Below are positions 1 through 64,000 of a stretch of 64,000 nucleotides of DNA, one piece after another (within the stretch, counting starts at the first letter, position 1; each line of letters opens with the position of its first letter). The DNA is from Spirochaetaceae bacterium (GTDB taxonomy: Bacteria; Spirochaetota; Spirochaetia; CADAEX01). Location of the stretch: NCBI GenBank assembly GCA_009780675.1, contig WQZP01000003.1:27427-91426 (forward strand), read 5' to 3'. The notes below the pieces were generated by a model. That model saw nothing but the letters and a program-made list of their open reading frames with translations, was not told where the DNA came from and ran no database searches. Position numbers and translations under genes: made by a program.

Positions 1-1055
1 ATCCCTTCAATTGCAGCAGCAGCTCCCAATAAATGGCCATGTAGTGATTTTGTACTGCCAACACAAACATTATCTTCGCCTTTTGTTAAAAGTTTTGAAA
101 TTGCTTGCGCTTCTGCAATATCGCCAACAGGAGTTGATGTTCCATGAGTATTTATATAATCGATTTTACCTGCATCTATTTTCCCAGCCTCAACAGCCAT
201 CTTCATTGAGGCATAAGCGCCTTTGCCTTCCGGGTCCGGAGCAACAAGATCATGCGCATCTCCGCTTAGTCCTGTTGAGATAACTTCGCACAATATATTT
301 GCACCCCTTTTTTTAGCATGTTCATACTCTTCAAGACAGAATATTCCGCTCCCCTCTCCCATTACAAATCCATCTCTATCTTTATCAAAAGGCCGGGAAG
401 ATGTTTCGGGTGAGTCATTTCTTGTAGAAACAGCATGCATATTCGCAAAACCGCCCATAGCAAGCTCTGTTATTGTAGCTTCTGTAGCGCCGGCAAACAT
501 AACATCTGCCATTCCTGCTTTTATAATAAGGCTTGATGTAATAAGCGCATGGTTTGCAGTAGCGCATGCTGTTTGCACGCTTAAATTAGGGCCTTTTAAC
601 CCATAGATCATGCTTAAATAACCTGACGCAATATTCCCTATTGATAAAGGGATATAAAAAGGGCTTATTCTTCTTGGCCCTTTTGTTGCAAGTACAACTG
701 AATTTTCATGCTGAGTAGTAAGCCCACCTATTCCTGTTCCTACAATTACTCCGATCCTGTAAGGGTCATCTACTTTAACTCCGGATGATTCCCAAGCTTC
801 CTTCATGGCCGCAACAGCATAATGGCAAAAAGGGTCCATTCTTTTCGACATTTTTAGCTGATCTTCTGTATAATATTGTTTATAATCAAAATCTTTTATT
901 TCTGCGGCAATCTGACATGGTAAATTGGAAGCATCAAATCTGGTAATTTTACCAATAACAGATTTCATTTCAAGAACTTTACTCCAGCTATCGGCAACAT
1001 TTTTTCCAAGAGGATTTACTGTACCCATTCCTGTAATAACAACTCTTTTTTCCAT
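1..1055 (-). CDS. fabF: beta-ketoacyl-ACP synthase II (FabF), 3' end truncated by window edge
   Basis: Manual reverse translation gives MEKRVVITGMGTVNPLG...TACATANHAL...INTHGTSTPVGD...HGHLLGAAAAIEG, with the KAS active-site Cys/His motifs. The ATG is at 1053-1055 and is preceded by GGAAGGTG. The ORF has no stop in the window, which is why it is absent from the track. Confidence 0.85.
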   Translation of the reverse strand, partial: MEKRVVITGMGTVNPLGKNVADSWSKVLEMKSVIGKITRFDASNLPCQIAAEIKDFDYKQYYTEDQLKMSKRMDPFCHYAVAAMKEAWESSGVKVDDPYRIGVIVGTGIGGLTTQHENSVVLATKGPRRISPFYIPLSIGNIASGYLSMIYGLKGPNLSVQTACATANHALITSSLIIKAGMADVMFAGATEATITELAMGGFANMHAVSTRNDSPETSSRPFDKDRDGFVMGEGSGIFCLEEYEHAKKRGANILCEVISTGLSGDAHDLVAPDPEGKGAYASMKMAVEAGKIDAGKIDYINTHGTSTPVGDIAEAQAISKLLTKGEDNVCVGSTKSLHGHLLGAAAAIEG

Positions 1056-1186
1056 AAGTATAACACCTTCCTACGATATTTTTTATACGAGAAAATTATC
1101 ACACTAAAAAGCATATGTCTTTCGATATTATCTATTTTTTTTGTGCGATTGTCTGATTCAACTATTTATGAAATAATATACACGCT

Positions 1187-2014
1187 ATGAAACTTTTATT
1201 TTTTATAAGAAATATCAAGATAAATGAGAAAGATAGGACAAATATAACAAAACATTCACACGAATTCCATGAATTATTGTACTGCACTGAAAGTAATTCG
1301 GAAAAAATCAAGGCAGGTGATTTGTTGTTTTATCCAGCCGGGCAAACTCATGCCACAAGCTATGAAATAGGTAAATCCATATTGTTTTATCAAATCTATT
1401 TTTCGGAAAGTCTTTTTTCCACTACTGTAAATATAGAAAAACAGGCTCTTTTTATTCTTGGACAGCTAAAACTCTATGTTAAAAACAGGAATCAGCAGAT
1501 AAATCTTTCCAGGATAGGAACTGAGCGCATAGTTAAGCTTTTTGAAAGTATGCAATGGGAGTTTACAAACCGATATAGGGGATATTCGTGGACAGTAAGG
1601 TTCAAACTTATTGAATTGCTGGTTACGGTTATCAGAGATAGGGAATTTAAGCTTCCAATCAGGGGGGAAATGGGCAAGCCTCTTTCAAACAGCCATATTC
1701 AGGATGTGCTTTTATATCTTGAAACTGATTATATGAGTAATATTACTGTGGATGATATATTGCAGTTTTGCCCATTAAGCAGGAGCCACTTCCATGCCTT
1801 ATTCAAGCAGGAGACAGGAAAAACATTTATTGAATATTTAAATAACTTGCGATGTGAAAAAGCTGCAGAGCTTCTTATTACTACAGATGATACTGTTCTT
1901 GAAATTGCATTTAAGTCTGGGTTTAATAATTTTAGCCACTTTTGCCATACATTTAAACAGCTAAAGGGAATATCACCTAAAAAATATAAGCGAAGCTGTA
2001 TCCCGGAGATTTAA
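1187..2014 (+). CDS. AraC-family transcriptional regulator (cupin-like N-domain + C-terminal HTH_AraC)
   Basis: The C-terminus ...ITVDDILQFCPLSRSHFHALFKQETGKTFIEYLNNLRCEKAAELLITTDDTVLEIAFKSGFNNFSHFCHTFKQ has the typical two-HTH AraC signature. The ATG at 1187 was verified. Confidence 0.8.
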   Translation: MKLLFFIRNIKINEKDRTNITKHSHEFHELLYCTESNSEKIKAGDLLFYPAGQTHATSYEIGKSILFYQIYFSESLFSTTVNIEKQALFILGQLKLYVKNRNQQINLSRIGTERIVKLFESMQWEFTNRYRGYSWTVRFKLIELLVTVIRDREFKLPIRGEMGKPLSNSHIQDVLLYLETDYMSNITVDDILQFCPLSRSHFHALFKQETGKTFIEYLNNLRCEKAAELLITTDDTVLEIAFKSGFNNFSHFCHTFKQLKGISPKKYKRSCIPEI

Positions 2015-2130
2015 GTACAGATTTACCTTTGTTCCATTGCGCCATCTGGGATAAGCGAAGCTGTATCCCGGAGATTTAAGTACAGATTTACCTTTGTTCC
2101 ATTGCGCCATCTGGGATAAGCGAAGCTGTC
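1990..2130. repeat. 65-bp unit tandemly repeated 2.2x, covering the last 8 codons + stop of the AraC-family gene and 40 bp downstream
   Basis: gcgaagctgtatcccggagatttaagtacagatttacctttgttccattgcgccatctgggataa occurs at 1990-2054 and again, identical, at 2055-2119. A partial third copy, gcgaagctgtc, sits at 2120-2130. Confidence 0.9.
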
Positions 2131-2195
2131 CCAAATGACTCTTTAAAACAAAGATGAATTTGTTAACAACCTTTGGGATACTGCTTCGCATATAT

Positions 2196-2234
2196 CCCGT
2201 AGCAAGTACGGGGCTTTCCCGTAGCAAGTACGGG
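2196..2234. repeat. two identical 17-nt hairpins (cccgta-gcaag-tacggg) 5 bp apart, between convergent AraC-family gene and dnaJ; possible bidirectional terminator/REP-like element
   Basis: cccgtagcaagtacggg lies at 2196-2212 and 2218-2234, with a 6-bp stem and 5-nt loop. No clear U-tract on either strand. Confidence 0.4.
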
Positions 2235-2236
2235 AC

Positions 2237-3373
2237 CTACTGCATGGAAGAAAGTTTAACTGGTTTTGGATTTTCTGTCTCTTCGGAAACCGCAGCAAGT
2301 TCCTCAAGCAGCTTTTTCTGCTTTGAAGAGAGTTTCTCCGGCACAATTACACTTATCTTGACATATAAGTCGCCGCGCCTGTTGGGATTCTGAAGATGCG
2401 GAACCCCCTCTTCCCTCAACCTGAACATTTTGCCATTTTGCGTTCCAGGAGGAATTTTTAGTTTTACTTTTTTATCATCCAGCGTATCTACATAAATATT
2501 TGCACCTAATGTTGCCTGCGTAAATGAAATGGATATCAGACAGTAAATATCTACACCATGCCTTTCAAAATATTCATGCGGCTTTACCTGTATAAGTACA
2601 TATAAATCGCCGGAAGGCCCTCCGTTATTACCAGCATTACCTTGGCCTTGTATGCTTATCCTTTTGCCGGATTCAATGCCCGCAGGTATTGTAACTTTTA
2701 TTTTTTGGGTCCGTTTCTCTACCCCTGTTCCCCTGCATTTTGTACATGGGTTTTCAATAATAAAACCCTCGCCATGACAAGTTGAACACGGAGTTGCTAT
2801 TGAAAAAAATCCAGAACTTCTTCTTACCTGCCCTGTTCCTCCGCAAGTGCTGCACGTCTTTTTTCCAGACCCAGGCTTGCTTCCAGAGCCACTGCACACA
2901 TCACATGCATGGTTTTTATTATATGATATTTCAACTTTGGAGCCAAAAACAGCATCTTTAAAAGAAATAGTAAGATTATATTGCAGATCTGCTCCGCGTG
3001 AAGAATGATCGCCTCTTCTCCCTTTAGAACCGCCTCCGCCAAAAAAAGAATCAAATATGCTTGAAAAGCCGCCGCCGGAAAAGCCACCAAATATATCTTC
3101 AAAGTCCCTGAATACTGATGAATAATCGTGAGCCCCGGCTCCCATTCCTTCAATTCCCGCAAAACCATACTGGTCGTATGTTTGCCTTTTTTTGTCATCA
3201 CTTAAAACTTCATACGCTTCGGTAGCTTCTTTAAACTTACCCTCTGCTTCCTTGTTGCCTGCGGTTTTATCGGGATGGAACTGAATAGCAAGCTTTCTAT
3301 AAGCTTTTTTTATTTCTTCCTTGGTTGCTCCCTTCGAAACACCAAGGACTTCATAATAATCTCTTTTTGCCAA
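2237..3373 (-). CDS. dnaJ: chaperone DnaJ
   Basis: N-terminal J-domain [14 protein letters not shown]...HPDK, a G/F-rich linker, and four CxxCxGxG zinc-finger repeats. It lies downstream of dnaK. Confidence 0.95.
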
Positions 3374-3393
3374 TTTTTGGGTCTCACCTTATA

Positions 3394-5349
3394 TTAGTAT
3401 TCTTTTTTATCTTTATCATCATCTACAACTTCATAGTCAGCATCTTCGATATTATCTCCAGGTTTTTTTTGATCTCCATAATCCTGTTCATTGGAGCTGG
3501 AGTTATTCTGGGAGTTGTCTCCGCCAGCCTGTTGTCCTGCTGTATTTGAAGCATTTTTATACATCTCTTCAGCAAGCTTATAAGAAGCTTGTTTTAGTTC
3601 TTCGGTCTTCTTTTTTATATCTTCAATATCTGTTCCTTCTAAAGCTGTTTTAAGGTTACCCAATGCTGTTTCAACTTTAGTCTTTTCATCGGCAGATATT
3701 TTATCTCCATATTCTTTAAGAGATTTTTCTGTTGCGTAAATAAGAGCATCTGCTTCATTTTTTACTTCTACTTTTTCTTTTTCTTTTTTATCTTCTTCTG
3801 CGTGCGCTGCTGCATCATCAACCATTTTCTTAATTTCTGCTTCGGAAAGTCCGGAAGATGATTCTATCCTTATTTTTTGCTCTTTTCCTGTTGCAATATC
3901 TTTTGCAGATACATGGACTATACCATTGGCATCTATATCAAACGCAACTTCGACTTGCGGAATACCACGTGGCGCCGGAGGTATGCCCACAAGGTCAAAT
4001 TTCCCAAGAGTTCTGTTCTGGGTAGCCATTTCCCGCTCTCCCTGCAGAACATGGATGGAAACTGCTGTCTGGTTATCTGCTGCAGTTGAGAAAACCTGGC
4101 TTTTTCTTGTAGGAATTGTTGTGTTCCTGTCTATAAGTTTTGTGAATACTCCACCGAGAGTTTCTATTCCAAGCGAAAGAGGAGTAACGTCAAGAAGAAG
4201 TACATCTTTAACATCGCCGCCAAGAATACCTCCCTGTATTGCTGCTCCCATAGCCACAACTTCATCGGGGTTTACACTTTTATTTGGTTCTTTTTTAAAT
4301 ATCTCTTTAACAATCGCCTGCACAGCAGGGGTTCTTGTTGCTCCCCCTACAAGAATTACTTCATCAATATCCGAAGGGGAAAGCCCTGCATCACTTAATG
4401 CTTTGAGACATGGTTCTTTTGTCCTTTGAATAAGATTTTCTACCATTTGCTCATATTTCGCTCTTGTAAGATTATATAAAAGATGTTTTGGCCCGCTTGC
4501 ATCTGCAGTTATAAAAGGGAGATTAATATCTGTAGCCTGTGTACTTGAAAGCTCTATCTTTGCTTTTTCAGCTGCTTCTTTAAGCCTTTGCAGCGCCATT
4601 TTATCTTTTGAAAGATCTATTCCAGTATCTTTTTTAAATGTATCTATGAGCCAGATAATTATTGTCTGGTCAAAATTGTCTCCGCTAAGGTGAGTATCGC
4701 CGTTAGTAGACTTTACTTCAAAAACACCGTCGCCAAGCTCAAGTATGGAGATATCAAATGTTCCTCCCCCAAGGTCATACACTGCGATTTTTTCATCTTT
4801 TTTATCTTTTCCAAATCCATAAGCAAGCGCTGCTGCAGTAGGTTCGTTTACAATTCTTTTAACCTCAAGTCCTGCTATCCTTCCCGCATCTTTTGTTGCC
4901 TGTCTTTGTGAATCATTAAAATATGCAGGGACTGTTATTACAGCTTCGGTAATGGTTGTTCCAAGATAATCTTCTGCTGTTTTTTTCATTTTCTGCAATA
5001 CTGCCGCAGATATTTCCGGAGGTGTGTGAGATTTTCCCCTTATATCAATTTTAACATCATGGTTGGGCGTATCTTCAACCTTATAAGGGACAAGCGTAAG
5101 CTCCCTCTGAACTTCTGAAAATTTATTTCCCATAAATCTTTTTATTGAATAAATTGTATTCTCAGGATTAGTAATTATCTGATTTTTTGCAGGCTGACCA
5201 ATGAGTCTTTCGCCCTTATCTGTGAAAGCAACTATAGAAGGAGTTGTTCTTTGTCCTTCTGCATTTGGAATTACTACAGGCTCTCCGCCTTCCATAACAG
5301 CAACACATGAATTAGTTGTTCCAAGATCTATTCCTATAATTTTTCCCAT
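3394..5349 (-). CDS. dnaK: chaperone DnaK (Hsp70)
   Basis: [18 protein letters not shown]..., DLGGGTFD and the other Hsp70 signatures; 651 aa. Confidence 0.97.
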
Positions 5350-5431
5350 ATTAATCTCCTAATTTATCACTTTTTATATTAAACATCCTGGGCTCAGGCT
5401 AATCCCGAAAAAAACCCAGCTAAATTCCATA

Positions 5432-6085
5432 TCAATTTTGGTCTTCTTTTTTCACTTCTGCTTTTGCAGCATGCTCTGCTGTAGCTTCATTTTTTGGCAT
5501 AAAAACTTTTATTTTAGCATGTCTTATGGCCCTATTATTAAGCATATACCCATATTGAAAAACTTCTGCAACAACAGGTTCTGTAATACCCTCTTTTTCT
5601 TCTTTCATAAAAGCTTCATGCTTTTCCGGGTCAAATTTATCGCCTGCTGCAGCAAATTTTACAAGATTCCATTTTTTCTCCAACATTGAAGAAAATTGTT
5701 TTTCTATTAATTCTATCCCTTTGTAAAACTTTTCAAAATCTTTTGAATCAGCAGATGAATTAATAGCTCTCTCAAAATCATCGATTATATTAACCAAATC
5801 CAACAAAAGATTTGTATTTCCATATTTAATAGTTTCTTCTTTCTCTTTGATAACTCTTTTGCGGAAATTATCAAAATCAGCCTGCTTTCTTAATATATTA
5901 TCACGGAGGCCAGCAATTTCTTCTTCTGATTTTTTAAGCTTATCCTTAAGATTTTCAATGACATTATTGTTTTCTTCTGCACCATTACTGCAACTGGATA
6001 TTTCTTCTTCTGTTTTTACTTTTTCTTCATTACAGCTATTTTCAGCACACTCTGCTTTTTTATTTTCTTCGTCTTCTTTATTCAT
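5432..6085 (-). CDS. grpE: nucleotide exchange factor GrpE
   Basis: A 217-aa coiled-coil N-terminal region followed by a GrpE-like C-terminal domain (LLLDLVNIIDDFERA...). It sits immediately upstream of dnaK. Confidence 0.8.
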   Translation of the reverse strand: MNKEDEENKKAECAENSCNEEKVKTEEEISSCSNGAEENNNVIENLKDKLKKSEEEIAGLRDNILRKQADFDNFRKRVIKEKEETIKYGNTNLLLDLVNIIDDFERAINSSADSKDFEKFYKGIELIEKQFSSMLEKKWNLVKFAAAGDKFDPEKHEAFMKEEKEGITEPVVAEVFQYGYMLNNRAIRHAKIKVFMPKNEATAEHAAKAEVKKEDQN

Positions 6086-6179
6086 GGTAGACTACTCCAT
6101 TTCTGATTAATAATATCTTAAAAATAACAATGGAGTTTAAAACCGTCAAGTTTTTCGAGAAATTTATAAAAAAAGAAAG

Positions 6180-9100
6180 CTACTTTTTGGGCATTATCTC
6201 AAGTATAAGCTCAACCTCACCACGGGAAAGACCTGTTGCCTGAGCAATGTTGTCAGATGTCCACCCCTGATGCGCAAGTTTAACAACCATTTCCCGCTTA
6301 TCCAATGAAGGAGCGCCACCTTTTTGAGTTTTCTTGCTCACTTTTGAATCTTTTTCCATAAGAGAACCAAGAAGAGTAACACTATCTTCTGCTTTTTTTA
6401 CAGATTCATTAAGTCTTGTTTCTGTTCTTGCAAGCCATTCTCTGGAATTTTGAACTTTGTCTATACGCTCTTCGATATCACCCATAATCTTGGAGAGAGA
6501 CTCAAGCTTTCCAATTACTTTATCTGCTTCGCTTTTTTCCATACTGATTTTTTTAAATCTGGCTTCAACTTCGTTTAGCCGCACCGGAAACATATCTGCG
6601 ATTTCAGAAAGTTCTGCAAATCCTTTTTCAAGTTTTTGAAGCGTCTGGAAATTTTTATCTACTGCGTCTATTGTTGCTTCCAATATACCTTCTTTCTTTT
6701 CAAGTCTTTGGGATTTTTCGTCTACTTCTTTAAATAAATCGTCAAGCCCTCTAAGTTTTACATCAATCTCCTGGAACCCATCATAGACAGTTGTTACATG
6801 CTCAAGTTTTGTATCAACAGCCTGGGATATATTTAAAAGTTTTTTAAAATCCCCTTCAATTTCATCTATTTTGCGTTTTTCAGAGAGAAGCCTGTTAAGC
6901 TTTGTCGAAACCTCTTCCTCAAGTTTTCTTATGCTGTCAAATTTCTTCTCTGCGACTTTAATATCTTTGCTTTGTGTATCAACTTTTATAATATCCCTTT
7001 TTAGCTCTTCTATTTTTTCATCAAGCGCATTTCTTAGAGTATCGGCACGGTCAAAAATTTTAGTCTGATTGACAAAACTCTTCTGCTTTTTATCAATCTC
7101 ATTAAGAGTTGTATTTAAAGCTTTCATGTTTTCCGATATTTTTATCATTATTTTTTTCTCTGTGTTCTCAATTTTATTTTTCACATCCTGAACAGCTATC
7201 TTAAATTCTTTTATCTTAGTATCTATTTCAAATATAAAATCTCTGTTCTTTTTGGTAAAATCATTCATAAAAAATTCAGCATCAGTTTTTTGTTTTTCAA
7301 TTGCTGCTTCTGATTTTTCTTTGAGATCATCATTAAGTTTGGTAATATTTATGGCAATCTCTTTAAGCAATCGATTAAAAATCTCTCTTGTCTCACTGGA
7401 TTCATGTACAAGGGTATCTTTCTCTTTCGAATATTCAGTCGTTAGCGCATCAATATTTTTTACAATATCTTTTTCATATTGCCTTAGCCTTTCATCAATG
7501 CCTGATTGATACTCTGTAAATTCTTTATTAAAATGGTTGTGACTTGATATTTTAGCATCTTCGGTTTCAGTCTTTAACGAAGCCTCAAACTCTTTTACAC
7601 TTTTTTCAATAAGAATGAGTTTTTCATCAATACCATCTCTAAATATATTTACATTATTTTCATACTTTTGAAATTGGGCATTTGCTTTTACCTGAATTTC
7701 ATTAAGGCGATCTTTCATTGTCTCAATACATTTAGTTTCTATTTCTTCCCTTGTTCCAAGCGTTTCCAGCGTAGCTTTGTCGATTTTTTCGGCTACTTCT
7801 TTTTGCCACAACTCAAGCTTGTTGTTTACTGCATCATTGCGCACTTTTAAATCCTTAAAGAATTCGTCTTCAAAAATCTGTAATTTTTCAGTAACATTTT
7901 CATAAGATTTTTTCTTTAATTCACCTATTCTGTTTTCAAGAGTTTCAAGCACTTCCCGGATCTCTTTAAAATCATTATCCAGTTTTACCTTTTGAGCGCT
8001 CTTTTCCGTATCTATAAATACTTCAAATGAGCGGAAATCATCTTTTATTTTTTCCCCAACTTTGTTCATCATGTTTTTAAGATTTTTTTCCATCTCACTA
8101 ATATCTTTTTCAACTCCTATAATACCTTCTACTTTATAATTTATAGTTTCTTCATATTCTTTGATATTTTCTTCTGCCCTTGAGAGAGATGCAACAACAT
8201 TGGAGTCAACTGTTTCTATCTGCTCTAAAAGTTCTTTTTTTACAAACTCCGCATTTTTCGTTATCTGCTTTCTTAGCTCGTTAAAAAGAACATCCTGATG
8301 CTGATTATTTTCTTCGTTTGCTTTGGCAAATCTTTGATTATATTTTTCTTCGATTTTTTCAATTTTAGCAAGGAATATCTGCTCAAAACTATTTACATCT
8401 GCATCAAGTTTTTTTGAAAAATTCGCTGCCTCCAAATTCTTTCTTTTTTCAAGCCCTTCAACAAAACCCTTGTATGCTTCCAGTCTTTTTTCAAAATCTA
8501 CGGAAACAGCATCAATTTCTTTTTTCATTACTTCAATTTTTCCGGATTCTCCATTTAATGTTTTTTCAAATTCTTTTATATCTGCAAATACATTTTCATA
8601 GTATTGCATTGAGTTCTGTTGAGTATTAACATATTTATCTTCAATATTTTTTTCAAATGTTTTTATTTCTGCGCTTAATTTTTCAAACTGCTCACTTACT
8701 CTCTCTTCAAGGATTTTGAGATTGCCATCCACATCGTTGGTTATTTCAGAAGTTTTATCCTCAATATCTCCTTCAACCTTTTTCATCTCCGCACTTAATT
8801 TTTCATACTGATTTTTTACTCTTGTTTCAAAAGTTTTAAGGTTATCATCAACATCACTGGTTATTTCAGAAGCTTTTTCCTCAATATCTTTTCGCACTGT
8901 CTTGAATACATCTTCGCTAAGAGTAGCCCCTTTTTGCGCTATATCAAGAAGCACTTTTTCAAAACCCTCTTCTGTTTTATATAACTTTGCAGAAAATTGT
9001 TCAGACATCTCTTCAAGTTCCTGGGCTATATCCTTAATTGCTTGTTCTCCAAGCGTATCTCTCCGTTCTTCCAGTTTTACAAGATATTCGCTAAAATTCT

Positions 9101-9683
9101 GAACCTCACTTCTGTTTTCTTCAAGCTGCTCTTTAATAGTATTTGATTTTACTTCTATTTCATTAAAAATTCCAATTTTAAGTAACTCTGCGCTCTCTTC
9201 ATTTTTTTTCGTAAATTCATCTATTATCTGAGGTATTCTATTTTCCAGTTTATCCATTGAAGAAGAAGCTTCTTTTATTTTTTTACTTACATCATCAACA
9301 AAAATAGATTCTTCGTGCAATTTTTTTAGATTCTCATCTACTCTTGATGTCATATCAGATAGTTCTTTTAGGACTGCATCATAGCTATCAATCTTTTTAT
9401 GTATTGCAACAAGTTCCTGTTCTCTGAAAGCAAGATCATTGGCGCTCTGGTCAATTCTGTTATATACTTCTTTAACTGTTTTCTCATGGACCTCAAGCTC
9501 AATTGAAAGGTCTTTAAGCCCCATAGCTTTTTCTTCAACAATTGAATCAAGCTCTTCCTTGATTTTATTAAAATACTTTTTCATTCTTTCGAGGCTTCTG
9601 TTATTAATATCAAGTCTGCGGTATATCATTAATATTGTTATTACAATTGCAATTGTAATGAGATTTCCCAAAGTAAAATCCAT
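6180..9683 (-). CDS. 1167-aa membrane-anchored coiled-coil protein with C-terminal LuxR/GerE- or sigma-70-region-4-like HTH; function unknown
   Basis: One N-terminal TM segment (LGNLITIAIVITILMIYRRL) is followed by about 1050 aa of Glu/Lys-rich heptad-like sequence containing internal ~40-aa tandem repeats. The C-terminus REMVVKLAHQGWTSDNIAQATGLSRGEVELILEIM matches the LuxR/sigma-r4 HTH pattern. The ATG was verified. Confidence 0.6.
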   Translation of the reverse strand: MDFTLGNLITIAIVITILMIYRRLDINNRSLERMKKYFNKIKEELDSIVEEKAMGLKDLSIELEVHEKTVKEVYNRIDQSANDLAFREQELVAIHKKIDSYDAVLKELSDMTSRVDENLKKLHEESIFVDDVSKKIKEASSSMDKLENRIPQIIDEFTKKNEESAELLKIGIFNEIEVKSNTIKEQLEENRSEVQNFSEYLVKLEERRDTLGEQAIKDIAQELEEMSEQFSAKLYKTEEGFEKVLLDIAQKGATLSEDVFKTVRKDIEEKASEITSDVDDNLKTFETRVKNQYEKLSAEMKKVEGDIEDKTSEITNDVDGNLKILEERVSEQFEKLSAEIKTFEKNIEDKYVNTQQNSMQYYENVFADIKEFEKTLNGESGKIEVMKKEIDAVSVDFEKRLEAYKGFVEGLEKRKNLEAANFSKKLDADVNSFEQIFLAKIEKIEEKYNQRFAKANEENNQHQDVLFNELRKQITKNAEFVKKELLEQIETVDSNVVASLSRAEENIKEYEETINYKVEGIIGVEKDISEMEKNLKNMMNKVGEKIKDDFRSFEVFIDTEKSAQKVKLDNDFKEIREVLETLENRIGELKKKSYENVTEKLQIFEDEFFKDLKVRNDAVNNKLELWQKEVAEKIDKATLETLGTREEIETKCIETMKDRLNEIQVKANAQFQKYENNVNIFRDGIDEKLILIEKSVKEFEASLKTETEDAKISSHNHFNKEFTEYQSGIDERLRQYEKDIVKNIDALTTEYSKEKDTLVHESSETREIFNRLLKEIAINITKLNDDLKEKSEAAIEKQKTDAEFFMNDFTKKNRDFIFEIDTKIKEFKIAVQDVKNKIENTEKKIMIKISENMKALNTTLNEIDKKQKSFVNQTKIFDRADTLRNALDEKIEELKRDIIKVDTQSKDIKVAEKKFDSIRKLEEEVSTKLNRLLSEKRKIDEIEGDFKKLLNISQAVDTKLEHVTTVYDGFQEIDVKLRGLDDLFKEVDEKSQRLEKKEGILEATIDAVDKNFQTLQKLEKGFAELSEIADMFPVRLNEVEARFKKISMEKSEADKVIGKLESLSKIMGDIEERIDKVQNSREWLARTETRLNESVKKAEDSVTLLGSLMEKDSKVSKKTQKGGAPSLDKREMVVKLAHQGWTSDNIAQATGLSRGEVELILEIMPKK

Positions 9684-9684
9684 A

Positions 9685-10374
9685 TTACTTCTCCGTTAAA
9701 TGCTTTTTATTCAGGTTAAGCACAAATTCCCAAAATTTTCTGTAGTTATAAAAAGTATAATCTGCCCTGCTGTTTTTCTTCTTAAACAGGCTAAAATATG
9801 CAGAGATCATTCCGGCATTATTTGCCCCTATTATATCATACTGATAATTATTACCAACATAAATTATTTTTTCAGGGGTTATGCCAAGTTTGGAGGCCAC
9901 AAGGTTAAAAGATTCTGGTCTTGGTTTTAATGCCCCAATTTCATCCGCAGAGCAAACAATATCCCAGTAACTGTCAAGCCCAAGATAAGAAAGCTTTCTG
10001 CCTACTGGAAAATCTGAAATTATCCCCACTTTGATATCTTTACTTTTTAGGTCCGCAAGCATTTTTTTTATAATTTTATGGGGTTTTATCCATTTAAACA
10101 TTGAAATAAACTGCCCATAAATATATTTTTCCATAAGCTGCGCTGCTTCCTGTTCTGTTTTTTTGATCTCTTTTGCAAAAAGATTTATCTGAAGCTCTCT
10201 AAGGTTGCCGGAATAATCGATTTTTCTTACTTTACGCCTCATCCTGCCAAATGCAGTGGATAAAACAGGGTGCATGATAAAGAAGAGGATTGAAGTAAGG
10301 CACATTTTATAGTTGGGATAAAGAGTACCATCCACATCAAATATAACTGCCTCTATTTCTTTACAATTAAGCAT
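9685..10374 (-). CDS. HAD-superfamily hydrolase (subfamily IA-like)
   Basis: Motif I IFDVDGTLY is present, with KxxGxxSDFP and a D-rich motif IV-like region further downstream. The ATG was verified. Confidence 0.7.
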   Translation of the reverse strand: MLNCKEIEAVIFDVDGTLYPNYKMCLTSILFFIMHPVLSTAFGRMRRKVRKIDYSGNLRELQINLFAKEIKKTEQEAAQLMEKYIYGQFISMFKWIKPHKIIKKMLADLKSKDIKVGIISDFPVGRKLSYLGLDSYWDIVCSADEIGALKPRPESFNLVASKLGITPEKIIYVGNNYQYDIIGANNAGMISAYFSLFKKKNSRADYTFYNYRKFWEFVLNLNKKHLTEK

Positions 10375-10417
10375 ATTTATTATTTTTAACGCAAATAGCC
10401 TTTAGATGCAACAGCTA

Positions 10418-11749
10418 CTATTCAGCAAAAGGAGGAATTTCAGAAAGAGTAAAAGCATCATCAACTTTTATACGCACCAGATGAATAAATTCCCGGTTAT
10501 ATCTTCTTATAAACTCATTAATAGGTCTTCTAACATTCCGCTCATAAACAAGAGGATGAAAATTGCCTTCCTCGCATATATACGGGGCAAATACAACAAC
10601 ATGGTAGTGCTGCCTTAACACAGGATTTCTGCCAAAATCTCCATTTACCGACCCAAGGTAGATATATCCTGGATTTGTGACAGTAAGATAGTATAAAATA
10701 GCTTTCAGGTTTGTAACTGAATACCCTATATCTTCCGAGTATCTTTCATAAGGAAAATTCCTTACATCTACATCAGATACCCTTGCCTTTCTTCCAGCAC
10801 TAAGCTCAAAAATAGTCATTGCAATATTTCTTGTCCAATCAAGCCCAAAAAGAGGGTCCCTTTCATCTTCAAAAACAAGACTTAAAGTATCCCTTCTATC
10901 AAAAAGGTGCTTTCTTTTAAGTTCACTTATATCCATAAGCCTGTTTGCTCTTGCAGAAAAAACACCATCTGCCACCCACTTGGCAAAACCCGAGCAATTA
11001 AAACCCATTGCTGGATTTGGGCTCCCAGTTTCTATAAAAACAAAATCTCTATTCCATTCTTGCGCACCATCATCAGAGTCATTAAGCGTGTGCAACTTTG
11101 CATCAATCGCCCGGGCAACATTCATAACAAATCTGTTTTCTGTTTCATTGTAAAATCCGCGAAGTATATCCCAGTTTACTATATAATCAGACAGCCTCAT
11201 AATTGTCTCAAAAGGTTCTGTCATAAGTCTATTAATACTGATGGGCATAAGAACATTTCTGTATATCACAGAGTTGAAGAGGGTAAACTCAAGCATTGTG
11301 CCTTCATTATGTGGATTTATCCTTAGAAATGTATTGGAATCATTGTTTAAAAAAATTTTTATCTGACAGAAAACACCACTCACAGCATCTCTTCTTATTA
11401 TATAAGTGCCAGCAGAAACCATAGGAAATTGATTCCTCTGCGCTAAAGATCTTCTTTCATTTATAAATATGAAATAATAAAAACCTCTTTCAAATACAAT
11501 CTGAAACTGAACTTTTCTGCCTGTCAAAAAACAATCTTTAATAATTGGTCTCTGATTATCTATTTCCCTGCTGGAGGCTGTCATTATATGGGTAACTTCT
11601 CTTCTTATTGCATGCGTCTCCGGGAATGAGTGGCTAAAGCTATTAGCATAAGTTGCAGTTACACCAACAAAAACAAAAATAGCTAAAAAAACCCCTAAAC
11701 CAATTTTTCGTGTCTGGCAAAATTTTAATTTATCTGATTCTCTTTCCAT
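10418..11749 (-). CDS. hypothetical membrane-anchored protein (443 aa); possible NlpC/P60-like Cys motif
   Basis: There is an N-terminal TM segment (IGLGVFLAIFVFVGVTATYA) and no strong family signature. The motif GFNCSGFAKWVADGVF resembles the NlpC/P60 catalytic 'DCSGF' block. Its start overlaps the der stop. Confidence 0.45.
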   Translation of the reverse strand: MERESDKLKFCQTRKIGLGVFLAIFVFVGVTATYANSFSHSFPETHAIRREVTHIMTASSREIDNQRPIIKDCFLTGRKVQFQIVFERGFYYFIFINERRSLAQRNQFPMVSAGTYIIRRDAVSGVFCQIKIFLNNDSNTFLRINPHNEGTMLEFTLFNSVIYRNVLMPISINRLMTEPFETIMRLSDYIVNWDILRGFYNETENRFVMNVARAIDAKLHTLNDSDDGAQEWNRDFVFIETGSPNPAMGFNCSGFAKWVADGVFSARANRLMDISELKRKHLFDRRDTLSLVFEDERDPLFGLDWTRNIAMTIFELSAGRKARVSDVDVRNFPYERYSEDIGYSVTNLKAILYYLTVTNPGYIYLGSVNGDFGRNPVLRQHYHVVVFAPYICEEGNFHPLVYERNVRRPINEFIRRYNREFIHLVRIKVDDAFTLSEIPPFAE

Positions 11750-13107
11750 GTTTTTTCTGTTTCTTTAATATTAATTTCCAATGGAATAAATCCAAGCCCA
11801 AATTTTCTTCTAATTTTATTTTTAATGTATTTAATATATGATTCGGGAAAACTTTTGCGTCTGTTAACAAAAATTAAAAATTGAGAAGGTTTTATCCCTG
11901 TTTGAGTCATATATTTTATTTTAAATCTTATTTTACCACTTAATGACGGTGGCGGATAGTCATTTGTCCATTCTTTTAATGCTTTATTAATATTTGGCGT
12001 AGAAACCCTTGTTTCAAGCTGCTTGTTAACTTTTATAGCTATTTTAAGCAAGCTGTCAAATTTTGTATCAGTCAGCGCAGAGGTAGTAACAATTGGCGCA
12101 AAATCAAGAATAGGGAAGAAAAATTTTATCCTGTCTTCCATTGCAGTCATTGCATTGGGAATGTGTTTAACCCTATCCCATTTATTTAAAACAATTATTA
12201 TCCCTTTTCCTTTTTTTACAACATGACCTGCAATTTTTTTATCCTGATCAGAAAGCCCCTCTTCTGCATCTATTAACATAAAAACAATATCACAGTCATC
12301 AATTGCTTTTATCGCACGGGTTACAGAATAATATTCAATATTTTCGGAAACTTTATTTTTCCGCCTTATCCCAGCAGTATCCATAATTTTGAATTTTGTA
12401 TTTCCATATGCAAATTCACCTTCAACTATATCTCTTGTTGTGCCTGGAATATCAGAGACAATAGAAAGCTGGGTTCCTGTAAGTTTGTTTGTTAATGTTG
12501 ATTTTCCTGTATTTGGTTTTCCCATGATCGCAAGGCGTATAACTTTCTCTTCTTCTTCATCTGAGGGGATTTCATTCTGATACTCTTTTTCGCTCAACAA
12601 CTCTTCTATCTGCTCTTCCAGAACATCGATATTATACCCATGCGCAGAAGAAACAGGCACAATCCTGTCAAACCCGTAAGAGTAGTAATTCCATATAGTA
12701 TTTTCTTTTTCAGGAGTATCAACTTTATTTATTACAAAAATAATCTTATCTTTATACTTTCTGATTTTTTCTATAAATATTTCATCTTCCGGCAATATCT
12801 CTTTTGCATCAAGAAGAAAAAGGACAATATCTGCTTGTTTAACAAAATTCAAACTTCTCTCCGAAACTATCTTCTCAATTCCTGCTGCTGATGTATTTAC
12901 TCCTCCAGTGTCCATAAGTTTTATAGTTATATTTCCAAGTTCATATAACTCACTTACAGCATCTCTGGTAACCCCAGGAGTAGGGTCGGTAATTGATTTT
13001 CTTTTCCCTAAAATTCTGTTAAAAAGAGTTGATTTGCCAACATTAGGCCTTCCAGCTATAACAACTACAGGATATTTTTCGTTAGATAAGTCCACTAAAT
13101 CTTTCAT
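11725..13107 (-). CDS. der: ribosome-biogenesis GTPase Der (EngA)
   Basis: Two tandem G-domains with P-loops GRPNVGKST and GKPNTGKST, followed by a KH-like C-terminal domain. Confidence 0.9.
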   Translation of the reverse strand: MKDLVDLSNEKYPVVVIAGRPNVGKSTLFNRILGKRKSITDPTPGVTRDAVSELYELGNITIKLMDTGGVNTSAAGIEKIVSERSLNFVKQADIVLFLLDAKEILPEDEIFIEKIRKYKDKIIFVINKVDTPEKENTIWNYYSYGFDRIVPVSSAHGYNIDVLEEQIEELLSEKEYQNEIPSDEEEEKVIRLAIMGKPNTGKSTLTNKLTGTQLSIVSDIPGTTRDIVEGEFAYGNTKFKIMDTAGIRRKNKVSENIEYYSVTRAIKAIDDCDIVFMLIDAEEGLSDQDKKIAGHVVKKGKGIIIVLNKWDRVKHIPNAMTAMEDRIKFFFPILDFAPIVTTSALTDTKFDSLLKIAIKVNKQLETRVSTPNINKALKEWTNDYPPPSLSGKIRFKIKYMTQTGIKPSQFLIFVNRRKSFPESYIKYIKNKIRRKFGLGFIPLEINIKETEKTWKENQIN

Positions 13108-14824
13108 TAAACCAGCTCTCTACAAAGGAATTTATTTCTGTTCCTGAGCCCATTTGCATAATAGTATCTATAATTTTTTCTGCTTCTTTTACTTCAACAT
13201 TTCTTATTACTTTTTTTGCCAAAGGGATCGACGCAGGGCTCATGCTAAAAAATTCAAGCCCCAAGCCCAACAGAACAATAATAGCTTTTGGATCTCCGCC
13301 CATTTCACCGCAAAGACTAACAGGAATACCAGCTTTTTTTCCTGCATCAATCGTCATCTTAATAAGTCTTAAAAGAGCAGGATGATACATCTGATAAAGA
13401 TAAGCAATTTTTTCATTGCCTCTGTCTATTGCTATTGTATATTGAATCAAATCATTTGTTCCAATAGAGAAAAAATCCACTTTTTTTGCAAGAAATTCAA
13501 CTGCAAGCACTGCAGATGGGACTTCAATCATTATGCCAACAGGTATTTTATCTTTAAACTCCTGCTTTTTAGCCATTAACTCCAGTTTTATTTCTTCTAT
13601 CATCTTCAAAGTTGCATCTACTTCTTCTATACAGGAAACCATTGGAACCATTATTTTTAAGTTTCCATATATCGAAGCTCTATATAACGCTCTTAACTGT
13701 TTTTTAAAAATAGTTCTGCTTGAAAGGCAAAATCTTATTCCTCTCCACCCAAGAAGCGGGTTTCTCTCGCGGATTTCTTCGTAGTTAGGGATAATTTTAT
13801 CCCCGCCTATATCGAGAGTCCTTATTGTAACAGGTTTTTCTCCCATATCCTGAAGAATTGCCTTATATACTTCAAACTGTTGATCTTCGCTATTATAAAG
13901 CTGGGACTGAAGAAGGAGAAATTCTGACCTAAACAGCCCAATACCATCTGCAGCATGGCTTTTTACAGATTCAAGCTCCTGTGGAACTTCAATATTAGCT
14001 GCTACAGTTATTTTTTTACCATCATTTGTAACAGCTTCTTTTTTTACATATGATTTAAGGTGTAAACCAATTTCTTCCTGTCTTTTTATTTTTTCAAGGT
14101 ATATTTTTATTGTTTCTTCATCAGGATCTAAAATTACAATGCCTGCGGTTCCATCTACAATAATGTCATCGCCTGTTTTTACACTGCGCGTTATACTAAA
14201 CAACCCTACTACAGCAGGTATTTCAAAAGCTCTTGCAATTATGGCAGTATGCGATGTTTTGCCACCTACGTCTAATACAATACCTTTTACATTTTTCTTA
14301 TCCATTTCTATTGCATCTGTAGGCAAAAGATCATGCGCTACGATTATACACTCTTTTTCAAGGTCTGTAAGTTTTACTCTTTCCTTAAACATAAGATTGT
14401 TCAAAATGCGCTTGGCAATATCACGCAGGTCGCTTACTCTTTCTTCCATATACAGGTTCTGTGAAGCGTTTAATTTCTCTATCTGAACCCCTATTGCTTC
14501 ATAAAAAACCCATTCAACATTTAAAAGTTTTTCACTTAAAGCAGTTTTTATCCCGCCATTAAACGATTCATCTGAAATCATCAATATATGCGAATCAATC
14601 ATTGCGATCTCATTTTCGCTTACATTCATTAACTTGGCAGCTTCTTTTATTGCTTCAAGTTCGTTTTTCGCTTTTTCAGATGCTGAAATAAGCCTTGAGA
14701 ATTCTAATTCAATTTGGTCTTTTCCTATTTTAAACTTTGGGACCTTAAGGCGTTCTTCCTGATACAGAAAGACTTTGCCAATATAAACGCCTGGTGAGGC
14801 AGAAATACCACTAATAGTTTTCAT
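13082..14824 (-). CDS. ptsI: phosphoenolpyruvate-protein phosphotransferase (PTS enzyme I)
   Basis: Phospho-His region GGKTSHTAIIARAFEIPAVVG and the PEP-utilizing C-terminal signatures (IEVPSA, FFSIGTNDLIQYT); 580 aa. Confidence 0.9.
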   Translation of the reverse strand: MKTISGISASPGVYIGKVFLYQEERLKVPKFKIGKDQIELEFSRLISASEKAKNELEAIKEAAKLMNVSENEIAMIDSHILMISDESFNGGIKTALSEKLLNVEWVFYEAIGVQIEKLNASQNLYMEERVSDLRDIAKRILNNLMFKERVKLTDLEKECIIVAHDLLPTDAIEMDKKNVKGIVLDVGGKTSHTAIIARAFEIPAVVGLFSITRSVKTGDDIIVDGTAGIVILDPDEETIKIYLEKIKRQEEIGLHLKSYVKKEAVTNDGKKITVAANIEVPQELESVKSHAADGIGLFRSEFLLLQSQLYNSEDQQFEVYKAILQDMGEKPVTIRTLDIGGDKIIPNYEEIRERNPLLGWRGIRFCLSSRTIFKKQLRALYRASIYGNLKIMVPMVSCIEEVDATLKMIEEIKLELMAKKQEFKDKIPVGIMIEVPSAVLAVEFLAKKVDFFSIGTNDLIQYTIAIDRGNEKIAYLYQMYHPALLRLIKMTIDAGKKAGIPVSLCGEMGGDPKAIIVLLGLGLEFFSMSPASIPLAKKVIRNVEVKEAEKIIDTIMQMGSGTEINSFVESWFNERFSGLI

Positions 14825-14856
14825 CTATCAATAAATATAAAGCCTTTATCGCTGCT

Positions 14857-14883
14857 TGTCAAATATGTCAAATATGTCAAATA
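14857..14883. repeat. 3 x tandem 9-mer tgtcaaata in divergent ptsI / GerMN-gene intergenic region (candidate operator)
   Basis: tgtcaaatatgtcaaatatgtcaaata read directly from the sequence. Confidence 0.5.
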
Positions 14884-14951
14884 AGCAATTTTTGTTGCTA
14901 TAAGAGCTGTTATTTTATAATTGAATAAAAAATGCCGATATTAATGTTGTC

Positions 14952-15749
14952 ATGAAGCCACAAAACAGGAAAAAAGTAAGAAAAAGGGATTTTAGGCCGG
15001 GTTGTCTTTTCTGGATAGCTCTAATTTTACTTGTTATTACCGTATTTATTGTAAACCATAAGAGAATTCAAAATGTTGTTGAAGCAACAGGGTTTTTAAA
15101 TCTTTTTTCAAAATCGAATCAGGAGCAAGAGGCAACACAGCCAAATGTAGTTCGCATAGTAGAAACTCCAGGAAATGGGGGCGCCAGGCAACAGACAACC
15201 CCTGCTACAGAACCGCAGAGAACAGAAGTAGCGCTTCCGGAAACCCAGACAGGAAGCAATGTTATTGTGAACAGAGACGCTGTTCTGGATACAGAAAGAG
15301 GATCAGAAAGCATAGCTCAACCCTATAGAGTCAGGGATAGTATTCTTTACTTTATTGCAATTACCGAAGATGGGTCTATCCATTTAAGAAAAACAACAAG
15401 AAGTATACGATTTGCAGATTCTCCGCTTACAGCTACAATGAATTCCCTGCTTAGTGGAGTATCTTCATTAGAGTTAAACAATAATCATATTTCGCTAATT
15501 CCTGAAAATACACGCCTAAATAGACTTTGGGTAGTAGATGGAACAGCTTATATGGATTTTAATGAGAATTTTCTTTTTAATTCATTTGGAAGAGAAGGAT
15601 ATATAGGGCAATTACAGCAAATTATCTATTCTGCTACTGAATTTCCCACTGTAAACCGGGTTCAGATACTTATTGCTGGAAGAACTATGAATTACCTGGG
15701 CGCAACAGGAATATATATAGGTAAACCCCTTACAAGAGCCTCTTTTTAA
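14952..15749 (+). CDS. GerMN domain-containing membrane-anchored protein
   Basis: An N-terminal TM segment, a Thr/Pro-rich linker, then a GerMN-like block (LYFIAITEDGSIHL...LLSG...LIPENTRLNRLWVVDGTAYMDFNENF...NRVQILIAGR). Confidence 0.65.
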   Translation: MKPQNRKKVRKRDFRPGCLFWIALILLVITVFIVNHKRIQNVVEATGFLNLFSKSNQEQEATQPNVVRIVETPGNGGARQQTTPATEPQRTEVALPETQTGSNVIVNRDAVLDTERGSESIAQPYRVRDSILYFIAITEDGSIHLRKTTRSIRFADSPLTATMNSLLSGVSSLELNNNHISLIPENTRLNRLWVVDGTAYMDFNENFLFNSFGREGYIGQLQQIIYSATEFPTVNRVQILIAGRTMNYLGATGIYIGKPLTRASF

Positions 15750-16510
15750 TTTATAACAAGAGAAACAAGTTTTTTGATTTCATTTTTTTCAAGCTTTTCT
15801 CTTGTTATCAAAAAAAAGAATTCGCGATTTCCTTTTGTCCCTTTTATGGGTGATTGAACAATATCCTGAACAAATGATTCTTCATCGAATAATTTATCTA
15901 TTACGGCTAAAAGTGTTTCTTTAAGTATTAAAGTACTTTCTATAACCCCTTTTTCAAGATTACATGATTCTGTCTCAAACTGTGGTTTTATCAAGGCAAT
16001 CAGTTTTTTTTCTATAGTTAAATCAAGAATTTTTGAAGCAGCATTTGTTATTGAACGAAAAGAAAGGTCTGCTACCCCTATATTTGCAGGGGGAGAGAGG
16101 GTGCTTATATCCATGATATTTGTTTTTTCATGGATTATTACCCTTTTATTGTTTCTTAATAAATAGTCTATTTGATTATATCCTACATCAATGGAGTGGA
16201 CAAAGAGCGCGTTTCTTTTGACAAGACAATCGGTAAATCCGCCTGTTGAACTTCCTGCATCTACAAATACTTTCCCTTCTGTGGCTATTTTCCAGTAATC
16301 AAGAGCATATTCAAGCTTATACCCCCCACGGGAGACATATTTTTTTTTGATTATTGTTATTTCGGAATTTTTATCAACTTTTTCTTTAGGATCTTTTATT
16401 TTAGCGCCATTAACAAGAACATTACCGCAGAGAATAAGGGCAAAGTTTTCTTCTTTTTTATCATTGCCAAAACGTTTATTTAATAAGGCAAGTAAAGAAG
16501 TATTGCTCAT
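15746..16510 (-). CDS. tlyA: TlyA-family 2'-O-ribose rRNA methyltransferase / hemolysin A
   Basis: An S4-like N-terminus plus an FtsJ-type SAM methyltransferase core (SRGGYKLEYALDYW..., VFVDAGSSTGGFTDCL). Confidence 0.85.
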   Translation of the reverse strand: MSNTSLLALLNKRFGNDKKEENFALILCGNVLVNGAKIKDPKEKVDKNSEITIIKKKYVSRGGYKLEYALDYWKIATEGKVFVDAGSSTGGFTDCLVKRNALFVHSIDVGYNQIDYLLRNNKRVIIHEKTNIMDISTLSPPANIGVADLSFRSITNAASKILDLTIEKKLIALIKPQFETESCNLEKGVIESTLILKETLLAVIDKLFDEESFVQDIVQSPIKGTKGNREFFFLITREKLEKNEIKKLVSLVIN

Positions 16511-17304
16511 ACTTTTTCATATATCCGCTCTATTGAAATGGTTTTTCCTGTCTCCGTATCTATTTCTGCAAACACTCCATTGATCATAAGCAGAGTCTCA
16601 GCCATTTCCATCTTAAGCGGCATTTGTGTTAAAAATCTTTGCACTGCTATATTTTTGTCACTTCCTATAACAGAATCTTCGGGGCCTGTCATACCTAAAT
16701 CTGTTATATAACCTGTCCCTTTGGGCAATATTTTTTCATCAGCAGTTTGAACATGGGTGTGGGTCCCTGCAACAAGACTTACCTGGCCATCAAGATATAA
16801 CGCAAGCGCTTCTTTCTCAATAGTAGATTCTGCGTGAAAATCTATTATGATTATATTTACAGATTTATCTTTTTTTATTTTTTTTATTATTTCTACAGCG
16901 CTTGTAAATGGGCAGTCAAGGTTTGACATCCCTTCCCGGCCTTCAAGATTTATAACAGCAGCTTTAACTCCTGCTTTTTCAATAATAATAAATCCATGCC
17001 CTGGAGCGCCTTCGGGATAGTTTGCGGGACGCAATACACTTGGGGTGTCCTTTAAACACTGCAGCCCTTCTGGTTTTTGCCAAACATGATTACCTGTAGT
17101 AATAACATCCCCGCCACTTTGGATAAGCTGCTCCACAGTTTTAGGGACAATTCCAAACCCTTCTGCGGAATTTTCTCCATTTATTATTACGAGGTCAACT
17201 TTTTTCTTTTTTATTATACCTTTTAGATTAAAAAAAAGAGCTCTGCACCCAGCCTGTCCGCAAACATCGCCGAGCAGCAGAACTTTAAATTTATTATCTT
17301 GCAT
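16507..17304 (-). CDS. ymdB: YmdB-family metallophosphoesterase (2',3'-cNMP phosphodiesterase)
   Basis: MQDNKFKVLLLGDVCGQAG...INGENSAEGFGI...TGNHVWQK. It lies immediately downstream of rny, as in Bacillus. Confidence 0.8.
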   Translation of the reverse strand: MQDNKFKVLLLGDVCGQAGCRALFFNLKGIIKKKKVDLVIINGENSAEGFGIVPKTVEQLIQSGGDVITTGNHVWQKPEGLQCLKDTPSVLRPANYPEGAPGHGFIIIEKAGVKAAVINLEGREGMSNLDCPFTSAVEIIKKIKKDKSVNIIIIDFHAESTIEKEALALYLDGQVSLVAGTHTHVQTADEKILPKGTGYITDLGMTGPEDSVIGSDKNIAVQRFLTQMPLKMEMAETLLMINGVFAEIDTETGKTISIERIYEKV

Positions 17305-18823
17305 ATTCTACAATACGTGTTTCTCTTATAATTGTAACTCTGATTCTTCCGGGATATCGCAACTCTGATTCAATTTTCTTTGCAATAGTTTTACACAATT
17401 CAGATGCCTGCTCATCATTTACAGTCTCATTGTTAACAATAATTCTTAGCTCCCTGCCTGCCTGTATTGCGTATGCTTTGTCTACTCCAGGAAAATCAAT
17501 TGCAATTTTTTCAAGATTTTCAAGTCTTTTGATATAATTATCAATTGTTTCACGCCTTGCACCGGGCCTTGCAGCTGATACTGCATCTGCAATCTGCACA
17601 ATTATTGATTCAATACATGAAGGCTCAATATCATTATGATGAGAACCAATTGCATTTATAATCCTTGCGTCTTCTCCCATTTTTTTAGCTGCTTCCATAC
17701 CAAGTTCTGCATGATTACTATCGCTATTTGTCTCAATCCCTTTTCCAATATCATGAAGCAATGCAGCCCTTCTTGTTATTGCTTTATTAGCGCCAACTTC
17801 TGATGCAATAAGGCTTGCTATTATGGCAACCTCTTTTGAATGTTGCAGCACATTTTGACCATAACTTGTCCTGAAATGGAGGCGACCAAGGCTTCTTATT
17901 CCCTCTGGGCTCATATTATGAATCCCAAGATCAAACAGAACCTTTTCTCCTTCTTCAAAAATAGTCTGGTTAATTTCTTTTTTTACTTTTTGCACAATTT
18001 CTTCAATTCTTGCAGGATGTATTCTTCCGTCAATTATCAGTCTCTCAAGAGCTATCTTTGCAATTTCCTTTTTAACTGGGTCAAAACAGGATATTACAAC
18101 TGCTTCAGGAGTATCATCTATAATAATATCTACCCCTGTAAGTGTTTCAAGGGTCCTTATGTTTCTCCCTTCGCGCCCTATAATCCTCCCCTTCATTTCA
18201 TCGTTTGGAAGGCTTACAGATGCTATTGTTACCTCTGAACTTACATCTGTCGCTATTCTTTGAACAGTTGAAACCAGTATTTCCCTGGCTTTTTTCTCAG
18301 CAGCAAGCTGTGCTTCCTGTTCAATCTTATTTAGAATTGTCTGAGCATCCTGTTTTGCTTCACTTTCAAGCGATTCTATTATAAGTTTTTTTGCATCAGC
18401 AGCAGATAAACCTGAAACTTTTTCCAGTTTTCTTTGCCATTCTTTCTCCTGCCCAGCCAATATAGCTTCTTTTTTTTCTATATTACTCTCACGGTCTGTA
18501 ACTGCCTGCATTTGTTTTTCAAGCAGCCCTATTTTACTATCGAGGTTGTCTTCTTTTTGAAGCAATCTTCTCTCAAAACGCTGTAGTTCGCTTCTTCTCT
18601 CCCTAAATTCCTTTTCTTGCTGATTTCTTTCTCTAAGAAGCTGGTCTTTTGTTTCCAGAATCAGCTCTTTTTTCTTTGCCTCAGCTTCTTTAGCAGCATC
18701 TTGTTTTATACGCTCAGCTTTCTGTTCAGATGATGATAGCTGAACTCTTGCATATAACCACCTAATTATCCAACCTAATATCAAACCAATGAGAGGAAGA
18801 ATTATATAAAAAATAATGTCCAT
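17294..18823 (-). CDS. rny: ribonuclease Y
   Basis: N-terminal TM helix, coiled-coil, KH domain (GRIIGREGRNIR) and HD domain (LLHDIGK). The start is reassigned to the ATG at 18821-18823 (MDIIFYIILPL...), which has a GGAGGA SD 5 nt upstream. The track ORF starts 20 codons earlier. Confidence 0.9.
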   Translation of the reverse strand: MDIIFYIILPLIGLILGWIIRWLYARVQLSSSEQKAERIKQDAAKEAEAKKKELILETKDQLLRERNQQEKEFRERRSELQRFERRLLQKEDNLDSKIGLLEKQMQAVTDRESNIEKKEAILAGQEKEWQRKLEKVSGLSAADAKKLIIESLESEAKQDAQTILNKIEQEAQLAAEKKAREILVSTVQRIATDVSSEVTIASVSLPNDEMKGRIIGREGRNIRTLETLTGVDIIIDDTPEAVVISCFDPVKKEIAKIALERLIIDGRIHPARIEEIVQKVKKEINQTIFEEGEKVLFDLGIHNMSPEGIRSLGRLHFRTSYGQNVLQHSKEVAIIASLIASEVGANKAITRRAALLHDIGKGIETNSDSNHAELGMEAAKKMGEDARIINAIGSHHNDIEPSCIESIIVQIADAVSAARPGARRETIDNYIKRLENLEKIAIDFPGVDKAYAIQAGRELRIIVNNETVNDEQASELCKTIAKKIESELRYPGRIRVTIIRETRIVEYAR

Positions 18824-18971
18824 TCTCTTCCTCCATTTATTTTTTAATAGAAAATAATAACTATTTTTTATGGTAGTTGTCAAGAATTTTCATGATAGTC
18901 TAGCTAACAAGTGGCAATTTAAGGGTATAATAGTGAAATTTATTAAAAAAAACGGTTTTTTTCTTATCAAA

Positions 18972-21971
18972 TTACGCTTGGACGTATTTTACTTCTGCAA
19001 TAATAGAACTTAAAGAAAAAGTTGCGATATCTGGAGCAGCCACAAAATAGGCTTGTTTTTCTTTAAATCTTATTGGGGCAAGTAAAAAACTTTTGATTTT
19101 TTTACTATCATTTGAAGAGAATTTATCTTTAAGTTCTTCTATTCTATCAATATCGGTTTTAAGAAATAAAATTTTTCTTTCATTAAGCAATTCTTTGGCA
19201 ATAAGTGAATCATTTTTTATCTTAAGTAATCCAGGATGATCTTTATTAAAAAGACCTACTGATACATCAGGGTAATATCCTTCATCATCTTGTGTCAAAA
19301 TAACAGCAAATCTTGAGTCCATCTTTCTTGTTAATTTAAATAAAAGTTTTACAACTTCAATAGGGTCAGCTTCGTTAATATTATAGGAAATATCGCTATA
19401 AAAGCCATAATCTTCATCAATTTTTATTTTAATATCTTTTTCATCATGACCAGAAACATCTTCTGCGCCTGAAAAAACAGGCAAATCTATTGCATCATCA
19501 AAAAAGAGATCTGAAATAGACGCTTCTTCGTGTTTTTCGGGATCTTCACCTTCTTCCAAATCATCAGCAGTGTTATATAATCCTTCATTAATTTTAAAAA
19601 CCCCATTTTTTTCTATTATAGGAGACTTTTCCTTTTCTTCTGCTTCTTTCAGTTTTGCAATAACTTCTTTTATTGTCCATATTTCCAGAAGACCCTGTTG
19701 TTTTAATACTTCAATATTTTTTGAAAAAGGTGATGATTTACTATTACCAAGATCAGAAGCTGGTATTTCTTCCGCTGAAGTTTCCTGGTCAGAAGTTACT
19801 TCCTTTTTTGCTTTGCCATAAAAGGAATCAGGCATATAGTTCGGTCTATATACACCAACAATATCATTTTTTATATATTCTACAATTTTTACTTTATCAT
19901 CTTTATCTAGGTCTGCTTCTTCAAGAAATTCAAGCTCTTCAAATTCATGATCTATAATGAGTGGTTTAAAATCTTCTATTGTTTCAAGAGTTTCAATTTC
20001 TTGTGGAGGAGGAGTATATTTTTTAGATTTCTTTTCATATGCATCAGCAGCTTTAGCATCTGCCTCATCTTCCAGTTCAGATACTACATCAATATCTTCA
20101 AGATCTACTGCTTCTTCATGGTCTTCTTCCAGTTCCTCGATCAATTCAAAAACATCTGTTTTACTCTCTTCACTTTGAACACCATTTTTTAATTCTTCTT
20201 TAAATGATGAAACTTTTTCAAGGTCTACTTCATCTTCGCCATCACTAACAGGAATAATATTACTTTCAATTTCGGTAATAGCAGTTTGGATTTCATTTTC
20301 GTTTATAATTTCTTCACCATAATCTTTATAAACAGACCCAAGTTCTTCAAATTTTTTATCTTCATCTATAAGCGTTGTTTCTGGCGATTCACTCTCTATT
20401 AATTCATCTATTTCTTCTGGAACTGCTTCCTCTTCCACTTCGTCAAGCGCTTCTACTTCTTCGGGAATTGCTTCAGCTTCAAATTCCTCCACTTCATCAA
20501 GCGCTTCTACTTCGTCAAGTGCTTCTACTTCTTCGGGAACTGCTTCAGCTTCAAGTTCCTCCACTTCATCAAGTTCCTCTACTTCATCAAGTGCTTCCAC
20601 TTCATCGAGGTCTTCAACATCTTCAACCTCAACAGGCTTCATTTTGTTGCTTACAGGCTGAACAACAGGTGCTGATTCCATATTTGGTTTTGAAGTAGCG
20701 CCAGGGAATTTGTTTTTGATAATATCTTCGTTTGCAATAATTTTCCTGATTATTTCTTCAATATTGCTATTTTTATTATCAGCGCCTTTGTCGAGATGCC
20801 CTGCAAGAAGACTTATTATCTCATCCCAGCTTTTATCAATAAGATTATTTACAGTCTCATCTTTTTCGCCTTTTAATCCTGCTATACCTTGCTTAAATTT
20901 TTTACGCACCTCTTCCTTGCGGTTCTCAAGTTCTTTTTTCCATACTCTCCATTCTACTTCACTTTTATTTTCAAGATATTCAATAAGAAAATTTACCTGA
21001 AACCGCTTTACCCTTTCAGCAATAACAACAACCTGATCCTGCTTAATATTCATCAATAAAAAAGAAAATATGAATATAATTGAAAATGCTGAAAAAAGAA
21101 GGATATATCTATAAACAGCGTTTATTCTAATAAGAGAATCAGAAATAACATATCCCAGAAAGCCTTCTCGCCATCTTTGCGTAATAACAGAAAAACTGTT
21201 TCCATCAGCATCAACGTAAAGGGTATAGGGATTTATTATTTGAGTAGTTGTCCAGTAAGCTTTTAGCTCATCAAGAACAGAAGCGCTAGTATCAAATATA
21301 TTAAAGACAATATTACTATGATCCAGGTATTTCATAACCACAGGTCTTTCAATAATATTTCTTTGGACAAGAAAATTTCTTAAGTCATTTGTTGTAAGAT
21401 AGACTAAAATTGCGCCTCTTCTTATTCCTGTAGCGCTGTAAACAGAAGATACAAACAGATTAGAATTTTCTTCTGAATCAAAAAAAATGGTTGGTTCATT
21501 ACCTGCGCGTCTTATAATACTTATAAATTTTTCAATTGCTTGCGCATCCGGTGTTCTATAAGAAACTCTTGTAGGATCCAATGATTGTATATCCGCAGGA
21601 CTGCTGCTGTAATGAACTCTCCCCTCATCATCAATGACTCTAATAAAATAAATATCTATATGCTGTTCAATTAAAGAACTTATTATATTTTCTCTACTAA
21701 GAATATCTTCTCTGCTTTGATTTATAAGAAAACTGTTTCTTATGGCTGGGTCATTTGAAATGGCAGTAAATATTTCAATGCGATTATTTTCATATTCTTC
21801 TATAGCAGTATCAACACTAGCTATTCTGGTTTCTATTTCGGCAACTATTTTCCTGTTATAGAATTTAGACTCTATAAAATGGAAAAGAGTAGAGTAAGAT
21901 ATAATGGTAAAAGCTGTAAACAAGATTAGTGTAATAATCAAGCTTATTGCAGCTTTTTTAATAATTGCCAT
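18972..21971 (-). CDS. 999-aa two-TM protein with extracytoplasmic sensor-like domain and long poly-acidic tandem-repeat cytoplasmic region; function unknown
   Basis: TM1 lies at about residues 10-30, followed by a ~270-aa extracytoplasmic domain, TM2 (YILLFSAFSIIFIFSFLLM), and a D/E-rich region containing (EVEALDEVEELD...) repeats. The DNA shows ~60-nt tandem repeats at 20437-20630. The ATG was verified. Confidence 0.6.
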   Translation of the reverse strand: MAIIKKAAISLIITLILFTAFTIISYSTLFHFIESKFYNRKIVAEIETRIASVDTAIEEYENNRIEIFTAISNDPAIRNSFLINQSREDILSRENIISSLIEQHIDIYFIRVIDDEGRVHYSSSPADIQSLDPTRVSYRTPDAQAIEKFISIIRRAGNEPTIFFDSEENSNLFVSSVYSATGIRRGAILVYLTTNDLRNFLVQRNIIERPVVMKYLDHSNIVFNIFDTSASVLDELKAYWTTTQIINPYTLYVDADGNSFSVITQRWREGFLGYVISDSLIRINAVYRYILLFSAFSIIFIFSFLLMNIKQDQVVVIAERVKRFQVNFLIEYLENKSEVEWRVWKKELENRKEEVRKKFKQGIAGLKGEKDETVNNLIDKSWDEIISLLAGHLDKGADNKNSNIEEIIRKIIANEDIIKNKFPGATSKPNMESAPVVQPVSNKMKPVEVEDVEDLDEVEALDEVEELDEVEELEAEAVPEEVEALDEVEALDEVEEFEAEAIPEEVEALDEVEEEAVPEEIDELIESESPETTLIDEDKKFEELGSVYKDYGEEIINENEIQTAITEIESNIIPVSDGEDEVDLEKVSSFKEELKNGVQSEESKTDVFELIEELEEDHEEAVDLEDIDVVSELEDEADAKAADAYEKKSKKYTPPPQEIETLETIEDFKPLIIDHEFEELEFLEEADLDKDDKVKIVEYIKNDIVGVYRPNYMPDSFYGKAKKEVTSDQETSAEEIPASDLGNSKSSPFSKNIEVLKQQGLLEIWTIKEVIAKLKEAEEKEKSPIIEKNGVFKINEGLYNTADDLEEGEDPEKHEEASISDLFFDDAIDLPVFSGAEDVSGHDEKDIKIKIDEDYGFYSDISYNINEADPIEVVKLLFKLTRKMDSRFAVILTQDDEGYYPDVSVGLFNKDHPGLLKIKNDSLIAKELLNERKILFLKTDIDRIEELKDKFSSNDSKKIKSFLLAPIRFKEKQAYFVAAPDIATFSLSSIIAEVKYVQA

Positions 21972-22046
21972 TTTGAGTGATTACTTATCTCCTTCAAAAC
22001 AAAATACAATTCTATCTATTATATATCTATATATCGGCAAATCAGA

Positions 22047-22075
22047 ATAAAAAAAAGAGAGGTAAATACCTCTCT
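22047..22075 (-). terminator. rho-independent terminator downstream of rplQ
   Basis: Stem agagaggt/acctctct with loop aaat (22056-22075). On the minus strand it is followed by a run of 8 T (the A-run at 22048-22055). Confidence 0.6.
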
Positions 22076-22123
22076 TTATATTATATAAGAAAATATAAAA
22101 TTTCTCAATAAATAAAAATTACA

Positions 22124-22579
22124 TCAGCTATTGGCAGATTCAACTTTTTCTTTTGTTTCCTTATTTTCTTTTACTTCTTTGCTCTCTTTTGCGTCTTTTT
22201 TCTTGCCTTTGACTTCTTTTTCTTTTCTTACTACCAACTCAAGAAAAACTACTTCTGCTGCATCACCAAGTCTTCTACCAAGCTTTAAAATTCGGGTATA
22301 ACCACCGTTTCTTTTGCTAAATCTGGGTGCTATATCTGTGAAAAGCTTTATAATAACAGCTTTATCATTGATATCTTTTGCAATAATTCTTCTATTATGA
22401 ACAGAATCAATTTTTGCTCTTGTAATCATTTTCTCTGCTTTTTTTCGAACCTCAAGAGCTTTTGCTTTTGTTGTCTTAATTCTTTCATATTTAAATATAG
22501 AGGTAACCATATTTCTTGTCATAGCTTTTCTATGATTACTTTTCCTACTTAGTCTGTTAAAACCAATTTTATGCTTCAT
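22124..22579 (-). CDS. rplQ: 50S ribosomal protein L17 (with Lys/Glu-rich C-terminal tail)
   Basis: [29 protein letters not shown]...; last gene of the alpha operon. Confidence 0.9.
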
Positions 22580-23624
22580 TTTCGTCTTCCTTTTGGCTAT
22601 TTGGAGTTGCTTTAAACCTTAACGAGCTGTAATCAACCATACCAAGCTCAAGATTCCATTCCTTAAGTTTTTCTTTTATCTCCTGCAGAGATTTTTTTCC
22701 AAAGTTTCTGGTTTTTGCAATATCATCTTCTGTTCTTGAAGTAAGTTCTCCAATAGTTCTGATATTAGCATTCTTAAGGCAATTACTTGATCTGACAGAA
22801 AGTTCAAGTTCGTCTACCGGCGTTTCAAGAATTTTTCTTATTCTTTCCTCTTCCTCATCAATATCATCTTCTCCGCTAACCATATCTTCATCAAAATTTA
22901 TAAAGATTGTAAAATGATCTTTTGCTATTTTTGCTGCTTCTGCAATTGCATCTTCTGGAGTTATTGTACCATCTGTCCAAACTTCAAGAATAAGTTTATC
23001 ATAATCATTTCTATAGCCAACTCTTGTATTTTCAATTGAGTATTTTACACGGCTTATGGGAGAAAATACCGCATCAATTGGAATTGTCCCAATAATATCA
23101 ATATACTTCTCATTTGTTTCAGCAGGTATATACCCTCTTCCAAGATCAATCTGAACTTCAATATCAACATTTGCATCTTTCATTAATGTAGCAATTTTAA
23201 AATCGCTATTTAAAACAGTTATCTGCGAATCTACCTGAAAATCTTTAGCAAAAATTTCCCCGTCTTTTTTGTTTTCAAGCAATATTATTTTTTGTTCAAG
23301 GTCATCTTCAAGCTTGATCTTAAGTTGCTTTAAATTATTAATAATTTCAGGAGTATCTTCCACAACCCCTGGTATTGATTCAAATTCACTTGATATGAAA
23401 CGTGGATTCCCATCAATATCATAACTTGTAAATTTTACAGCTGTTATTGCATAACCCTGTAGTGATGAAAGGAGAATCCTCCGCAAAGTATTTCCAATAG
23501 TTGTACCAAAGCCTCTTTCAAATGGATAAGCAACAAACTTTCCATATTTTTTGGAACTTTCACTTTGCTCAAATGAAATACCTTTAGGCCTTTTAAATCC
23601 TTTCAAAAGATTTTTTCTTGCCAT
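22569..23624 (-). CDS. rpoA: DNA-directed RNA polymerase subunit alpha
   Basis: 351 aa; has an NTD and a CTD (…[17 protein letters not shown]…); lies between rpsD and rplQ. Confidence 0.93.
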
Positions 23625-23627
23625 TTA

Positions 23628-24263
23628 TTACCTCGAATATAACTCGACTATTAACTGCTCATTGATCTCCGAAAGATCTGTAACCTCGCTTCTTAATGGG
23701 ACAGCTCTTAATACACCTTTCATTTCATCAGGATTAACCTCAAGCCATGGTGATACACCAGAGCGTGTAAATTCCTTAAGGCTTTCTTTAACCATAACCA
23801 TTTTTTTGCTTTTTTCTTTTACTTCAATAACATCGTTCTGTTTTAAAAGATATGATGGAATATCTACCTTTTTCCCATTTACCAATATATGCCCATGGTT
23901 CACAAGCTGTCTTGCCTGATCCCGGGAAGTAGCGAACCTCATTCTAAAAACAACATTATCAAGTCTTGATTCAAGCAGTCTTATAAGGTTTTCACCTGTT
24001 TTCCCTTTTCTTCTTGCTGCTTCAACAAAAGTAAGGTGAAACTGCTTTTCAAGCATACCATATATTCTTTTAAGTTTCTGTTTTTCTCTAAGCTGTAGCC
24101 CGTAGTCAGACATTTTTCCAACTCTTGATTTTGCAGACTTACCAGGCATATTTTTTTTCTTTGTAATTGCGCACTTTGGAGAATTACACCTATCTCCTTT
24201 TAGAAGAAGTTTTTTCTTTTCTATTCTGCACAATCTGCATTTTGGTCCTATATATCTTGCCAT
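23628..24263 (-). CDS. rpsD: 30S ribosomal protein S4
   Basis: MARYIGPKCRLCR...C..C zinc ribbon plus an S4 domain. Confidence 0.93.
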   Translation of the reverse strand: MARYIGPKCRLCRIEKKKLLLKGDRCNSPKCAITKKKNMPGKSAKSRVGKMSDYGLQLREKQKLKRIYGMLEKQFHLTFVEAARRKGKTGENLIRLLESRLDNVVFRMRFATSRDQARQLVNHGHILVNGKKVDIPSYLLKQNDVIEVKEKSKKMVMVKESLKEFTRSGVSPWLEVNPDEMKGVLRAVPLRSEVTDLSEINEQLIVELYSR

Positions 24264-24276
24264 CTAATCCTCGTTA

Positions 24277-24657
24277 TTAAACTCTTCTTGTTTTCTTTGG
24301 CCTGCACCCATTATGAGGGATAGGAGTAACATCCTTAATACTCATAACCTTTACTCCAAGAACCCCTATAGATCTTATAGCAGATTCTCTTCCTACTCCG
24401 GGCCCTTTAACATAAACATTTACTTCCCGAAGTCCAATATCCATTGCTTTTTTTATAGCAGTTTCTGCTGTTGTCTGAGCAGCGTATGGGGTAGATTTCT
24501 TTGCACCTTTAAAAGAAAGACCCCCGGCACTTGCCCATGATATAGCATTTCCGTTTAAATCAGTAATAGTAACTATTGTATTATTAAATGTAGCCTGTAT
24601 ATATACATTACCACTAAATACGCTTTTTTTCTCTTTCTTCTTTTTCAGATTAGCCAA
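24277..24657 (-). CDS. rpsK: 30S ribosomal protein S11
   Basis: 126 aa; S11 signature region ...[22 protein letters not shown]... Confidence 0.93.
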
Positions 24658-24672
24658 TTATAACCTCCAGCC

Positions 24673-25038
24673 TTACTTCTTCTTACCAGCTACAGTCTTC
24701 TTTTTACCTTTTCTGGTTCTTGCGTTTGTTTTTGTACGCTGACCTCTTACAGGCAGCCCTTTTCTATGCCTAAGCCCTCTATAGCTTCCAATATCCATAA
24801 GTCTTTTTATGCTAAGTGAAACTTCAGTTCTTAACCGACCTTCTACTTTAAACTCATTTTCTATTTCTTTTCTTAAGTCATTTATTTCTTCAGCTGACAA
24901 ATCATTGATTTTTTTCTCTGGATTAACTCCGGTTGTCTCACAAATTTTTAATGCTGATGTCCTACCAATACCATAAATATATGTCAGTGCAATTTTTGCA
25001 CTTTTATTTGGCAGGTCTATACCTGCAATTCTTGCCAT
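24673..25038 (-). CDS. rpsM: 30S ribosomal protein S13
   Basis: [25 protein letters not shown]... Confidence 0.93.
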
Positions 25039-25047
25039 TTAGCCCCC

Positions 25048-25161
25048 CTACCTTTGTCTCTGCTTATGTTTAGGGTTCTGACAGATAATTCGTAAGACCC
25101 CTCTTCTTATTATTATTTTACATTTTTCACACATAGGTTTTATACTAGCTCGTACTTTCAT
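25048..25161 (-). CDS. rpmJ: 50S ribosomal protein L36 (Zn-ribbon form)
   Basis: Manually translated as [37 protein letters not shown] (37 aa). It is not in the ORF track because it is under 60 aa. Confidence 0.85.
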
Positions 25162-25174
25162 TGTCTTATAACTC

Positions 25175-26494
25175 CTAAAGATTCCTGGATCTTATTCTAC
25201 CTTTTTTCACAATACCTTCATGATGATGCATCTTTAAATGCCCCTCAATCTGCGCCACAAAATCAAGAGCAACACCTACCATAATCAAGAGAGACGTCCC
25301 CCCCATTAGCATTGATAGCTCTGTTGGAAAACCAAATAAAATCTGAATCACTGTAGGTATTAATGCTATGAGCGCCAGAAAAAGCGCGCCAGGAAGAATG
25401 ATCCTGCTTAATATTCTTGAAAGGTGTGATTCTATATTTTCTGTTCTTATACCTGGTATTGATCCACCATTCTCCCTTATCTGCTTTGTAATCTCTATAG
25501 GGTTTAAAGTAACCTGCGTATAAAAGAATGCAAAAAACACTATTAAAAGTGAAAACACAAGGAGATAGAGAAAACCTGTTGGTCTAAACCAATATGCAAG
25601 CTGCGCCATCCATCTGTACTGCACCCCAAGATTTCCAAAAATCTGAAGCGGGAACACCATAACAGATGATGCAAAAATAACAGGAATTACCCCAGATGGA
25701 TTTATTTTAAAAGGGATATAAGTATTCTGTCCACCATACATTTTTCTGCCAATTACCCTTTTGGCATAGTTTACAGGAATTTTACGCTGCCCCTGCTGCT
25801 CGTATACTACAAGAGCAATAACCCCGACAAACATCGCCAGAACTACTATTACAAACACCACATTGAGCTCTCTTGCCTGCACCATTTGAAAAAGTTGGTA
25901 GAACGCTTGCGGCATTCTCGCAATAATACCCGCAAAGATTATCAGAGAGATACCATTACCAACACCTCTTTGCGTAATCTGCTCTCCCATCCACATGAGC
26001 AGTATTGTTCCTGTTGTTACAGTAATAATCGCAATAATTGAATATGCCCAATAAGACATTGTAATAGCATCAGGAATGCTGCGAGCATATACAGTAACTA
26101 CGTATGACTGCAAAAGACACACAACTACTGTTCCATATCTTGTATATTTCTGTATCTTTTTCTTGCCACCTTCCTGTTCTGAAATCTTTTTCAGTTTTGG
26201 AAAAACAAGAAGAAGAAGCTGCATAATTATGGACATAGATATATATGGCATAATACCAAGCATAAATACAGAAAAATTGGAAAATCCACCGCCTGTAAAA
26301 AAGTCAATATACTCTGTTAAAGCGCCTCCACCAGCCTGCTGCAAAGTTGAAAAATAGAGTTTAAGCGCATTGATATTAATCCCCGGAATAGGAAGAATTG
26401 TTCCAATTCTATATATCATTAAAACAGTAATTGTAAAAATAATTCTATCGCGTAAGTCTCTTATTCTAAAAATATCTATTATCGGGTTTGCCAT
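25175..26494 (-). CDS. secY: preprotein translocase subunit SecY
   Basis: 439 aa, polytopic; lies between rplO and rpmJ. Confidence 0.93.
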
Positions 26495-26500
26495 ATTTAA

Positions 26501-26968
26501 TTACCTATTCTTACTATTTTTATCCATAACAATTATACTACCACCAGCTTTTTCGATCTTTTCCTTTGCACTGGCAGAAATATTTTCAAGGGAAACTTCA
26601 AGTTTCTTTGTAAGCTCTCCATTCCCTAAAAGCTTCACATTCTTGTCGCTTCTTCTTATAAGCGATTTTTCAAGCAATGTTTCCATGCTAACTTTTTCAC
26701 CATTATTATAAACTGATTCTATATCAGCTATATTAAGCACTTTATTTATTTTCTTAAAAGGATAATTTGAAAAGCCTCTGGAAGCAATTCTTCTATATAT
26801 AGGCATCTGGCCGCCTTCAAATCCAGGTCTTACCCCGCCGCCAGATCTTGCGTTCTGCCCTTTATGTCCTTTTCCTGCTGTTTTTCCCAATCCAGAACCA
26901 GTACCTCTTCCAACTCTTTTTCTGGTTTTGTTTGCCCCAACAGGTGCGTTAAGTACAAGTTCACTCAT
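26501..26968 (-). CDS. rplO: 50S ribosomal protein L15
   Basis: ...KRVGRGTGSGLGKTAGKGHKG... Confidence 0.92.
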   Translation of the reverse strand: MSELVLNAPVGANKTRKRVGRGTGSGLGKTAGKGHKGQNARSGGGVRPGFEGGQMPIYRRIASRGFSNYPFKKINKVLNIADIESVYNNGEKVSMETLLEKSLIRRSDKNVKLLGNGELTKKLEVSLENISASAKEKIEKAGGSIIVMDKNSKNR

Positions 26969-26970
26969 AA

Positions 26971-27156
26971 CTATTTTATCTCCTCAACTACAACAAGATG
27001 TTCTATGGCTTTAACCATCCCAAGTATTGCAGGGTTAGATTCCTTTTCTACTGTGGAGTTGATTTTTCCAAGTCCAAGAGCTTTTACTGTTTTTTTCTGA
27101 TAAGGTTTTCTACCTATTGTGCTTCTCACAAGTTTTATTCTTATTTTTCCAGACAT
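26971..27156 (-). CDS. rpmD: 50S ribosomal protein L30
   Basis: ...[29 protein letters not shown]... The track ORF begins with GTG at 27171. ATG codons at 27162 and 27156 are more plausible starts; the second is used here. Confidence 0.85.
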
Positions 27157-27161
27157 TGCCA

Positions 27162-27659
27162 TTATCCCCACATTTCACTTATTGACTTGCCTCTATCAGC
27201 TGATACTTTTTTAGCATCCATTAAGTCATTAAATCCGCTAAAAACTGCTTTAACTATATTTATACTGTTCTTGGAACCAAGTGATTTGCTAAGAATATCA
27301 TTTATACCAACAGCATCCATAACAGCTCTTACAGCTCCACCTGCAATAACTCCAGTACCAGGAGCAGCTGGCTTCATTACAATTTTTGCGCTCTTGAATC
27401 TGGCAATCACTTCATGAGGAATTGTTTTATTTTTAACAGGAACTTTAAACATATTTCTTTTTGCCTTATCCATTCCTTTTCTGATTGCTTCAGAAACATC
27501 ATTAGCCTTGCCAAAACCATATCCTACAGAACCATTTTGATCGCCAACAACAACCAGAGCAGAAAAAGAAAATCTTCTACCACCCTTTACAACTTTAGCA
27601 ACCCTGTTCAGCTTAATTAATTTCTCAACTAATCCTTTATCTTTATCCTGATCCACCAT
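27162..27659 (-). CDS. rpsE: 30S ribosomal protein S5
   Basis: ...[30 protein letters not shown]... Confidence 0.93.
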
Positions 27660-27665
27660 TTCCCC

Positions 27666-28025
27666 CTAAAATACCAGGCCTGCTTTTCTGATGCCATCTG
27701 CTAAAGCCTTTACCTTTCCGTGAAAAATATAACCATTTCTATCAAAAACTATTTTTTCAATATTTTTTTCTTTAAGTCTTTTTCCCAACTCTTCGCCAAG
27801 TTTTCCAGCGCCCTCAAGATTCGACTTAATACCTGAAAGTTTTTCTTCTTTATTGGAAACCGCAACTATTGTTGTACCAGCTTTATCATCAATAGCCTGC
27901 GCATAAATATATAAATTGCTTTTATACACAGTAAGCCTTGGTCTTTCCTGGGTTCCTGATATTTTTGCGCGAATACCTCTTTTCCTTCTGCCTCTTCTTT
28001 TTTCCATATCAATTAGTCTTTTCAT
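27666..28025 (-). CDS. rplR: 50S ribosomal protein L18
   Basis: ...RPRLTVYKSNLYIYAQAIDD... Confidence 0.92.
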   Translation of the reverse strand: MKRLIDMEKRRGRRKRGIRAKISGTQERPRLTVYKSNLYIYAQAIDDKAGTTIVAVSNKEEKLSGIKSNLEGAGKLGEELGKRLKEKNIEKIVFDRNGYIFHGKVKALADGIRKAGLVF

Positions 28026-28036
28026 ATCATCCTACC

Positions 28037-28576
28037 CTATTTTGCACCTGACTTTCCAACTTTTCTTCTTACAACTTCATTCTCATATTTTATACCTTTA
28101 CCTTTGTACGGCTCTGGTTTTCTGAATGATCTTATTTCAGCGCAAGTCTGTCCTACTCGTTCCTTGTCAATACCGGAAATAGTAAGTCTATTAGGACTTT
28201 CTGCTGTTATTGTAAGTCCATCAAGGATCGGATACTCAAACTGTGTGGAATATCCAATACTAAGAAAAAGAGATTTTCCAACAACTTCAGCTCTGTAGCC
28301 TACCCCGTTTATAACAAGTGTTTTTTTAAAACCCTCTGAAACTCCTTTAACCATATTATTTAAAAGAGTTCTGTAAAGTCCATGATAAGCTCTTGCTTCT
28401 TTTGTATTTTCATTAGCTTTAACATGAATCTGGTTTTCTTCCTGTGAAACAGAAACTTCTGACCTGAAACTTCGTGCAAGCTTCCCTTTTGCTCCCTCAA
28501 CTGTAATGCTATTCCCATCAATAGTTACTTTAACACCTTTTGGGACAGTTATCGGTAATTTACCTATACGAGACAT
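28037..28576 (-). CDS. rplF: 50S ribosomal protein L6
   Basis: MSRIGKLPITVPKGV...; the start is set at the internal Met that matches the canonical L6 N-terminus. Confidence 0.9.
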   Translation of the reverse strand: MSRIGKLPITVPKGVKVTIDGNSITVEGAKGKLARSFRSEVSVSQEENQIHVKANENTKEARAYHGLYRTLLNNMVKGVSEGFKKTLVINGVGYRAEVVGKSLFLSIGYSTQFEYPILDGLTITAESPNRLTISGIDKERVGQTCAEIRSFRKPEPYKGKGIKYENEVVRRKVGKSGAK

Positions 28577-28590
28577 ACTCCAACTCCCCC

Positions 28591-28989
28591 CTACCAAATT
28601 GAACAAATAAGTTCGCCGCCAATTTTTTTCTCAGCTGCTTTCTTACCCGTTGTTACACCTGATGATGTTGAAACAACTACTGTACCATATCCATTTCTAA
28701 CCCTGGGCATCTCTTTGTAGCCTGAATAAATTCTTCTACCAGGAGTGGATATCTTCTCAATACCATGAATAATTGGTTTCTCTGTTTCATCATATTTAAG
28801 AAACAGTCTTATATAATTTTTGCCATCCTGCTGGATCTTTTTAAAGTTCTTTATATAACCTTCATTTTTCATAACTTTAATTATTTCCAGCTTAAGTTTT
28901 GAAGGAATTATATCAACTCTGTCAAAACCTGCACGACTGGCGTTTCTAATTTTTGTCAGCATATCTGCAACAGGATCTGATACTGCCAT
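28591..28989 (-). CDS. rpsH: 30S ribosomal protein S8
   Basis: [17 protein letters not shown]... Confidence 0.93.
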
Positions 28990-28998
28990 TTTCTTCTC

Positions 28999-29184
28999 CT
29001 ACCAGCTTGATTTAGTTACACCAGGAATCAATCCCTGGCTTGCTAGTTTTCTAAAACAAATTCTACACATCTGAAAATCTCTCATATAACCCCTGGGTCT
29101 TCCGCAAACCTTACATCGGCTTACCCTTCTGGTTTTAAATTTAGGCTTCCTCTGTGCTTTAATTATCATTGATTTTTTTGCCAT
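28999..29184 (-). CDS. rpsN: 30S ribosomal protein S14 type Z (zinc-binding, 61 aa)
   Basis: ...[22 protein letters not shown]... Confidence 0.92.
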
Positions 29185-29195
29185 CTACTGCACCC

Positions 29196-29744
29196 CTATT
29201 TCCTGAACGGCATTCCGAGCTTTTTAAGCAGACTTCTTGCTTCTTTATCACTATTTGATGTAGTAATAATAGCAATATTTAATCCACTAACTCTTTCTAT
29301 TTTATCATAATCTATCTCTGGAAAAATTATCTGCTCTTTTATACCAATGGAATAATTTCCATGTCCGTCAAAAGCATTGGGGTCAACGCCTCTAAAGTCT
29401 TTTACACGAGGTAACGCCACATTGATAAATCTATCCAAAAATTCCCACATTCTATTTTGACGTAAAGTAACTTTAGCGCCTATTTCATAACCTTCCCTAA
29501 GTTTAAAGTTTGCAATCGACTTTCTTGCTTTTGTTTTAACAGGCTTTTGTCCTGTAATAAGCGCAAGCTCCTGAACTGCTGCCTCAAGAAGTTTCTTATT
29601 TTGTATAGCTTCGCCAACGCCAACACTAACAACTACTTTTTCAACTCTGGGGATCTGCATTACTGACTTATATCCAAATTCACCAACAAATTCTTTTTTT
29701 ACTTCAGCATATTTGGTTTTCAAATTCGGTTCTTTTTTACTCAT
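29196..29744 (-). CDS. rplE: 50S ribosomal protein L5
   Basis: The start is set at [12 protein letters not shown]...; its ATG overlaps the rplX stop by 1 nt. The track ORF extends 9 codons further upstream. Confidence 0.9.
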
Positions 29745-30067
29745 TACAGTACTTCCCCGCATTTTTTGCATTTTCTAATTTTATTATCTCCGGATATTTC
29801 AATACCAATACGTGTAGGACCACATTTTCTGCACATTATCATTACATTTGAAATATCTATTAACGCTTCTATTTCAAGTATGCCACCCTTTTCACCACGT
29901 TTTCTGGGCTTTTTGTGCTTCTTCACCATATTGACACCAGAAACTACAACGCCACCTTTAGTTCTATCAACTCTAACGATTTTCCCTGTTTTACCTTTTT
30001 CTTTTCCTGTAACAACTTTTACAAGATCATCTTTTTTAAGCTTATATTTAACTTTTTCCATATCCAA
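29744..30067 (-). CDS. rplX: 50S ribosomal protein L24, variant with C-terminal Cys4 (CxxC...CxxC) zinc-ribbon-like motif
   Basis: KOW region [15 protein letters not shown]...GVNMVKKH, followed by [29 protein letters not shown]. Confidence 0.9.
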
Positions 30068-30072
30068 ATCCT

Positions 30073-30441
30073 TTAAAGAACTTCCGGAGCAAGAGAAATA
30101 ATTTTCATGTAATTAGTATCTCTGAGCTCTCTTGCAACAGGCCCAAAAATTCTTTTTCCCCTCGGATTCATGGCCTGGTCAAGAATAACACAGGCATTAT
30201 CATCAAACCTTATATTTGTTCCGTCAGGCCTTTTAACCTTATTTGTAGTACGAACTATAACAGCTTTATGAACATCGCCTTTTTTTACAGGCGCATTTGG
30301 AATAGCATCTTTTACTGCTACTACAATTATATCGCCGATTTTCGCAGTTCTTTTTTTGCTGCCGCCCAGTACTTTTATGCACTGTACAATTTTGGCGCCA
30401 CTATTATCTGCAACATTAAGATATGTTTGCATCTGTATCAT
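30073..30441 (-). CDS. rplN: 50S ribosomal protein L14
   Basis: [17 protein letters not shown]... Confidence 0.95.
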
Positions 30442-30486
30442 ATCTTTCCTACTCCTTCCAGCTTCACCGTATTTTCTTCAGTTTAA

Positions 30487-30759
30487 TTATTTAGCTTTTT
30501 CAATAATTTCAAGAAGCTGCCAGCATTTTTCCCTGCTTATAGGCCTGGACTGGATCACTCTCACTTTATCGCCAGATTTTGCCTCATTTTTTTCATCATG
30601 AGCCTTAACCTTTTTTGTGCTAATAACATATTTTTTATACAATCTATGAAGCTTTCTCTTCTCGATTGCCACAACAATTGTTTTATCCATTTTATCGCTG
30701 ACAACAACACCGCTATAAATTTTCTTGTTCGTTTTTTTATTTTCCTGGCTATTTTCCAC
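30487..30759 (-). CDS. rpsQ: 30S ribosomal protein S17
   Basis: ...[19 protein letters not shown]... Confidence 0.9.
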
Positions 30760-30768
30760 TTTGATCTC

Positions 30769-30969
30769 CTAAACCTTTCTAATTCCAAGATCATTTTCAT
30801 GAATTAATGTCTTAAGCCGCGCTATTTTCCGTCTTATACTTCTTTTTTCGAGCGGATTCTCAATATGACCAAGCACTGATTTAAATCTTAAATCCATATA
30901 TTTTTTTGTAAGTTCGTTATATTTGGAATTAAGCTCTTCATATGTTAAATCTTTAAAATTTTCTTTCAT
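30769..30969 (-). CDS. rpmC: 50S ribosomal protein L29
   Basis: MKENFKDLTYEELNSKYNELTKKYMDLRF...; the start is set at an internal Met to avoid overlapping rplP. Confidence 0.88.
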   Translation of the reverse strand: MKENFKDLTYEELNSKYNELTKKYMDLRFKSVLGHIENPLEKRSIRRKIARLKTLIHENDLGIRKV

Positions 30970-30973
30970 ACTT

Positions 30974-31396
30974 CTACTCCAGATCTCTTCTTGCAACAAA
31001 TCTTGTTTTTATAGGAAGCTTGCTTCCTGCAAGTGTCATTGCTTCAAGTGCAAGTTCTTTTGGAATACCACCCATTTCAAACATAACAGTCCCGGGCTTC
31101 ACAACTGCAACCCAATACTCAGGATTACCTTTTCCTTTTCCCATTCTTGTTTCTGCTGGTTTTTTTGTGAATGGCATATCAGGGAAAATTCTGATCCAAA
31201 CCTTACCGCCTCTTTTTATCTTTCTTGTCATTGCAATTCTGGCTGCTTCGATTTGCCTGTTTGTAACCCACTTTGGTTCAAGCGCTACAAGACCAAAATC
31301 GCCAAATGCAACTGTATTCTTTCTTGATGCTGCTACAAACAGAGACGAAACATTTCGCATCTTTTTTCTATATCTCGTTCTTTTAGGACTAAGCAT
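30974..31396 (-). CDS. rplP: 50S ribosomal protein L16
   Basis: [15 protein letters not shown]... Confidence 0.93.
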
Positions 31397-31402
31397 TTCC
31401 CA

Positions 31403-32104
31403 CTACTCCTTGTCACCGGTTCTTGTCTTTTTCTTTTTTACCAGTGCGCCGGCATCTTCTTTTATATCTTTCTTGTAAACTTCACCATGGAAGACCCAAA
31501 CTTTTACACCTATTGCACCAAAAGTTGTAAATGCTTCGGAAAAACCATAATCAATATTTGCCCTAAAAGTATGAAGAGGAACCCGGCCTTCTTTATATTG
31601 CTGCACTCTTGCCATTTCTGCACCAGCAAGACGTCCTGCTATTCTTATTTTTATACCCTGAGCCCCGCCCCTTAAAGCATTATTGATTGCAGATTTTAGC
31701 ACTTTTCTAAAAGATCCTTTTGACTTCAACTGCTTCGCAATGTTTTCTGATATTATCTGCGCATTAGTTTCTGCTTTTTTAAGTTCTTTTATTTTAAGCT
31801 GTATTTTTTTGCCAGCTTCTTTTTGAAGTTTTTCGCCAATTTTTTCTATTGTGGCGCCTTTTGCTCCAATCAATACTCCAGGCCTTGCACTTTCTATTAC
31901 TACTGTTATTCGCTGAGGCTGTCTTACAATCTCAACATTTGCGATTTCAGCGCTTTTGGTTTCAGGAATTTCTATTAAAACCTTTCTAAGACGAAGATCT
32001 TCATGAAGTGTATCAGCATACTCTCTGGGATCTACATACCATTTTGACTTCCAGGTTTTATTTATACCAAGTCTTAAACCTATTGGATTAACTTTCTGTC
32101 CCAA
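31403..32104 (-). CDS. rpsC: 30S ribosomal protein S3
   Basis: MGQKVNPIGLRLGINKTWKSKWY... Confidence 0.95.
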   Translation of the reverse strand: MGQKVNPIGLRLGINKTWKSKWYVDPREYADTLHEDLRLRKVLIEIPETKSAEIANVEIVRQPQRITVVIESARPGVLIGAKGATIEKIGEKLQKEAGKKIQLKIKELKKAETNAQIISENIAKQLKSKGSFRKVLKSAINNALRGGAQGIKIRIAGRLAGAEMARVQQYKEGRVPLHTFRANIDYGFSEAFTTFGAIGVKVWVFHGEVYKKDIKEDAGALVKKKKTRTGDKE

Positions 32105-32105
32105 C

Positions 32106-32471
32106 TTATTTCTCCCCCATCACTGCTATTTCATCAACAACAACAGATATATGACTCATTCTTTTCAAAAGAATGTCTCTCTTTCCGCGAGCTCTGACCC
32201 AAAGTCTTCTAAGTCTTGGCCCATCGCTTACCTGAAGGTCCTTTATATAAAGCATCTCTTCATCCAGTTTTTTATTTTGAAAAAGAGCATTTGCTGCTGC
32301 AGACTGAATAACTTTTTTAAGAATTCTTGCCCCTTTATTTGGTATTGCATCAAGTTTTGCAAGAGCCTCTGTATACTGAATGTTTCTTACCACATCTGCA
32401 ACCGGTCTTACCTTTCTTGGTGAAACCATAAGATATTTAGCCACAGCTTTATATCCTTTTTTAGCTTCCAT
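32106..32471 (-). CDS. rplV: 50S ribosomal protein L22
   Basis: MEAKKGYKAVAKYLMVSPRKVR... Confidence 0.9.
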   Translation of the reverse strand: MEAKKGYKAVAKYLMVSPRKVRPVADVVRNIQYTEALAKLDAIPNKGARILKKVIQSAAANALFQNKKLDEEMLYIKDLQVSDGPRLRRLWVRARGKRDILLKRMSHISVVVDEIAVMGEK

Positions 32472-32498
32472 ATTAAACACCTATCTCCTTAATCAACA

Positions 32499-32780
32499 TC
32501 AAGCCTTTTTGGCTTTTTTATCAGAAGCTGAATGACCTCTATAAAACCTGGTAGGTGAAAATTCACCTAACTTATGTCCAACCAAATTCTCTGTAATATA
32601 AACAGGGATCCAGGTTTTTCCATTATATACAGATATTGTAAAACCAACCATTTCGGGTATAACTGTTGAACACCTGGAGTAAGACTTAATCATCTTTTTA
32701 TCTCCGGACTTTCCCATTTCAATAACTCTTTTATAAAGCTTTTTTTCTATAAAAGGCCCTTTTTTTACTGATCTAGACAC
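32499..32780 (-). CDS. rpsS: 30S ribosomal protein S19
   Basis: [15 protein letters not shown]... Confidence 0.95.
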
Positions 32781-32789
32781 ACTTATCTC

Positions 32790-33614
32790 CTACTTTCGCT
32801 TTTTTACTATATATTTACTGGACAGCTTTCTCTTGCTTCTTGTTTTATAACCTTTTGTTGGTTTACCCCAAGGAGTAACCGGGTGACGCCCGCCGGAAGT
32901 TCTTCCTTCTCCACCACCATGCGGATGGTCATGCGGATTCATTGCAACACCTCTAACTTTAGGTCTTTTTCCAAGCCATCTTGTTCTTCCTGCTTTTCCA
33001 ATTGAAACATTCATATGGTCTTCATTGCCCACAGTACCTACAGTCGCATAACATTTATGAAAAACCATCCTCATTTCTCCAGAGGGAAGCTTTACTGTAA
33101 TATAATCACCTTCTTTAGCAACAACTACCGCGCTTGTACCTGCGGATCTTACAAGTTGCCCACCCCTTCCAAATTGAAGTTCAACATTATGAATTTCAAT
33201 ACCAAGAGGTATTTTATCAAGGGGAAGCGCATTTCCAGGTTTCACAGGAGAAGCATCACCGCTTTGGATCATATCTCCTACCTTGAGCCCTTTAGGAGCA
33301 AGAATATATCTTTTTTCTCCATCAACATAATAAATTAACGCAATATTGGCGCTTCTGTTTGGATCATATTCAATCTGCGCTACTTTTCCGGGTACACCAA
33401 ATTTATCTCTTTTAAAATCGATAAATCTATATTTCTTTTTATGTCCGCCGCCTCTTCTTCTTACACTTATTCTTCCGCTTGCTCCGCGCCCTGCTTTAGA
33501 GCCCATCCCTTTTGAAAGGCCCTTTTCCGGCTTATCAGTCGTTATCTCATCTTTAACAAGCGTTGTCTTTGTTCGCAAACCCGGCGTGCTGGGTTTATAC
33601 TTCTTAATACCCAC
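32790..33614 (-). CDS. rplB: 50S ribosomal protein L2
   Basis: ...HPHGGGEG... signature. The track ORF starts at TTG 33635. The GTG at 33612-33614, preceded by AGGGGG (9 nt), gives the canonical N-terminus (M)[11 protein letters not shown] and is preferred. Confidence 0.88.
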
Positions 33615-33631
33615 TTTTAAAAGCCCCCTAA

Positions 33632-33934
33632 TCAAACACCTTCAAAAATATCTATTTTTTCGCCAGGAGAGAGGGTTACAATGGCTTTTTTCCATGCAGC
33701 TTTCTCTCCTTCTCTGAATCCGGATTTTGTTCTTGAAGTTTTCTTCTTACTTTTTACCCATGCAACATTGCATGCTACCGGCTTTACATTAAACATTTTT
33801 CTTACAGCATCCATAACCTGAAACTTGTTAGCTTCTGGCGTGATCCTGAAAGCATATTTAAAACTCTTGGCTTCTCTCATTGCATTTGTTTTTTCTGTAA
33901 CAACAGGTTCAATAAGAATACTTTCTACTTTCAT
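33632..33934 (-). CDS. rplW: 50S ribosomal protein L23
   Basis: 100 aa; lies between rplD and rplB. Confidence 0.9.
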
Positions 33935-34575
33935 TCTGCTGCCCCCTGTCGTGTCTTGCCATAAAAATCATTAAGCTTGAGAGCTGCTGACTCCATAAGC
34001 AAAATATTTTTTCCATAAAACAGATCATGCGCACGCAGCCTGTCGTATGAAAGAAAAGAAAGCCATGGAATATTTTTTCCCGCTCTTTTGATTATGCTGT
34101 CATTATCTTTAAGAATCAGAACTGTTCTTTCTTTATTAACAAGATTTTTTAAAATTGAAGCAATGTCTTTGGTTTTTCCGCTTTCAACTGTAAAATCTTC
34201 AACAACTTTTATGCTGTTATTTTTATTTTTAAGGCTTAATACAGATTTCATTGCGCTCTGCTTCATGGTCTTCGGCATTTTATAACTATAATCTCTTGGT
34301 TTTGGTCCAAACACAACACCACCATGAACCCAAATAGGGCTTCTTCTGCGCCCTGATCTTGCATTGCCAGTACCTTTTTGCGACCATGGCTTTGCAGTAC
34401 TGCCCCTAACCTCGGCCCTGCCTTTTGTTGAAGCAGTTCCAACTCTCATATTTGCAAGTTCATTATTAATTGCGTAATATATTGTGCCTTCGCTTACTTC
34501 ACAATTAAAAACCGCGTCATCAAGATTAATTGTTTTTATCTCTTCGCCTTTTACCGAAAAGACTTTAACTTCCAT
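33931..34575 (-). CDS. rplD: 50S ribosomal protein L4
   Basis: 214 aa; shows L4 family similarity; S10 operon order. Confidence 0.92.
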   Translation of the reverse strand: MEVKVFSVKGEEIKTINLDDAVFNCEVSEGTIYYAINNELANMRVGTASTKGRAEVRGSTAKPWSQKGTGNARSGRRRSPIWVHGGVVFGPKPRDYSYKMPKTMKQSAMKSVLSLKNKNNSIKVVEDFTVESGKTKDIASILKNLVNKERTVLILKDNDSIIKRAGKNIPWLSFLSYDRLRAHDLFYGKNILLMESAALKLNDFYGKTRQGAAE

Positions 34576-34588
34576 TTTCTTCCTCTGC

Positions 34589-35206
34589 CTATTTTATACT
34601 TTTTCGTACCATAACAATACTTTTATTAACACCAGGCACTGCACCAGCTACTAATAAAACCTTATTCTCAACATCTATTTTTACTACTTTAAGATTTTGA
34701 ATCGTTACTTTATCATTCCCCATTCTTCCGGCCATTTTCTTGTTTTTAAATGTCCTTGCAGGAAATGTATTTTGTCCGGTTCCCCCGGCTTCTCTATGAA
34801 ATTTAGAACCATGGCTTGCTCTTCCGCCGCCAAAATTGTGCCGCTTCATTACACCCTGAAAACCTTTTCCTTTTGACATACCAGTAACATCCACAGTATC
34901 AGCATCCTTAAATAACTCAATACCTAACTTGTCACCAGCCTTGCACTCAACTCCAAAGTCTCTCATTTCTTTCAGATGTTTTTTAGGCTCAACCCCTTCT
35001 TCGAATTGCCCCAATTCCGGCTTTGTCAATCTTTGTTTTTTTACTTCGCCATAACCAAGGACAACAGAACTATAACCATTTTTTTCGGGTGTTCTCTGCT
35101 CTACCACAAGATTCTCATCTATTTTTATAACAGTCACAGGCGTAAGCACACCTTTCTCATCAAAAATCTGAGTCATTCCAATTTTCTCAGCAATCACCCC
35201 AATCAT
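34589..35206 (-). CDS. rplC: 50S ribosomal protein L3
   Basis: ...KIGMTQIF... Confidence 0.93.
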
Positions 35207-35221
35207 TTTTCACCCCAAAAC

Positions 35222-35530
35222 TTACTGTTTTATTTCAACATCAACGCCTGCTGGAAGTTCAAGCTTCATTAAAGCATCCATTACTGCAGATGTTGGTTCC
35301 AGTATATCAATCAGCCGCTTATGCGTTCTCATCTCAAACTGTTCTCTTGATTTCTTATTTACAAATGGCGATTTCAACACTGTATATTTGCTAATTTTTG
35401 TAGGCAATGGTATTGGACCAGCCACTTTTGATCCAGCCTTCACAACTGTCTGAACTATTGATTTAGCGCTTTGATCTATAAGCTCAACATCAAAACCTCT
35501 AAGCCTTACCCTAATGCGCTCTTCAGCCAT
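35222..35530 (-). CDS. rpsJ: 30S ribosomal protein S10
   Basis: [14 protein letters not shown]... Confidence 0.95.
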
Positions 35531-35553
35531 TTTTCCTCCTGAGAAAAATCAGC

Positions 35554-35577
35554 CCCCTATTAATTAAAAACAGGGGG
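35554..35577 (-). terminator. hairpin (cccccu/aggggg stem) with partial U-tract between tuf and rpsJ; candidate attenuator/terminator
   Basis: The minus strand reads cccccTgtttttaattaatAggggg followed by cugauuuuu. It lies in the 60-nt tuf-rpsJ spacer, just before the AGGAGG SD of rpsJ. Confidence 0.4.
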
Positions 35578-35590
35578 TCATGCTTTCTAA

Positions 35591-36775
35591 TTATTCTAAA
35601 ACCTCAATTACCTGGCCTGAAGCAACTGTTCTCCCACCTTCCCTGATAGCAAATCTTAATCCTTTTTCCATAGCAATTGGATAGATAAGCTCAACATCAA
35701 GTTCCGTGTTGTCACCTGGCATAACCATCTGCTTATCAGCAGGAAGCGTTACTGAACCTGTAATATCTGTAGTTCTGAAATAGAACTGCGGTCTATATCC
35801 TGTAAAGAATGGATTGTGCCTTCCACCCTCTTCTTTTGTTAAACAATAAATAGTGCCCTTAAATTTCTTATGCGGCTTTATCGAGCCTGGCTTGGCAAGA
35901 ACCTGTCCTCTTTCAACATCATTTTTATCAATACCCCTAAGAAGACCACCGATGTTATCTCCTGCTTCTCCCTGATCAAGTATTTTGTTGAACATCTCAA
36001 CGCCAGTACATGTTGTCTTTTTTGTATCTCTAATACCAACGATTTCAATTTCATCGCCAACTTTTACTATACCTCTTTCGATCCTTCCTGTTACTACAGT
36101 ACCCCTGCCCTGAATAGAGAAAACATCTTCTACTGGCATAAGGAAAGGTTTGTCAACCAATCTTTCCGGAATTGGGAAGTAAGTATCCATTGCATCAAGA
36201 AGGTCCTGAATACATTTAGTAGATTCTGGATCATCAAGATTTGTCATAGCTTTAAAAGCAGATCCTTTAATAATAGGACACTTGGAATCAAAACCATATG
36301 ATTCAAGAAGTTCCTGTACTTCAACTTCTACAAGTTCAACAAGTTCTGGATCCGCAATATCCATTTTGTTCAAAAAAACAATAAGTTTTGGAACTCCTAC
36401 CTGTCTTGCAAGAAGAATATGCTCTCTTGTCTGTGGTTCGGGCCCTGAGTCAGCAGCAACAAGAATTACAGCTCCATCCATCTGAGCAGCACCTGTAATC
36501 ATATTCTTTATATAGTCAGCGTGCCCAGGGCAGTCTACGTGAGCGTAGTGCCTTTTATCTGTCACATATTCAACGTGTCTTGTGTTGATTGTAATACCGC
36601 GCGCTCTTTCTTCCGGAGCATTATCAATATCATCATAACTCATTACTTTTCCACCCTGCTTCTTTGCAGAAAATGCAGTAAGAGCAGCAGTAAGAGTTGT
36701 CTTTCCATGGTCAACATGCCCAATAGTACCAACATTAATATGCGGCTTAGTCCTTTCAAACTTTTCTTTAGCCAT
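35591..36775 (-). CDS. tuf: elongation factor Tu
   Basis: [32 protein letters not shown]...; 394 aa; ATG verified. Confidence 0.97.
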
Positions 36776-37082
36776 CAGCTTCTCCTTTTAAATACATTCA
36801 CTTTTAACAAATTGTGTTTCATGGATATACCCATGAAATCACACTTAAATTTTTAATATTATGGGGTAAAAATGATGACTTCCTTATCTTGAAATTTCTG
36901 AAAAAATTAAAAGATTAAAAGGTCCACCACCTTACCACCCTTATAACGAGATATAGCATTCGGACGCTAGACCTCACAGAATGATTGGTTTGGTTAAAAC
37001 CACAAGCTAAATCATATACATAAGATAGCTTTTGTGCAATCCCCCTGCAAAAAACAAGGAAATTTTATTATTTATGAAAAGA

Positions 37083-37553
37083 TTACCATCTATAATGAGA
37101 AAAAGCTTTGTTTGCCTCTGCCATTTTATGTGTATCTTCTTTTTTCTTGAAAGCTGTTCCTGTAGAGTTAAATGCATCTACCAGTTCTGCCCCAAGTTTT
37201 TCGCTCATAGATCTGCCGCTTCTTGCTCTGGCAGCATTAATTATCCAACGAGTTGCAAGCGCTTCTCTTCTTGATTCCCTAATTTCAACAGGAACCTGAT
37301 AAGTTGATCCCCCAACTCTTCTGGATTTTACTTCAACAACAGGTTTTACTTTATCCATTGCTTCATTAAATGCTTCAACAGGCCCTTTTTGGGTTTTGGA
37401 ACTTAATATATCAAGAGCTCCGTACATGATAGTTTTGCTTACTGCCTTTTTACCGCTTATCATCATTCTTGTAATGAATTTAGCTATAAATGGGCTGTTA
37501 TACTTTGGATCAGAAAGTTCTTGTATCCTTCTTGCGATATTTTTTCTAGACAT
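37083..37553 (-). CDS. rpsG: 30S ribosomal protein S7
   Basis: [10 protein letters not shown]... Confidence 0.95.
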
Positions 37554-37566
37554 ATATCAAACCCCA

Positions 37567-37941
37567 CTACGCCTTTGGTCTCTTTGTTCCATACTTAGAT
37601 CTTGATCTCTTTCTGTCTTCAACACCAAGGGTATCTTTAGCGCCTCTAACAATATGATATCTAACACCAGGAAGGTCTTTTACTCTTCCGCCTCTTAAAA
37701 GTATTACTGAGTGCTCCTGAAGATTATGACCAATACCCGGAATATAAGCAGTAACCTCAATACCATTAGACAATCTAACCCTTGCTACTTTTCTCAAAGC
37801 TGAATTAGGTTTCTTGGGAGTTACAGTCATAACTCTTGTACAAACCCCTCTTTTTTGAGGACAGCTACTAAGCGCAGGAGCTTTTGTCTTTTTAGTAACC
37901 TTTTTTCTACCTTTTCTAATTAATTGATTAATAGTTGGCAT
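37567..37941 (-). CDS. rpsL: 30S ribosomal protein S12
   Basis: [14 protein letters not shown]... Confidence 0.96.
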
Positions 37942-38113
37942 TTACCAAATTATCTCCTAGTAAAATTTTATCAAGCAGCCATACTGCCAATATTTTAAGT
38001 GAATGAAGGTTAACAACCCTATTCAAAAAAGTCAATAGGTTATTCCCTATTTAACAAAATGTTTATTAATTTAATGCTTTAGCAATCAAGCAAAGCATTT
38101 AAAACCTATAATT

Positions 38114-41100
38114 TTAATCAAGATCATCAATACTATGCTGTTTTGGCTGACTGGCAGATGATTCTACCTCTTCTTTTTTTCTTGCCTCAATTATTCCTTG
38201 TATCGATGCATCAAGATCTTCGCTGTTTTCATCATACAGCTTTATATTTCTATACATTTTTTGCCCTGTTCCAGCAGGAATAAGGTGTCCAATAATAATA
38301 TTTTCTTTAAGACCTCTTAAATTATCAACTTTTCCTGCAATTGCAGCATTTGTAAGAACTCTTGTTGTCTCCTGGAATGATGCAGCTGACAAAAATGATT
38401 CTATATTAAGAGAAGCTCTTGTAATTCCAAGAAGAAGGGGTTTCGCAATTGCTGGTTCGCCTCCCTCTCTAATTACTTTTGCATTTTCCTCATGGAATTT
38501 ATATTTATCAACCTGATGACCATGGATAAAACTGGTATCTCCAACATGGGTGATTTCAATTTTTCTCATCATCTGCCTGATAATCATACCTATATGTTTA
38601 TCATTGATACTTACACCCTGAAGCCTGTAAACTTCCTGAACTTCATCCATAAGGAATCTGTGGAGAACATTTTCTCCAAGTATATCAAGAATATCATGCG
38701 GGTCAAGGTCGCCTTCACAAAGAGGCTCGCCTGCTTCAACAATATCCCCATCTCTTACAAGAAGGTGTTTTCCCATTGGAACAAGATGTTTAAACTCTAT
38801 ATCCCTGTCATCTGTTATGATAATAAGTCTTTTACCCTTGACTATGCTATCAAACTTGACTTTTCCTGTTATCTGCGCAAGTACAGCAATGTTTTTCGGC
38901 TTTCTTGCTTCAAAAAGCTCTCCAACCCTTGGAAGACCTCCGGTAATATCTCTTGTCTTAACACTTTCTTTAAGAAGTTTTGCAAGAGTCCTTCCTGCTT
39001 CTATTTTCGCTCCATCATCAACATTTATATATGAAGAACCTGGCAAATAATAGACCGCAAGCTCTATACCATCTTCATCTTCTATTACAATGCGCGGCTG
39101 AAGTGTTTCAAGAGTATATTCTATAATCTTTTTCTCAATGTTACCACTATCTTCGTTTATTTCTTCTCTTAATGTAGTTCCAAGAATAATATCGTGGTAT
39201 TTTACTACACCAGAATATTCAGCAATAATAGGTTCAGAGAATGGGTCAAATCTTGCTATTGATGCTTCCGGCGGAATAGCTGCGCCTTCATGGACAAGAA
39301 GCTCTGCTCCATTTCTGATTTCCACTTTTTGTTCCTGCGCAACAAGATATAATATGCCTTCTTTGATTACAACATATGCTATTTCTTTTGCAAGAATATC
39401 CTGATTTTCCCTTCTTACTATAGGATTTCCAGGTATTACTTTATTGCCATCACTTATAAGCACTTCATCGCTTTCTTTAAGCTCAACAGAATCAAGTATT
39501 TTACTTACAAGTATATAGCCCTTTCTTGTAAAAAGAGTTATATCATTTTCTATTTTTACAGTATTGCCTGATATTTTCCCTATAAGAACAGGATATTTAA
39601 GATAAACCTTGTTCTCCTCGCTCGCTTTTGTCGCAGCTCCTCCAATATGGAAGGTTCTCATTGTAAGCTGTGTTCCTGGCTGCCCGATCGACTGCGCAGC
39701 TATAATACCTACAGCTTCTCCGATCTCAACAGTTTTATTGGTTGCAAGGTTTCTTCCATAACACTTTTGGCAAACCCCAAAGCGCGAATCACAGGTAAGT
39801 ACGCTTCTTATTCTTACTGTTTCAATACCAACTTCTTCAATAATTTTTGCCATTTCTTCAGTAATTTCCTGATTCACATTAAGAAGTATTTCGCCTGTAA
39901 TAGGGTGTTTAACCCTTTCAAGAGTGTATCTTCCTAAAATTCTGTCAGCAAGAGCCTGTACTATTTCTTCGCCATCTTTCAAGGCGCTTATCAGAATACC
40001 ATTTATAGTTCCGCAATCTTCTTCGTTTATTACAACATCCTGGGCAATATCTATAAGACGCCTTGTAAGATATCCTGCTTCTGCTGTTTTTAGAGCTGTA
40101 TCTGCAAGACCTTTTCTTGCTCCATTTGATGAAATAAAGAATTCTATAATCGAAAGACCTTCTTTGAAGTTTGACCTGATCGGAAGTTCTATAATATCTC
40201 CCGAAGGTTTAGCCATAAGGCCCCTCATTCCCGCAAGCTGCCTTAGCTGAGTTCTTGATCCTCTTGCTCCGGAGTTTGCCATCATATAAATAGGGTTAAA
40301 TCCCTGTCTGTCTTCTTTAAGAGTTTTCATAAGTACATTTGTAAGATCTTCGTTTGTCTTACTCCATACTTCAATAACCCTGTTGTACCTTTCTTCCTGC
40401 GTTATGTGCCCCTGGAGATACTGATTCTGAATAACGCCAACCTGCTTGTTTGCATCTTCAATAAGTTTTTTCTTTTCATCCGGAATTACAACATCTTCCA
40501 TACTTATTGTTGCGCCAAATTTTGTTGCGTATTTAAATCCAAGCGCTTTTACAGAATCAAGCATTTTTACTGTTGTATAAGCACCATACTTGTTATAGCA
40601 TCGCGCAATAAGTGCTTTAAGTTCTTTATCTGCAAGAGGATAATTTATAAATTCTATTTCTTCGGGCATCTCCTGGTTAAAAATAACCCTTCCCGGAGTT
40701 GTTTCAATATATTGGCCGTCTACTTTTATTTTACATACTGCCTGATACTCAAGTGATCTTGCTTCAAGAGCCATTAAAACTTCATCAAAAGAATAAAAAT
40801 AACGCCCTTCTCCTTTAGCTCCCTGCCTTGAAACTGTTAAATAGTTTATTCCCAAAACCATATCAAGAGACGGAAACACTATAGGGCTTCCGTTAGCCGG
40901 GTTCAAAAGGTTATTAACAGAAAGCATAAGTGTCCAGCACTCTATTTGCGCAGCTTGCGTAAGAGGCACGTGAACAGCCATCTGGTCACCATCAAAGTCT
41001 GCATTGTAAGCATGACACACAAGCGGGTGCAGCTTTATGGCTTTTCCCTGCACAAGAACCGGCTCAAAAGCCTGGATACCAAGCCTGTGAAGAGTAGGAG

Positions 41101-42343
41101 CTCTGTTCAATAGTACGGGATGCTCTTTTACAACTTCATCAAGAACAGACCACACTTCTGCGGTTTCCTGTTCTACAAGTGTTTTAGCTTTTTTAATATT
41201 ATAAACAACATCTTTTTCAACAAGTTTTTTCATTATAAAAGGCTTGTAAAGCTCAAGCGCCATTTTCGCAGGAAGACCGCACTGATGCAATTTAAGCTCT
41301 GGTCCTACAACAATTACTGAACGACCTGAATAGTCAACTCTTTTTCCAAGAAGGTTCTGTCTGAATCTTCCCTGCTTTCCTTTAAGCATATCTGAAAGTG
41401 ATTTAAGAGGTCTGTTTGCAGAACCTTTTACAACTTTCTTTTTCTTTGAGTTGTCAAACAGGGCATCTACTGCTTCCTGAAGCATTCTTTTCTCGTTCCT
41501 GATTATTATATCAGGAGCATTTAATGTCATAAGCCTTTTAAGCCTGTTATTTCTGTTTATTACTCTTCTGTAAAGATCATTAAGGTCTGATGTTGCAAAT
41601 CTTCCCCCTTCAAGCTGGACCATTGGCCTAAGCTCTGGCGGTATTACAGGAATTACATCAAGAATCATCCACTCAGGCTTGTTTCCTGAGTCTTTAAAAT
41701 TTTCAACAATTTCTATTCTTTTAAGAAGTCTGCGATCAGATTTTGCACCCTTTTCCACCATCTTTATTCTAAGTTCAGTAGAAAGCATATCCAGATCAAG
41801 GCCTTCAAGAAGTGTTCTTATAGCTTCTGCGCCAATCCCTGCTGTAAAGCTCATTCCATATCTTTCAGTTGCGATATTAAAATCTTCTTCAGAAAGGAGT
41901 TCATATTTTTTTAGTTCTGTATCGCCCGGATCAATTACTATATATTTTTCATAATAGAGAATCGACCTGAGTGAAGCTACTGTAAGATCAAGAAGAAGCC
42001 CCATCCTTGAAGGGACAGACCTATAGTACCATATATGCGATACAGGAGAAGCAAGCTCAATATGCCCCATCCTCTCTCGTCTTACTTTAAAATGCGTTAC
42101 TTCTACACCACATCTGTCGCAGATTACCCCTTTATACCGTATTGATTTAAATTTTCCGCAGTAACATTCCCATTCCTTGGTTGTTCCGAAAATTCTTTCG
42201 CAAAAAAGACCTTCTTTTTCTGGCCTAAGGGTTCTATAATTTATTGTTTCTGGTTTCTTTACTTCGCCATAAGACCATGCTCTTATTTGTTCCTGCGAAG
42301 CAAGTTTGATCATTATATTATCAAAATCTTGTATCTCTCTCAT
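38114..42343 (-). CDS. rpoC: DNA-directed RNA polymerase subunit beta'
   Basis: The start is set at the ATG 42341-43 ([16 protein letters not shown]...) with a GGAGAAGGGTG SD. The track ORF begins with GTG 3 codons upstream. The Zn-binding CxxC motifs and the NADFDGD motif are present. Confidence 0.96.
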
Positions 42344-42370
42344 TAAAAACACCCTTCTCCTAAATTAGGT

Positions 42371-42403
42371 AACCAATGATTAACTTGACGCAAATCATTG
42401 GTT
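42371..42403 (-). other. 11-bp-stem hairpin in rpoB-rpoC intergenic spacer (candidate RNA processing/attenuation site)
   Basis: Perfect inverted repeat aaccaatgatt / aatcattggtt with an 11-nt loop, adjacent to the rpoB stop. Confidence 0.4.
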
Positions 42404-42404
42404 T

Positions 42405-45400
42405 TTAAAAATTGGTTCCCTGTCTGTTTATAAGTTCTTCGTCACGTTCTGTAAGAGGGACCTGTCTGCCTCTTGAATCCCAAATCGAGATATCAAGAGC
42501 TAATCCTCTTAATTCCTGAACAATTACATTAAATGCTTCAGGAATACCTGCGGCAGAGTTTGGCTCTCCTTTTACAATGCTTTCATATATTTTTGCTCTT
42601 CCTGCCATATCATCTGATTTAATTGTGATGAATTCCTGGAGTGTATTTGCCGCGCCATAAGCTTCAAGCGCCCACACTTCCATTTCTCCAAGTCTCTGTC
42701 CACCAAACTGCGCTTTTCCACCAAGTGGCTGTTGCGTAACAAGCGAGTAAGGGCCAGTAGATCTTGCATGCATTTTGTCATCAACAAGGTGATGCAGTTT
42801 AAGCATATAAACACACCCTACCATTACAGGGTTTTCAAATGGCTCACCTGTCAACCCATCATACAGTACTGTTTTTGATGTTCCGGGAAGGTCTGCGCTT
42901 TCAAGTTTTTTTGTAATCATTTCATTTGTTGCAGACTGAAACACCGGAGTTGCATATTTCTCGCCAAGAGCAAAACCTGCCCAGCCAAGACTTGCTTCCA
43001 TAAGCTGCCCAAGGTTCATACGGGATGGAACACCAAGAGGATTAAGACAGATATCTACAGGAGTACCATTAGCCATATACGGCATATCTTCTTCTGCCAA
43101 AACTCTTGCAACTACACCTTTATTTCCATGTCGGCCAGCCATTTTATCCCCTTCCTGGAGTTTTCTTTTTGTTGCTATAAGTATTTTTACAACTTCATCT
43201 ACTCCTGGATTAAGGTCATCGCCTTCTGCGCGCTTTAGTCTTTGTATATCTATTACAGTTCCCTCTACTCCGTGAGGAACTTTTAGCGAAGTATCTCTGA
43301 CTTCTTTTGCTTTTTCACCAAAAATTGAATTAAGAAGTTTGAATTCCGGAGTTGTTTCTGTTTCAGATTTAGGAGTTACTTTTCCAACCAGAATATAGCC
43401 GGATTTTACCTTGGCGCCAATTCTTATGATCCCTTCTTCATCAAGATGCTCAAGAGCTTTTTCGCCTGTGTTTGGAATATCTCTTGTAAGTTTTTCTGTA
43501 CCAAGCTTTGTTTCTCTTACTTCCAGAATAAATTCTTTTATGTGGATTGAAGAAAAAATATCTTCTTTAACTACTTTTTCAGATATAAGAATAGCATCTT
43601 CGTAGTTGTAGCCATTCCATGGAAGGAAAGCAACAAGAACATCGCGCCCAAGAGCAAGCTCACCATGAGATGTCGCAGGGCCGTCAGCTATAACTTCCCC
43701 TTTTTCAACTTTTTGTCCTACTTTTACAAGAGGTTTTTGAGTAAAACAGGTGTCCTGGTTTGTCCTCTGGTTTTTAAGCAGTTTATAAAAGTCTTCTTTT
43801 TTATCTTCGTTTTTAATAATAACTTTTTCGGAACTTACATAAGTTACAACACCTGCTTCTTTTGCTTTCTTTACAACACCTGAATCATAAGCTGTTTTCG
43901 CCTCCATTCCTGTACCTACAATAGGAGAGCTTGGAAAAAGAAGCGGCACTGCCTGCCTCATCATGTTTGAACCCATGAGAGCTCTATTGGCATCATCATG
44001 TTCAAGAAATGGGATAAGCGATGTTGAAACAGAAATTACCTGCTTGGGAGAAACATCCATGTACTGGATACCAACAGGCTCTCTTGTTGTATAGCCTCCT
44101 GCTCTTCTTACAGAAACCTGATCTGCAAGAAATTTCCCCTTATTGCTGATTTGTGCATTTGCCTGCGCAATATAATATTTTTCTTCATCAATTGCAGAAA
44201 GATATTCTACATCTTTTGTTGCAACGCCATTAGCAACTTTGCGGTATGGTGTTTCAAGAAATCCGTAGTCATTTACTTTTGTATAGTTTGCAAGTGAAAC
44301 AATAAGACCAATGTTTGGGCCTTCCGGAGTTTCTATAGGACACATTCTGCCATAATGAGTATAGTGGACATCCCTTACTTCAAAACCTGCTCTGTCTCTT
44401 GAAAGACCTCCAGGCCCTAATGCATTAAGCCTTCTTTTATGGGTAAGCTCTGCCAAAGGGTTAACCTGATCCATGAACTGAGAAAGCTGGCTTGAACCAA
44501 AAAACTCTTTTATTGCTGCCACAATAGGTTTAATGGAAACAATATCCTGTGGCTTTATTGTGTCTGTTTCTTTTAAAGACATTCTCTCTTTTGCAATTCT
44601 TTCCATTCTTACAAAAGCTGTCTTTAAATGATTTGCAAGAAGTTCACCTACAGACCTTACTCTTCTGTTTCCAAGATGGTCTATATCATCAACATTTTCT
44701 TCTTCTATATACACTTTTATTAAAAAGCGCATAGTGTTTATAACATCTTCTTTTATAAGTATTTGCTCTTCAACCGGTGGGTTATAATCATATTTTTTGT
44801 TTAACTTATAACGACCAACTTTTCCTAAATCATATCTCCTGGCAGAGAAAAACATCATTTTGAGGTCTTTTTCCGCGCTTTCTACAGTTATAGGTTCTAC
44901 TGGAAGAAGAACAGCATAAACAGCAGATAGAGCATCTTCTTTTGTTGGCTCATCGGTTTCTGAATTATCTCTTACATATTTTATATCTTCCATCTCAAAA
45001 CAATTAAGAATTATGTTTGAGCGGAGAGAGTTTTCATCTTCAAAATCTATTATTTCAATCTCTTCTACACCTGAATGGATGAGTTCGTCGATATCATGTA
45101 AAAGGATTTTTTCGCCTGCCCTGTAAAGCTTTTTTTCTTCACCAGATTCAGTTTTTCCAAAAATAGGTTTCGAAGGGATCGCTCCGATAAGTTTTTCTTT
45201 TTCTTCTGCTACAGCGCTTATTTTTACTTTTTTTGTTTTATAGAAAAACGATATTATCTGTTCACGAGTATCAAAGCCCAAAGCTCTTAGAAAAATTGTG
45301 CCCAGAATTCTTTTCTTTCTATCTATCTTTGCGTAAATTAAATCTTTTTTATGCTCTATTTCGAATTCAAGCCATGACCCTTTATAAGGAATTATCCTTG

Positions 45401-45896
45401 AAGAAAAAACCCCTTTATCATAAGAAAATATAACACCCGGAGACCTGTGAATCTGGCTTATAACAACTCTTTCTGCGCCATTTACTATAAAAGTTCCCCG
45501 TTCTGTCATTAAAGGGATATCGCCAATATAGATTAGTTTTTGCCTAATCTCGCCTGTTTCCTGAAAAATAAGATTGATTTTTGCTTTGAGGGGGACAGCA
45601 TATGTTACGCCTTTCTGTTTACATTCAAATTCATCTAGTTTTATACCCTCTTCATCCAGAACATACTTGGTATATTCCAGAAGCATATCGCCGTTTGGGC
45701 TTTCTATTGGAAAAACACTTTGAAAAACCTCTTCCAGTCCTTGATCAAGCAGAGATTCCCCTCTAATGAGTCTCTCGCGCTGAAGAAATCTTTCGTATGA
45801 AGCTAACTGGATATCAACAAGTCCTGGAATATCCATTACTTCATTATACTCTTTCCCAATATATTGCCGCTTAATAGCCTTAGACCTATCAAGCAT
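42405..45896 (-). CDS. rpoB: DNA-directed RNA polymerase subunit beta
   Basis: The start is set at the ATG 45894-96 ([17 protein letters not shown]...) with a GGGGGG SD. The track ORF begins with TTG 8 codons upstream. Confidence 0.96.
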
Positions 45897-45953
45897 TAAC
45901 TTATACCCCCCTGATAACAAATATACCGCCAGCTTTATACTGTCGGCATAACT

Positions 45954-45980
45954 TATACCTCTATAATTTATAGAGGTATA
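45954..45980 (-). terminator. 13-bp perfect palindrome between rplL and rpoB (candidate partial terminator/attenuator)
   Basis: tatacctctataa-t-ttatagaggtata. An attenuator at this position is known in E. coli (established knowledge). Confidence 0.45.
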
Positions 45981-46013
45981 GTATGAGAAAAATAGGTTGT
46001 TTTAAAATAATAA

Positions 46014-46400
46014 CTATTTAACTTCAACAACCGCGCCAGCTGCTTCCAGCTTTTCTTTAATTGCTTTAGCTTCTTCTTTAGAAACACCTTCTTTAACTTT
46101 TTGAGGAGCTCCCTCCACCAAATCCTTTGCTTCTTTTAGACCAAGTCCTGTGATTGCTCTTACTTCTTTGATAACAGGAATTTTCTTGCTGTCATCGATT
46201 TTTGCAAGAACTACATCAAACTCAGTTTGTTCATCAGCCGCGCTTGCTCCTGCGCCTGCAGCTGCTGCTGGCGCTGCTGCAACTGCTACTGGAGCTGCTG
46301 CTGTAACACCAAACTTTTCTTCCATTGCTTTTATAAGTTCTGATACTTCAAGAACTGTCATGTTAGCAATTGCTTCAAGAATTTCATCTTTTTTAGCCAT
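46014..46400 (-). CDS. rplL: 50S ribosomal protein L7/L12
   Basis: [32 protein letters not shown]..., with an Ala/Pro hinge. Confidence 0.95.
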
Positions 46401-46481
46401 ATTATCTTCTCCTTATCTTTTGTTTCAGCAGTAGCATGGCAAGTGGAAGACTAATGCTGAATATATAATAAGCCGTAGCGC

Positions 46482-47018
46482 TTACTTACCTTCCTTCTGA
46501 TCAGCAACAGCCTGTATTGTTCTCACAAGCTTCTGAAGAGGAGCATTAATAACAAAAACAAGATTTTGTATAGGCGCTTTCATAGTACCCATAAGGCTTG
46601 ATATAAGTTCGAGCTTTGTAGGAAGCTTTGAAAAAGCTTCAAGCTGCTGCATATCAAAAACATTGCCGTCTATTATGCCGCCCTTTACCTGCACAGGCGC
46701 TTCTTTTGAAAAATCAAAAAGAGCTTTTACTACAGGGCTTGCTTCCCCTCTTAGCATTGCTATTGCAGAAGGGCCTACAAGAAAATTATCAAGTCCTGCA
46801 ACACCTTCATTGTTAAAAGCAATTTTTGCATATCTGTTTTTAACAACCTTATACTCTGTGTTTAATTCTCTTAATTTTCTTCTTAAATTTGTTATCTGTT
46901 CAACTGTAAGACCTCTGTAATCAGTTACAACAAAATCTTTTACATTTTCAATTTTTGTTTTTATTTCAGAAACAGCCTCTACCTTAGCGGGCTGTACTTT
47001 TGTTACATGTTCTGCCAT
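46482..47018 (-). CDS. rplJ: 50S ribosomal protein L10
   Basis: 178 aa; lies between rplA and rplL. Confidence 0.92.
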   Translation of the reverse strand: MAEHVTKVQPAKVEAVSEIKTKIENVKDFVVTDYRGLTVEQITNLRRKLRELNTEYKVVKNRYAKIAFNNEGVAGLDNFLVGPSAIAMLRGEASPVVKALFDFSKEAPVQVKGGIIDGNVFDMQQLEAFSKLPTKLELISSLMGTMKAPIQNLVFVINAPLQKLVRTIQAVADQKEGK

Positions 47019-47030
47019 ATCTTAATCCTT

Positions 47031-47708
47031 TTACGCAGTCTTAAAATCTATTTTCACGCCTGGGCCCATTGTAGAAGAAACCGAAACTGAAAGGAAAAAG
47101 TCTCCTTTCGTATCTGATGGTTTTTTTCTTTCAACCTCAGTAATTACTGCTCTGATATTTTCCACAATCTGATTTACTTCGCTCGATACTTTGCCTACTG
47201 CAAGGTGAAGAACTCCACCCTTATCAGACCTGAATTCAACACGCCCTTTTTGAAGCTCAGCCAATGCTTCTTTTATATTGAAAGTAACTGTTTGTGTTTT
47301 TGGGTTAGGCATTAGCCCTCTTCTTCCCAAAACAGGTCCAAGCCGGCCTACATCCTTCATCATATCTGGTGTAGCTACCGCAATATCAAAATCAAGCCAG
47401 CCATCTTTAATTTTTTCAACAAGATCAGTATCTCCAACGTATGCAGCGCCAGCAGCTTTTGCTTCTTCTGCTTTATCGCCTTTCGCGAAAACAAGGATTC
47501 TCTTTGCTCCTGTAAACTGATGTGGAAGAACAAGAGTATCTCTTACTCCCTGACTTTTTTTAAGTTTAAGCCTTATTGAAATCTCGACAGTTTCGTCAAA
47601 TTTGGCAAAAGCAACTTTTTTAACAATCCCTACTGCTTCTTCATAAGGATAGAGGTTTGTTTTATCGTATTGCTTTACTGCTTCGAGGTATTTTTTCCCT
47701 TTTTTCAT
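47031..47708 (-). CDS. rplA: 50S ribosomal protein L1
   Basis: 225 aa; shows L1 family similarity. Confidence 0.93.
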   Translation of the reverse strand: MKKGKKYLEAVKQYDKTNLYPYEEAVGIVKKVAFAKFDETVEISIRLKLKKSQGVRDTLVLPHQFTGAKRILVFAKGDKAEEAKAAGAAYVGDTDLVEKIKDGWLDFDIAVATPDMMKDVGRLGPVLGRRGLMPNPKTQTVTFNIKEALAELQKGRVEFRSDKGGVLHLAVGKVSSEVNQIVENIRAVITEVERKKPSDTKGDFFLSVSVSSTMGPGVKIDFKTA

Positions 47709-47710
47709 GT

Positions 47711-48142
47711 TTATGCCTCCACCTCTACGCCCATGCTTCTTGCTGTTCCTGCTATGGTTTTCATAGCTGCATCAACATCATTTGCATTTAAATCAGGCAT
47801 TTTTGTTTCTGCTACTTTTTTAAGAGCTGCTTTTGATATTTTCGCAACTTTTACCTTGTGTGGTTCAGCAGACCCTTTATCCAGACTGCATGCTTTTTTG
47901 ATTAGAACTGCAGCAGGAGGTGTTTTTGTGATAAATGTAAATGTTTTATCACCATAAACTGTAATAACAACAGGTGTCGCAATCCCAGGCTCCATGCTTT
48001 TTGTTCTGTCATTAAACTGCTGAACAAACTGCGGAGCGCTAACACCATGAGGACCAAGCGCAGGCCCTACAGGAGGCGCTGGAGTTGCTTTACCGGCCGG
48101 AACTTGCAGCTTGATTATAGCTGTTATTTTTTTCTTGGCCAT
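47711..48142 (-). CDS. rplK: 50S ribosomal protein L11
   Basis: [30 protein letters not shown]... Confidence 0.95.
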
Positions 48143-48149
48143 TTATTTC

Positions 48150-48285
48150 TCCAAAATGTGGTGTAAAAGGTATGCTACGCAAACCTTTTGTTCGCTTCCT
48201 CGCTCGGTAATGTGCAAGCAATCCTTGCCCGCTACTCTCGCTACGTCAGCGAATAACGTTCCCTAAAAGGAAACTCCCATATTTA
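48150..48285 (-). promoter_or_regulatory. structured, locally GC-rich 5' leader of rplK-rplA (candidate L1 autoregulatory binding site)
   Basis: Nested stems (cgcug..agcg, gcaag..cuugc) in a region much more GC-rich than its surroundings. The 64-aa ORF drawn here by the track is probably spurious. Confidence 0.35.
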
Positions 48286-48287
48286 AA

Positions 48288-48304
48288 CCGGTAAAACTTA
48301 CCGG
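48288..48304 (-). terminator. hairpin ccgguaa-guu-uuaccgg followed by UUUAAAU downstream of nusG (weak terminator)
   Basis: 7-bp stem read directly from the sequence. Confidence 0.3.
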
Positions 48305-48404
48305 AAAACAATCCTGAAATTTTCCAGAATTTATTTTATCTATAAAATTGACGTGCTTCGCAAGCCAATTTTGTTTGTCTTCTTTTCGCTCAGTCATGCT
48401 TGTG

Positions 48405-48959
48405 CTACAACTGTTCAACTTGCGCAAAATCAACTTCAACAGGTGTTGCTCTTCCAAAAATACCTACAACAACCCTTAGCTTTCCTTTTTCTGTATTAAC
48501 TTCATCAATTTTTCCTGTAAAAGTATCAAAAGGTCCGCCGATGATTTTAACTGATTCTCCAACATTAAACACTTGCTTTGATTTTATATGTCTTGTGGCT
48601 TTAATATCCCCTGTTTTCTGCAGAATAGTTCTCATTTCATCCGGAGATATTGGACTTGGCTTTACGCTTCCCAAAGCTCCAACAAAACCTGTTACTCCCT
48701 GGATTTTTCTTATCTCTGCACATACGTTTTTCCACCCTTTATCGGGCAAATTCATCTCAAGCAATATATATCCTGGTAAAAATTTTCTCGAAGAGATTTT
48801 CTTTTTACCATCTTTTATTTCAACAACTTCCTCTGAAGGTATTTTTATATCAAGAATATATTCAGAAAACTTCTGGTCTCCCATTAGCTTTCTTATATGC
48901 TTTTCTATTCTGCTTTCATAACCTGAATAGGCGTGAAGAACATACCAACCTTTTACCAT
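48405..48959 (-). CDS. nusG: transcription termination/antitermination factor NusG
   Basis: An NGN domain plus a KOW domain. Confidence 0.93.
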   Translation of the reverse strand: MVKGWYVLHAYSGYESRIEKHIRKLMGDQKFSEYILDIKIPSEEVVEIKDGKKKISSRKFLPGYILLEMNLPDKGWKNVCAEIRKIQGVTGFVGALGSVKPSPISPDEMRTILQKTGDIKATRHIKSKQVFNVGESVKIIGGPFDTFTGKIDEVNTEKGKLRVVVGIFGRATPVEVDFAQVEQL

Positions 48960-48989
48960 CTAAACCCCGCAACTATAACCTATCTATGG

Positions 48990-49190
48990 TTAGAAAATAA
49001 GATCTACCCCTATAATAAGCAGAAAATCTACTGCACCAAGAAGAAGGGCAAAAATAATGGTCGTAACAATAACTACTTTTGTAGATGCAGCAACATCTGC
49101 CCTGCTGGGCCAAATAACTTTTTTAAGTTCAGAATAACTTTCCTTAAAAAAACCTGCAATTCTACCTGTAAATCTGCCCATTTTACCCAT
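48990..49190 (-). CDS. secE: preprotein translocase subunit SecE
   Basis: 66 aa with a single C-terminal TM segment; sits upstream of nusG. Confidence 0.85.
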   Translation of the reverse strand: MGKMGRFTGRIAGFFKESYSELKKVIWPSRADVAASTKVVIVTTIIFALLLGAVDFLLIIGVDLIF

Positions 49191-49297
49191 AAAAACTCCT
49201 AAATTAGTGAAAAAATAAAATTGGCCTACTTTCCCATACCAATTTTATCAACATATTTTGCCAACCCATATATGATCTTCGCCAGCAATCAAAAAAA

Positions 49298-49371
49298 CAG
49301 GCCAGGCAGGACTCGAACCTGCAACATCCGGTTTTGGAGACCGGCGCTCTAGCCATTGGAGCTACTGACCT
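49298..49371 (-). tRNA. tRNA-Trp (anticodon CCA)
   Basis: Manually folded as a 74-nt cloverleaf, AGGTCAG..CTCCAAA..CTGGCCTG. The 3' CCA is not encoded. Confidence 0.85.
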
Positions 49372-49378
49372 AAAAATA

Positions 49379-49555
49379 TTATTTAATTTTAGTCTCTTTA
49401 TGCACAGTATGCTTTCTGTCAAACTTGCAATACTTACTAAATTCAAACTTTGCCTGTGAATTCTTTCTGTTTTTTGAGGTTGTATAATTTTTTCTTTTAC
49501 ACTCTGAACATTGAAGAGCAATAAGCTCAACATTTCCCTTTTTTTTAGATGCCAT
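49379..49555 (-). CDS. rpmG: 50S ribosomal protein L33 (Cys4 form)
   Basis: MASKKKGNVELIALQCSECKRKNYTTSKNRKNSQAKFEFSKYCKFDRKHTVHKETKIK. The track ORF is over-extended through the tRNA-Thr gene. Confidence 0.88.
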   Translation of the reverse strand: MASKKKGNVELIALQCSECKRKNYTTSKNRKNSQAKFEFSKYCKFDRKHTVHKETKIK

Positions 49556-49612
49556 ATCAGAATCTCCCGGGTATATATAATAAACTGGAACCCCAGCATT
49601 TTTTAATTCAAC

Positions 49613-49685
49613 AGCCCTCGACCGGACTTGAACCGGTGACCCCCTCCTTACCATGGAGGTACTCTACCGACTGAGCTACAAGGGC
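49613..49685 (-). tRNA. tRNA-Thr (anticodon GGT)
   Basis: Manually folded as a 73-nt cloverleaf, GCCCTTG..CCTCC-ATGGTAA-GGAGG..CGAGGGCT. Confidence 0.85.
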
Positions 49686-49720
49686 ATACCTGTTCTGCCA
49701 CGTCGAATGAAGAACGAGAA

Positions 49721-49749
49721 AAAATAACAAATATGTTCATTTTTGTCAA
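49721..49749 (-). promoter_or_regulatory. putative sigma-70 promoter for tRNA-Thr-rpmG-tRNA-Trp-secE-nusG
   Basis: Minus strand TTGACA-17 nt-TATTTT, about 35 nt upstream of the tRNA-Thr 5' end. Confidence 0.35.
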
Positions 49750-49798
49750 TAGATTATGCGATTTAATTGTTTAAAATATATGCTTCTTTTGTGCCAAC

Positions 49799-52108
49799 CT
49801 ACCATTTTATTTCAAAAGAAACCCCTTTTCCTGGGGATGTTTCCAGCAGTAGTGATCCCCTAAGGCTTTGTGTGACCAAATTATAGACAATATGCATCCC
49901 AAGCCCGCTCCCTCCAGAGCCTCTTTTTGTAGTAAAAAATGGATCAAATATCTTATCTTTTGTATCTTCATCCATTCCAATTCCATTATCATTATATCGC
50001 AAGACTGCTTTATCATTGTCTATATCTACGTCTATTTTTATTTCTCCGCTTTCTATACCTTCAAATCCATGTGTTAAAGAGTTCATAACAAGATTTGTAA
50101 TTATCTGCGACAAGGCTCCGGGCATACTTTCTATAACAACATCGTCCTTACCACTTACCATTACCTGATGTTTTGTTTTCTTGATAGCAGGCTGAAGAGT
50201 TAAAAGCACTTCGTTAATATATTCTTTTAAATTAAAAGTTCTTTTTTCCTGACTTGCCTGATCAACAGCAACTTTTTTAAAGCCGCTAATATGTTCAGAT
50301 GCTCTTTCAAGATTATCAAATAATACCTTTGCAGACTCTGTTGCGGTTTTTATATAGCTATCAAGCTCGGAACGCTTCATGGTACCCTGGTGAAATTTTT
50401 CATTTAATGTGTCTGTTTGCTGTTTTAGATAAGATATAGCAGTAACACTTATACCAATAGGGGTGTTTATCTCATGCGCAACCCCTGCAACAAGCACTGC
50501 AAGAGATGCCATTTTTTCTGCTTCAACAAGGCTTTTTTGTGTTTCCTGCAGCTTTATAAGCGATTCTTTTAACGCAATGTTCGAATCTTCCAGCTCCACT
50601 GTTCTTAATAAAACTCTCTGCTCAAGCTCTACATTTAGCTTTTCAAGCTCTTTCTGAGCTTTTTTGCGCTCTGTAACATCTCGGACAATTGCCAAAAGAT
50701 AATGGTCTTCCCCCAGATCAAGGTTTGAAAGGCTTATTTCTGAATAAAAGGAGCTGCCATCTTTTCTTAAATTTTTCCATTCAAAAAACTGAGGTATGCC
50801 ATTTTTAACTTCTTCCATATAATCGTCAAAAAGGCGCTCTGCATTTTCTTCAAATTCTTTTTCTGATATATCGCTTGGAGATAATGTTTTTAATTCTCCT
50901 TCTGTATATCCAAGTGTTTTAAGAGCTTTGTTATTAAAATTAACTATTTTATTATCTAATATTACAAGGATAACATCATTAGCTGTCTGAAAAACAGCCT
51001 GATACCTTGTTTCACTTAGCGCAAGTTCTTCTGTTCTTTGCTGTATTAAAATTTCCAGTTGCCTTGCATTTTCCTGTACTATTTTTTTCCTTGAAGCAAT
51101 TAACATAAAATTTATTATGATAAGATTAGACATAAGAGAAAATCCAAGAAGCATTAACTGAGCCTGAAAATCAAAAAGAGCCGCATTTACCTGTTTTTCT
51201 GTTGCAGTTAAAAGAAGTATAAGCCTTTGCCTTCCAATATTCAAAGAATTCCACGCAGCAAGCAGCTTATGCGATCTCCCGTCTTCATCAAGAAAAAACA
51301 AGTCCCCTGTGCCTATGGGCTGTCCCAACACTTCTTCTGAAAACATTCTTACTGTTTCAGGAGCAAGCAGATCTATAGTAAAAATATCCCTTCCTATATT
51401 CGCAGAGTTTTCATCAAAAAGTATTACTCCTGACCCTGTAAGAAAAGAACCTGCGCCATATTCACCCAAACCCATTGGAAACACATATCGATTTATTATT
51501 GGTTTCAAATCTACAACAATGCACAATAATCCTGCTATTCTACCTCTCTCATATATGGGAATTATACTTCCTATAAATTGATAATGATGGGATACATAAA
51601 GCTGGACACTCATAACATCTCTGCTTGATGCTCCAAAAGTTTGCCAATATTCTGTCAACCACATACTGCCTACAGATCTTGCGACATATTCTGCATCACC
51701 CCTTGCTGCATTGCTAAAAGCAATATTTCCCTGAGAATATGATATAAGAAAACCCACTACCTCTTGCTTGCTTGACTGAATAAACTGAAAAATGCGGTGC
51801 TTTTGGTGGTCTGTTCCTGAAGGTAAAAGATCTTCGCTAAAATAGTCCTGAGCAACTCTAAAAGTATAGAGCATTTCGTAGATACTTTCTTCTATTCCCT
51901 GTCTTGCGAGCAGAACCTGCAAAGCCTGGTGTTCGTTAAATATTTTTTCATTTCTGCTTATTGTCCATCCCTGTATCAGGAATGCAATATAAAAAAAAAC
52001 GCAAATAGCAGTTGCAGAGGTTATAATAAAATTTATTATTATTTTCTTGGGGAATACAAGATCGGAATACTTGAATATATGGCGCTGGCTGTCATAGTGA
52101 AGTGGCAT
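49799..52108 (-). CDS. sensor histidine kinase: 2 TM + extracytoplasmic domain + PAS + HisKA/HATPase
   Basis: Domains present: H-box AHEINTPIG, N-box ITNLVMNSLTHG, G1 NDNGIGMD, G2 GSGLGMHIV, and a PAS region (SETRYQAVFQTANDVI...). No receiver domain; no adjacent response regulator. Confidence 0.88.
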   Translation of the reverse strand: MPLHYDSQRHIFKYSDLVFPKKIIINFIITSATAICVFFYIAFLIQGWTISRNEKIFNEHQALQVLLARQGIEESIYEMLYTFRVAQDYFSEDLLPSGTDHQKHRIFQFIQSSKQEVVGFLISYSQGNIAFSNAARGDAEYVARSVGSMWLTEYWQTFGASSRDVMSVQLYVSHHYQFIGSIIPIYERGRIAGLLCIVVDLKPIINRYVFPMGLGEYGAGSFLTGSGVILFDENSANIGRDIFTIDLLAPETVRMFSEEVLGQPIGTGDLFFLDEDGRSHKLLAAWNSLNIGRQRLILLLTATEKQVNAALFDFQAQLMLLGFSLMSNLIIINFMLIASRKKIVQENARQLEILIQQRTEELALSETRYQAVFQTANDVILVILDNKIVNFNNKALKTLGYTEGELKTLSPSDISEKEFEENAERLFDDYMEEVKNGIPQFFEWKNLRKDGSSFYSEISLSNLDLGEDHYLLAIVRDVTERKKAQKELEKLNVELEQRVLLRTVELEDSNIALKESLIKLQETQKSLVEAEKMASLAVLVAGVAHEINTPIGISVTAISYLKQQTDTLNEKFHQGTMKRSELDSYIKTATESAKVLFDNLERASEHISGFKKVAVDQASQEKRTFNLKEYINEVLLTLQPAIKKTKHQVMVSGKDDVVIESMPGALSQIITNLVMNSLTHGFEGIESGEIKIDVDIDNDKAVLRYNDNGIGMDEDTKDKIFDPFFTTKRGSGGSGLGMHIVYNLVTQSLRGSLLLETSPGKGVSFEIKW

Positions 52109-52245
52109 ACCAAAATTACCTCTTTATAGCTATAGTAATATTTTTTTAGAGTATAGCATATTCTATATTTTAAAAATATTTATTTTAATTACCTAAATGA
52201 AAATTTAATGTTTGGGGAATCTCTAAAAATAATTCCTGATAAATT

Positions 52246-53625
52246 TTAAAAAGAATTTGCAAAAGATTCCAGGTTTCGCGAGATTCTGGAATAGTCTTCA
52301 AAAAGCTCAGAAAAAACAGAAAAAGCTTTTGCATTGGGTTTATATACTTCTTTTATACGCACCATTTCCTGCGATGCCTGCGTAAGAGAGCTATATAAGC
52401 CAAGCCCTTTAAATGCAACGCATGCGCAACCCACAAGCTCGCTGTCTTTTACTTCTGGAACAAGCAGTTTTTTTCCTATCATATCTGCCTTTATCTGGCT
52501 CCATAAAGAATTTTTCGCCTGCCCGCCCGAAAGCCTTATATCTTCAACACCAAGAGAATATGACTCCATAATTCTTATAACTTCGCGCACAGAAAAACCA
52601 ATTGATTTTAAAACAGCAGCACCTGTTTCTGGTATACCATGCCTGACTTCAAGCCCTACAAATGCGCCGCCAGAAAACTGCCACACAGAATCTCTTTTTA
52701 AACTTGGGAAAAAGTAGAGGTGATCATTATTGTGTATAACCTTTGATATTTCTTTAATAAGTGTTGTATAAGCTCTATTCTCTTGCCCTGATATTTTTCT
52801 AAACCAGTCAAAAATTTTCCCTGATGAAGCAAGTATCCCCGAAGTATTATAAAAACCTTCTACAATATGGGGCAGCACCCTAAGACCGTCAAATTCTATA
52901 CTCTTTTTAGTACAATAGTTAATGCCTTCCGAAGTTCCTGCTCTATCGCAAACTGCGCCTTCAAATATTGTGCCTGTTCCCAAAAGAGCCATAAGGTAAT
53001 CATTGGCTCCGGCAAACAGAGGAATTCCTTGTTTTAAATAAAATTCCCTGCTCCCTTTTTCAGAAATATTACCAATAAGGTCTCCGGTAAGAACAAATTG
53101 CGGGAATGCGCTGCACTCAAGCCCAAGTTTTTTCACAGAGTCTTCTGTCCATAAATAAGGGGTAAATTCTTTATTTGGTAGAGGTTCTTTGAACTCTCCT
53201 GTCAGCAGGTATGGAAAAAAGCCTGCTAGCGGAATAAAAGAGGAAATATTATGGTAGATATCTTTTCTATTTTCTTTAAACCACGCTATTTTAGGGAGAA
53301 AAAAAGAATTTTTATCTTCTATATCGATTTTTTTATTATCCACCCACAAAAGGGACTCTTCGATATAGTTGCCATTTTTATCTATAGGGATGACAGAAGG
53401 AGCATTCCCGCTAAAAACAACAGCTTCTGCTTCTTCGAGTAACGGAAGATCTTTTAATATTTTTTTTAGAGAATCGATCCAATAACTTGTTTTCCAGTTA
53501 TAAACATCTCCGCCAATATCTTCATAGAAAATTTTCCGGGATGATAATGGACTTCCTTTTTTATCTATTATAGCAGCTTTTATCGAAGAAGTTCCAATAT
53601 CAACAGCCAGAACTTTATCATTCAT
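52246..53625 (-). CDS. FGGY-family carbohydrate kinase (xylulokinase/glycerol-kinase-like)
   Basis: MNDKVLAVDIGTSSIKAAI... plus a C-terminal FGGY fold; 459 aa. Confidence 0.75.
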   Translation of the reverse strand: MNDKVLAVDIGTSSIKAAIIDKKGSPLSSRKIFYEDIGGDVYNWKTSYWIDSLKKILKDLPLLEEAEAVVFSGNAPSVIPIDKNGNYIEESLLWVDNKKIDIEDKNSFFLPKIAWFKENRKDIYHNISSFIPLAGFFPYLLTGEFKEPLPNKEFTPYLWTEDSVKKLGLECSAFPQFVLTGDLIGNISEKGSREFYLKQGIPLFAGANDYLMALLGTGTIFEGAVCDRAGTSEGINYCTKKSIEFDGLRVLPHIVEGFYNTSGILASSGKIFDWFRKISGQENRAYTTLIKEISKVIHNNDHLYFFPSLKRDSVWQFSGGAFVGLEVRHGIPETGAAVLKSIGFSVREVIRIMESYSLGVEDIRLSGGQAKNSLWSQIKADMIGKKLLVPEVKDSELVGCACVAFKGLGLYSSLTQASQEMVRIKEVYKPNAKAFSVFSELFEDYSRISRNLESFANSF

Positions 53626-54886
53626 AAAACTGATCTGATTGGGAACTTTTTAAAAATTGTTGTATTATTGCATTATTGTCGATCAAAGGGTTTAATGTTC
53701 TCTGCAGATGCAGCCTTGAAATAATACGGGCAAAGAGATTGGATATAGATGCATTTATATACCATTCTTTACCATATAAAGTGTCGTCATGATACACTGC
53801 ATTTGTCCCTATTATTTTATCAAAATAGCCTTTCCTGTAAGCATCATCAAAATCAGCAATAGCATTACCTGTAAAGAAAGGTAAACTTATTGCACAAATA
53901 ACTTTATCTGCGCCAAGATCACGAAGATGTTTCATTGCTTTTATCATTGTTCCGCCGGTTCCTACCATATCATCTGCCATAAAGACAACCTTGCCTTTTA
54001 CATCTCCAAGCAATCTCATTGAAGTAATATTGCTATCTTTTGAATCTGCAGAAACTTTGGAGTAGTCTCTCTCTTTATAAAGCATTGCAAGGGGCTTATT
54101 AAGGCTGCCGGCAAAAAACTTGTTTCTTTCAACAGCCCCTGTATCAGGAGCAACAATAACAATATCAGATTTTTCTATATCAACAACACTCACAAGAGTT
54201 CTTATTATTTGGTATGATGCGTGAAGGTCTTCCATTCTGCATTTGTTGAGACAGTTTTCTATTTCTTTGGAATGTATATCAAGAGTAATTATACGGGAAA
54301 CCCCCATGTTCTCGATTATTCTTCCAAAAAGAGCTGCTGTAAGAGCTTCTCTTCCCTTGCGCTTATGCTGCCTTGCATACGGGTAAGCAGGAACAACAAT
54401 AGATACAGAGCGGGCGCCTGATTGTATTACTGCATCAATAGTAGCAAACAGTGTAAAAACATGATCATTTACTGAAAGAATATATTTTTTTCCATCACCA
54501 TTGATATCCATGGGATAATGATTTTCAACATCCTGGATAATAAAGACATCCATTCCCCTCACAGAGGTCTTTACCTCTGCTTTATATTCGCCATTTGCAA
54601 ATCTTGTATATTTTACAGGAATTTTAAAATCAGGAACTCTATATTTTTCAATATCAAAATATTCTTCAATATTACTGGTCTGGGTTTTGGTTTGAATATC
54701 TATCAACAAATTGATTTGTCTTTCAACTTCGGCTTTATCAATTCCATATACTCTTGATATAAAATCAACCTGCTTTTCGTGTTTGCGGCTATAATATTTT
54801 TTAAGATTGTGGAGAATATCTTCTGTAAAAAAAGTTGCCCCAGGACAAGCAATAATACCTAGATTAACTGACCTTGAAAAATGCAT
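53618..54886 (-). CDS. prs: ribose-phosphate pyrophosphokinase family protein with ~90-aa N-terminal extension
   Basis: PRPP-binding loop VVFMADDMVGTGGTMIKA, plus the other Prs family blocks; 422 aa versus the typical ~315. Confidence 0.75.
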   Translation of the reverse strand: MHFSRSVNLGIIACPGATFFTEDILHNLKKYYSRKHEKQVDFISRVYGIDKAEVERQINLLIDIQTKTQTSNIEEYFDIEKYRVPDFKIPVKYTRFANGEYKAEVKTSVRGMDVFIIQDVENHYPMDINGDGKKYILSVNDHVFTLFATIDAVIQSGARSVSIVVPAYPYARQHKRKGREALTAALFGRIIENMGVSRIITLDIHSKEIENCLNKCRMEDLHASYQIIRTLVSVVDIEKSDIVIVAPDTGAVERNKFFAGSLNKPLAMLYKERDYSKVSADSKDSNITSMRLLGDVKGKVVFMADDMVGTGGTMIKAMKHLRDLGADKVICAISLPFFTGNAIADFDDAYRKGYFDKIIGTNAVYHDDTLYGKEWYINASISNLFARIISRLHLQRTLNPLIDNNAIIQQFLKSSQSDQFYE

Positions 54887-55047
54887 TTCTCACCTCAAAT
54901 TGTGATTAGTCGGAGAGTATATTATGACAAATAATTTTACCTATTACAAATGAAATAAGCATTTTTTTGCTCCATTTTTTACTGCAATTTTTATTTTGCA
55001 TGTGTGTTTGCATAGCATATTCACATACAATGCTAATATTTTTCCAA

Positions 55048-56121
55048 TCAATTATAGTTGTCCTTCGGAAAATCAGGGGGTTCATCAGGATATTTAAAGG
55101 TTTTTCCCTCGCTATTTTTTAAATAAAAAAAACCATTTTCTCTTTTAATAACAGAATTTCTATCCAGTATAATTTTGCCGCCTGCTTCTGGCAGGTCAAC
55201 AGCAAGGAGCGGAAGAGAAAGAGCAGACATTTCTGTTCTTAGTTTCTCCATAATTTCTATTCCCTGCATAAGATTTGTTCTAAAGTGCGAAGTGCCTGCT
55301 GCAATATCTCCCTGAAAAAGATAGTAAGGTTTCACAGATATTGAAATAAGTTTATAAAAAAGTTCTTTTAGCTGCTTTTCTGAGTTATTTATCCCTTTTA
55401 AGAGAACTGCCTGATTAAAAACAGGAATACCGGATTTGGTTATTAAGTCAACAGCCTTGTTATTGATTTCCGTTATCTCGTCTGAATGATTAAATTGCGT
55501 AAATATATAAAGGGGTCTGTATTTTGATAAAATGCGTACAAGATTTTTGTCAATTCTTGACGGCAAGACAACAGGAACTCTTGTGCATATTCTTATTACA
55601 ATATCTTTTGATACCTCTCTTATTGATTTGCATAGATATTCGATAAAATCATTATCCAGAACAAGTGGGTCGCCTCCGGAGATTAAAACTTCTTTGATGT
55701 ATTTATTGGCTTTTAAATAATCTGTCAGGATTTTCACATCAGCGTTATCTGCATCTTTGATTGCGGCTTTATCAAGATAACGCCTGAAGCAATGTCTGCA
55801 GTAAAGAGCGCAACTGGCAGTAGCAATAAAAAGCACTCTGCCGCGATACCTGTGGATTATTCTGTTTGATTTTGAAAATTCTTTTTCATAAAGAGGGTCT
55901 GCTTTTTCATATTCAAATATTTTAAGCTCTTCTTTAGATGGAACAAATTGTTTTCTTAAATGGCTATTTATATTTTTGCCTGCAAGGTTTAAATAAAAAG
56001 TTGTTGCTCCAATTCTTTTTGTATTAAAATTATCTTCTATTAAAGATATTTCATCTTTGGTAAAAAAAGAGAGTTGTTTGATTTTTTGGTATGTCAAGAT
56101 TTCGTCTTTAAAAAAAGTCAT
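55048..56121 (-). CDS. KamA-family radical SAM protein (lysine 2,3-aminomutase / EpmB-like)
   Basis: CALYCRHCFRR (CxxxCxxC), ISGGDPLVL, PYYLFQGD and GGGK-like motifs. Confidence 0.8.
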   Translation of the reverse strand: MTFFKDEILTYQKIKQLSFFTKDEISLIEDNFNTKRIGATTFYLNLAGKNINSHLRKQFVPSKEELKIFEYEKADPLYEKEFSKSNRIIHRYRGRVLFIATASCALYCRHCFRRYLDKAAIKDADNADVKILTDYLKANKYIKEVLISGGDPLVLDNDFIEYLCKSIREVSKDIVIRICTRVPVVLPSRIDKNLVRILSKYRPLYIFTQFNHSDEITEINNKAVDLITKSGIPVFNQAVLLKGINNSEKQLKELFYKLISISVKPYYLFQGDIAAGTSHFRTNLMQGIEIMEKLRTEMSALSLPLLAVDLPEAGGKIILDRNSVIKRENGFFYLKNSEGKTFKYPDEPPDFPKDNYN

Positions 56122-56241
56122 ACAAAATCCAAATCATTCTTAATTAAAGAGAAAAGAGTATTTTGTGTATTGAATCCTGTTTTATGCAGGACTCAATACA
56201 AATAATTAAATATCTGCTCAACTTTTAAGGTAATTCTGTTC

Positions 56242-56454
56242 TTAAGCAAGAAAAGTAATGTCTTTATGGATTATCATAGTAATAATATCAATGAGCCAGC
56301 CTATCCCAAAGAGTCCGCCTGTAAAGATCCAGATAAGCCCAATAATCACCCTGCCTCGGAGTATGCGGTTGATACCCTGAAAAAGAGGGTCAAAAAAGAA
56401 TGTAAAAATAAATTTAATCAACCAGTCAAGTTGATCAATTGCAGTTCTAGCCAT
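56242..56454 (-). CDS. TM2-domain small membrane protein (70 aa)
   Basis: ...RVIIGLIWIFTGGLFGIGWLIDII... fits the TM2 pattern of two helices with a D-containing second helix. Confidence 0.55.
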   Translation of the reverse strand: MARTAIDQLDWLIKFIFTFFFDPLFQGINRILRGRVIIGLIWIFTGGLFGIGWLIDIITMIIHKDITFLA

Positions 56455-56770
56455 AAGAAACTCCTATTTATAAATGATAATATATTATAGTTCCAATAAA
56501 GCAGAACTGCCAGCGAAAAATGCAAAATAACTTCTATATACTCATTTGTTTTTGATACAGAAAAATAATAGAATCTGCCACAACCTACCCAAAAAAGAGA
56601 GTAACCTACCCAATTTCACGCGTACCTATAAAGTTTTTTCTATTACCATAGACAGAAATTACAAATATTAAAAACACTTCAATATTTTGTTAAAAAAATT
56701 GAAGCAATTCATACGTTTGATGAGTTTTAGAATTTTTAAATCAACAACCTCGCCATAAAGGGTATAAAAC

Positions 56771-57661
56771 ATGGAAAGTAAAAGTTTAAATACAATGCTT
56801 ATTTCTTACAAAAATAATATTATGCCAAAGAAAAAAATTATAGAGGCCATCAGTCTATTTGTTTATAAATTTCCCCTTAAAAAATATAGGTGGTTGGAAG
56901 ATGATTGCAGTGAATTTTTCAGTTATTTTTTTCCAAAAATAGGTAAAATCATAGATTCATTTATAATAACAGATGTCCCTTTTGAGGCGTACCTTATAAA
57001 AACTCTTAAACTTCAAATAAAAACTTTTGCGCTAAAAAAAATTGCTGATAACATTAACAGAAAAATATTAGAACATAAAGAGTTCTGGTCATTCAATAAT
57101 CGCGAAGCTTACTGCGCTGAATCCAATATAGATTTCAATAAACAAGATTTTCAGCCATCATATTTTTTTATTAAAAAATTATTTTTGGATAATAAAACAA
57201 GACATGGGTGTAGCAATAAAACTCTTAAAAAAAGAATTTTGCTTCTTTTATTAAAAAATATGAATAATATATCAGAGACAGAAATTCCTGCTATTGCAGA
57301 AATTCTGAATTGTGATAAGGAATGGTTCCATGAAGCTTTTTCTAAAATCAATCAAAAAATTGAAAAGAAAATTAAAAGAAAAAAACTTCTTGAGGAAAGA
57401 AGAAACAGACACTTCTGCAGGCTTTATCACCTGCATGAGCTTTCATCCAACTGCAATATAATAGAAGAAAAGAACAAATATTTGTTGGCAATTATTAAAA
57501 CCAAATCATACATAAACAAGATAACAGAAAAAATTAATACGTTCTCTGTAGGAGCTGCTCACAAAGATATTGCGGAAGTTATGAATATTCCAAAAGGGTC
57601 TGTAGATTCTGGACTTTTTTATTTTAAGTTATATGTAGAAGATATACTAGAAAATAAGTAG
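56771..57661 (+). CDS. hypothetical Lys-rich 296-aa protein with C-terminal sigma-70 region-4-like HTH
   Basis: The C-terminus ...SVGAAHKDIAEVMNIPKGSVDSGLFYFKLYVE resembles a sigma-r4/HTH. No other recognisable family block. Confidence 0.45.
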   Translation: MESKSLNTMLISYKNNIMPKKKIIEAISLFVYKFPLKKYRWLEDDCSEFFSYFFPKIGKIIDSFIITDVPFEAYLIKTLKLQIKTFALKKIADNINRKILEHKEFWSFNNREAYCAESNIDFNKQDFQPSYFFIKKLFLDNKTRHGCSNKTLKKRILLLLLKNMNNISETEIPAIAEILNCDKEWFHEAFSKINQKIEKKIKRKKLLEERRNRHFCRLYHLHELSSNCNIIEEKNKYLLAIIKTKSYINKITEKINTFSVGAAHKDIAEVMNIPKGSVDSGLFYFKLYVEDILENK

Positions 57662-57682
57662 TTATTATTTTATATTAACATT

Positions 57683-58270
57683 ATGGATATATTATTTGCT
57701 TCTACAAATATGGATAAATTAAAAGAATTGATCAAGATTTTACCAAATCATAAAATTTTATTGCCAAAAGATATGGGGATAGAGTTTGATCATGAAGAAA
57801 TAGCTCTTACTTTTTATGAAAATGCTCTTGGCAAAGCAAAGACTTTGTTTGACATTGTAAAAATACCTGTGATAGCAGAAGATTCCGGACTTTGCGTTCC
57901 TGCCATAGGAGGGGAACCAGGAATTTATTCTGCGCGCTATGGATCAGATGGAAAAAATAAACTTAGTGATAAAGAAAAAAATCTTTATTTGTTGAGTAAA
58001 ATGAAAAATATTTCCAACAGGGAAGCATTCTATGTATGCTCAATGGTGTTTCTTATAAATCACGAGAGATTTTACATTTGCCAGGAAACCCTTGAGGGAG
58101 AAATTACTTATGAGGAAAAGGGTGCAGCTGGTTTTGGATATGACCCTGTTTTTTTTATTCCAAAACTTAACAAAACAGCAGCAGAACTTTTGCCCGAAGA
58201 AAAAAACGAAGTCTCCCACAGAGGAAAAGCAGCAAGAGTGATTGCATCTTTAATTGAAAAGAATTTATAG
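57683..58270 (+). CDS. rdgB: non-canonical purine NTP pyrophosphatase (RdgB/HAM1 family)
   Basis: Motifs EDSGLCVPAIGGEPGIYSARY and GFGYDPVF. Confidence 0.88.
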   Translation: MDILFASTNMDKLKELIKILPNHKILLPKDMGIEFDHEEIALTFYENALGKAKTLFDIVKIPVIAEDSGLCVPAIGGEPGIYSARYGSDGKNKLSDKEKNLYLLSKMKNISNREAFYVCSMVFLINHERFYICQETLEGEITYEEKGAAGFGYDPVFFIPKLNKTAAELLPEEKNEVSHRGKAARVIASLIEKNL

Positions 58271-58288
58271 GGCGGCATAAAGCAAATA

Positions 58289-60085
58289 ATGAACAAAATA
58301 CCAGAAAGAAAAGAGATAAAAGAATCAGACAAGTGGAATCTTGACTCGCTATTTAAATCAGAAGAAGAGTGGGAAAAAGAGCTTGCGGAATTTAACAAGC
58401 TTGTTACGGAAGCTTCAAAATACAAAAACACACTTGCATCATCCCCGGAGAAGCTGGCAGAGTGCCTTGAATACCTTAACAAGTTGGGAATGATAGAAGA
58501 AAAACTTGGAAGTTACGCGCACTTAAAATACAGCGAAGATGCCGGCGACAACAAAAACCAGGAGAAACTGGCAAAGTATACAAGCGCTGCGACAAAAGGG
58601 GAAGCAGAAACCAGTTTTATAAGCCCGGAAATTACAGCAATACCGGAAAATATAATGGCAAAGTTTTTTGAACACAACAGAATAAAACCATTTTCTGTTT
58701 ACCTCAATAAACTTTTAAAATTCAAACCCCATATTCTGTCAGACAACGAAGAAAAACTTCTTGCCCTCCAAATCGAGTCCAACCAGACAGCAAAAAAAGC
58801 TTTTTCTGCTTTAACAGATGTTGATATGGATTTTGGAACTGTGGTCACAAAAGAAGGAGAAAAGCCTTTGTCTCAATCTACTTTTTCTTCTTTTTTAATT
58901 GACCAGGACAGAGACGTAAGAAAATCAGCATATAATAAATTCTACAATTTGTATGATATTCACAAACACACTCTTGCAACTCTCTTCGCGGGAAGTTTGC
59001 ATCTTGATGTTTACCATTCAAAAATAAGAAAATATGATTCATGCCGCAGCAGAGCTCTTTTCCCCGATAAAGTGCCGGAATCTGTTTATGATAATTTGGT
59101 ATCCTGTGTGCGCAATAATTTGGGAGAGCTGCATAAGTATTACAGATTGCGAAAAGAGGTTTTAAAACTCGATGCTCTTCATCTATATGATGTTTATGTC
59201 CCTCTTGTAAGTGAAATAAAAGTAAAACATTCATACGAACAGGCAGTTACTGCAGTAGTAGAGTCCCTTTCTATTCTTGGAGATGAGTATTGCGATGTTT
59301 TGCGCAATGGTCTTTTAAATGGGTGGGTGGATAGGTACGAGAACAAGGGGAAGCGTTCGGGCGCGTTCTCTGCTGGCTCATTCACAGGCGAGCCATATAT
59401 ACTTATGAATTTTAAGGAAGATGTTTTGCGTGATGTTTTTACCCTTACACATGAAGGGGGACATTCAATGCATTCGTGGTACAGCACGAGAAATAATCCA
59501 TTTCAGCATTACAGTTATACGATATTTGAAGCAGAAGTTGCATCCACATTCAATGAGCAATTTTTGGCAGTGCATCTTCACAAAAAAGCAGATAACAACA
59601 ACATGAAGGCATATCTTTTATGCAAACAAATAGATGATATTATCGCAACTATTTTCAGGCAAACAATGTTTGCGGAATTTGAGCACAAAGTACATGACAT
59701 GATGGAAAAAGGTATTCCTGTAACTCTTGAAAGTTTACGAACTACATACAGAGGCTTGCTTAAAGATTACTTTGGCCCGGAAACAGCGCTTGAAACAGTT
59801 AGCGATCTTGAAGGGTTACGAATTCCACACTTTTACAGAGCTTTTTATGTATATAAATATGCAACTGGTCTTTCTGCAGCAATTGCCCTATCGGAAAGAG
59901 TTTTAAATGGCGGAGAAAAAGAGAAAAATGATTATCTTGGGTTTTTAAAATCAGGAGGCTCAAAATATCCGCTTGAATCATTGAAGCTTGCAGGGGTTGA
60001 TATGGAATCGCCCGAGCCTGTAAATGCTGCTCTTGGGAAATTTTCAACACTTGTCGAGGCGCTCAAGAAAACTATAGCTTTGTGA
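58289..60085 (+). CDS. pepF: oligoendopeptidase F (M3B family)
   Basis: Zinc motif HEGGH in FTLTHEGGHSMHSWYS; 598 aa. Confidence 0.88.
   Translation: MNKIPERKEIKESDKWNLDSLFKSEEEWEKELAEFNKLVTEASKYKNTLASSPEKLAECLEYLNKLGMIEEKLGSYAHLKYSEDAGDNKNQEKLAKYTSAATKGEAETSFISPEITAIPENIMAKFFEHNRIKPFSVYLNKLLKFKPHILSDNEEKLLALQIESNQTAKKAFSALTDVDMDFGTVVTKEGEKPLSQSTFSSFLIDQDRDVRKSAYNKFYNLYDIHKHTLATLFAGSLHLDVYHSKIRKYDSCRSRALFPDKVPESVYDNLVSCVRNNLGELHKYYRLRKEVLKLDALHLYDVYVPLVSEIKVKHSYEQAVTAVVESLSILGDEYCDVLRNGLLNGWVDRYENKGKRSGAFSAGSFTGEPYILMNFKEDVLRDVFTLTHEGGHSMHSWYSTRNNPFQHYSYTIFEAEVASTFNEQFLAVHLHKKADNNNMKAYLLCKQIDDIIATIFRQTMFAEFEHKVHDMMEKGIPVTLESLRTTYRGLLKDYFGPETALETVSDLEGLRIPHFYRAFYVYKYATGLSAAIALSERVLNGGEKEKNDYLGFLKSGGSKYPLESLKLAGVDMESPEPVNAALGKFSTLVEALKKTIAL
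60050..60080. repeat. 31-bp direct repeat, left copy (last 9 codons of pepF)
   Basis: cttgtcgaggcgctcaagaaaactatagctt is identical to 60873-60903. Confidence 0.95.
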
Positions 60086-60129
60086 TTTAAATCATTGTGC
60101 CAAGTCTTGAAATGTGCAATAATTAAATC

Positions 60130-60453
60130 ATGGATGCAGCAGTTCAGATAGAGTTAGACAAACTTAAAGAACTCATTATTAACGCTATACCAGTGGAACA
60201 AATTTACCTCTTTGGCTCTTATGCCTATGGAACACCCCGCAAAGACGCTGACCTAGACTTATATGTGGTATTAAAAGATGACGTTACAATGCCGGATATT
60301 GATGCGGGTTTGCAAATAAGTATGGTTATTGCCCGTAAAAAATCTATGCCAGTCGATATTATTGTAAAAAAGAAAAAAGATTTTTTAAGCCGCCTGAACG
60401 AAATAACTTTAGAGCGAAAAGTAAAAAGGGATGGAATACGAATCTATGGGTAA
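60130..60453 (+). CDS. minimal nucleotidyltransferase (MNT/MntA-like antitoxin)
   Basis: Pol-beta NTase motif FGSYAYGTPRKDADLDLYVV (GS...DxD); 107 aa. Confidence 0.8.
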   Translation: MDAAVQIELDKLKELIINAIPVEQIYLFGSYAYGTPRKDADLDLYVVLKDDVTMPDIDAGLQISMVIARKKSMPVDIIVKKKKDFLSRLNEITLERKVKRDGIRIYG

Positions 60454-60856
60454 GCAAACAAATACTCCGAGAGAATGGCGACTTTTAGCCGCGCGTGATA
60501 TTTCCGTAGCAGACCATCTGGCTGCCACAATGAAACCTGTACCAACCGAAGTTATTGCTTTTCACTGTCAGCAGGCAGTTGAAAAATACTTGAAAGGTGT
60601 TTTGGTAGTTTTAGGGGAAGAACCTCCTTATATTCATGATCTGGATAGATTATGCTCAATGGTACTTGAGCATCTCCCTTCATTTTCCAGTATATCTTCC
60701 CTTTGTACAACTGTTAACTATTTTTCAGTTCAACCTCGATATGATTTTGGATTGAGTCTTTCCGAAGATAATATGCGTATAGTTCTTGCACATACAAAAA
60801 CAATAAAAGAATTTCTGCAAAAAGAAATTCCTGAACTGTTTGAAGAATTGAGATAG
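60431..60856 (+). CDS. HEPN-domain protein (HepT-like toxin partner)
   Basis: ...FHCQQAVEKYLKGVLVVLGEEPPYIHDLDRL... HEPN core, with R-x6-H (RDISVADH). It overlaps the MNT gene by 23 nt. Confidence 0.75.
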   Translation: MEYESMGKQTNTPREWRLLAARDISVADHLAATMKPVPTEVIAFHCQQAVEKYLKGVLVVLGEEPPYIHDLDRLCSMVLEHLPSFSSISSLCTTVNYFSVQPRYDFGLSLSEDNMRIVLAHTKTIKEFLQKEIPELFEELR

Positions 60857-60872
60857 CTCTGGATACTTGATT

Positions 60873-60903
60873 CTTGTCGAGGCGCTCAAGAAAACTATAG
60901 CTT
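60873..60903. repeat. 31-bp direct repeat, right copy
   Basis: Identical to 60050-60080. It is followed by agg-gtaa, which would end pepF as ...TIA* rather than ...TIAL*. Confidence 0.95.
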
Positions 60904-61049
60904 AGGGTAAATGCTGTTGCCCCGAGATTTAGTTGGACAAGACGTTAAGCTCATGATAAAATTAAACAGAAAGAAATCAGTATATTGAGCGTATTTCTGG
61001 AAATAAATAGTTTTTATGCGAAAACAAATTCTATACGGAGGATAAAAAT

Positions 61050-61229
61050 ATGATAGGTATACAGCAATTATTATTAATACTTGTTATAGTCTTGGTACTG
61101 TTCGGAGCTAAAAAGCTTCCTGAATTGGCAAAAGGGTTAGGTAGTGCGCTTCGTGAGTTCAGAAAAGCCACAAAAGAAATAGAATCCGACGATGTCAAAT
61201 CCGAGTCCACAACTACAAAAGAACAATAA
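61050..61229 (+). CDS. tatA: twin-arginine translocase subunit TatA/E
   Basis: Manually translated as [59 protein letters not shown] (59 aa). A GGAGGA SD lies 7 nt upstream. It is not in the track because it is under 60 aa. Confidence 0.85.
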
Positions 61230-61233
61230 GGAA

Positions 61234-61944
61234 ATGTCGCTTATTGCGCACATTGAAGAACTGCGATGGACACTAATTCGTTGTGTTTGCGCTGTAATCA
61301 TTTGCGCGATTCCTGCTGGAATATTTTGGCGGCGCATATTCGAATTTATAGCTGTTTGGCCTCTTCACTTAAGCGAAACAGCTCCCCGCATAATCTACAC
61401 AGCGCCAGCAGAAGCTGTAATACTTATCTTTAAAATCGCCATAACCTGCGGCTTATTAATCGCCTCTCCGTTCATATTTTTCCAGATATGGCGTTTCGTT
61501 GCCCCAGGCCTGTACAAAAAAGAAAAAAGCGTAATTGTACCGGTAGTAATAGCGTCAACATTTTGCTTTTTGTCCGGCATTGTGTTTTGCTATTACCTCC
61601 TGCCCATTTTTCTTAAATTCTTAACAGGATTCGCTGCCGGACATATTGACCCGTTTTTTAGAATCAACGAATACTTCGGGTTTTTAATTAAAATGTGCCT
61701 TGCGTTTGGCCTTGCTTTTGAACTACCAGTCATTACATTTGTATTGTCAAAAATGGGAGTCATTGACCACCGGTTTATGATACGCTATTTCCGTTATGCG
61801 ATTGTACTGATATTCATAGCCGCGGCAATTGTCACCCCGACAATAGACATGATATCTCAATCACTTCTTGCAGTGCCAATCATAGCGCTCTATGCGCTTA
61901 GCATCATTATTGCTTATTTTACAAGCCAGAAGGAAAAGGGATAA
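61234..61944 (+). CDS. tatC: twin-arginine translocase subunit TatC
   Basis: MSLIAHIEELRWTLIRCV... and 6 TM segments. The start is set at the ATG after an AAGGA SD. The track ORF starts 14 codons upstream, overlapping tatA. Confidence 0.88.
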   Translation: MSLIAHIEELRWTLIRCVCAVIICAIPAGIFWRRIFEFIAVWPLHLSETAPRIIYTAPAEAVILIFKIAITCGLLIASPFIFFQIWRFVAPGLYKKEKSVIVPVVIASTFCFLSGIVFCYYLLPIFLKFLTGFAAGHIDPFFRINEYFGFLIKMCLAFGLAFELPVITFVLSKMGVIDHRFMIRYFRYAIVLIFIAAAIVTPTIDMISQSLLAVPIIALYALSIIIAYFTSQKEKG

Positions 61945-62105
61945 TGGCTGGAGTTGGGTTTTTCGAGATACTTTTGGTTTTGATACTGGTAATTATTTTT
62001 GTTGACCCGAAGCATATTCCGGGTTTGTTGCGCAGGAGTTTAAAAATCGCGCACAAAGTACGCACAGAGATCCGCAAGATCTTGGATGATGTTAATAAAC
62101 TGTGA
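61944..62105 (+). CDS. tatB: TatA/TatB-family protein (53 aa)
   Basis: Manually translated as MAGVGFFEILLVLILVIIFVDPKHIPGLLRRSLKIAHKVRTEIRKILDDVNKL*. Its ATG overlaps the tatC stop (TAATG). Confidence 0.7.
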   Translation: MAGVGFFEILLVLILVIIFVDPKHIPGLLRRSLKIAHKVRTEIRKILDDVNKL

Positions 62106-62139
62106 TTTTAATCCAGAAGAAGATACAGGAGGGTGTTTG

Positions 62140-63615
62140 ATGGAGAACAATATGGGAAATAATATAGAGAATAATATGGAAACTAATATAGAAGATAATA
62201 TAGACAACAATATCAAAGCTAACATGAACAATGACAAGCCATGTGGCATGAACCGCCGCGGATTCATAAAACTTGTGGGCGCTGGCGCTGTAGCGGGTAC
62301 TGCGCTTGCAACTCTTGGCAGCTGCGGCAAAACACGCGCGCCTCAGGCAAGGGTCATACCAACCGACAAGATGACCTATCGCGTTGACCCCAAGAGCGGA
62401 AACAACCTCTCTCTTCTGGGTTTTGGCATGATGAGGCTGCCAAGAGTTGTGCGCAGACGCGGGGAATCCCTTCCCAATGTGAATGACCTTGACCAGGAAG
62501 CAGTTAACGAACTTGTGGACTATGCCATTGCGCATGGAGTAAATGTTTTCGACACAGCGCCACCATACTGCAAAGGGTTTTCCGAAAAAGCAACAGGAGA
62601 AGCATTAAGCCGCCATCCCCGCAATAAATACTTTATCGCTACCAAGATGTCCAATCGCGGCGCTTCTGCCTCGCGCGCCGGCTCACTCAGAATGTATCAC
62701 AAATCATTTGAAGATTTGAAGGTTGACTATATTGACTACTACTTCCTGCACTCCCCAACCAGCCACAGAAATTTCAGGGAACGCTACATTGATAACGGCA
62801 TCCTCGACTTCCTGGTTAAAGAAAAAGAAGCAGGACGCATACGGAATTTGGGCTGGTCGTTCCACGGGGATGGTAATTTTTTCGAGTATATGTCATCCGG
62901 CAAATACCCCTGGGACTTTACAATGATAGCACTGAGCTATCTTGATTGGTGGCACATGGGAGCAAGGTGGGCAGGAAGTACCAACATGGAAGCGCAGCGA
63001 AAGTACGATATTCTTGTCCAAAACAACATCCCTATCTGGATAATGTCTCCGGTTTTGGGCGGCGGCCTTGCAATGCCGCACTTTAGGGCAAGAGAACAGA
63101 TGGCGCAGGAAGACCCTAACGTTAGCTCAGCATCATGGGCGTTTCGCTTTGCAGGGAACTTGCCAAATGTTGTCACAGTGTTAAGCGGCATGACCTTTAT
63201 GGATCACTTGAAGGACAATATATATACACACTCGCCACTTGCGCCCCTTAGTGATTCCGAAAAAAGGATGCTCGAAGAAATCTCCCAAATAATGCTTGAG
63301 AAGCGAACCATAAATTGCACGAAGTGTCAGTACTGTATGCCTTGTCCTTATGGCATTGATATTCCGGAAATACTTATACATTACAATCGCAGCTTGAACG
63401 AGGGCAATTACCCGGAAGACAGGCAATGCCCGGATTTCAGGAGAGCGCGGCGCGCGTTTTTGGTTGGGATGGACAGACGCATCTCACCGTTACGCCAGGC
63501 AAACAGATGTATCAATTGCAAATTGTGCATCCCTACTTGTCCGCAGAGAATAAATATCCCGCAAGAATTACGGCGAATAGCTAAATTTGTTGAGTCATTA
63601 AGGGTCGAGGGTTAA
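62140..63615 (+). CDS. aldo/keto reductase with C-terminal 4Fe-4S ferredoxin domain (COG1453-like), carrying a twin-arginine signal peptide
   Basis: AGGAGGG SD 6 nt upstream of the ATG at 62140. An Asn-rich n-region precedes MNRRGFIKLVGAGAVAGTALATLGSCG (RR motif + h-region, possible lipobox). The AKR block is GFGMMRLP...NVFDTAPPYCKGFSE. The C-terminus has CTKCQYCMPCPYG and CINCKLCIPTCP. Confidence 0.75.
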   Translation: MENNMGNNIENNMETNIEDNIDNNIKANMNNDKPCGMNRRGFIKLVGAGAVAGTALATLGSCGKTRAPQARVIPTDKMTYRVDPKSGNNLSLLGFGMMRLPRVVRRRGESLPNVNDLDQEAVNELVDYAIAHGVNVFDTAPPYCKGFSEKATGEALSRHPRNKYFIATKMSNRGASASRAGSLRMYHKSFEDLKVDYIDYYFLHSPTSHRNFRERYIDNGILDFLVKEKEAGRIRNLGWSFHGDGNFFEYMSSGKYPWDFTMIALSYLDWWHMGARWAGSTNMEAQRKYDILVQNNIPIWIMSPVLGGGLAMPHFRAREQMAQEDPNVSSASWAFRFAGNLPNVVTVLSGMTFMDHLKDNIYTHSPLAPLSDSEKRMLEEISQIMLEKRTINCTKCQYCMPCPYGIDIPEILIHYNRSLNEGNYPEDRQCPDFRRARRAFLVGMDRRISPLRQANRCINCKLCIPTCPQRINIPQELRRIAKFVESLRVEG

Positions 63616-63618
63616 TAT

Positions 63619-64000
63619 ATGTTGAAAAAAATTCGTGTTATCATTGCTGCATTTTTTATACTTGCAATAACCTTGCTTTTTCTTGATTATACTGGAACTG
63701 TACACGCCTATTTGGGGTGGTGCGCCAGAGTGCAATTTATCCCAGCGCTTCTTGCTTTTAACATTATGGTTTTTGTTGTACTGATGGTCATAACGTTCCT
63801 GCTGGGGCGCGTTTATTGTTCAACTATTTGCCCTTTGGGAATTTTTCAGGACATTGTTTCACGATTTGCCGGCATATTTAAGAAAAACCGTTTTTCTTAT
63901 CGCCCGTCGCAAAAAATATTTGTTGGCTTGCGATTTGCTTTGCTTGGGATATTTACTCTTGCAGTTATAGTCAACATCGCCATAATTACAGTGTTGCTGG
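63619..64000 (+). CDS. NapH/MauN-like polyferredoxin membrane protein, 3' truncated by window edge
   Basis: Manually translated as MLKKIRVIIAAFFILAITLLFLDYTG...GRVYCSTICPLGIFQD..., which has the CxxxCP motif. No stop within the window. Confidence 0.6.
   Translation, partial: MLKKIRVIIAAFFILAITLLFLDYTGTVHAYLGWCARVQFIPALLAFNIMVFVVLMVITFLLGRVYCSTICPLGIFQDIVSRFAGIFKKNRFSYRPSQKIFVGLRFALLGIFTLAVIVNIAIITVLL

Follow-up and report, generated by a model that had tools for sequence, protein, structure and literature searches.

A giant membrane-anchored coiled-coil protein encoded upstream of grpE in a Spirochaetaceae bacterium ends in a predicted helix-turn-helix module akin in sequence to the FipA domain that docks FlhF

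We analyzed a 64-kb stretch of DNA (contig WQZP01000003.1, hereafter the window) from a Spirochaetaceae bacterium, in which a 1167-aa open reading frame (positions 6180 to 9683) encodes a coiled-coil protein matched by the NCBIfam models of the SpiroCoCo family. All features of this locus lie on the minus strand. Immediately upstream is a gene for a HAD-family hydrolase (9685 to 10374; Pfam Hydrolase/HAD_2), and downstream is the grpE-dnaK-dnaJ operon (2237 to 6085), consisting of grpE (5432 to 6085; Pfam GrpE), dnaK (3394 to 5349) and dnaJ (2237 to 3373); translations and tblastn also identified the operon. This agrees with the initial annotation, which had placed the open reading frame directly upstream of the chaperone genes and in the same orientation. 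The open reading frame is a real gene. Its ATG is kept in the homologues, whose N termini read M-x-F-x-L-G-N-L, a GGAG lies 7 nt 5' of this codon, and the product is 100% identical to the NCBI protein FWD87_01380 from a metagenome-assembled Spirochaetaceae genome. Since the ATG lies 1 nt after the stop codon of the HAD gene, the two genes are probably translationally coupled.

Residues 3 to 22 (9618 to 9677) form a predicted transmembrane helix and represent the sole 19-residue window of the product with a Kyte-Doolittle value above 1.6, so that both the gene boundaries and the single N-terminal membrane helix noted earlier were borne out. The sequence YRRLDINNR directly follows this hydrophobic segment, and its arginine pair predicts an N-out/C-in topology with a single membrane pass. 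An N-terminal transmembrane segment was found in 138 of 169 family sequences, the remainder being fragment-like in appearance. The conserved N-terminal domain (SpiroCoCo_N/LA_3659 family; residues 8 to 235, 8979 to 9662) scored 181.1 bits against NF047514 (cut-off, 75) and carries, immediately C-terminal of the membrane helix, the conserved motif YRxLDxNNRSLEKxKxY.

The stretch of about 1100 aa that separates the membrane helix from the C-terminal module is helical and rich in glutamate and lysine; these two residues account for 14.6% and 13.5% of the product, which contains only four prolines. The earlier description of this region as a Glu/Lys heptad-like rod with internal repeats of about 40 aa was correct for the composition but not for the heptads, as the hydrophobic periodicity peaked at 3.64 rather than 3.5 residues (power of 6.6 versus a shuffle maximum of 2.0). 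Self-comparison detected one tandem 40-aa duplication in the variable rod (residues 266 to 305 and 306 to 345, 8649 to 8888; 24/35 identical; score of 119 versus a shuffle maximum of 63) and no other internal repeat above chance.

The conserved C-terminal domain (SpiroCoCo_C; residues 848 to 1161, 6201 to 7142) scored 309.9 bits against NF047515 (cut-off, 125) and covered profile positions 1 to 313 of 313. AlphaFold2 modeled a long terminal helix (residues 1049 to 1119, 6327 to 6539) with a pLDDT of 88 to 98 across most of its length; alignment of the family showed it to contain the motif REWLARTETRL, whose W, E, T and R columns are invariant. The helix is followed by a flexible Lys/Gly-rich linker (residues 1120 to 1126, 6306 to 6326) that was modeled without secondary structure (pLDDT of about 50), ends in a conserved GAP motif and has a mean charge of +1.5 across the family. 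At the very end, residues 1127 to 1163 (6195 to 6305) form a compact module with predicted helices at 1127 to 1138, 1143 to 1150 and 1154 to 1163 (pLDDT of 92 to 96).

Judged from its two profile matches, the 1167-aa product is a full-length and typical SpiroCoCo protein. The family (NF047514 and NF047515, with the LA_3659 family NF047516) has the same membrane helix, variable rod and conserved C-terminal tail, and its median length of about 1137 aa does not set the present protein apart. The SpiroCoCo_C domain sits at the extreme C terminus in 150/150 of the representatives listed, whose lengths vary between 306 and 2718 aa; the family comprises at least 500 representative clusters. Relatives occur in 552 or more species-level genomes, and Spirochaetota account for all of the 80 best genome loci. 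SpiroCoCo is a spirochete-only family that is already catalogued but functionally blank, and we found neither literature on it nor an assigned function. The initial annotation had considered the architecture undescribed, which does not hold for a product that passes both curated models. It had also considered that the protein might prove to be a known SMC- or EzrA-like family member. Such proteins share a long helical rod with the SpiroCoCo product, and EzrA is likewise anchored in the membrane by its N terminus. This possibility was rejected: SMC/Rad50 models gave 24 to 38 bits on coiled-coil segments only, far below their cut-offs of 567 to 1087, no ATPase head or hinge was present, and Pfam returned no EzrA match.

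The C-terminal tail had initially been assigned to the LuxR/GerE or sigma region 4 type of DNA-binding domain, and structure prediction had been proposed as a check. The fold itself was confirmed, as the AlphaFold2 model predicts a three-helix helix-turn-helix (HTH). Foldseek matched the tail to tri-helical HTH domains with TM-scores of 0.6 to 0.8 normalized to the query, although, owing to the small size of the domain, no E-value was below 0.06. The tail could be superposed on the HTHs of a paired domain, Tc3, a small terminase, SigL region 4 and NarL (rmsd of 0.9 to 2.3 Å over 35 to 43 residues). NarL, DosR, RhlR, GerE and SigL region 4 were among the matches, with best rmsd values of 1.2 to 2.3 Å; the tail thus has the tri-helical fold in common with LuxR/GerE and sigma-70 region 4 proteins, but it lacks the fourth helix of the LuxR type and its third helix is acidic. 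The proposed kinship was not supported. Pfam GerE, Sigma70_r4 and Sigma70_r4_2 gave no match for the full query at an E-value of 1 or below, nor for the tail at 0.1 or below, and in a set of 32 diverse SpiroCoCo tails Sigma70_r4_2 was matched by only seven, at 7.3e-3 or weaker. Together with the acidic third helix, these misses speak against a tail of LuxR/GerE or sigma region 4 type.

We next asked which families the tail resembles in sequence. The best-scoring Pfam family was DUF6115 (PF19610), which matched the isolated 120-aa tail with 30.1 bits (GA of 27) but the full-length protein with 23.3 bits, below GA; residues 1059 to 1162 covered profile positions 35 to 132 of 134. DUF2802 (PF10975) matched the isolated tail with 27.4 bits (E-value of 3.8e-6) and the full protein with 20.2 bits, both below its GA of 33.5. 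Both families were nevertheless matched by all 32 diverse tails (best E-values of 7.2e-9 for DUF6115 and 3.9e-8 for DUF2802), outperforming every DNA-binding HTH family by a factor of 1e3 to 1e4 in E-value, and both are listed in the precomputed Pfam annotation of SpiroCoCo C-terminal fragments. By these profile matches, the tail is an evolutionary relative of DUF6115/DUF2802 and not of LuxR/GerE or sigma region 4. DUF6115 consists of uncharacterized small bacterial proteins described by a 134-position profile, whereas here only the final tenth of a giant protein matches; neither a function of DUF6115 nor any publication on it was found.

In canonical HTHs, helix 3 is the recognition helix, where DNA-contacting Ser, Lys, Arg or Gln residues are usual. 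Helix 3 of the module reads RGEVELILEI, and its net charge was -2 to -3 in 153/153 family members scored, which argues against specific DNA binding. The surface by which a DNA-binding HTH would contact DNA carries the invariant residues E1158, L1159 and E1162 here, and the whole module is about neutral, averaging -0.3 across the family. Non-specific DNA binding by the Lys-rich linker together with the HTH fold is possible, and the protein could then tether the membrane to the nucleoid, its tip holding DNA non-specifically or at dispersed sites and helping to organize or segregate the nucleoid of a long thin cell. The superposition on genuine DNA-binding HTHs and the basic linker speak for such a tether, as do weak Pfam matches of the 32 tails to HTH_23 (24/32), HTH_7 (16/32) and PAX. 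The long helix-linker-HTH order also recalls gamma-delta resolvase, the top Foldseek match of the 120-aa C-terminal model, and a rod of about 1000 aa, if extended in the cytoplasm, might be long enough to touch the nucleoid. However, given the acidic third helix, the invariant Glu and Leu at the DNA-contact positions, the neutral module and the closest relatives outside the DNA-binding families, we consider this tether improbable.

We then examined the genomic neighborhood. The HAD gene is the most constant neighbor of the SpiroCoCo gene, lying immediately upstream in 55/62 related loci, including Treponematales loci in which grpE is not adjacent. A large syntenic block, PtsI-Der-hypothetical-HAD-SpiroCoCo, persists across spirochete loci. 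grpE is directly adjacent in 42/71 related loci, lies within 10 kb in 58/71 (82%) and is not in the vicinity in 13/71. Treponematales and other lineages have given up the grpE adjacency but retain the HAD-SpiroCoCo pair, and in Treponema denticola the gene upstream of grpE encodes an unrelated 504-aa protein. A consensus scan located a sigma-70-type promoter of grpE-dnaK-dnaJ (TTGACG-17-TATTTT, with a TG before the -10 hexamer) at 6121 to 6149, and the arrangement CTTGACG-N17/18-TAT(T/C)TT was found in 39/41 homologous SpiroCoCo-grpE intergenic regions. grpE has its own conserved promoter, independent of the SpiroCoCo gene. We found no terminator-like site between the two genes in the window, so read-through from the SpiroCoCo gene is possible. 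The homologous intergenic regions contain no conserved inverted-repeat operator, and the single inverted repeat of the window is missing from the nearest relative. Overall, the position next to grpE is best read as conserved gene order and not as a regulatory link.

This neighborhood could also reflect a membrane scaffold that recruits or organizes the DnaK system at the inner membrane, or a major client of that system, either of which would explain the long-conserved company of chaperone genes. The downstream operon in 82% of the loci and the possible read-through are compatible with such a role, and in one lineage without grpE adjacency, clpB lies 0.1 to 3.5 kb downstream of the SpiroCoCo gene. 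However, the clpB case concerns a single lineage of four loci whose ClpB proteins are 72 to 84% identical, grpE has its own promoter, and the adjacency is absent in Treponematales. In addition, we found no J-domain, nucleotide exchange factor or known DnaK-binding motif in the product, and, with large syntenic blocks persisting in spirochetes, conserved gene order by itself says little. We therefore regard this role as quite unlikely.

The initial annotation had proposed a membrane-linked regulator embedded in the heat-shock operon at the place of hrcA. Its statement that hrcA and CIRCE are missing was confirmed within the 64-kb window: no CIRCE was found with up to three mismatches, and no hrcA was found among the scanned open reading frames of HrcA size (RpoA, a radical-SAM protein and DnaJ), a scan that left out the 394-aa open reading frame at 35591 to 36775, assumed from its position to be EF-Tu. 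A transcription factor tethered to the membrane that takes the place of HrcA and controls grpE-dnaK-dnaJ under membrane or envelope stress would fit these absences, the HTH fold of the tail and the co-oriented position upstream of grpE, but it is very improbable, as this position is all that the gene shares with the HrcA/CIRCE system, the product has no HrcA family match in Pfam or NCBIfam, the recognition helix is acidic, the intergenic region conserves -35 and -10 elements but no operator, the adjacency to grpE has been lost in several lineages, and the absence of hrcA covers this window only. The heat-shock-regulator reading is thus unsupported, the protein being an ordinary representative of a family already catalogued, encoded next to an operon with its own conserved promoter. 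The evidence comes nearer to the other option of the initial annotation, in which an HTH-shaped appendage sits on a protein of cytoskeletal or scaffold type.

We propose, with a probability of about one half, that the SpiroCoCo product is a membrane-anchored scaffold with a FipA-like protein-docking tip. It would be a bitopic inner-membrane protein with about two residues outside, one transmembrane helix and the remainder in the cytoplasm. The very long, length-variable amphipathic rod would serve as a scaffold or spacer, and the 40-residue HTH-fold module, carried on the flexible Lys-rich linker at the far end of the rod, would dock a protein partner through the face bearing E1158, L1159 and E1162. 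FlhF, an SRP-type GTPase that positions periplasmic flagella in spirochetes and controls their number and placement in Borrelia, is a candidate for this partner.

The comparison with FipA underlies this proposal. In polar flagellates, FipA binds FlhF through DUF2802, which lies at the C-terminal side of the protein, behind a short periplasmic N terminus, a transmembrane helix and a cytoplasmic coiled region; G110 and L129 are needed for FlhF binding (PMC11620751). Because this domain is a docking site for FlhF and not a DNA binder, we suggest protein docking for the SpiroCoCo tip as well, and we consider it reasonably likely that the tip docks a protein rather than binding DNA. The Vibrio FipA segment KMVQLGADINELIEECELPKAEAELMLSLQKK and the SpiroCoCo tail KLAHQGWTSDNIAQATGLSRGEVELILEIMPK align without gaps, pairing G110/G1140, L122/L1152, E126/E1156 and L129/L1159, so that the residues on which FlhF binding depends in FipA fall on positions nearly invariant in the SpiroCoCo family. 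The spacing G-x15-E-x2-L of G110, E126 and L129 in VpFipA is the same in G1140, E1156 and L1159. However, the shared region is short, at about 32 residues, and its fold is very widespread. The full FipA-type motif was found in 153/169 family sequences, and about 8/169 have N, S, A or Q instead of the glycine. hhalign of the tail against a shallow, Vibrio-only FipA alignment gave a weak match (P = 0.017; probability of 2.7%).

The two proteins would also share their overall plan of an N-out transmembrane helix, a cytoplasmic coiled region and a C-terminal domain, the topology of the SpiroCoCo product being predicted here. However, FipA has about 160 aa with a coil of roughly 30 aa, compared to 1167 aa with a rod of about 1100 aa, and it extends past its domain, whereas the SpiroCoCo product ends 4 residues after helix 3. 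Likewise, fipA lies at the end of an flhA-flhF-flhG-fliA-che operon, whereas the SpiroCoCo gene lies between the HAD gene and grpE, and no flagellar genes were found next to it, either in the window or at any of 84 loci whose flanks were inspected. According to the authors of the FipA study, spirochetes have no homologues of FipA (PMC11620751).

[quoted passage not shown] By analogy with FipA, FlhF is our leading, if tentative, candidate for the docking partner. It is likewise a tentative thought that SpiroCoCo proteins could be the spirochete counterpart of FipA, giant rods whose tip captures FlhF and helps to set the place and number of flagella. The value that remains at this locus lies in a spirochete-wide family whose giant membrane-anchored members carry, at their C terminus, a relative of the FipA domain that docks FlhF. 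If the proposal is true, SpiroCoCo would be a directly testable candidate for an FlhF anchor in bacteria where flagellar placement sets cell shape, motility and infectivity, and it would exemplify an HTH fold put to new use in protein docking, at the tip of a long spacer. The rod, whose length varies across the family (830 to 2718 aa), might then act as a spacer or ruler.

The ORF at 6180-9683 on the minus strand of the window encodes a protein of 1167 aa, as the initial annotation had described. Its start is secure: homologues share the same opening, M-x-F-x-L-G-N-L, and a GGAG lies 7 nt upstream of the start codon. The architecture, which had been taken for an undescribed one, turned out to have a name, as both NCBIfam SpiroCoCo models were passed (C-domain model, 309.9 bits with a cut-off of 125; N-domain model, 181.1 bits with a cut-off of 75), and an identical protein from a Spirochaetaceae MAG was already deposited. 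With the C-terminal 320 aa as the query, exhaustive HMMER searching recovered at least 500 representative clusters, of which 270 had E ≤ 1e-30. The 150 listed representatives span 306 to 2718 aa, the shortest looking like fragments, and all carry the conserved domain at the extreme C terminus. Among the family sequences P0022 to P0169, the two ends are conserved, the middle varies, and lengths run between about 830 and 2718 aa; of the named members, the longest is from Hollandina sp. SP2. Looking up the cluster members yielded an organism name for almost none of the long or divergent ones. An N-terminal TM helix was found in 138/169 family sequences. Furthermore, at least 552 species-level genomes had relatives in a genome scan, with Spirochaetota accounting for all of the best 80. 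Literature searches on SpiroCoCo and LA_3659 found no paper naming the family, and those on BB0512, TP0214, and TDE0625, guessed as orthologue tags, gave no usable result. Judged by the models, the protein is a further member of a named, functionally blank family.

The one TM helix noted earlier corresponds to a single hydrophobic segment (residues 3 to 22) followed by Arg-Arg, which predicts a tiny external N terminus and a cytoplasmic location for all the remaining protein. This remainder contains 14.6% Glu, 13.5% Lys, and only four prolines. The rod had been read as heptad-like, with tandem repeats of about 40 aa. One 40-aa duplication does exist (residues 266 to 345; window 8649-8888, minus strand), but no further repeat rose above chance, and hydrophobic periodicity over residues 30 to 1120 peaked at 3.64 residues (40/11) instead of 3.5. 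Together with the length of the duplicated unit, exactly 40 aa or 11 turns, and with sub-threshold Pfam Apolipoprotein matches, this suggests packing of the hendecad-like or amphipathic-helix type and not a canonical heptad coiled coil. The N-terminal and mid-rod segments, each compared alone with Pfam, gave only sub-threshold coiled-coil noise.

We then modeled the tail with AlphaFold2, using an alignment of 86 to 100 sequences. The model consists of a 70-residue helix (residues 1049 to 1119), a disordered Lys/Gly-rich linker, and three short helices (residues 1127 to 1138, 1143 to 1150, and 1154 to 1163; pLDDT, 92 to 96). When it was compared with the PDB by Foldseek, the top matches were exclusively HTH domains, namely, paired domains, the Tc3 and IstA transposases, the gamma-delta and Tn3 resolvases, NarL/DosR/RhlR, SigL region 4, and a small terminase. 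The best of these had an rmsd of 0.9 to 2.3 Å over 35 to 43 residues and query-normalised TM-scores of 0.6 to 0.8; the small size of the domain kept every E-value at 0.06 or above. The proposed C-terminal HTH fold is thus borne out by the prediction, but its assignment to the LuxR/GerE or sigma-region-4 type is not. Indeed, neither GerE nor sigma region 4 was present in the isolated tail of the query at E ≤ 0.1, and when 32 diverse family tails were scanned individually against Pfam, all of them matched DUF6115 (best E, 7e-9) and DUF2802 (best E, 4e-8). HTH_23 matched 24 of these tails (best E, 2e-4), HTH_7 matched 16 (1e-3), and Sigma70_r4_2 matched 7 (7e-3). The isolated tail of the query scored 30.1 bits against DUF6115 (gathering score, 27) and 27.4 bits against DUF2802, the latter below the gathering score of 33.5. 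For C-terminal fragments in the protein database, the precomputed Pfam labels likewise point to DUF6115/DUF2802. The tail profile found nothing significant among PDB sequences (best E, 0.023, a designed repeat protein), and tblastn against plasmids gave only noise (E ≥ 6). SwrB of B. subtilis, described as having a poorly conserved cytoplasmic domain, was also considered as a possible DUF6115 member.

FipA, the protein that DUF2802 defines, is about 160 aa long: a periplasmic N terminus of 5 residues is followed by a single TM helix, a coiled region in the cytoplasm, and, at the C terminus, DUF2802 itself. Its binding partner at the membrane is FlhF, an SRP-type GTPase (PMC11620751). FlhF binding is abolished by the G110A and L129A substitutions, while E126 is invariant yet dispensable; L122 is the counterpart of P. 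putida L116, which was mutated as well (PMC11620751). We rebuilt residues 103 to 137 of Vibrio FipA from the mutagenic primers in that study and checked the result against Vibrio DUF2802 proteins from the database, which agreed. The FipA segment KMVQLGADINELIEECELPKAEAELMLSLQKK aligned without gaps to KLAHQGWTSDNIAQATGLSRGEVELILEIMPK of the SpiroCoCo protein, pairing G110 with G1140, L122 with L1152, E126 with E1156, and L129 with L1159. The same register was obtained with hhalign, with weak support (P = 0.017) against a shallow, Vibrio-only profile. The full FipA-type motif was found in 153/169 family sequences, the Gly being replaced in most exceptions. Additionally, both proteins share a plan of N-out anchor (predicted here), coil, and DUF2802-type domain, but unlike FipA, the SpiroCoCo protein is stretched by some 1000 residues. 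The relationship of the SpiroCoCo tail to the domain with which FipA docks FlhF is unreported.

In the canonical 20-residue HTH numbering, the core hydrophobic positions are 4, 5, 10, 15, and 18. In the tail, these are filled by I1146, A1147, L1152, V1157, and I1160; S1153, R1154, G1155, E1158, L1159, and E1162 occupy the positions usually turned toward the major groove. In each of the 153 members scored, the net charge of helix 3 is -2 to -3; the average for the whole module is -0.3. This acidity, and the presence on the groove-facing side of L1159, which corresponds to the leucine that FipA requires to bind FlhF, favours a putative protein-docking surface. In the best-supported reading, to which we assign a probability of about 0.5, the SpiroCoCo protein would be a cytoplasmic rod anchored in the membrane as a scaffold or spacer, and the HTH-fold tip at its far end would dock a protein partner.

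The FipA relationship makes FlhF the leading candidate for this partner, albeit a tentative one with the odds against it. Spirochetes place their periplasmic flagella via polar and midcell FlhF (bioRxiv 10.64898/2026.04.08.717139), and we found no description of an FlhF anchor in spirochetes in the literature. Against the link stand the sub-threshold DUF2802 score, the shortness of the shared region, the lack of a flagellar gene beside the SpiroCoCo gene, and the statement of the FipA authors that spirochetes lack FipA homologues. If correct, the link would give a functionally blank family a testable candidate role in the flagellar or polar organisation of spirochetes. Alternatively, the protein could tether the membrane to the nucleoid. 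The linker before the HTH-fold module is mildly basic (mean, +1.5) and the succession of long helix, linker, and HTH resembles that of resolvases, for which reason we keep non-specific DNA contact as a rival; given the acidic helix 3, we consider it unlikely.

A scaffold linked to chaperones is a still less probable alternative, suggested by the gene neighbourhood. In the window, grpE, dnaK, and dnaJ follow the SpiroCoCo gene on the same strand. We surveyed 80 related genome loci, 71 of which had enough flank to score grpE. grpE lay downstream on the same strand in 58/71 loci and was directly adjacent in 42; this adjacency is lost in some Treponematales loci. The other support for this alternative is clpB, found in a single Spirochaetales lineage in which grpE is not adjacent (L038, L046, L047, and L066), 0.1 to 3.5 kb downstream of the SpiroCoCo gene and convergent; this recurrence of a chaperone neighbour may be a coincidence. 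The most constant neighbour is the HAD hydrolase gene (9685-10374, minus strand), immediately upstream in 55/62 loci and retained in Treponematales loci without grpE adjacency (L033, L039, L072, L077, and L080). Its stop lies 1 nt before the SpiroCoCo ATG, which suggests translational coupling.

The gene had also been described as embedded in a heat-shock operon. It is upstream of and co-oriented with grpE-dnaK-dnaJ, but a strongly conserved sigma-70-type promoter, CTTGACG-N17/18-TAT(T/C)TT, often extended to TTAGTATTTTA, separates it from grpE in 39/41 Spirochaetia loci (window 6121-6149, minus strand, by comparison with the homologous intergenic regions of L005 to L081). By sequence, grpE-dnaK-dnaJ is thus clearly equipped as its own transcription unit. 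Since no terminator-like site was found after the SpiroCoCo ORF in the window, some read-through into grpE is possible. The SpiroCoCo-grpE intergenic regions contained no CIRCE and no conserved palindrome or operator-like repeat. An inverted repeat, ACTCCATT-N27-AATGGAGT, around the grpE -10 and SD was considered as an operator or RNA thermometer and judged to be due to chance, because its first arm, lying upstream of the -10, would not be transcribed and the nearest relative lacks the repeat. The earlier observation that CIRCE and hrcA are missing held over the 64-kb window, with no CIRCE at ≤3 mismatches and with the scanned ORFs similar in size to HrcA encoding RpoA, a radical-SAM protein, and DnaJ instead. 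This absence fits the proposal that the protein regulates grpE-dnaK-dnaJ in place of HrcA, but the conserved promoter without a conserved operator-like repeat makes that very improbable. No Rfam family was found near the locus, and the mode of dnaK heat regulation in these organisms is not evident from sequence.

In T. denticola, TDE0626 is not co-transcribed with grpE, as determined by RT-PCR (PMC2965109). We considered TDE0626, whose primer reads K-T-V-K-G-E-V, as a SpiroCoCo member, but the primer site in a T. denticola-like metagenome contig (L086) identified it as an unrelated 504-aa protein (...FSKTVKGEVIVSD...), encoded upstream of grpE at 8180-9694 on the minus strand of that contig. 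SpiroCoCo-grpE synteny is therefore absent in that Treponema, and apart from this the RT-PCR data are silent on the SpiroCoCo family.

The gene lies in a block, PtsI-Der-hypothetical (443 aa)-HAD-SpiroCoCo, whose synteny is kept in many loci; the 443-aa protein (10418-11749, minus strand) belongs to no Pfam or NCBIfam family. Likewise, a 999-aa ORF (18972-21971, minus strand) between RNase Y and the rpoA/ribosomal-protein cluster had no Pfam or NCBIfam match at all. At about 56100-56800, an AT-rich region (GC, 0.26 to 0.29), gene orientation and GC skew switch sign together, with minus-strand genes and negative skew on the left giving way to plus-strand genes and positive skew on the right. 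The region is origin-like, but DnaA boxes were not enriched there and no dnaA lies nearby. Finally, an AraC-family regulator gene (1187-2014, plus strand) adjoins dnaJ in convergent orientation, their 3' ends facing each other.
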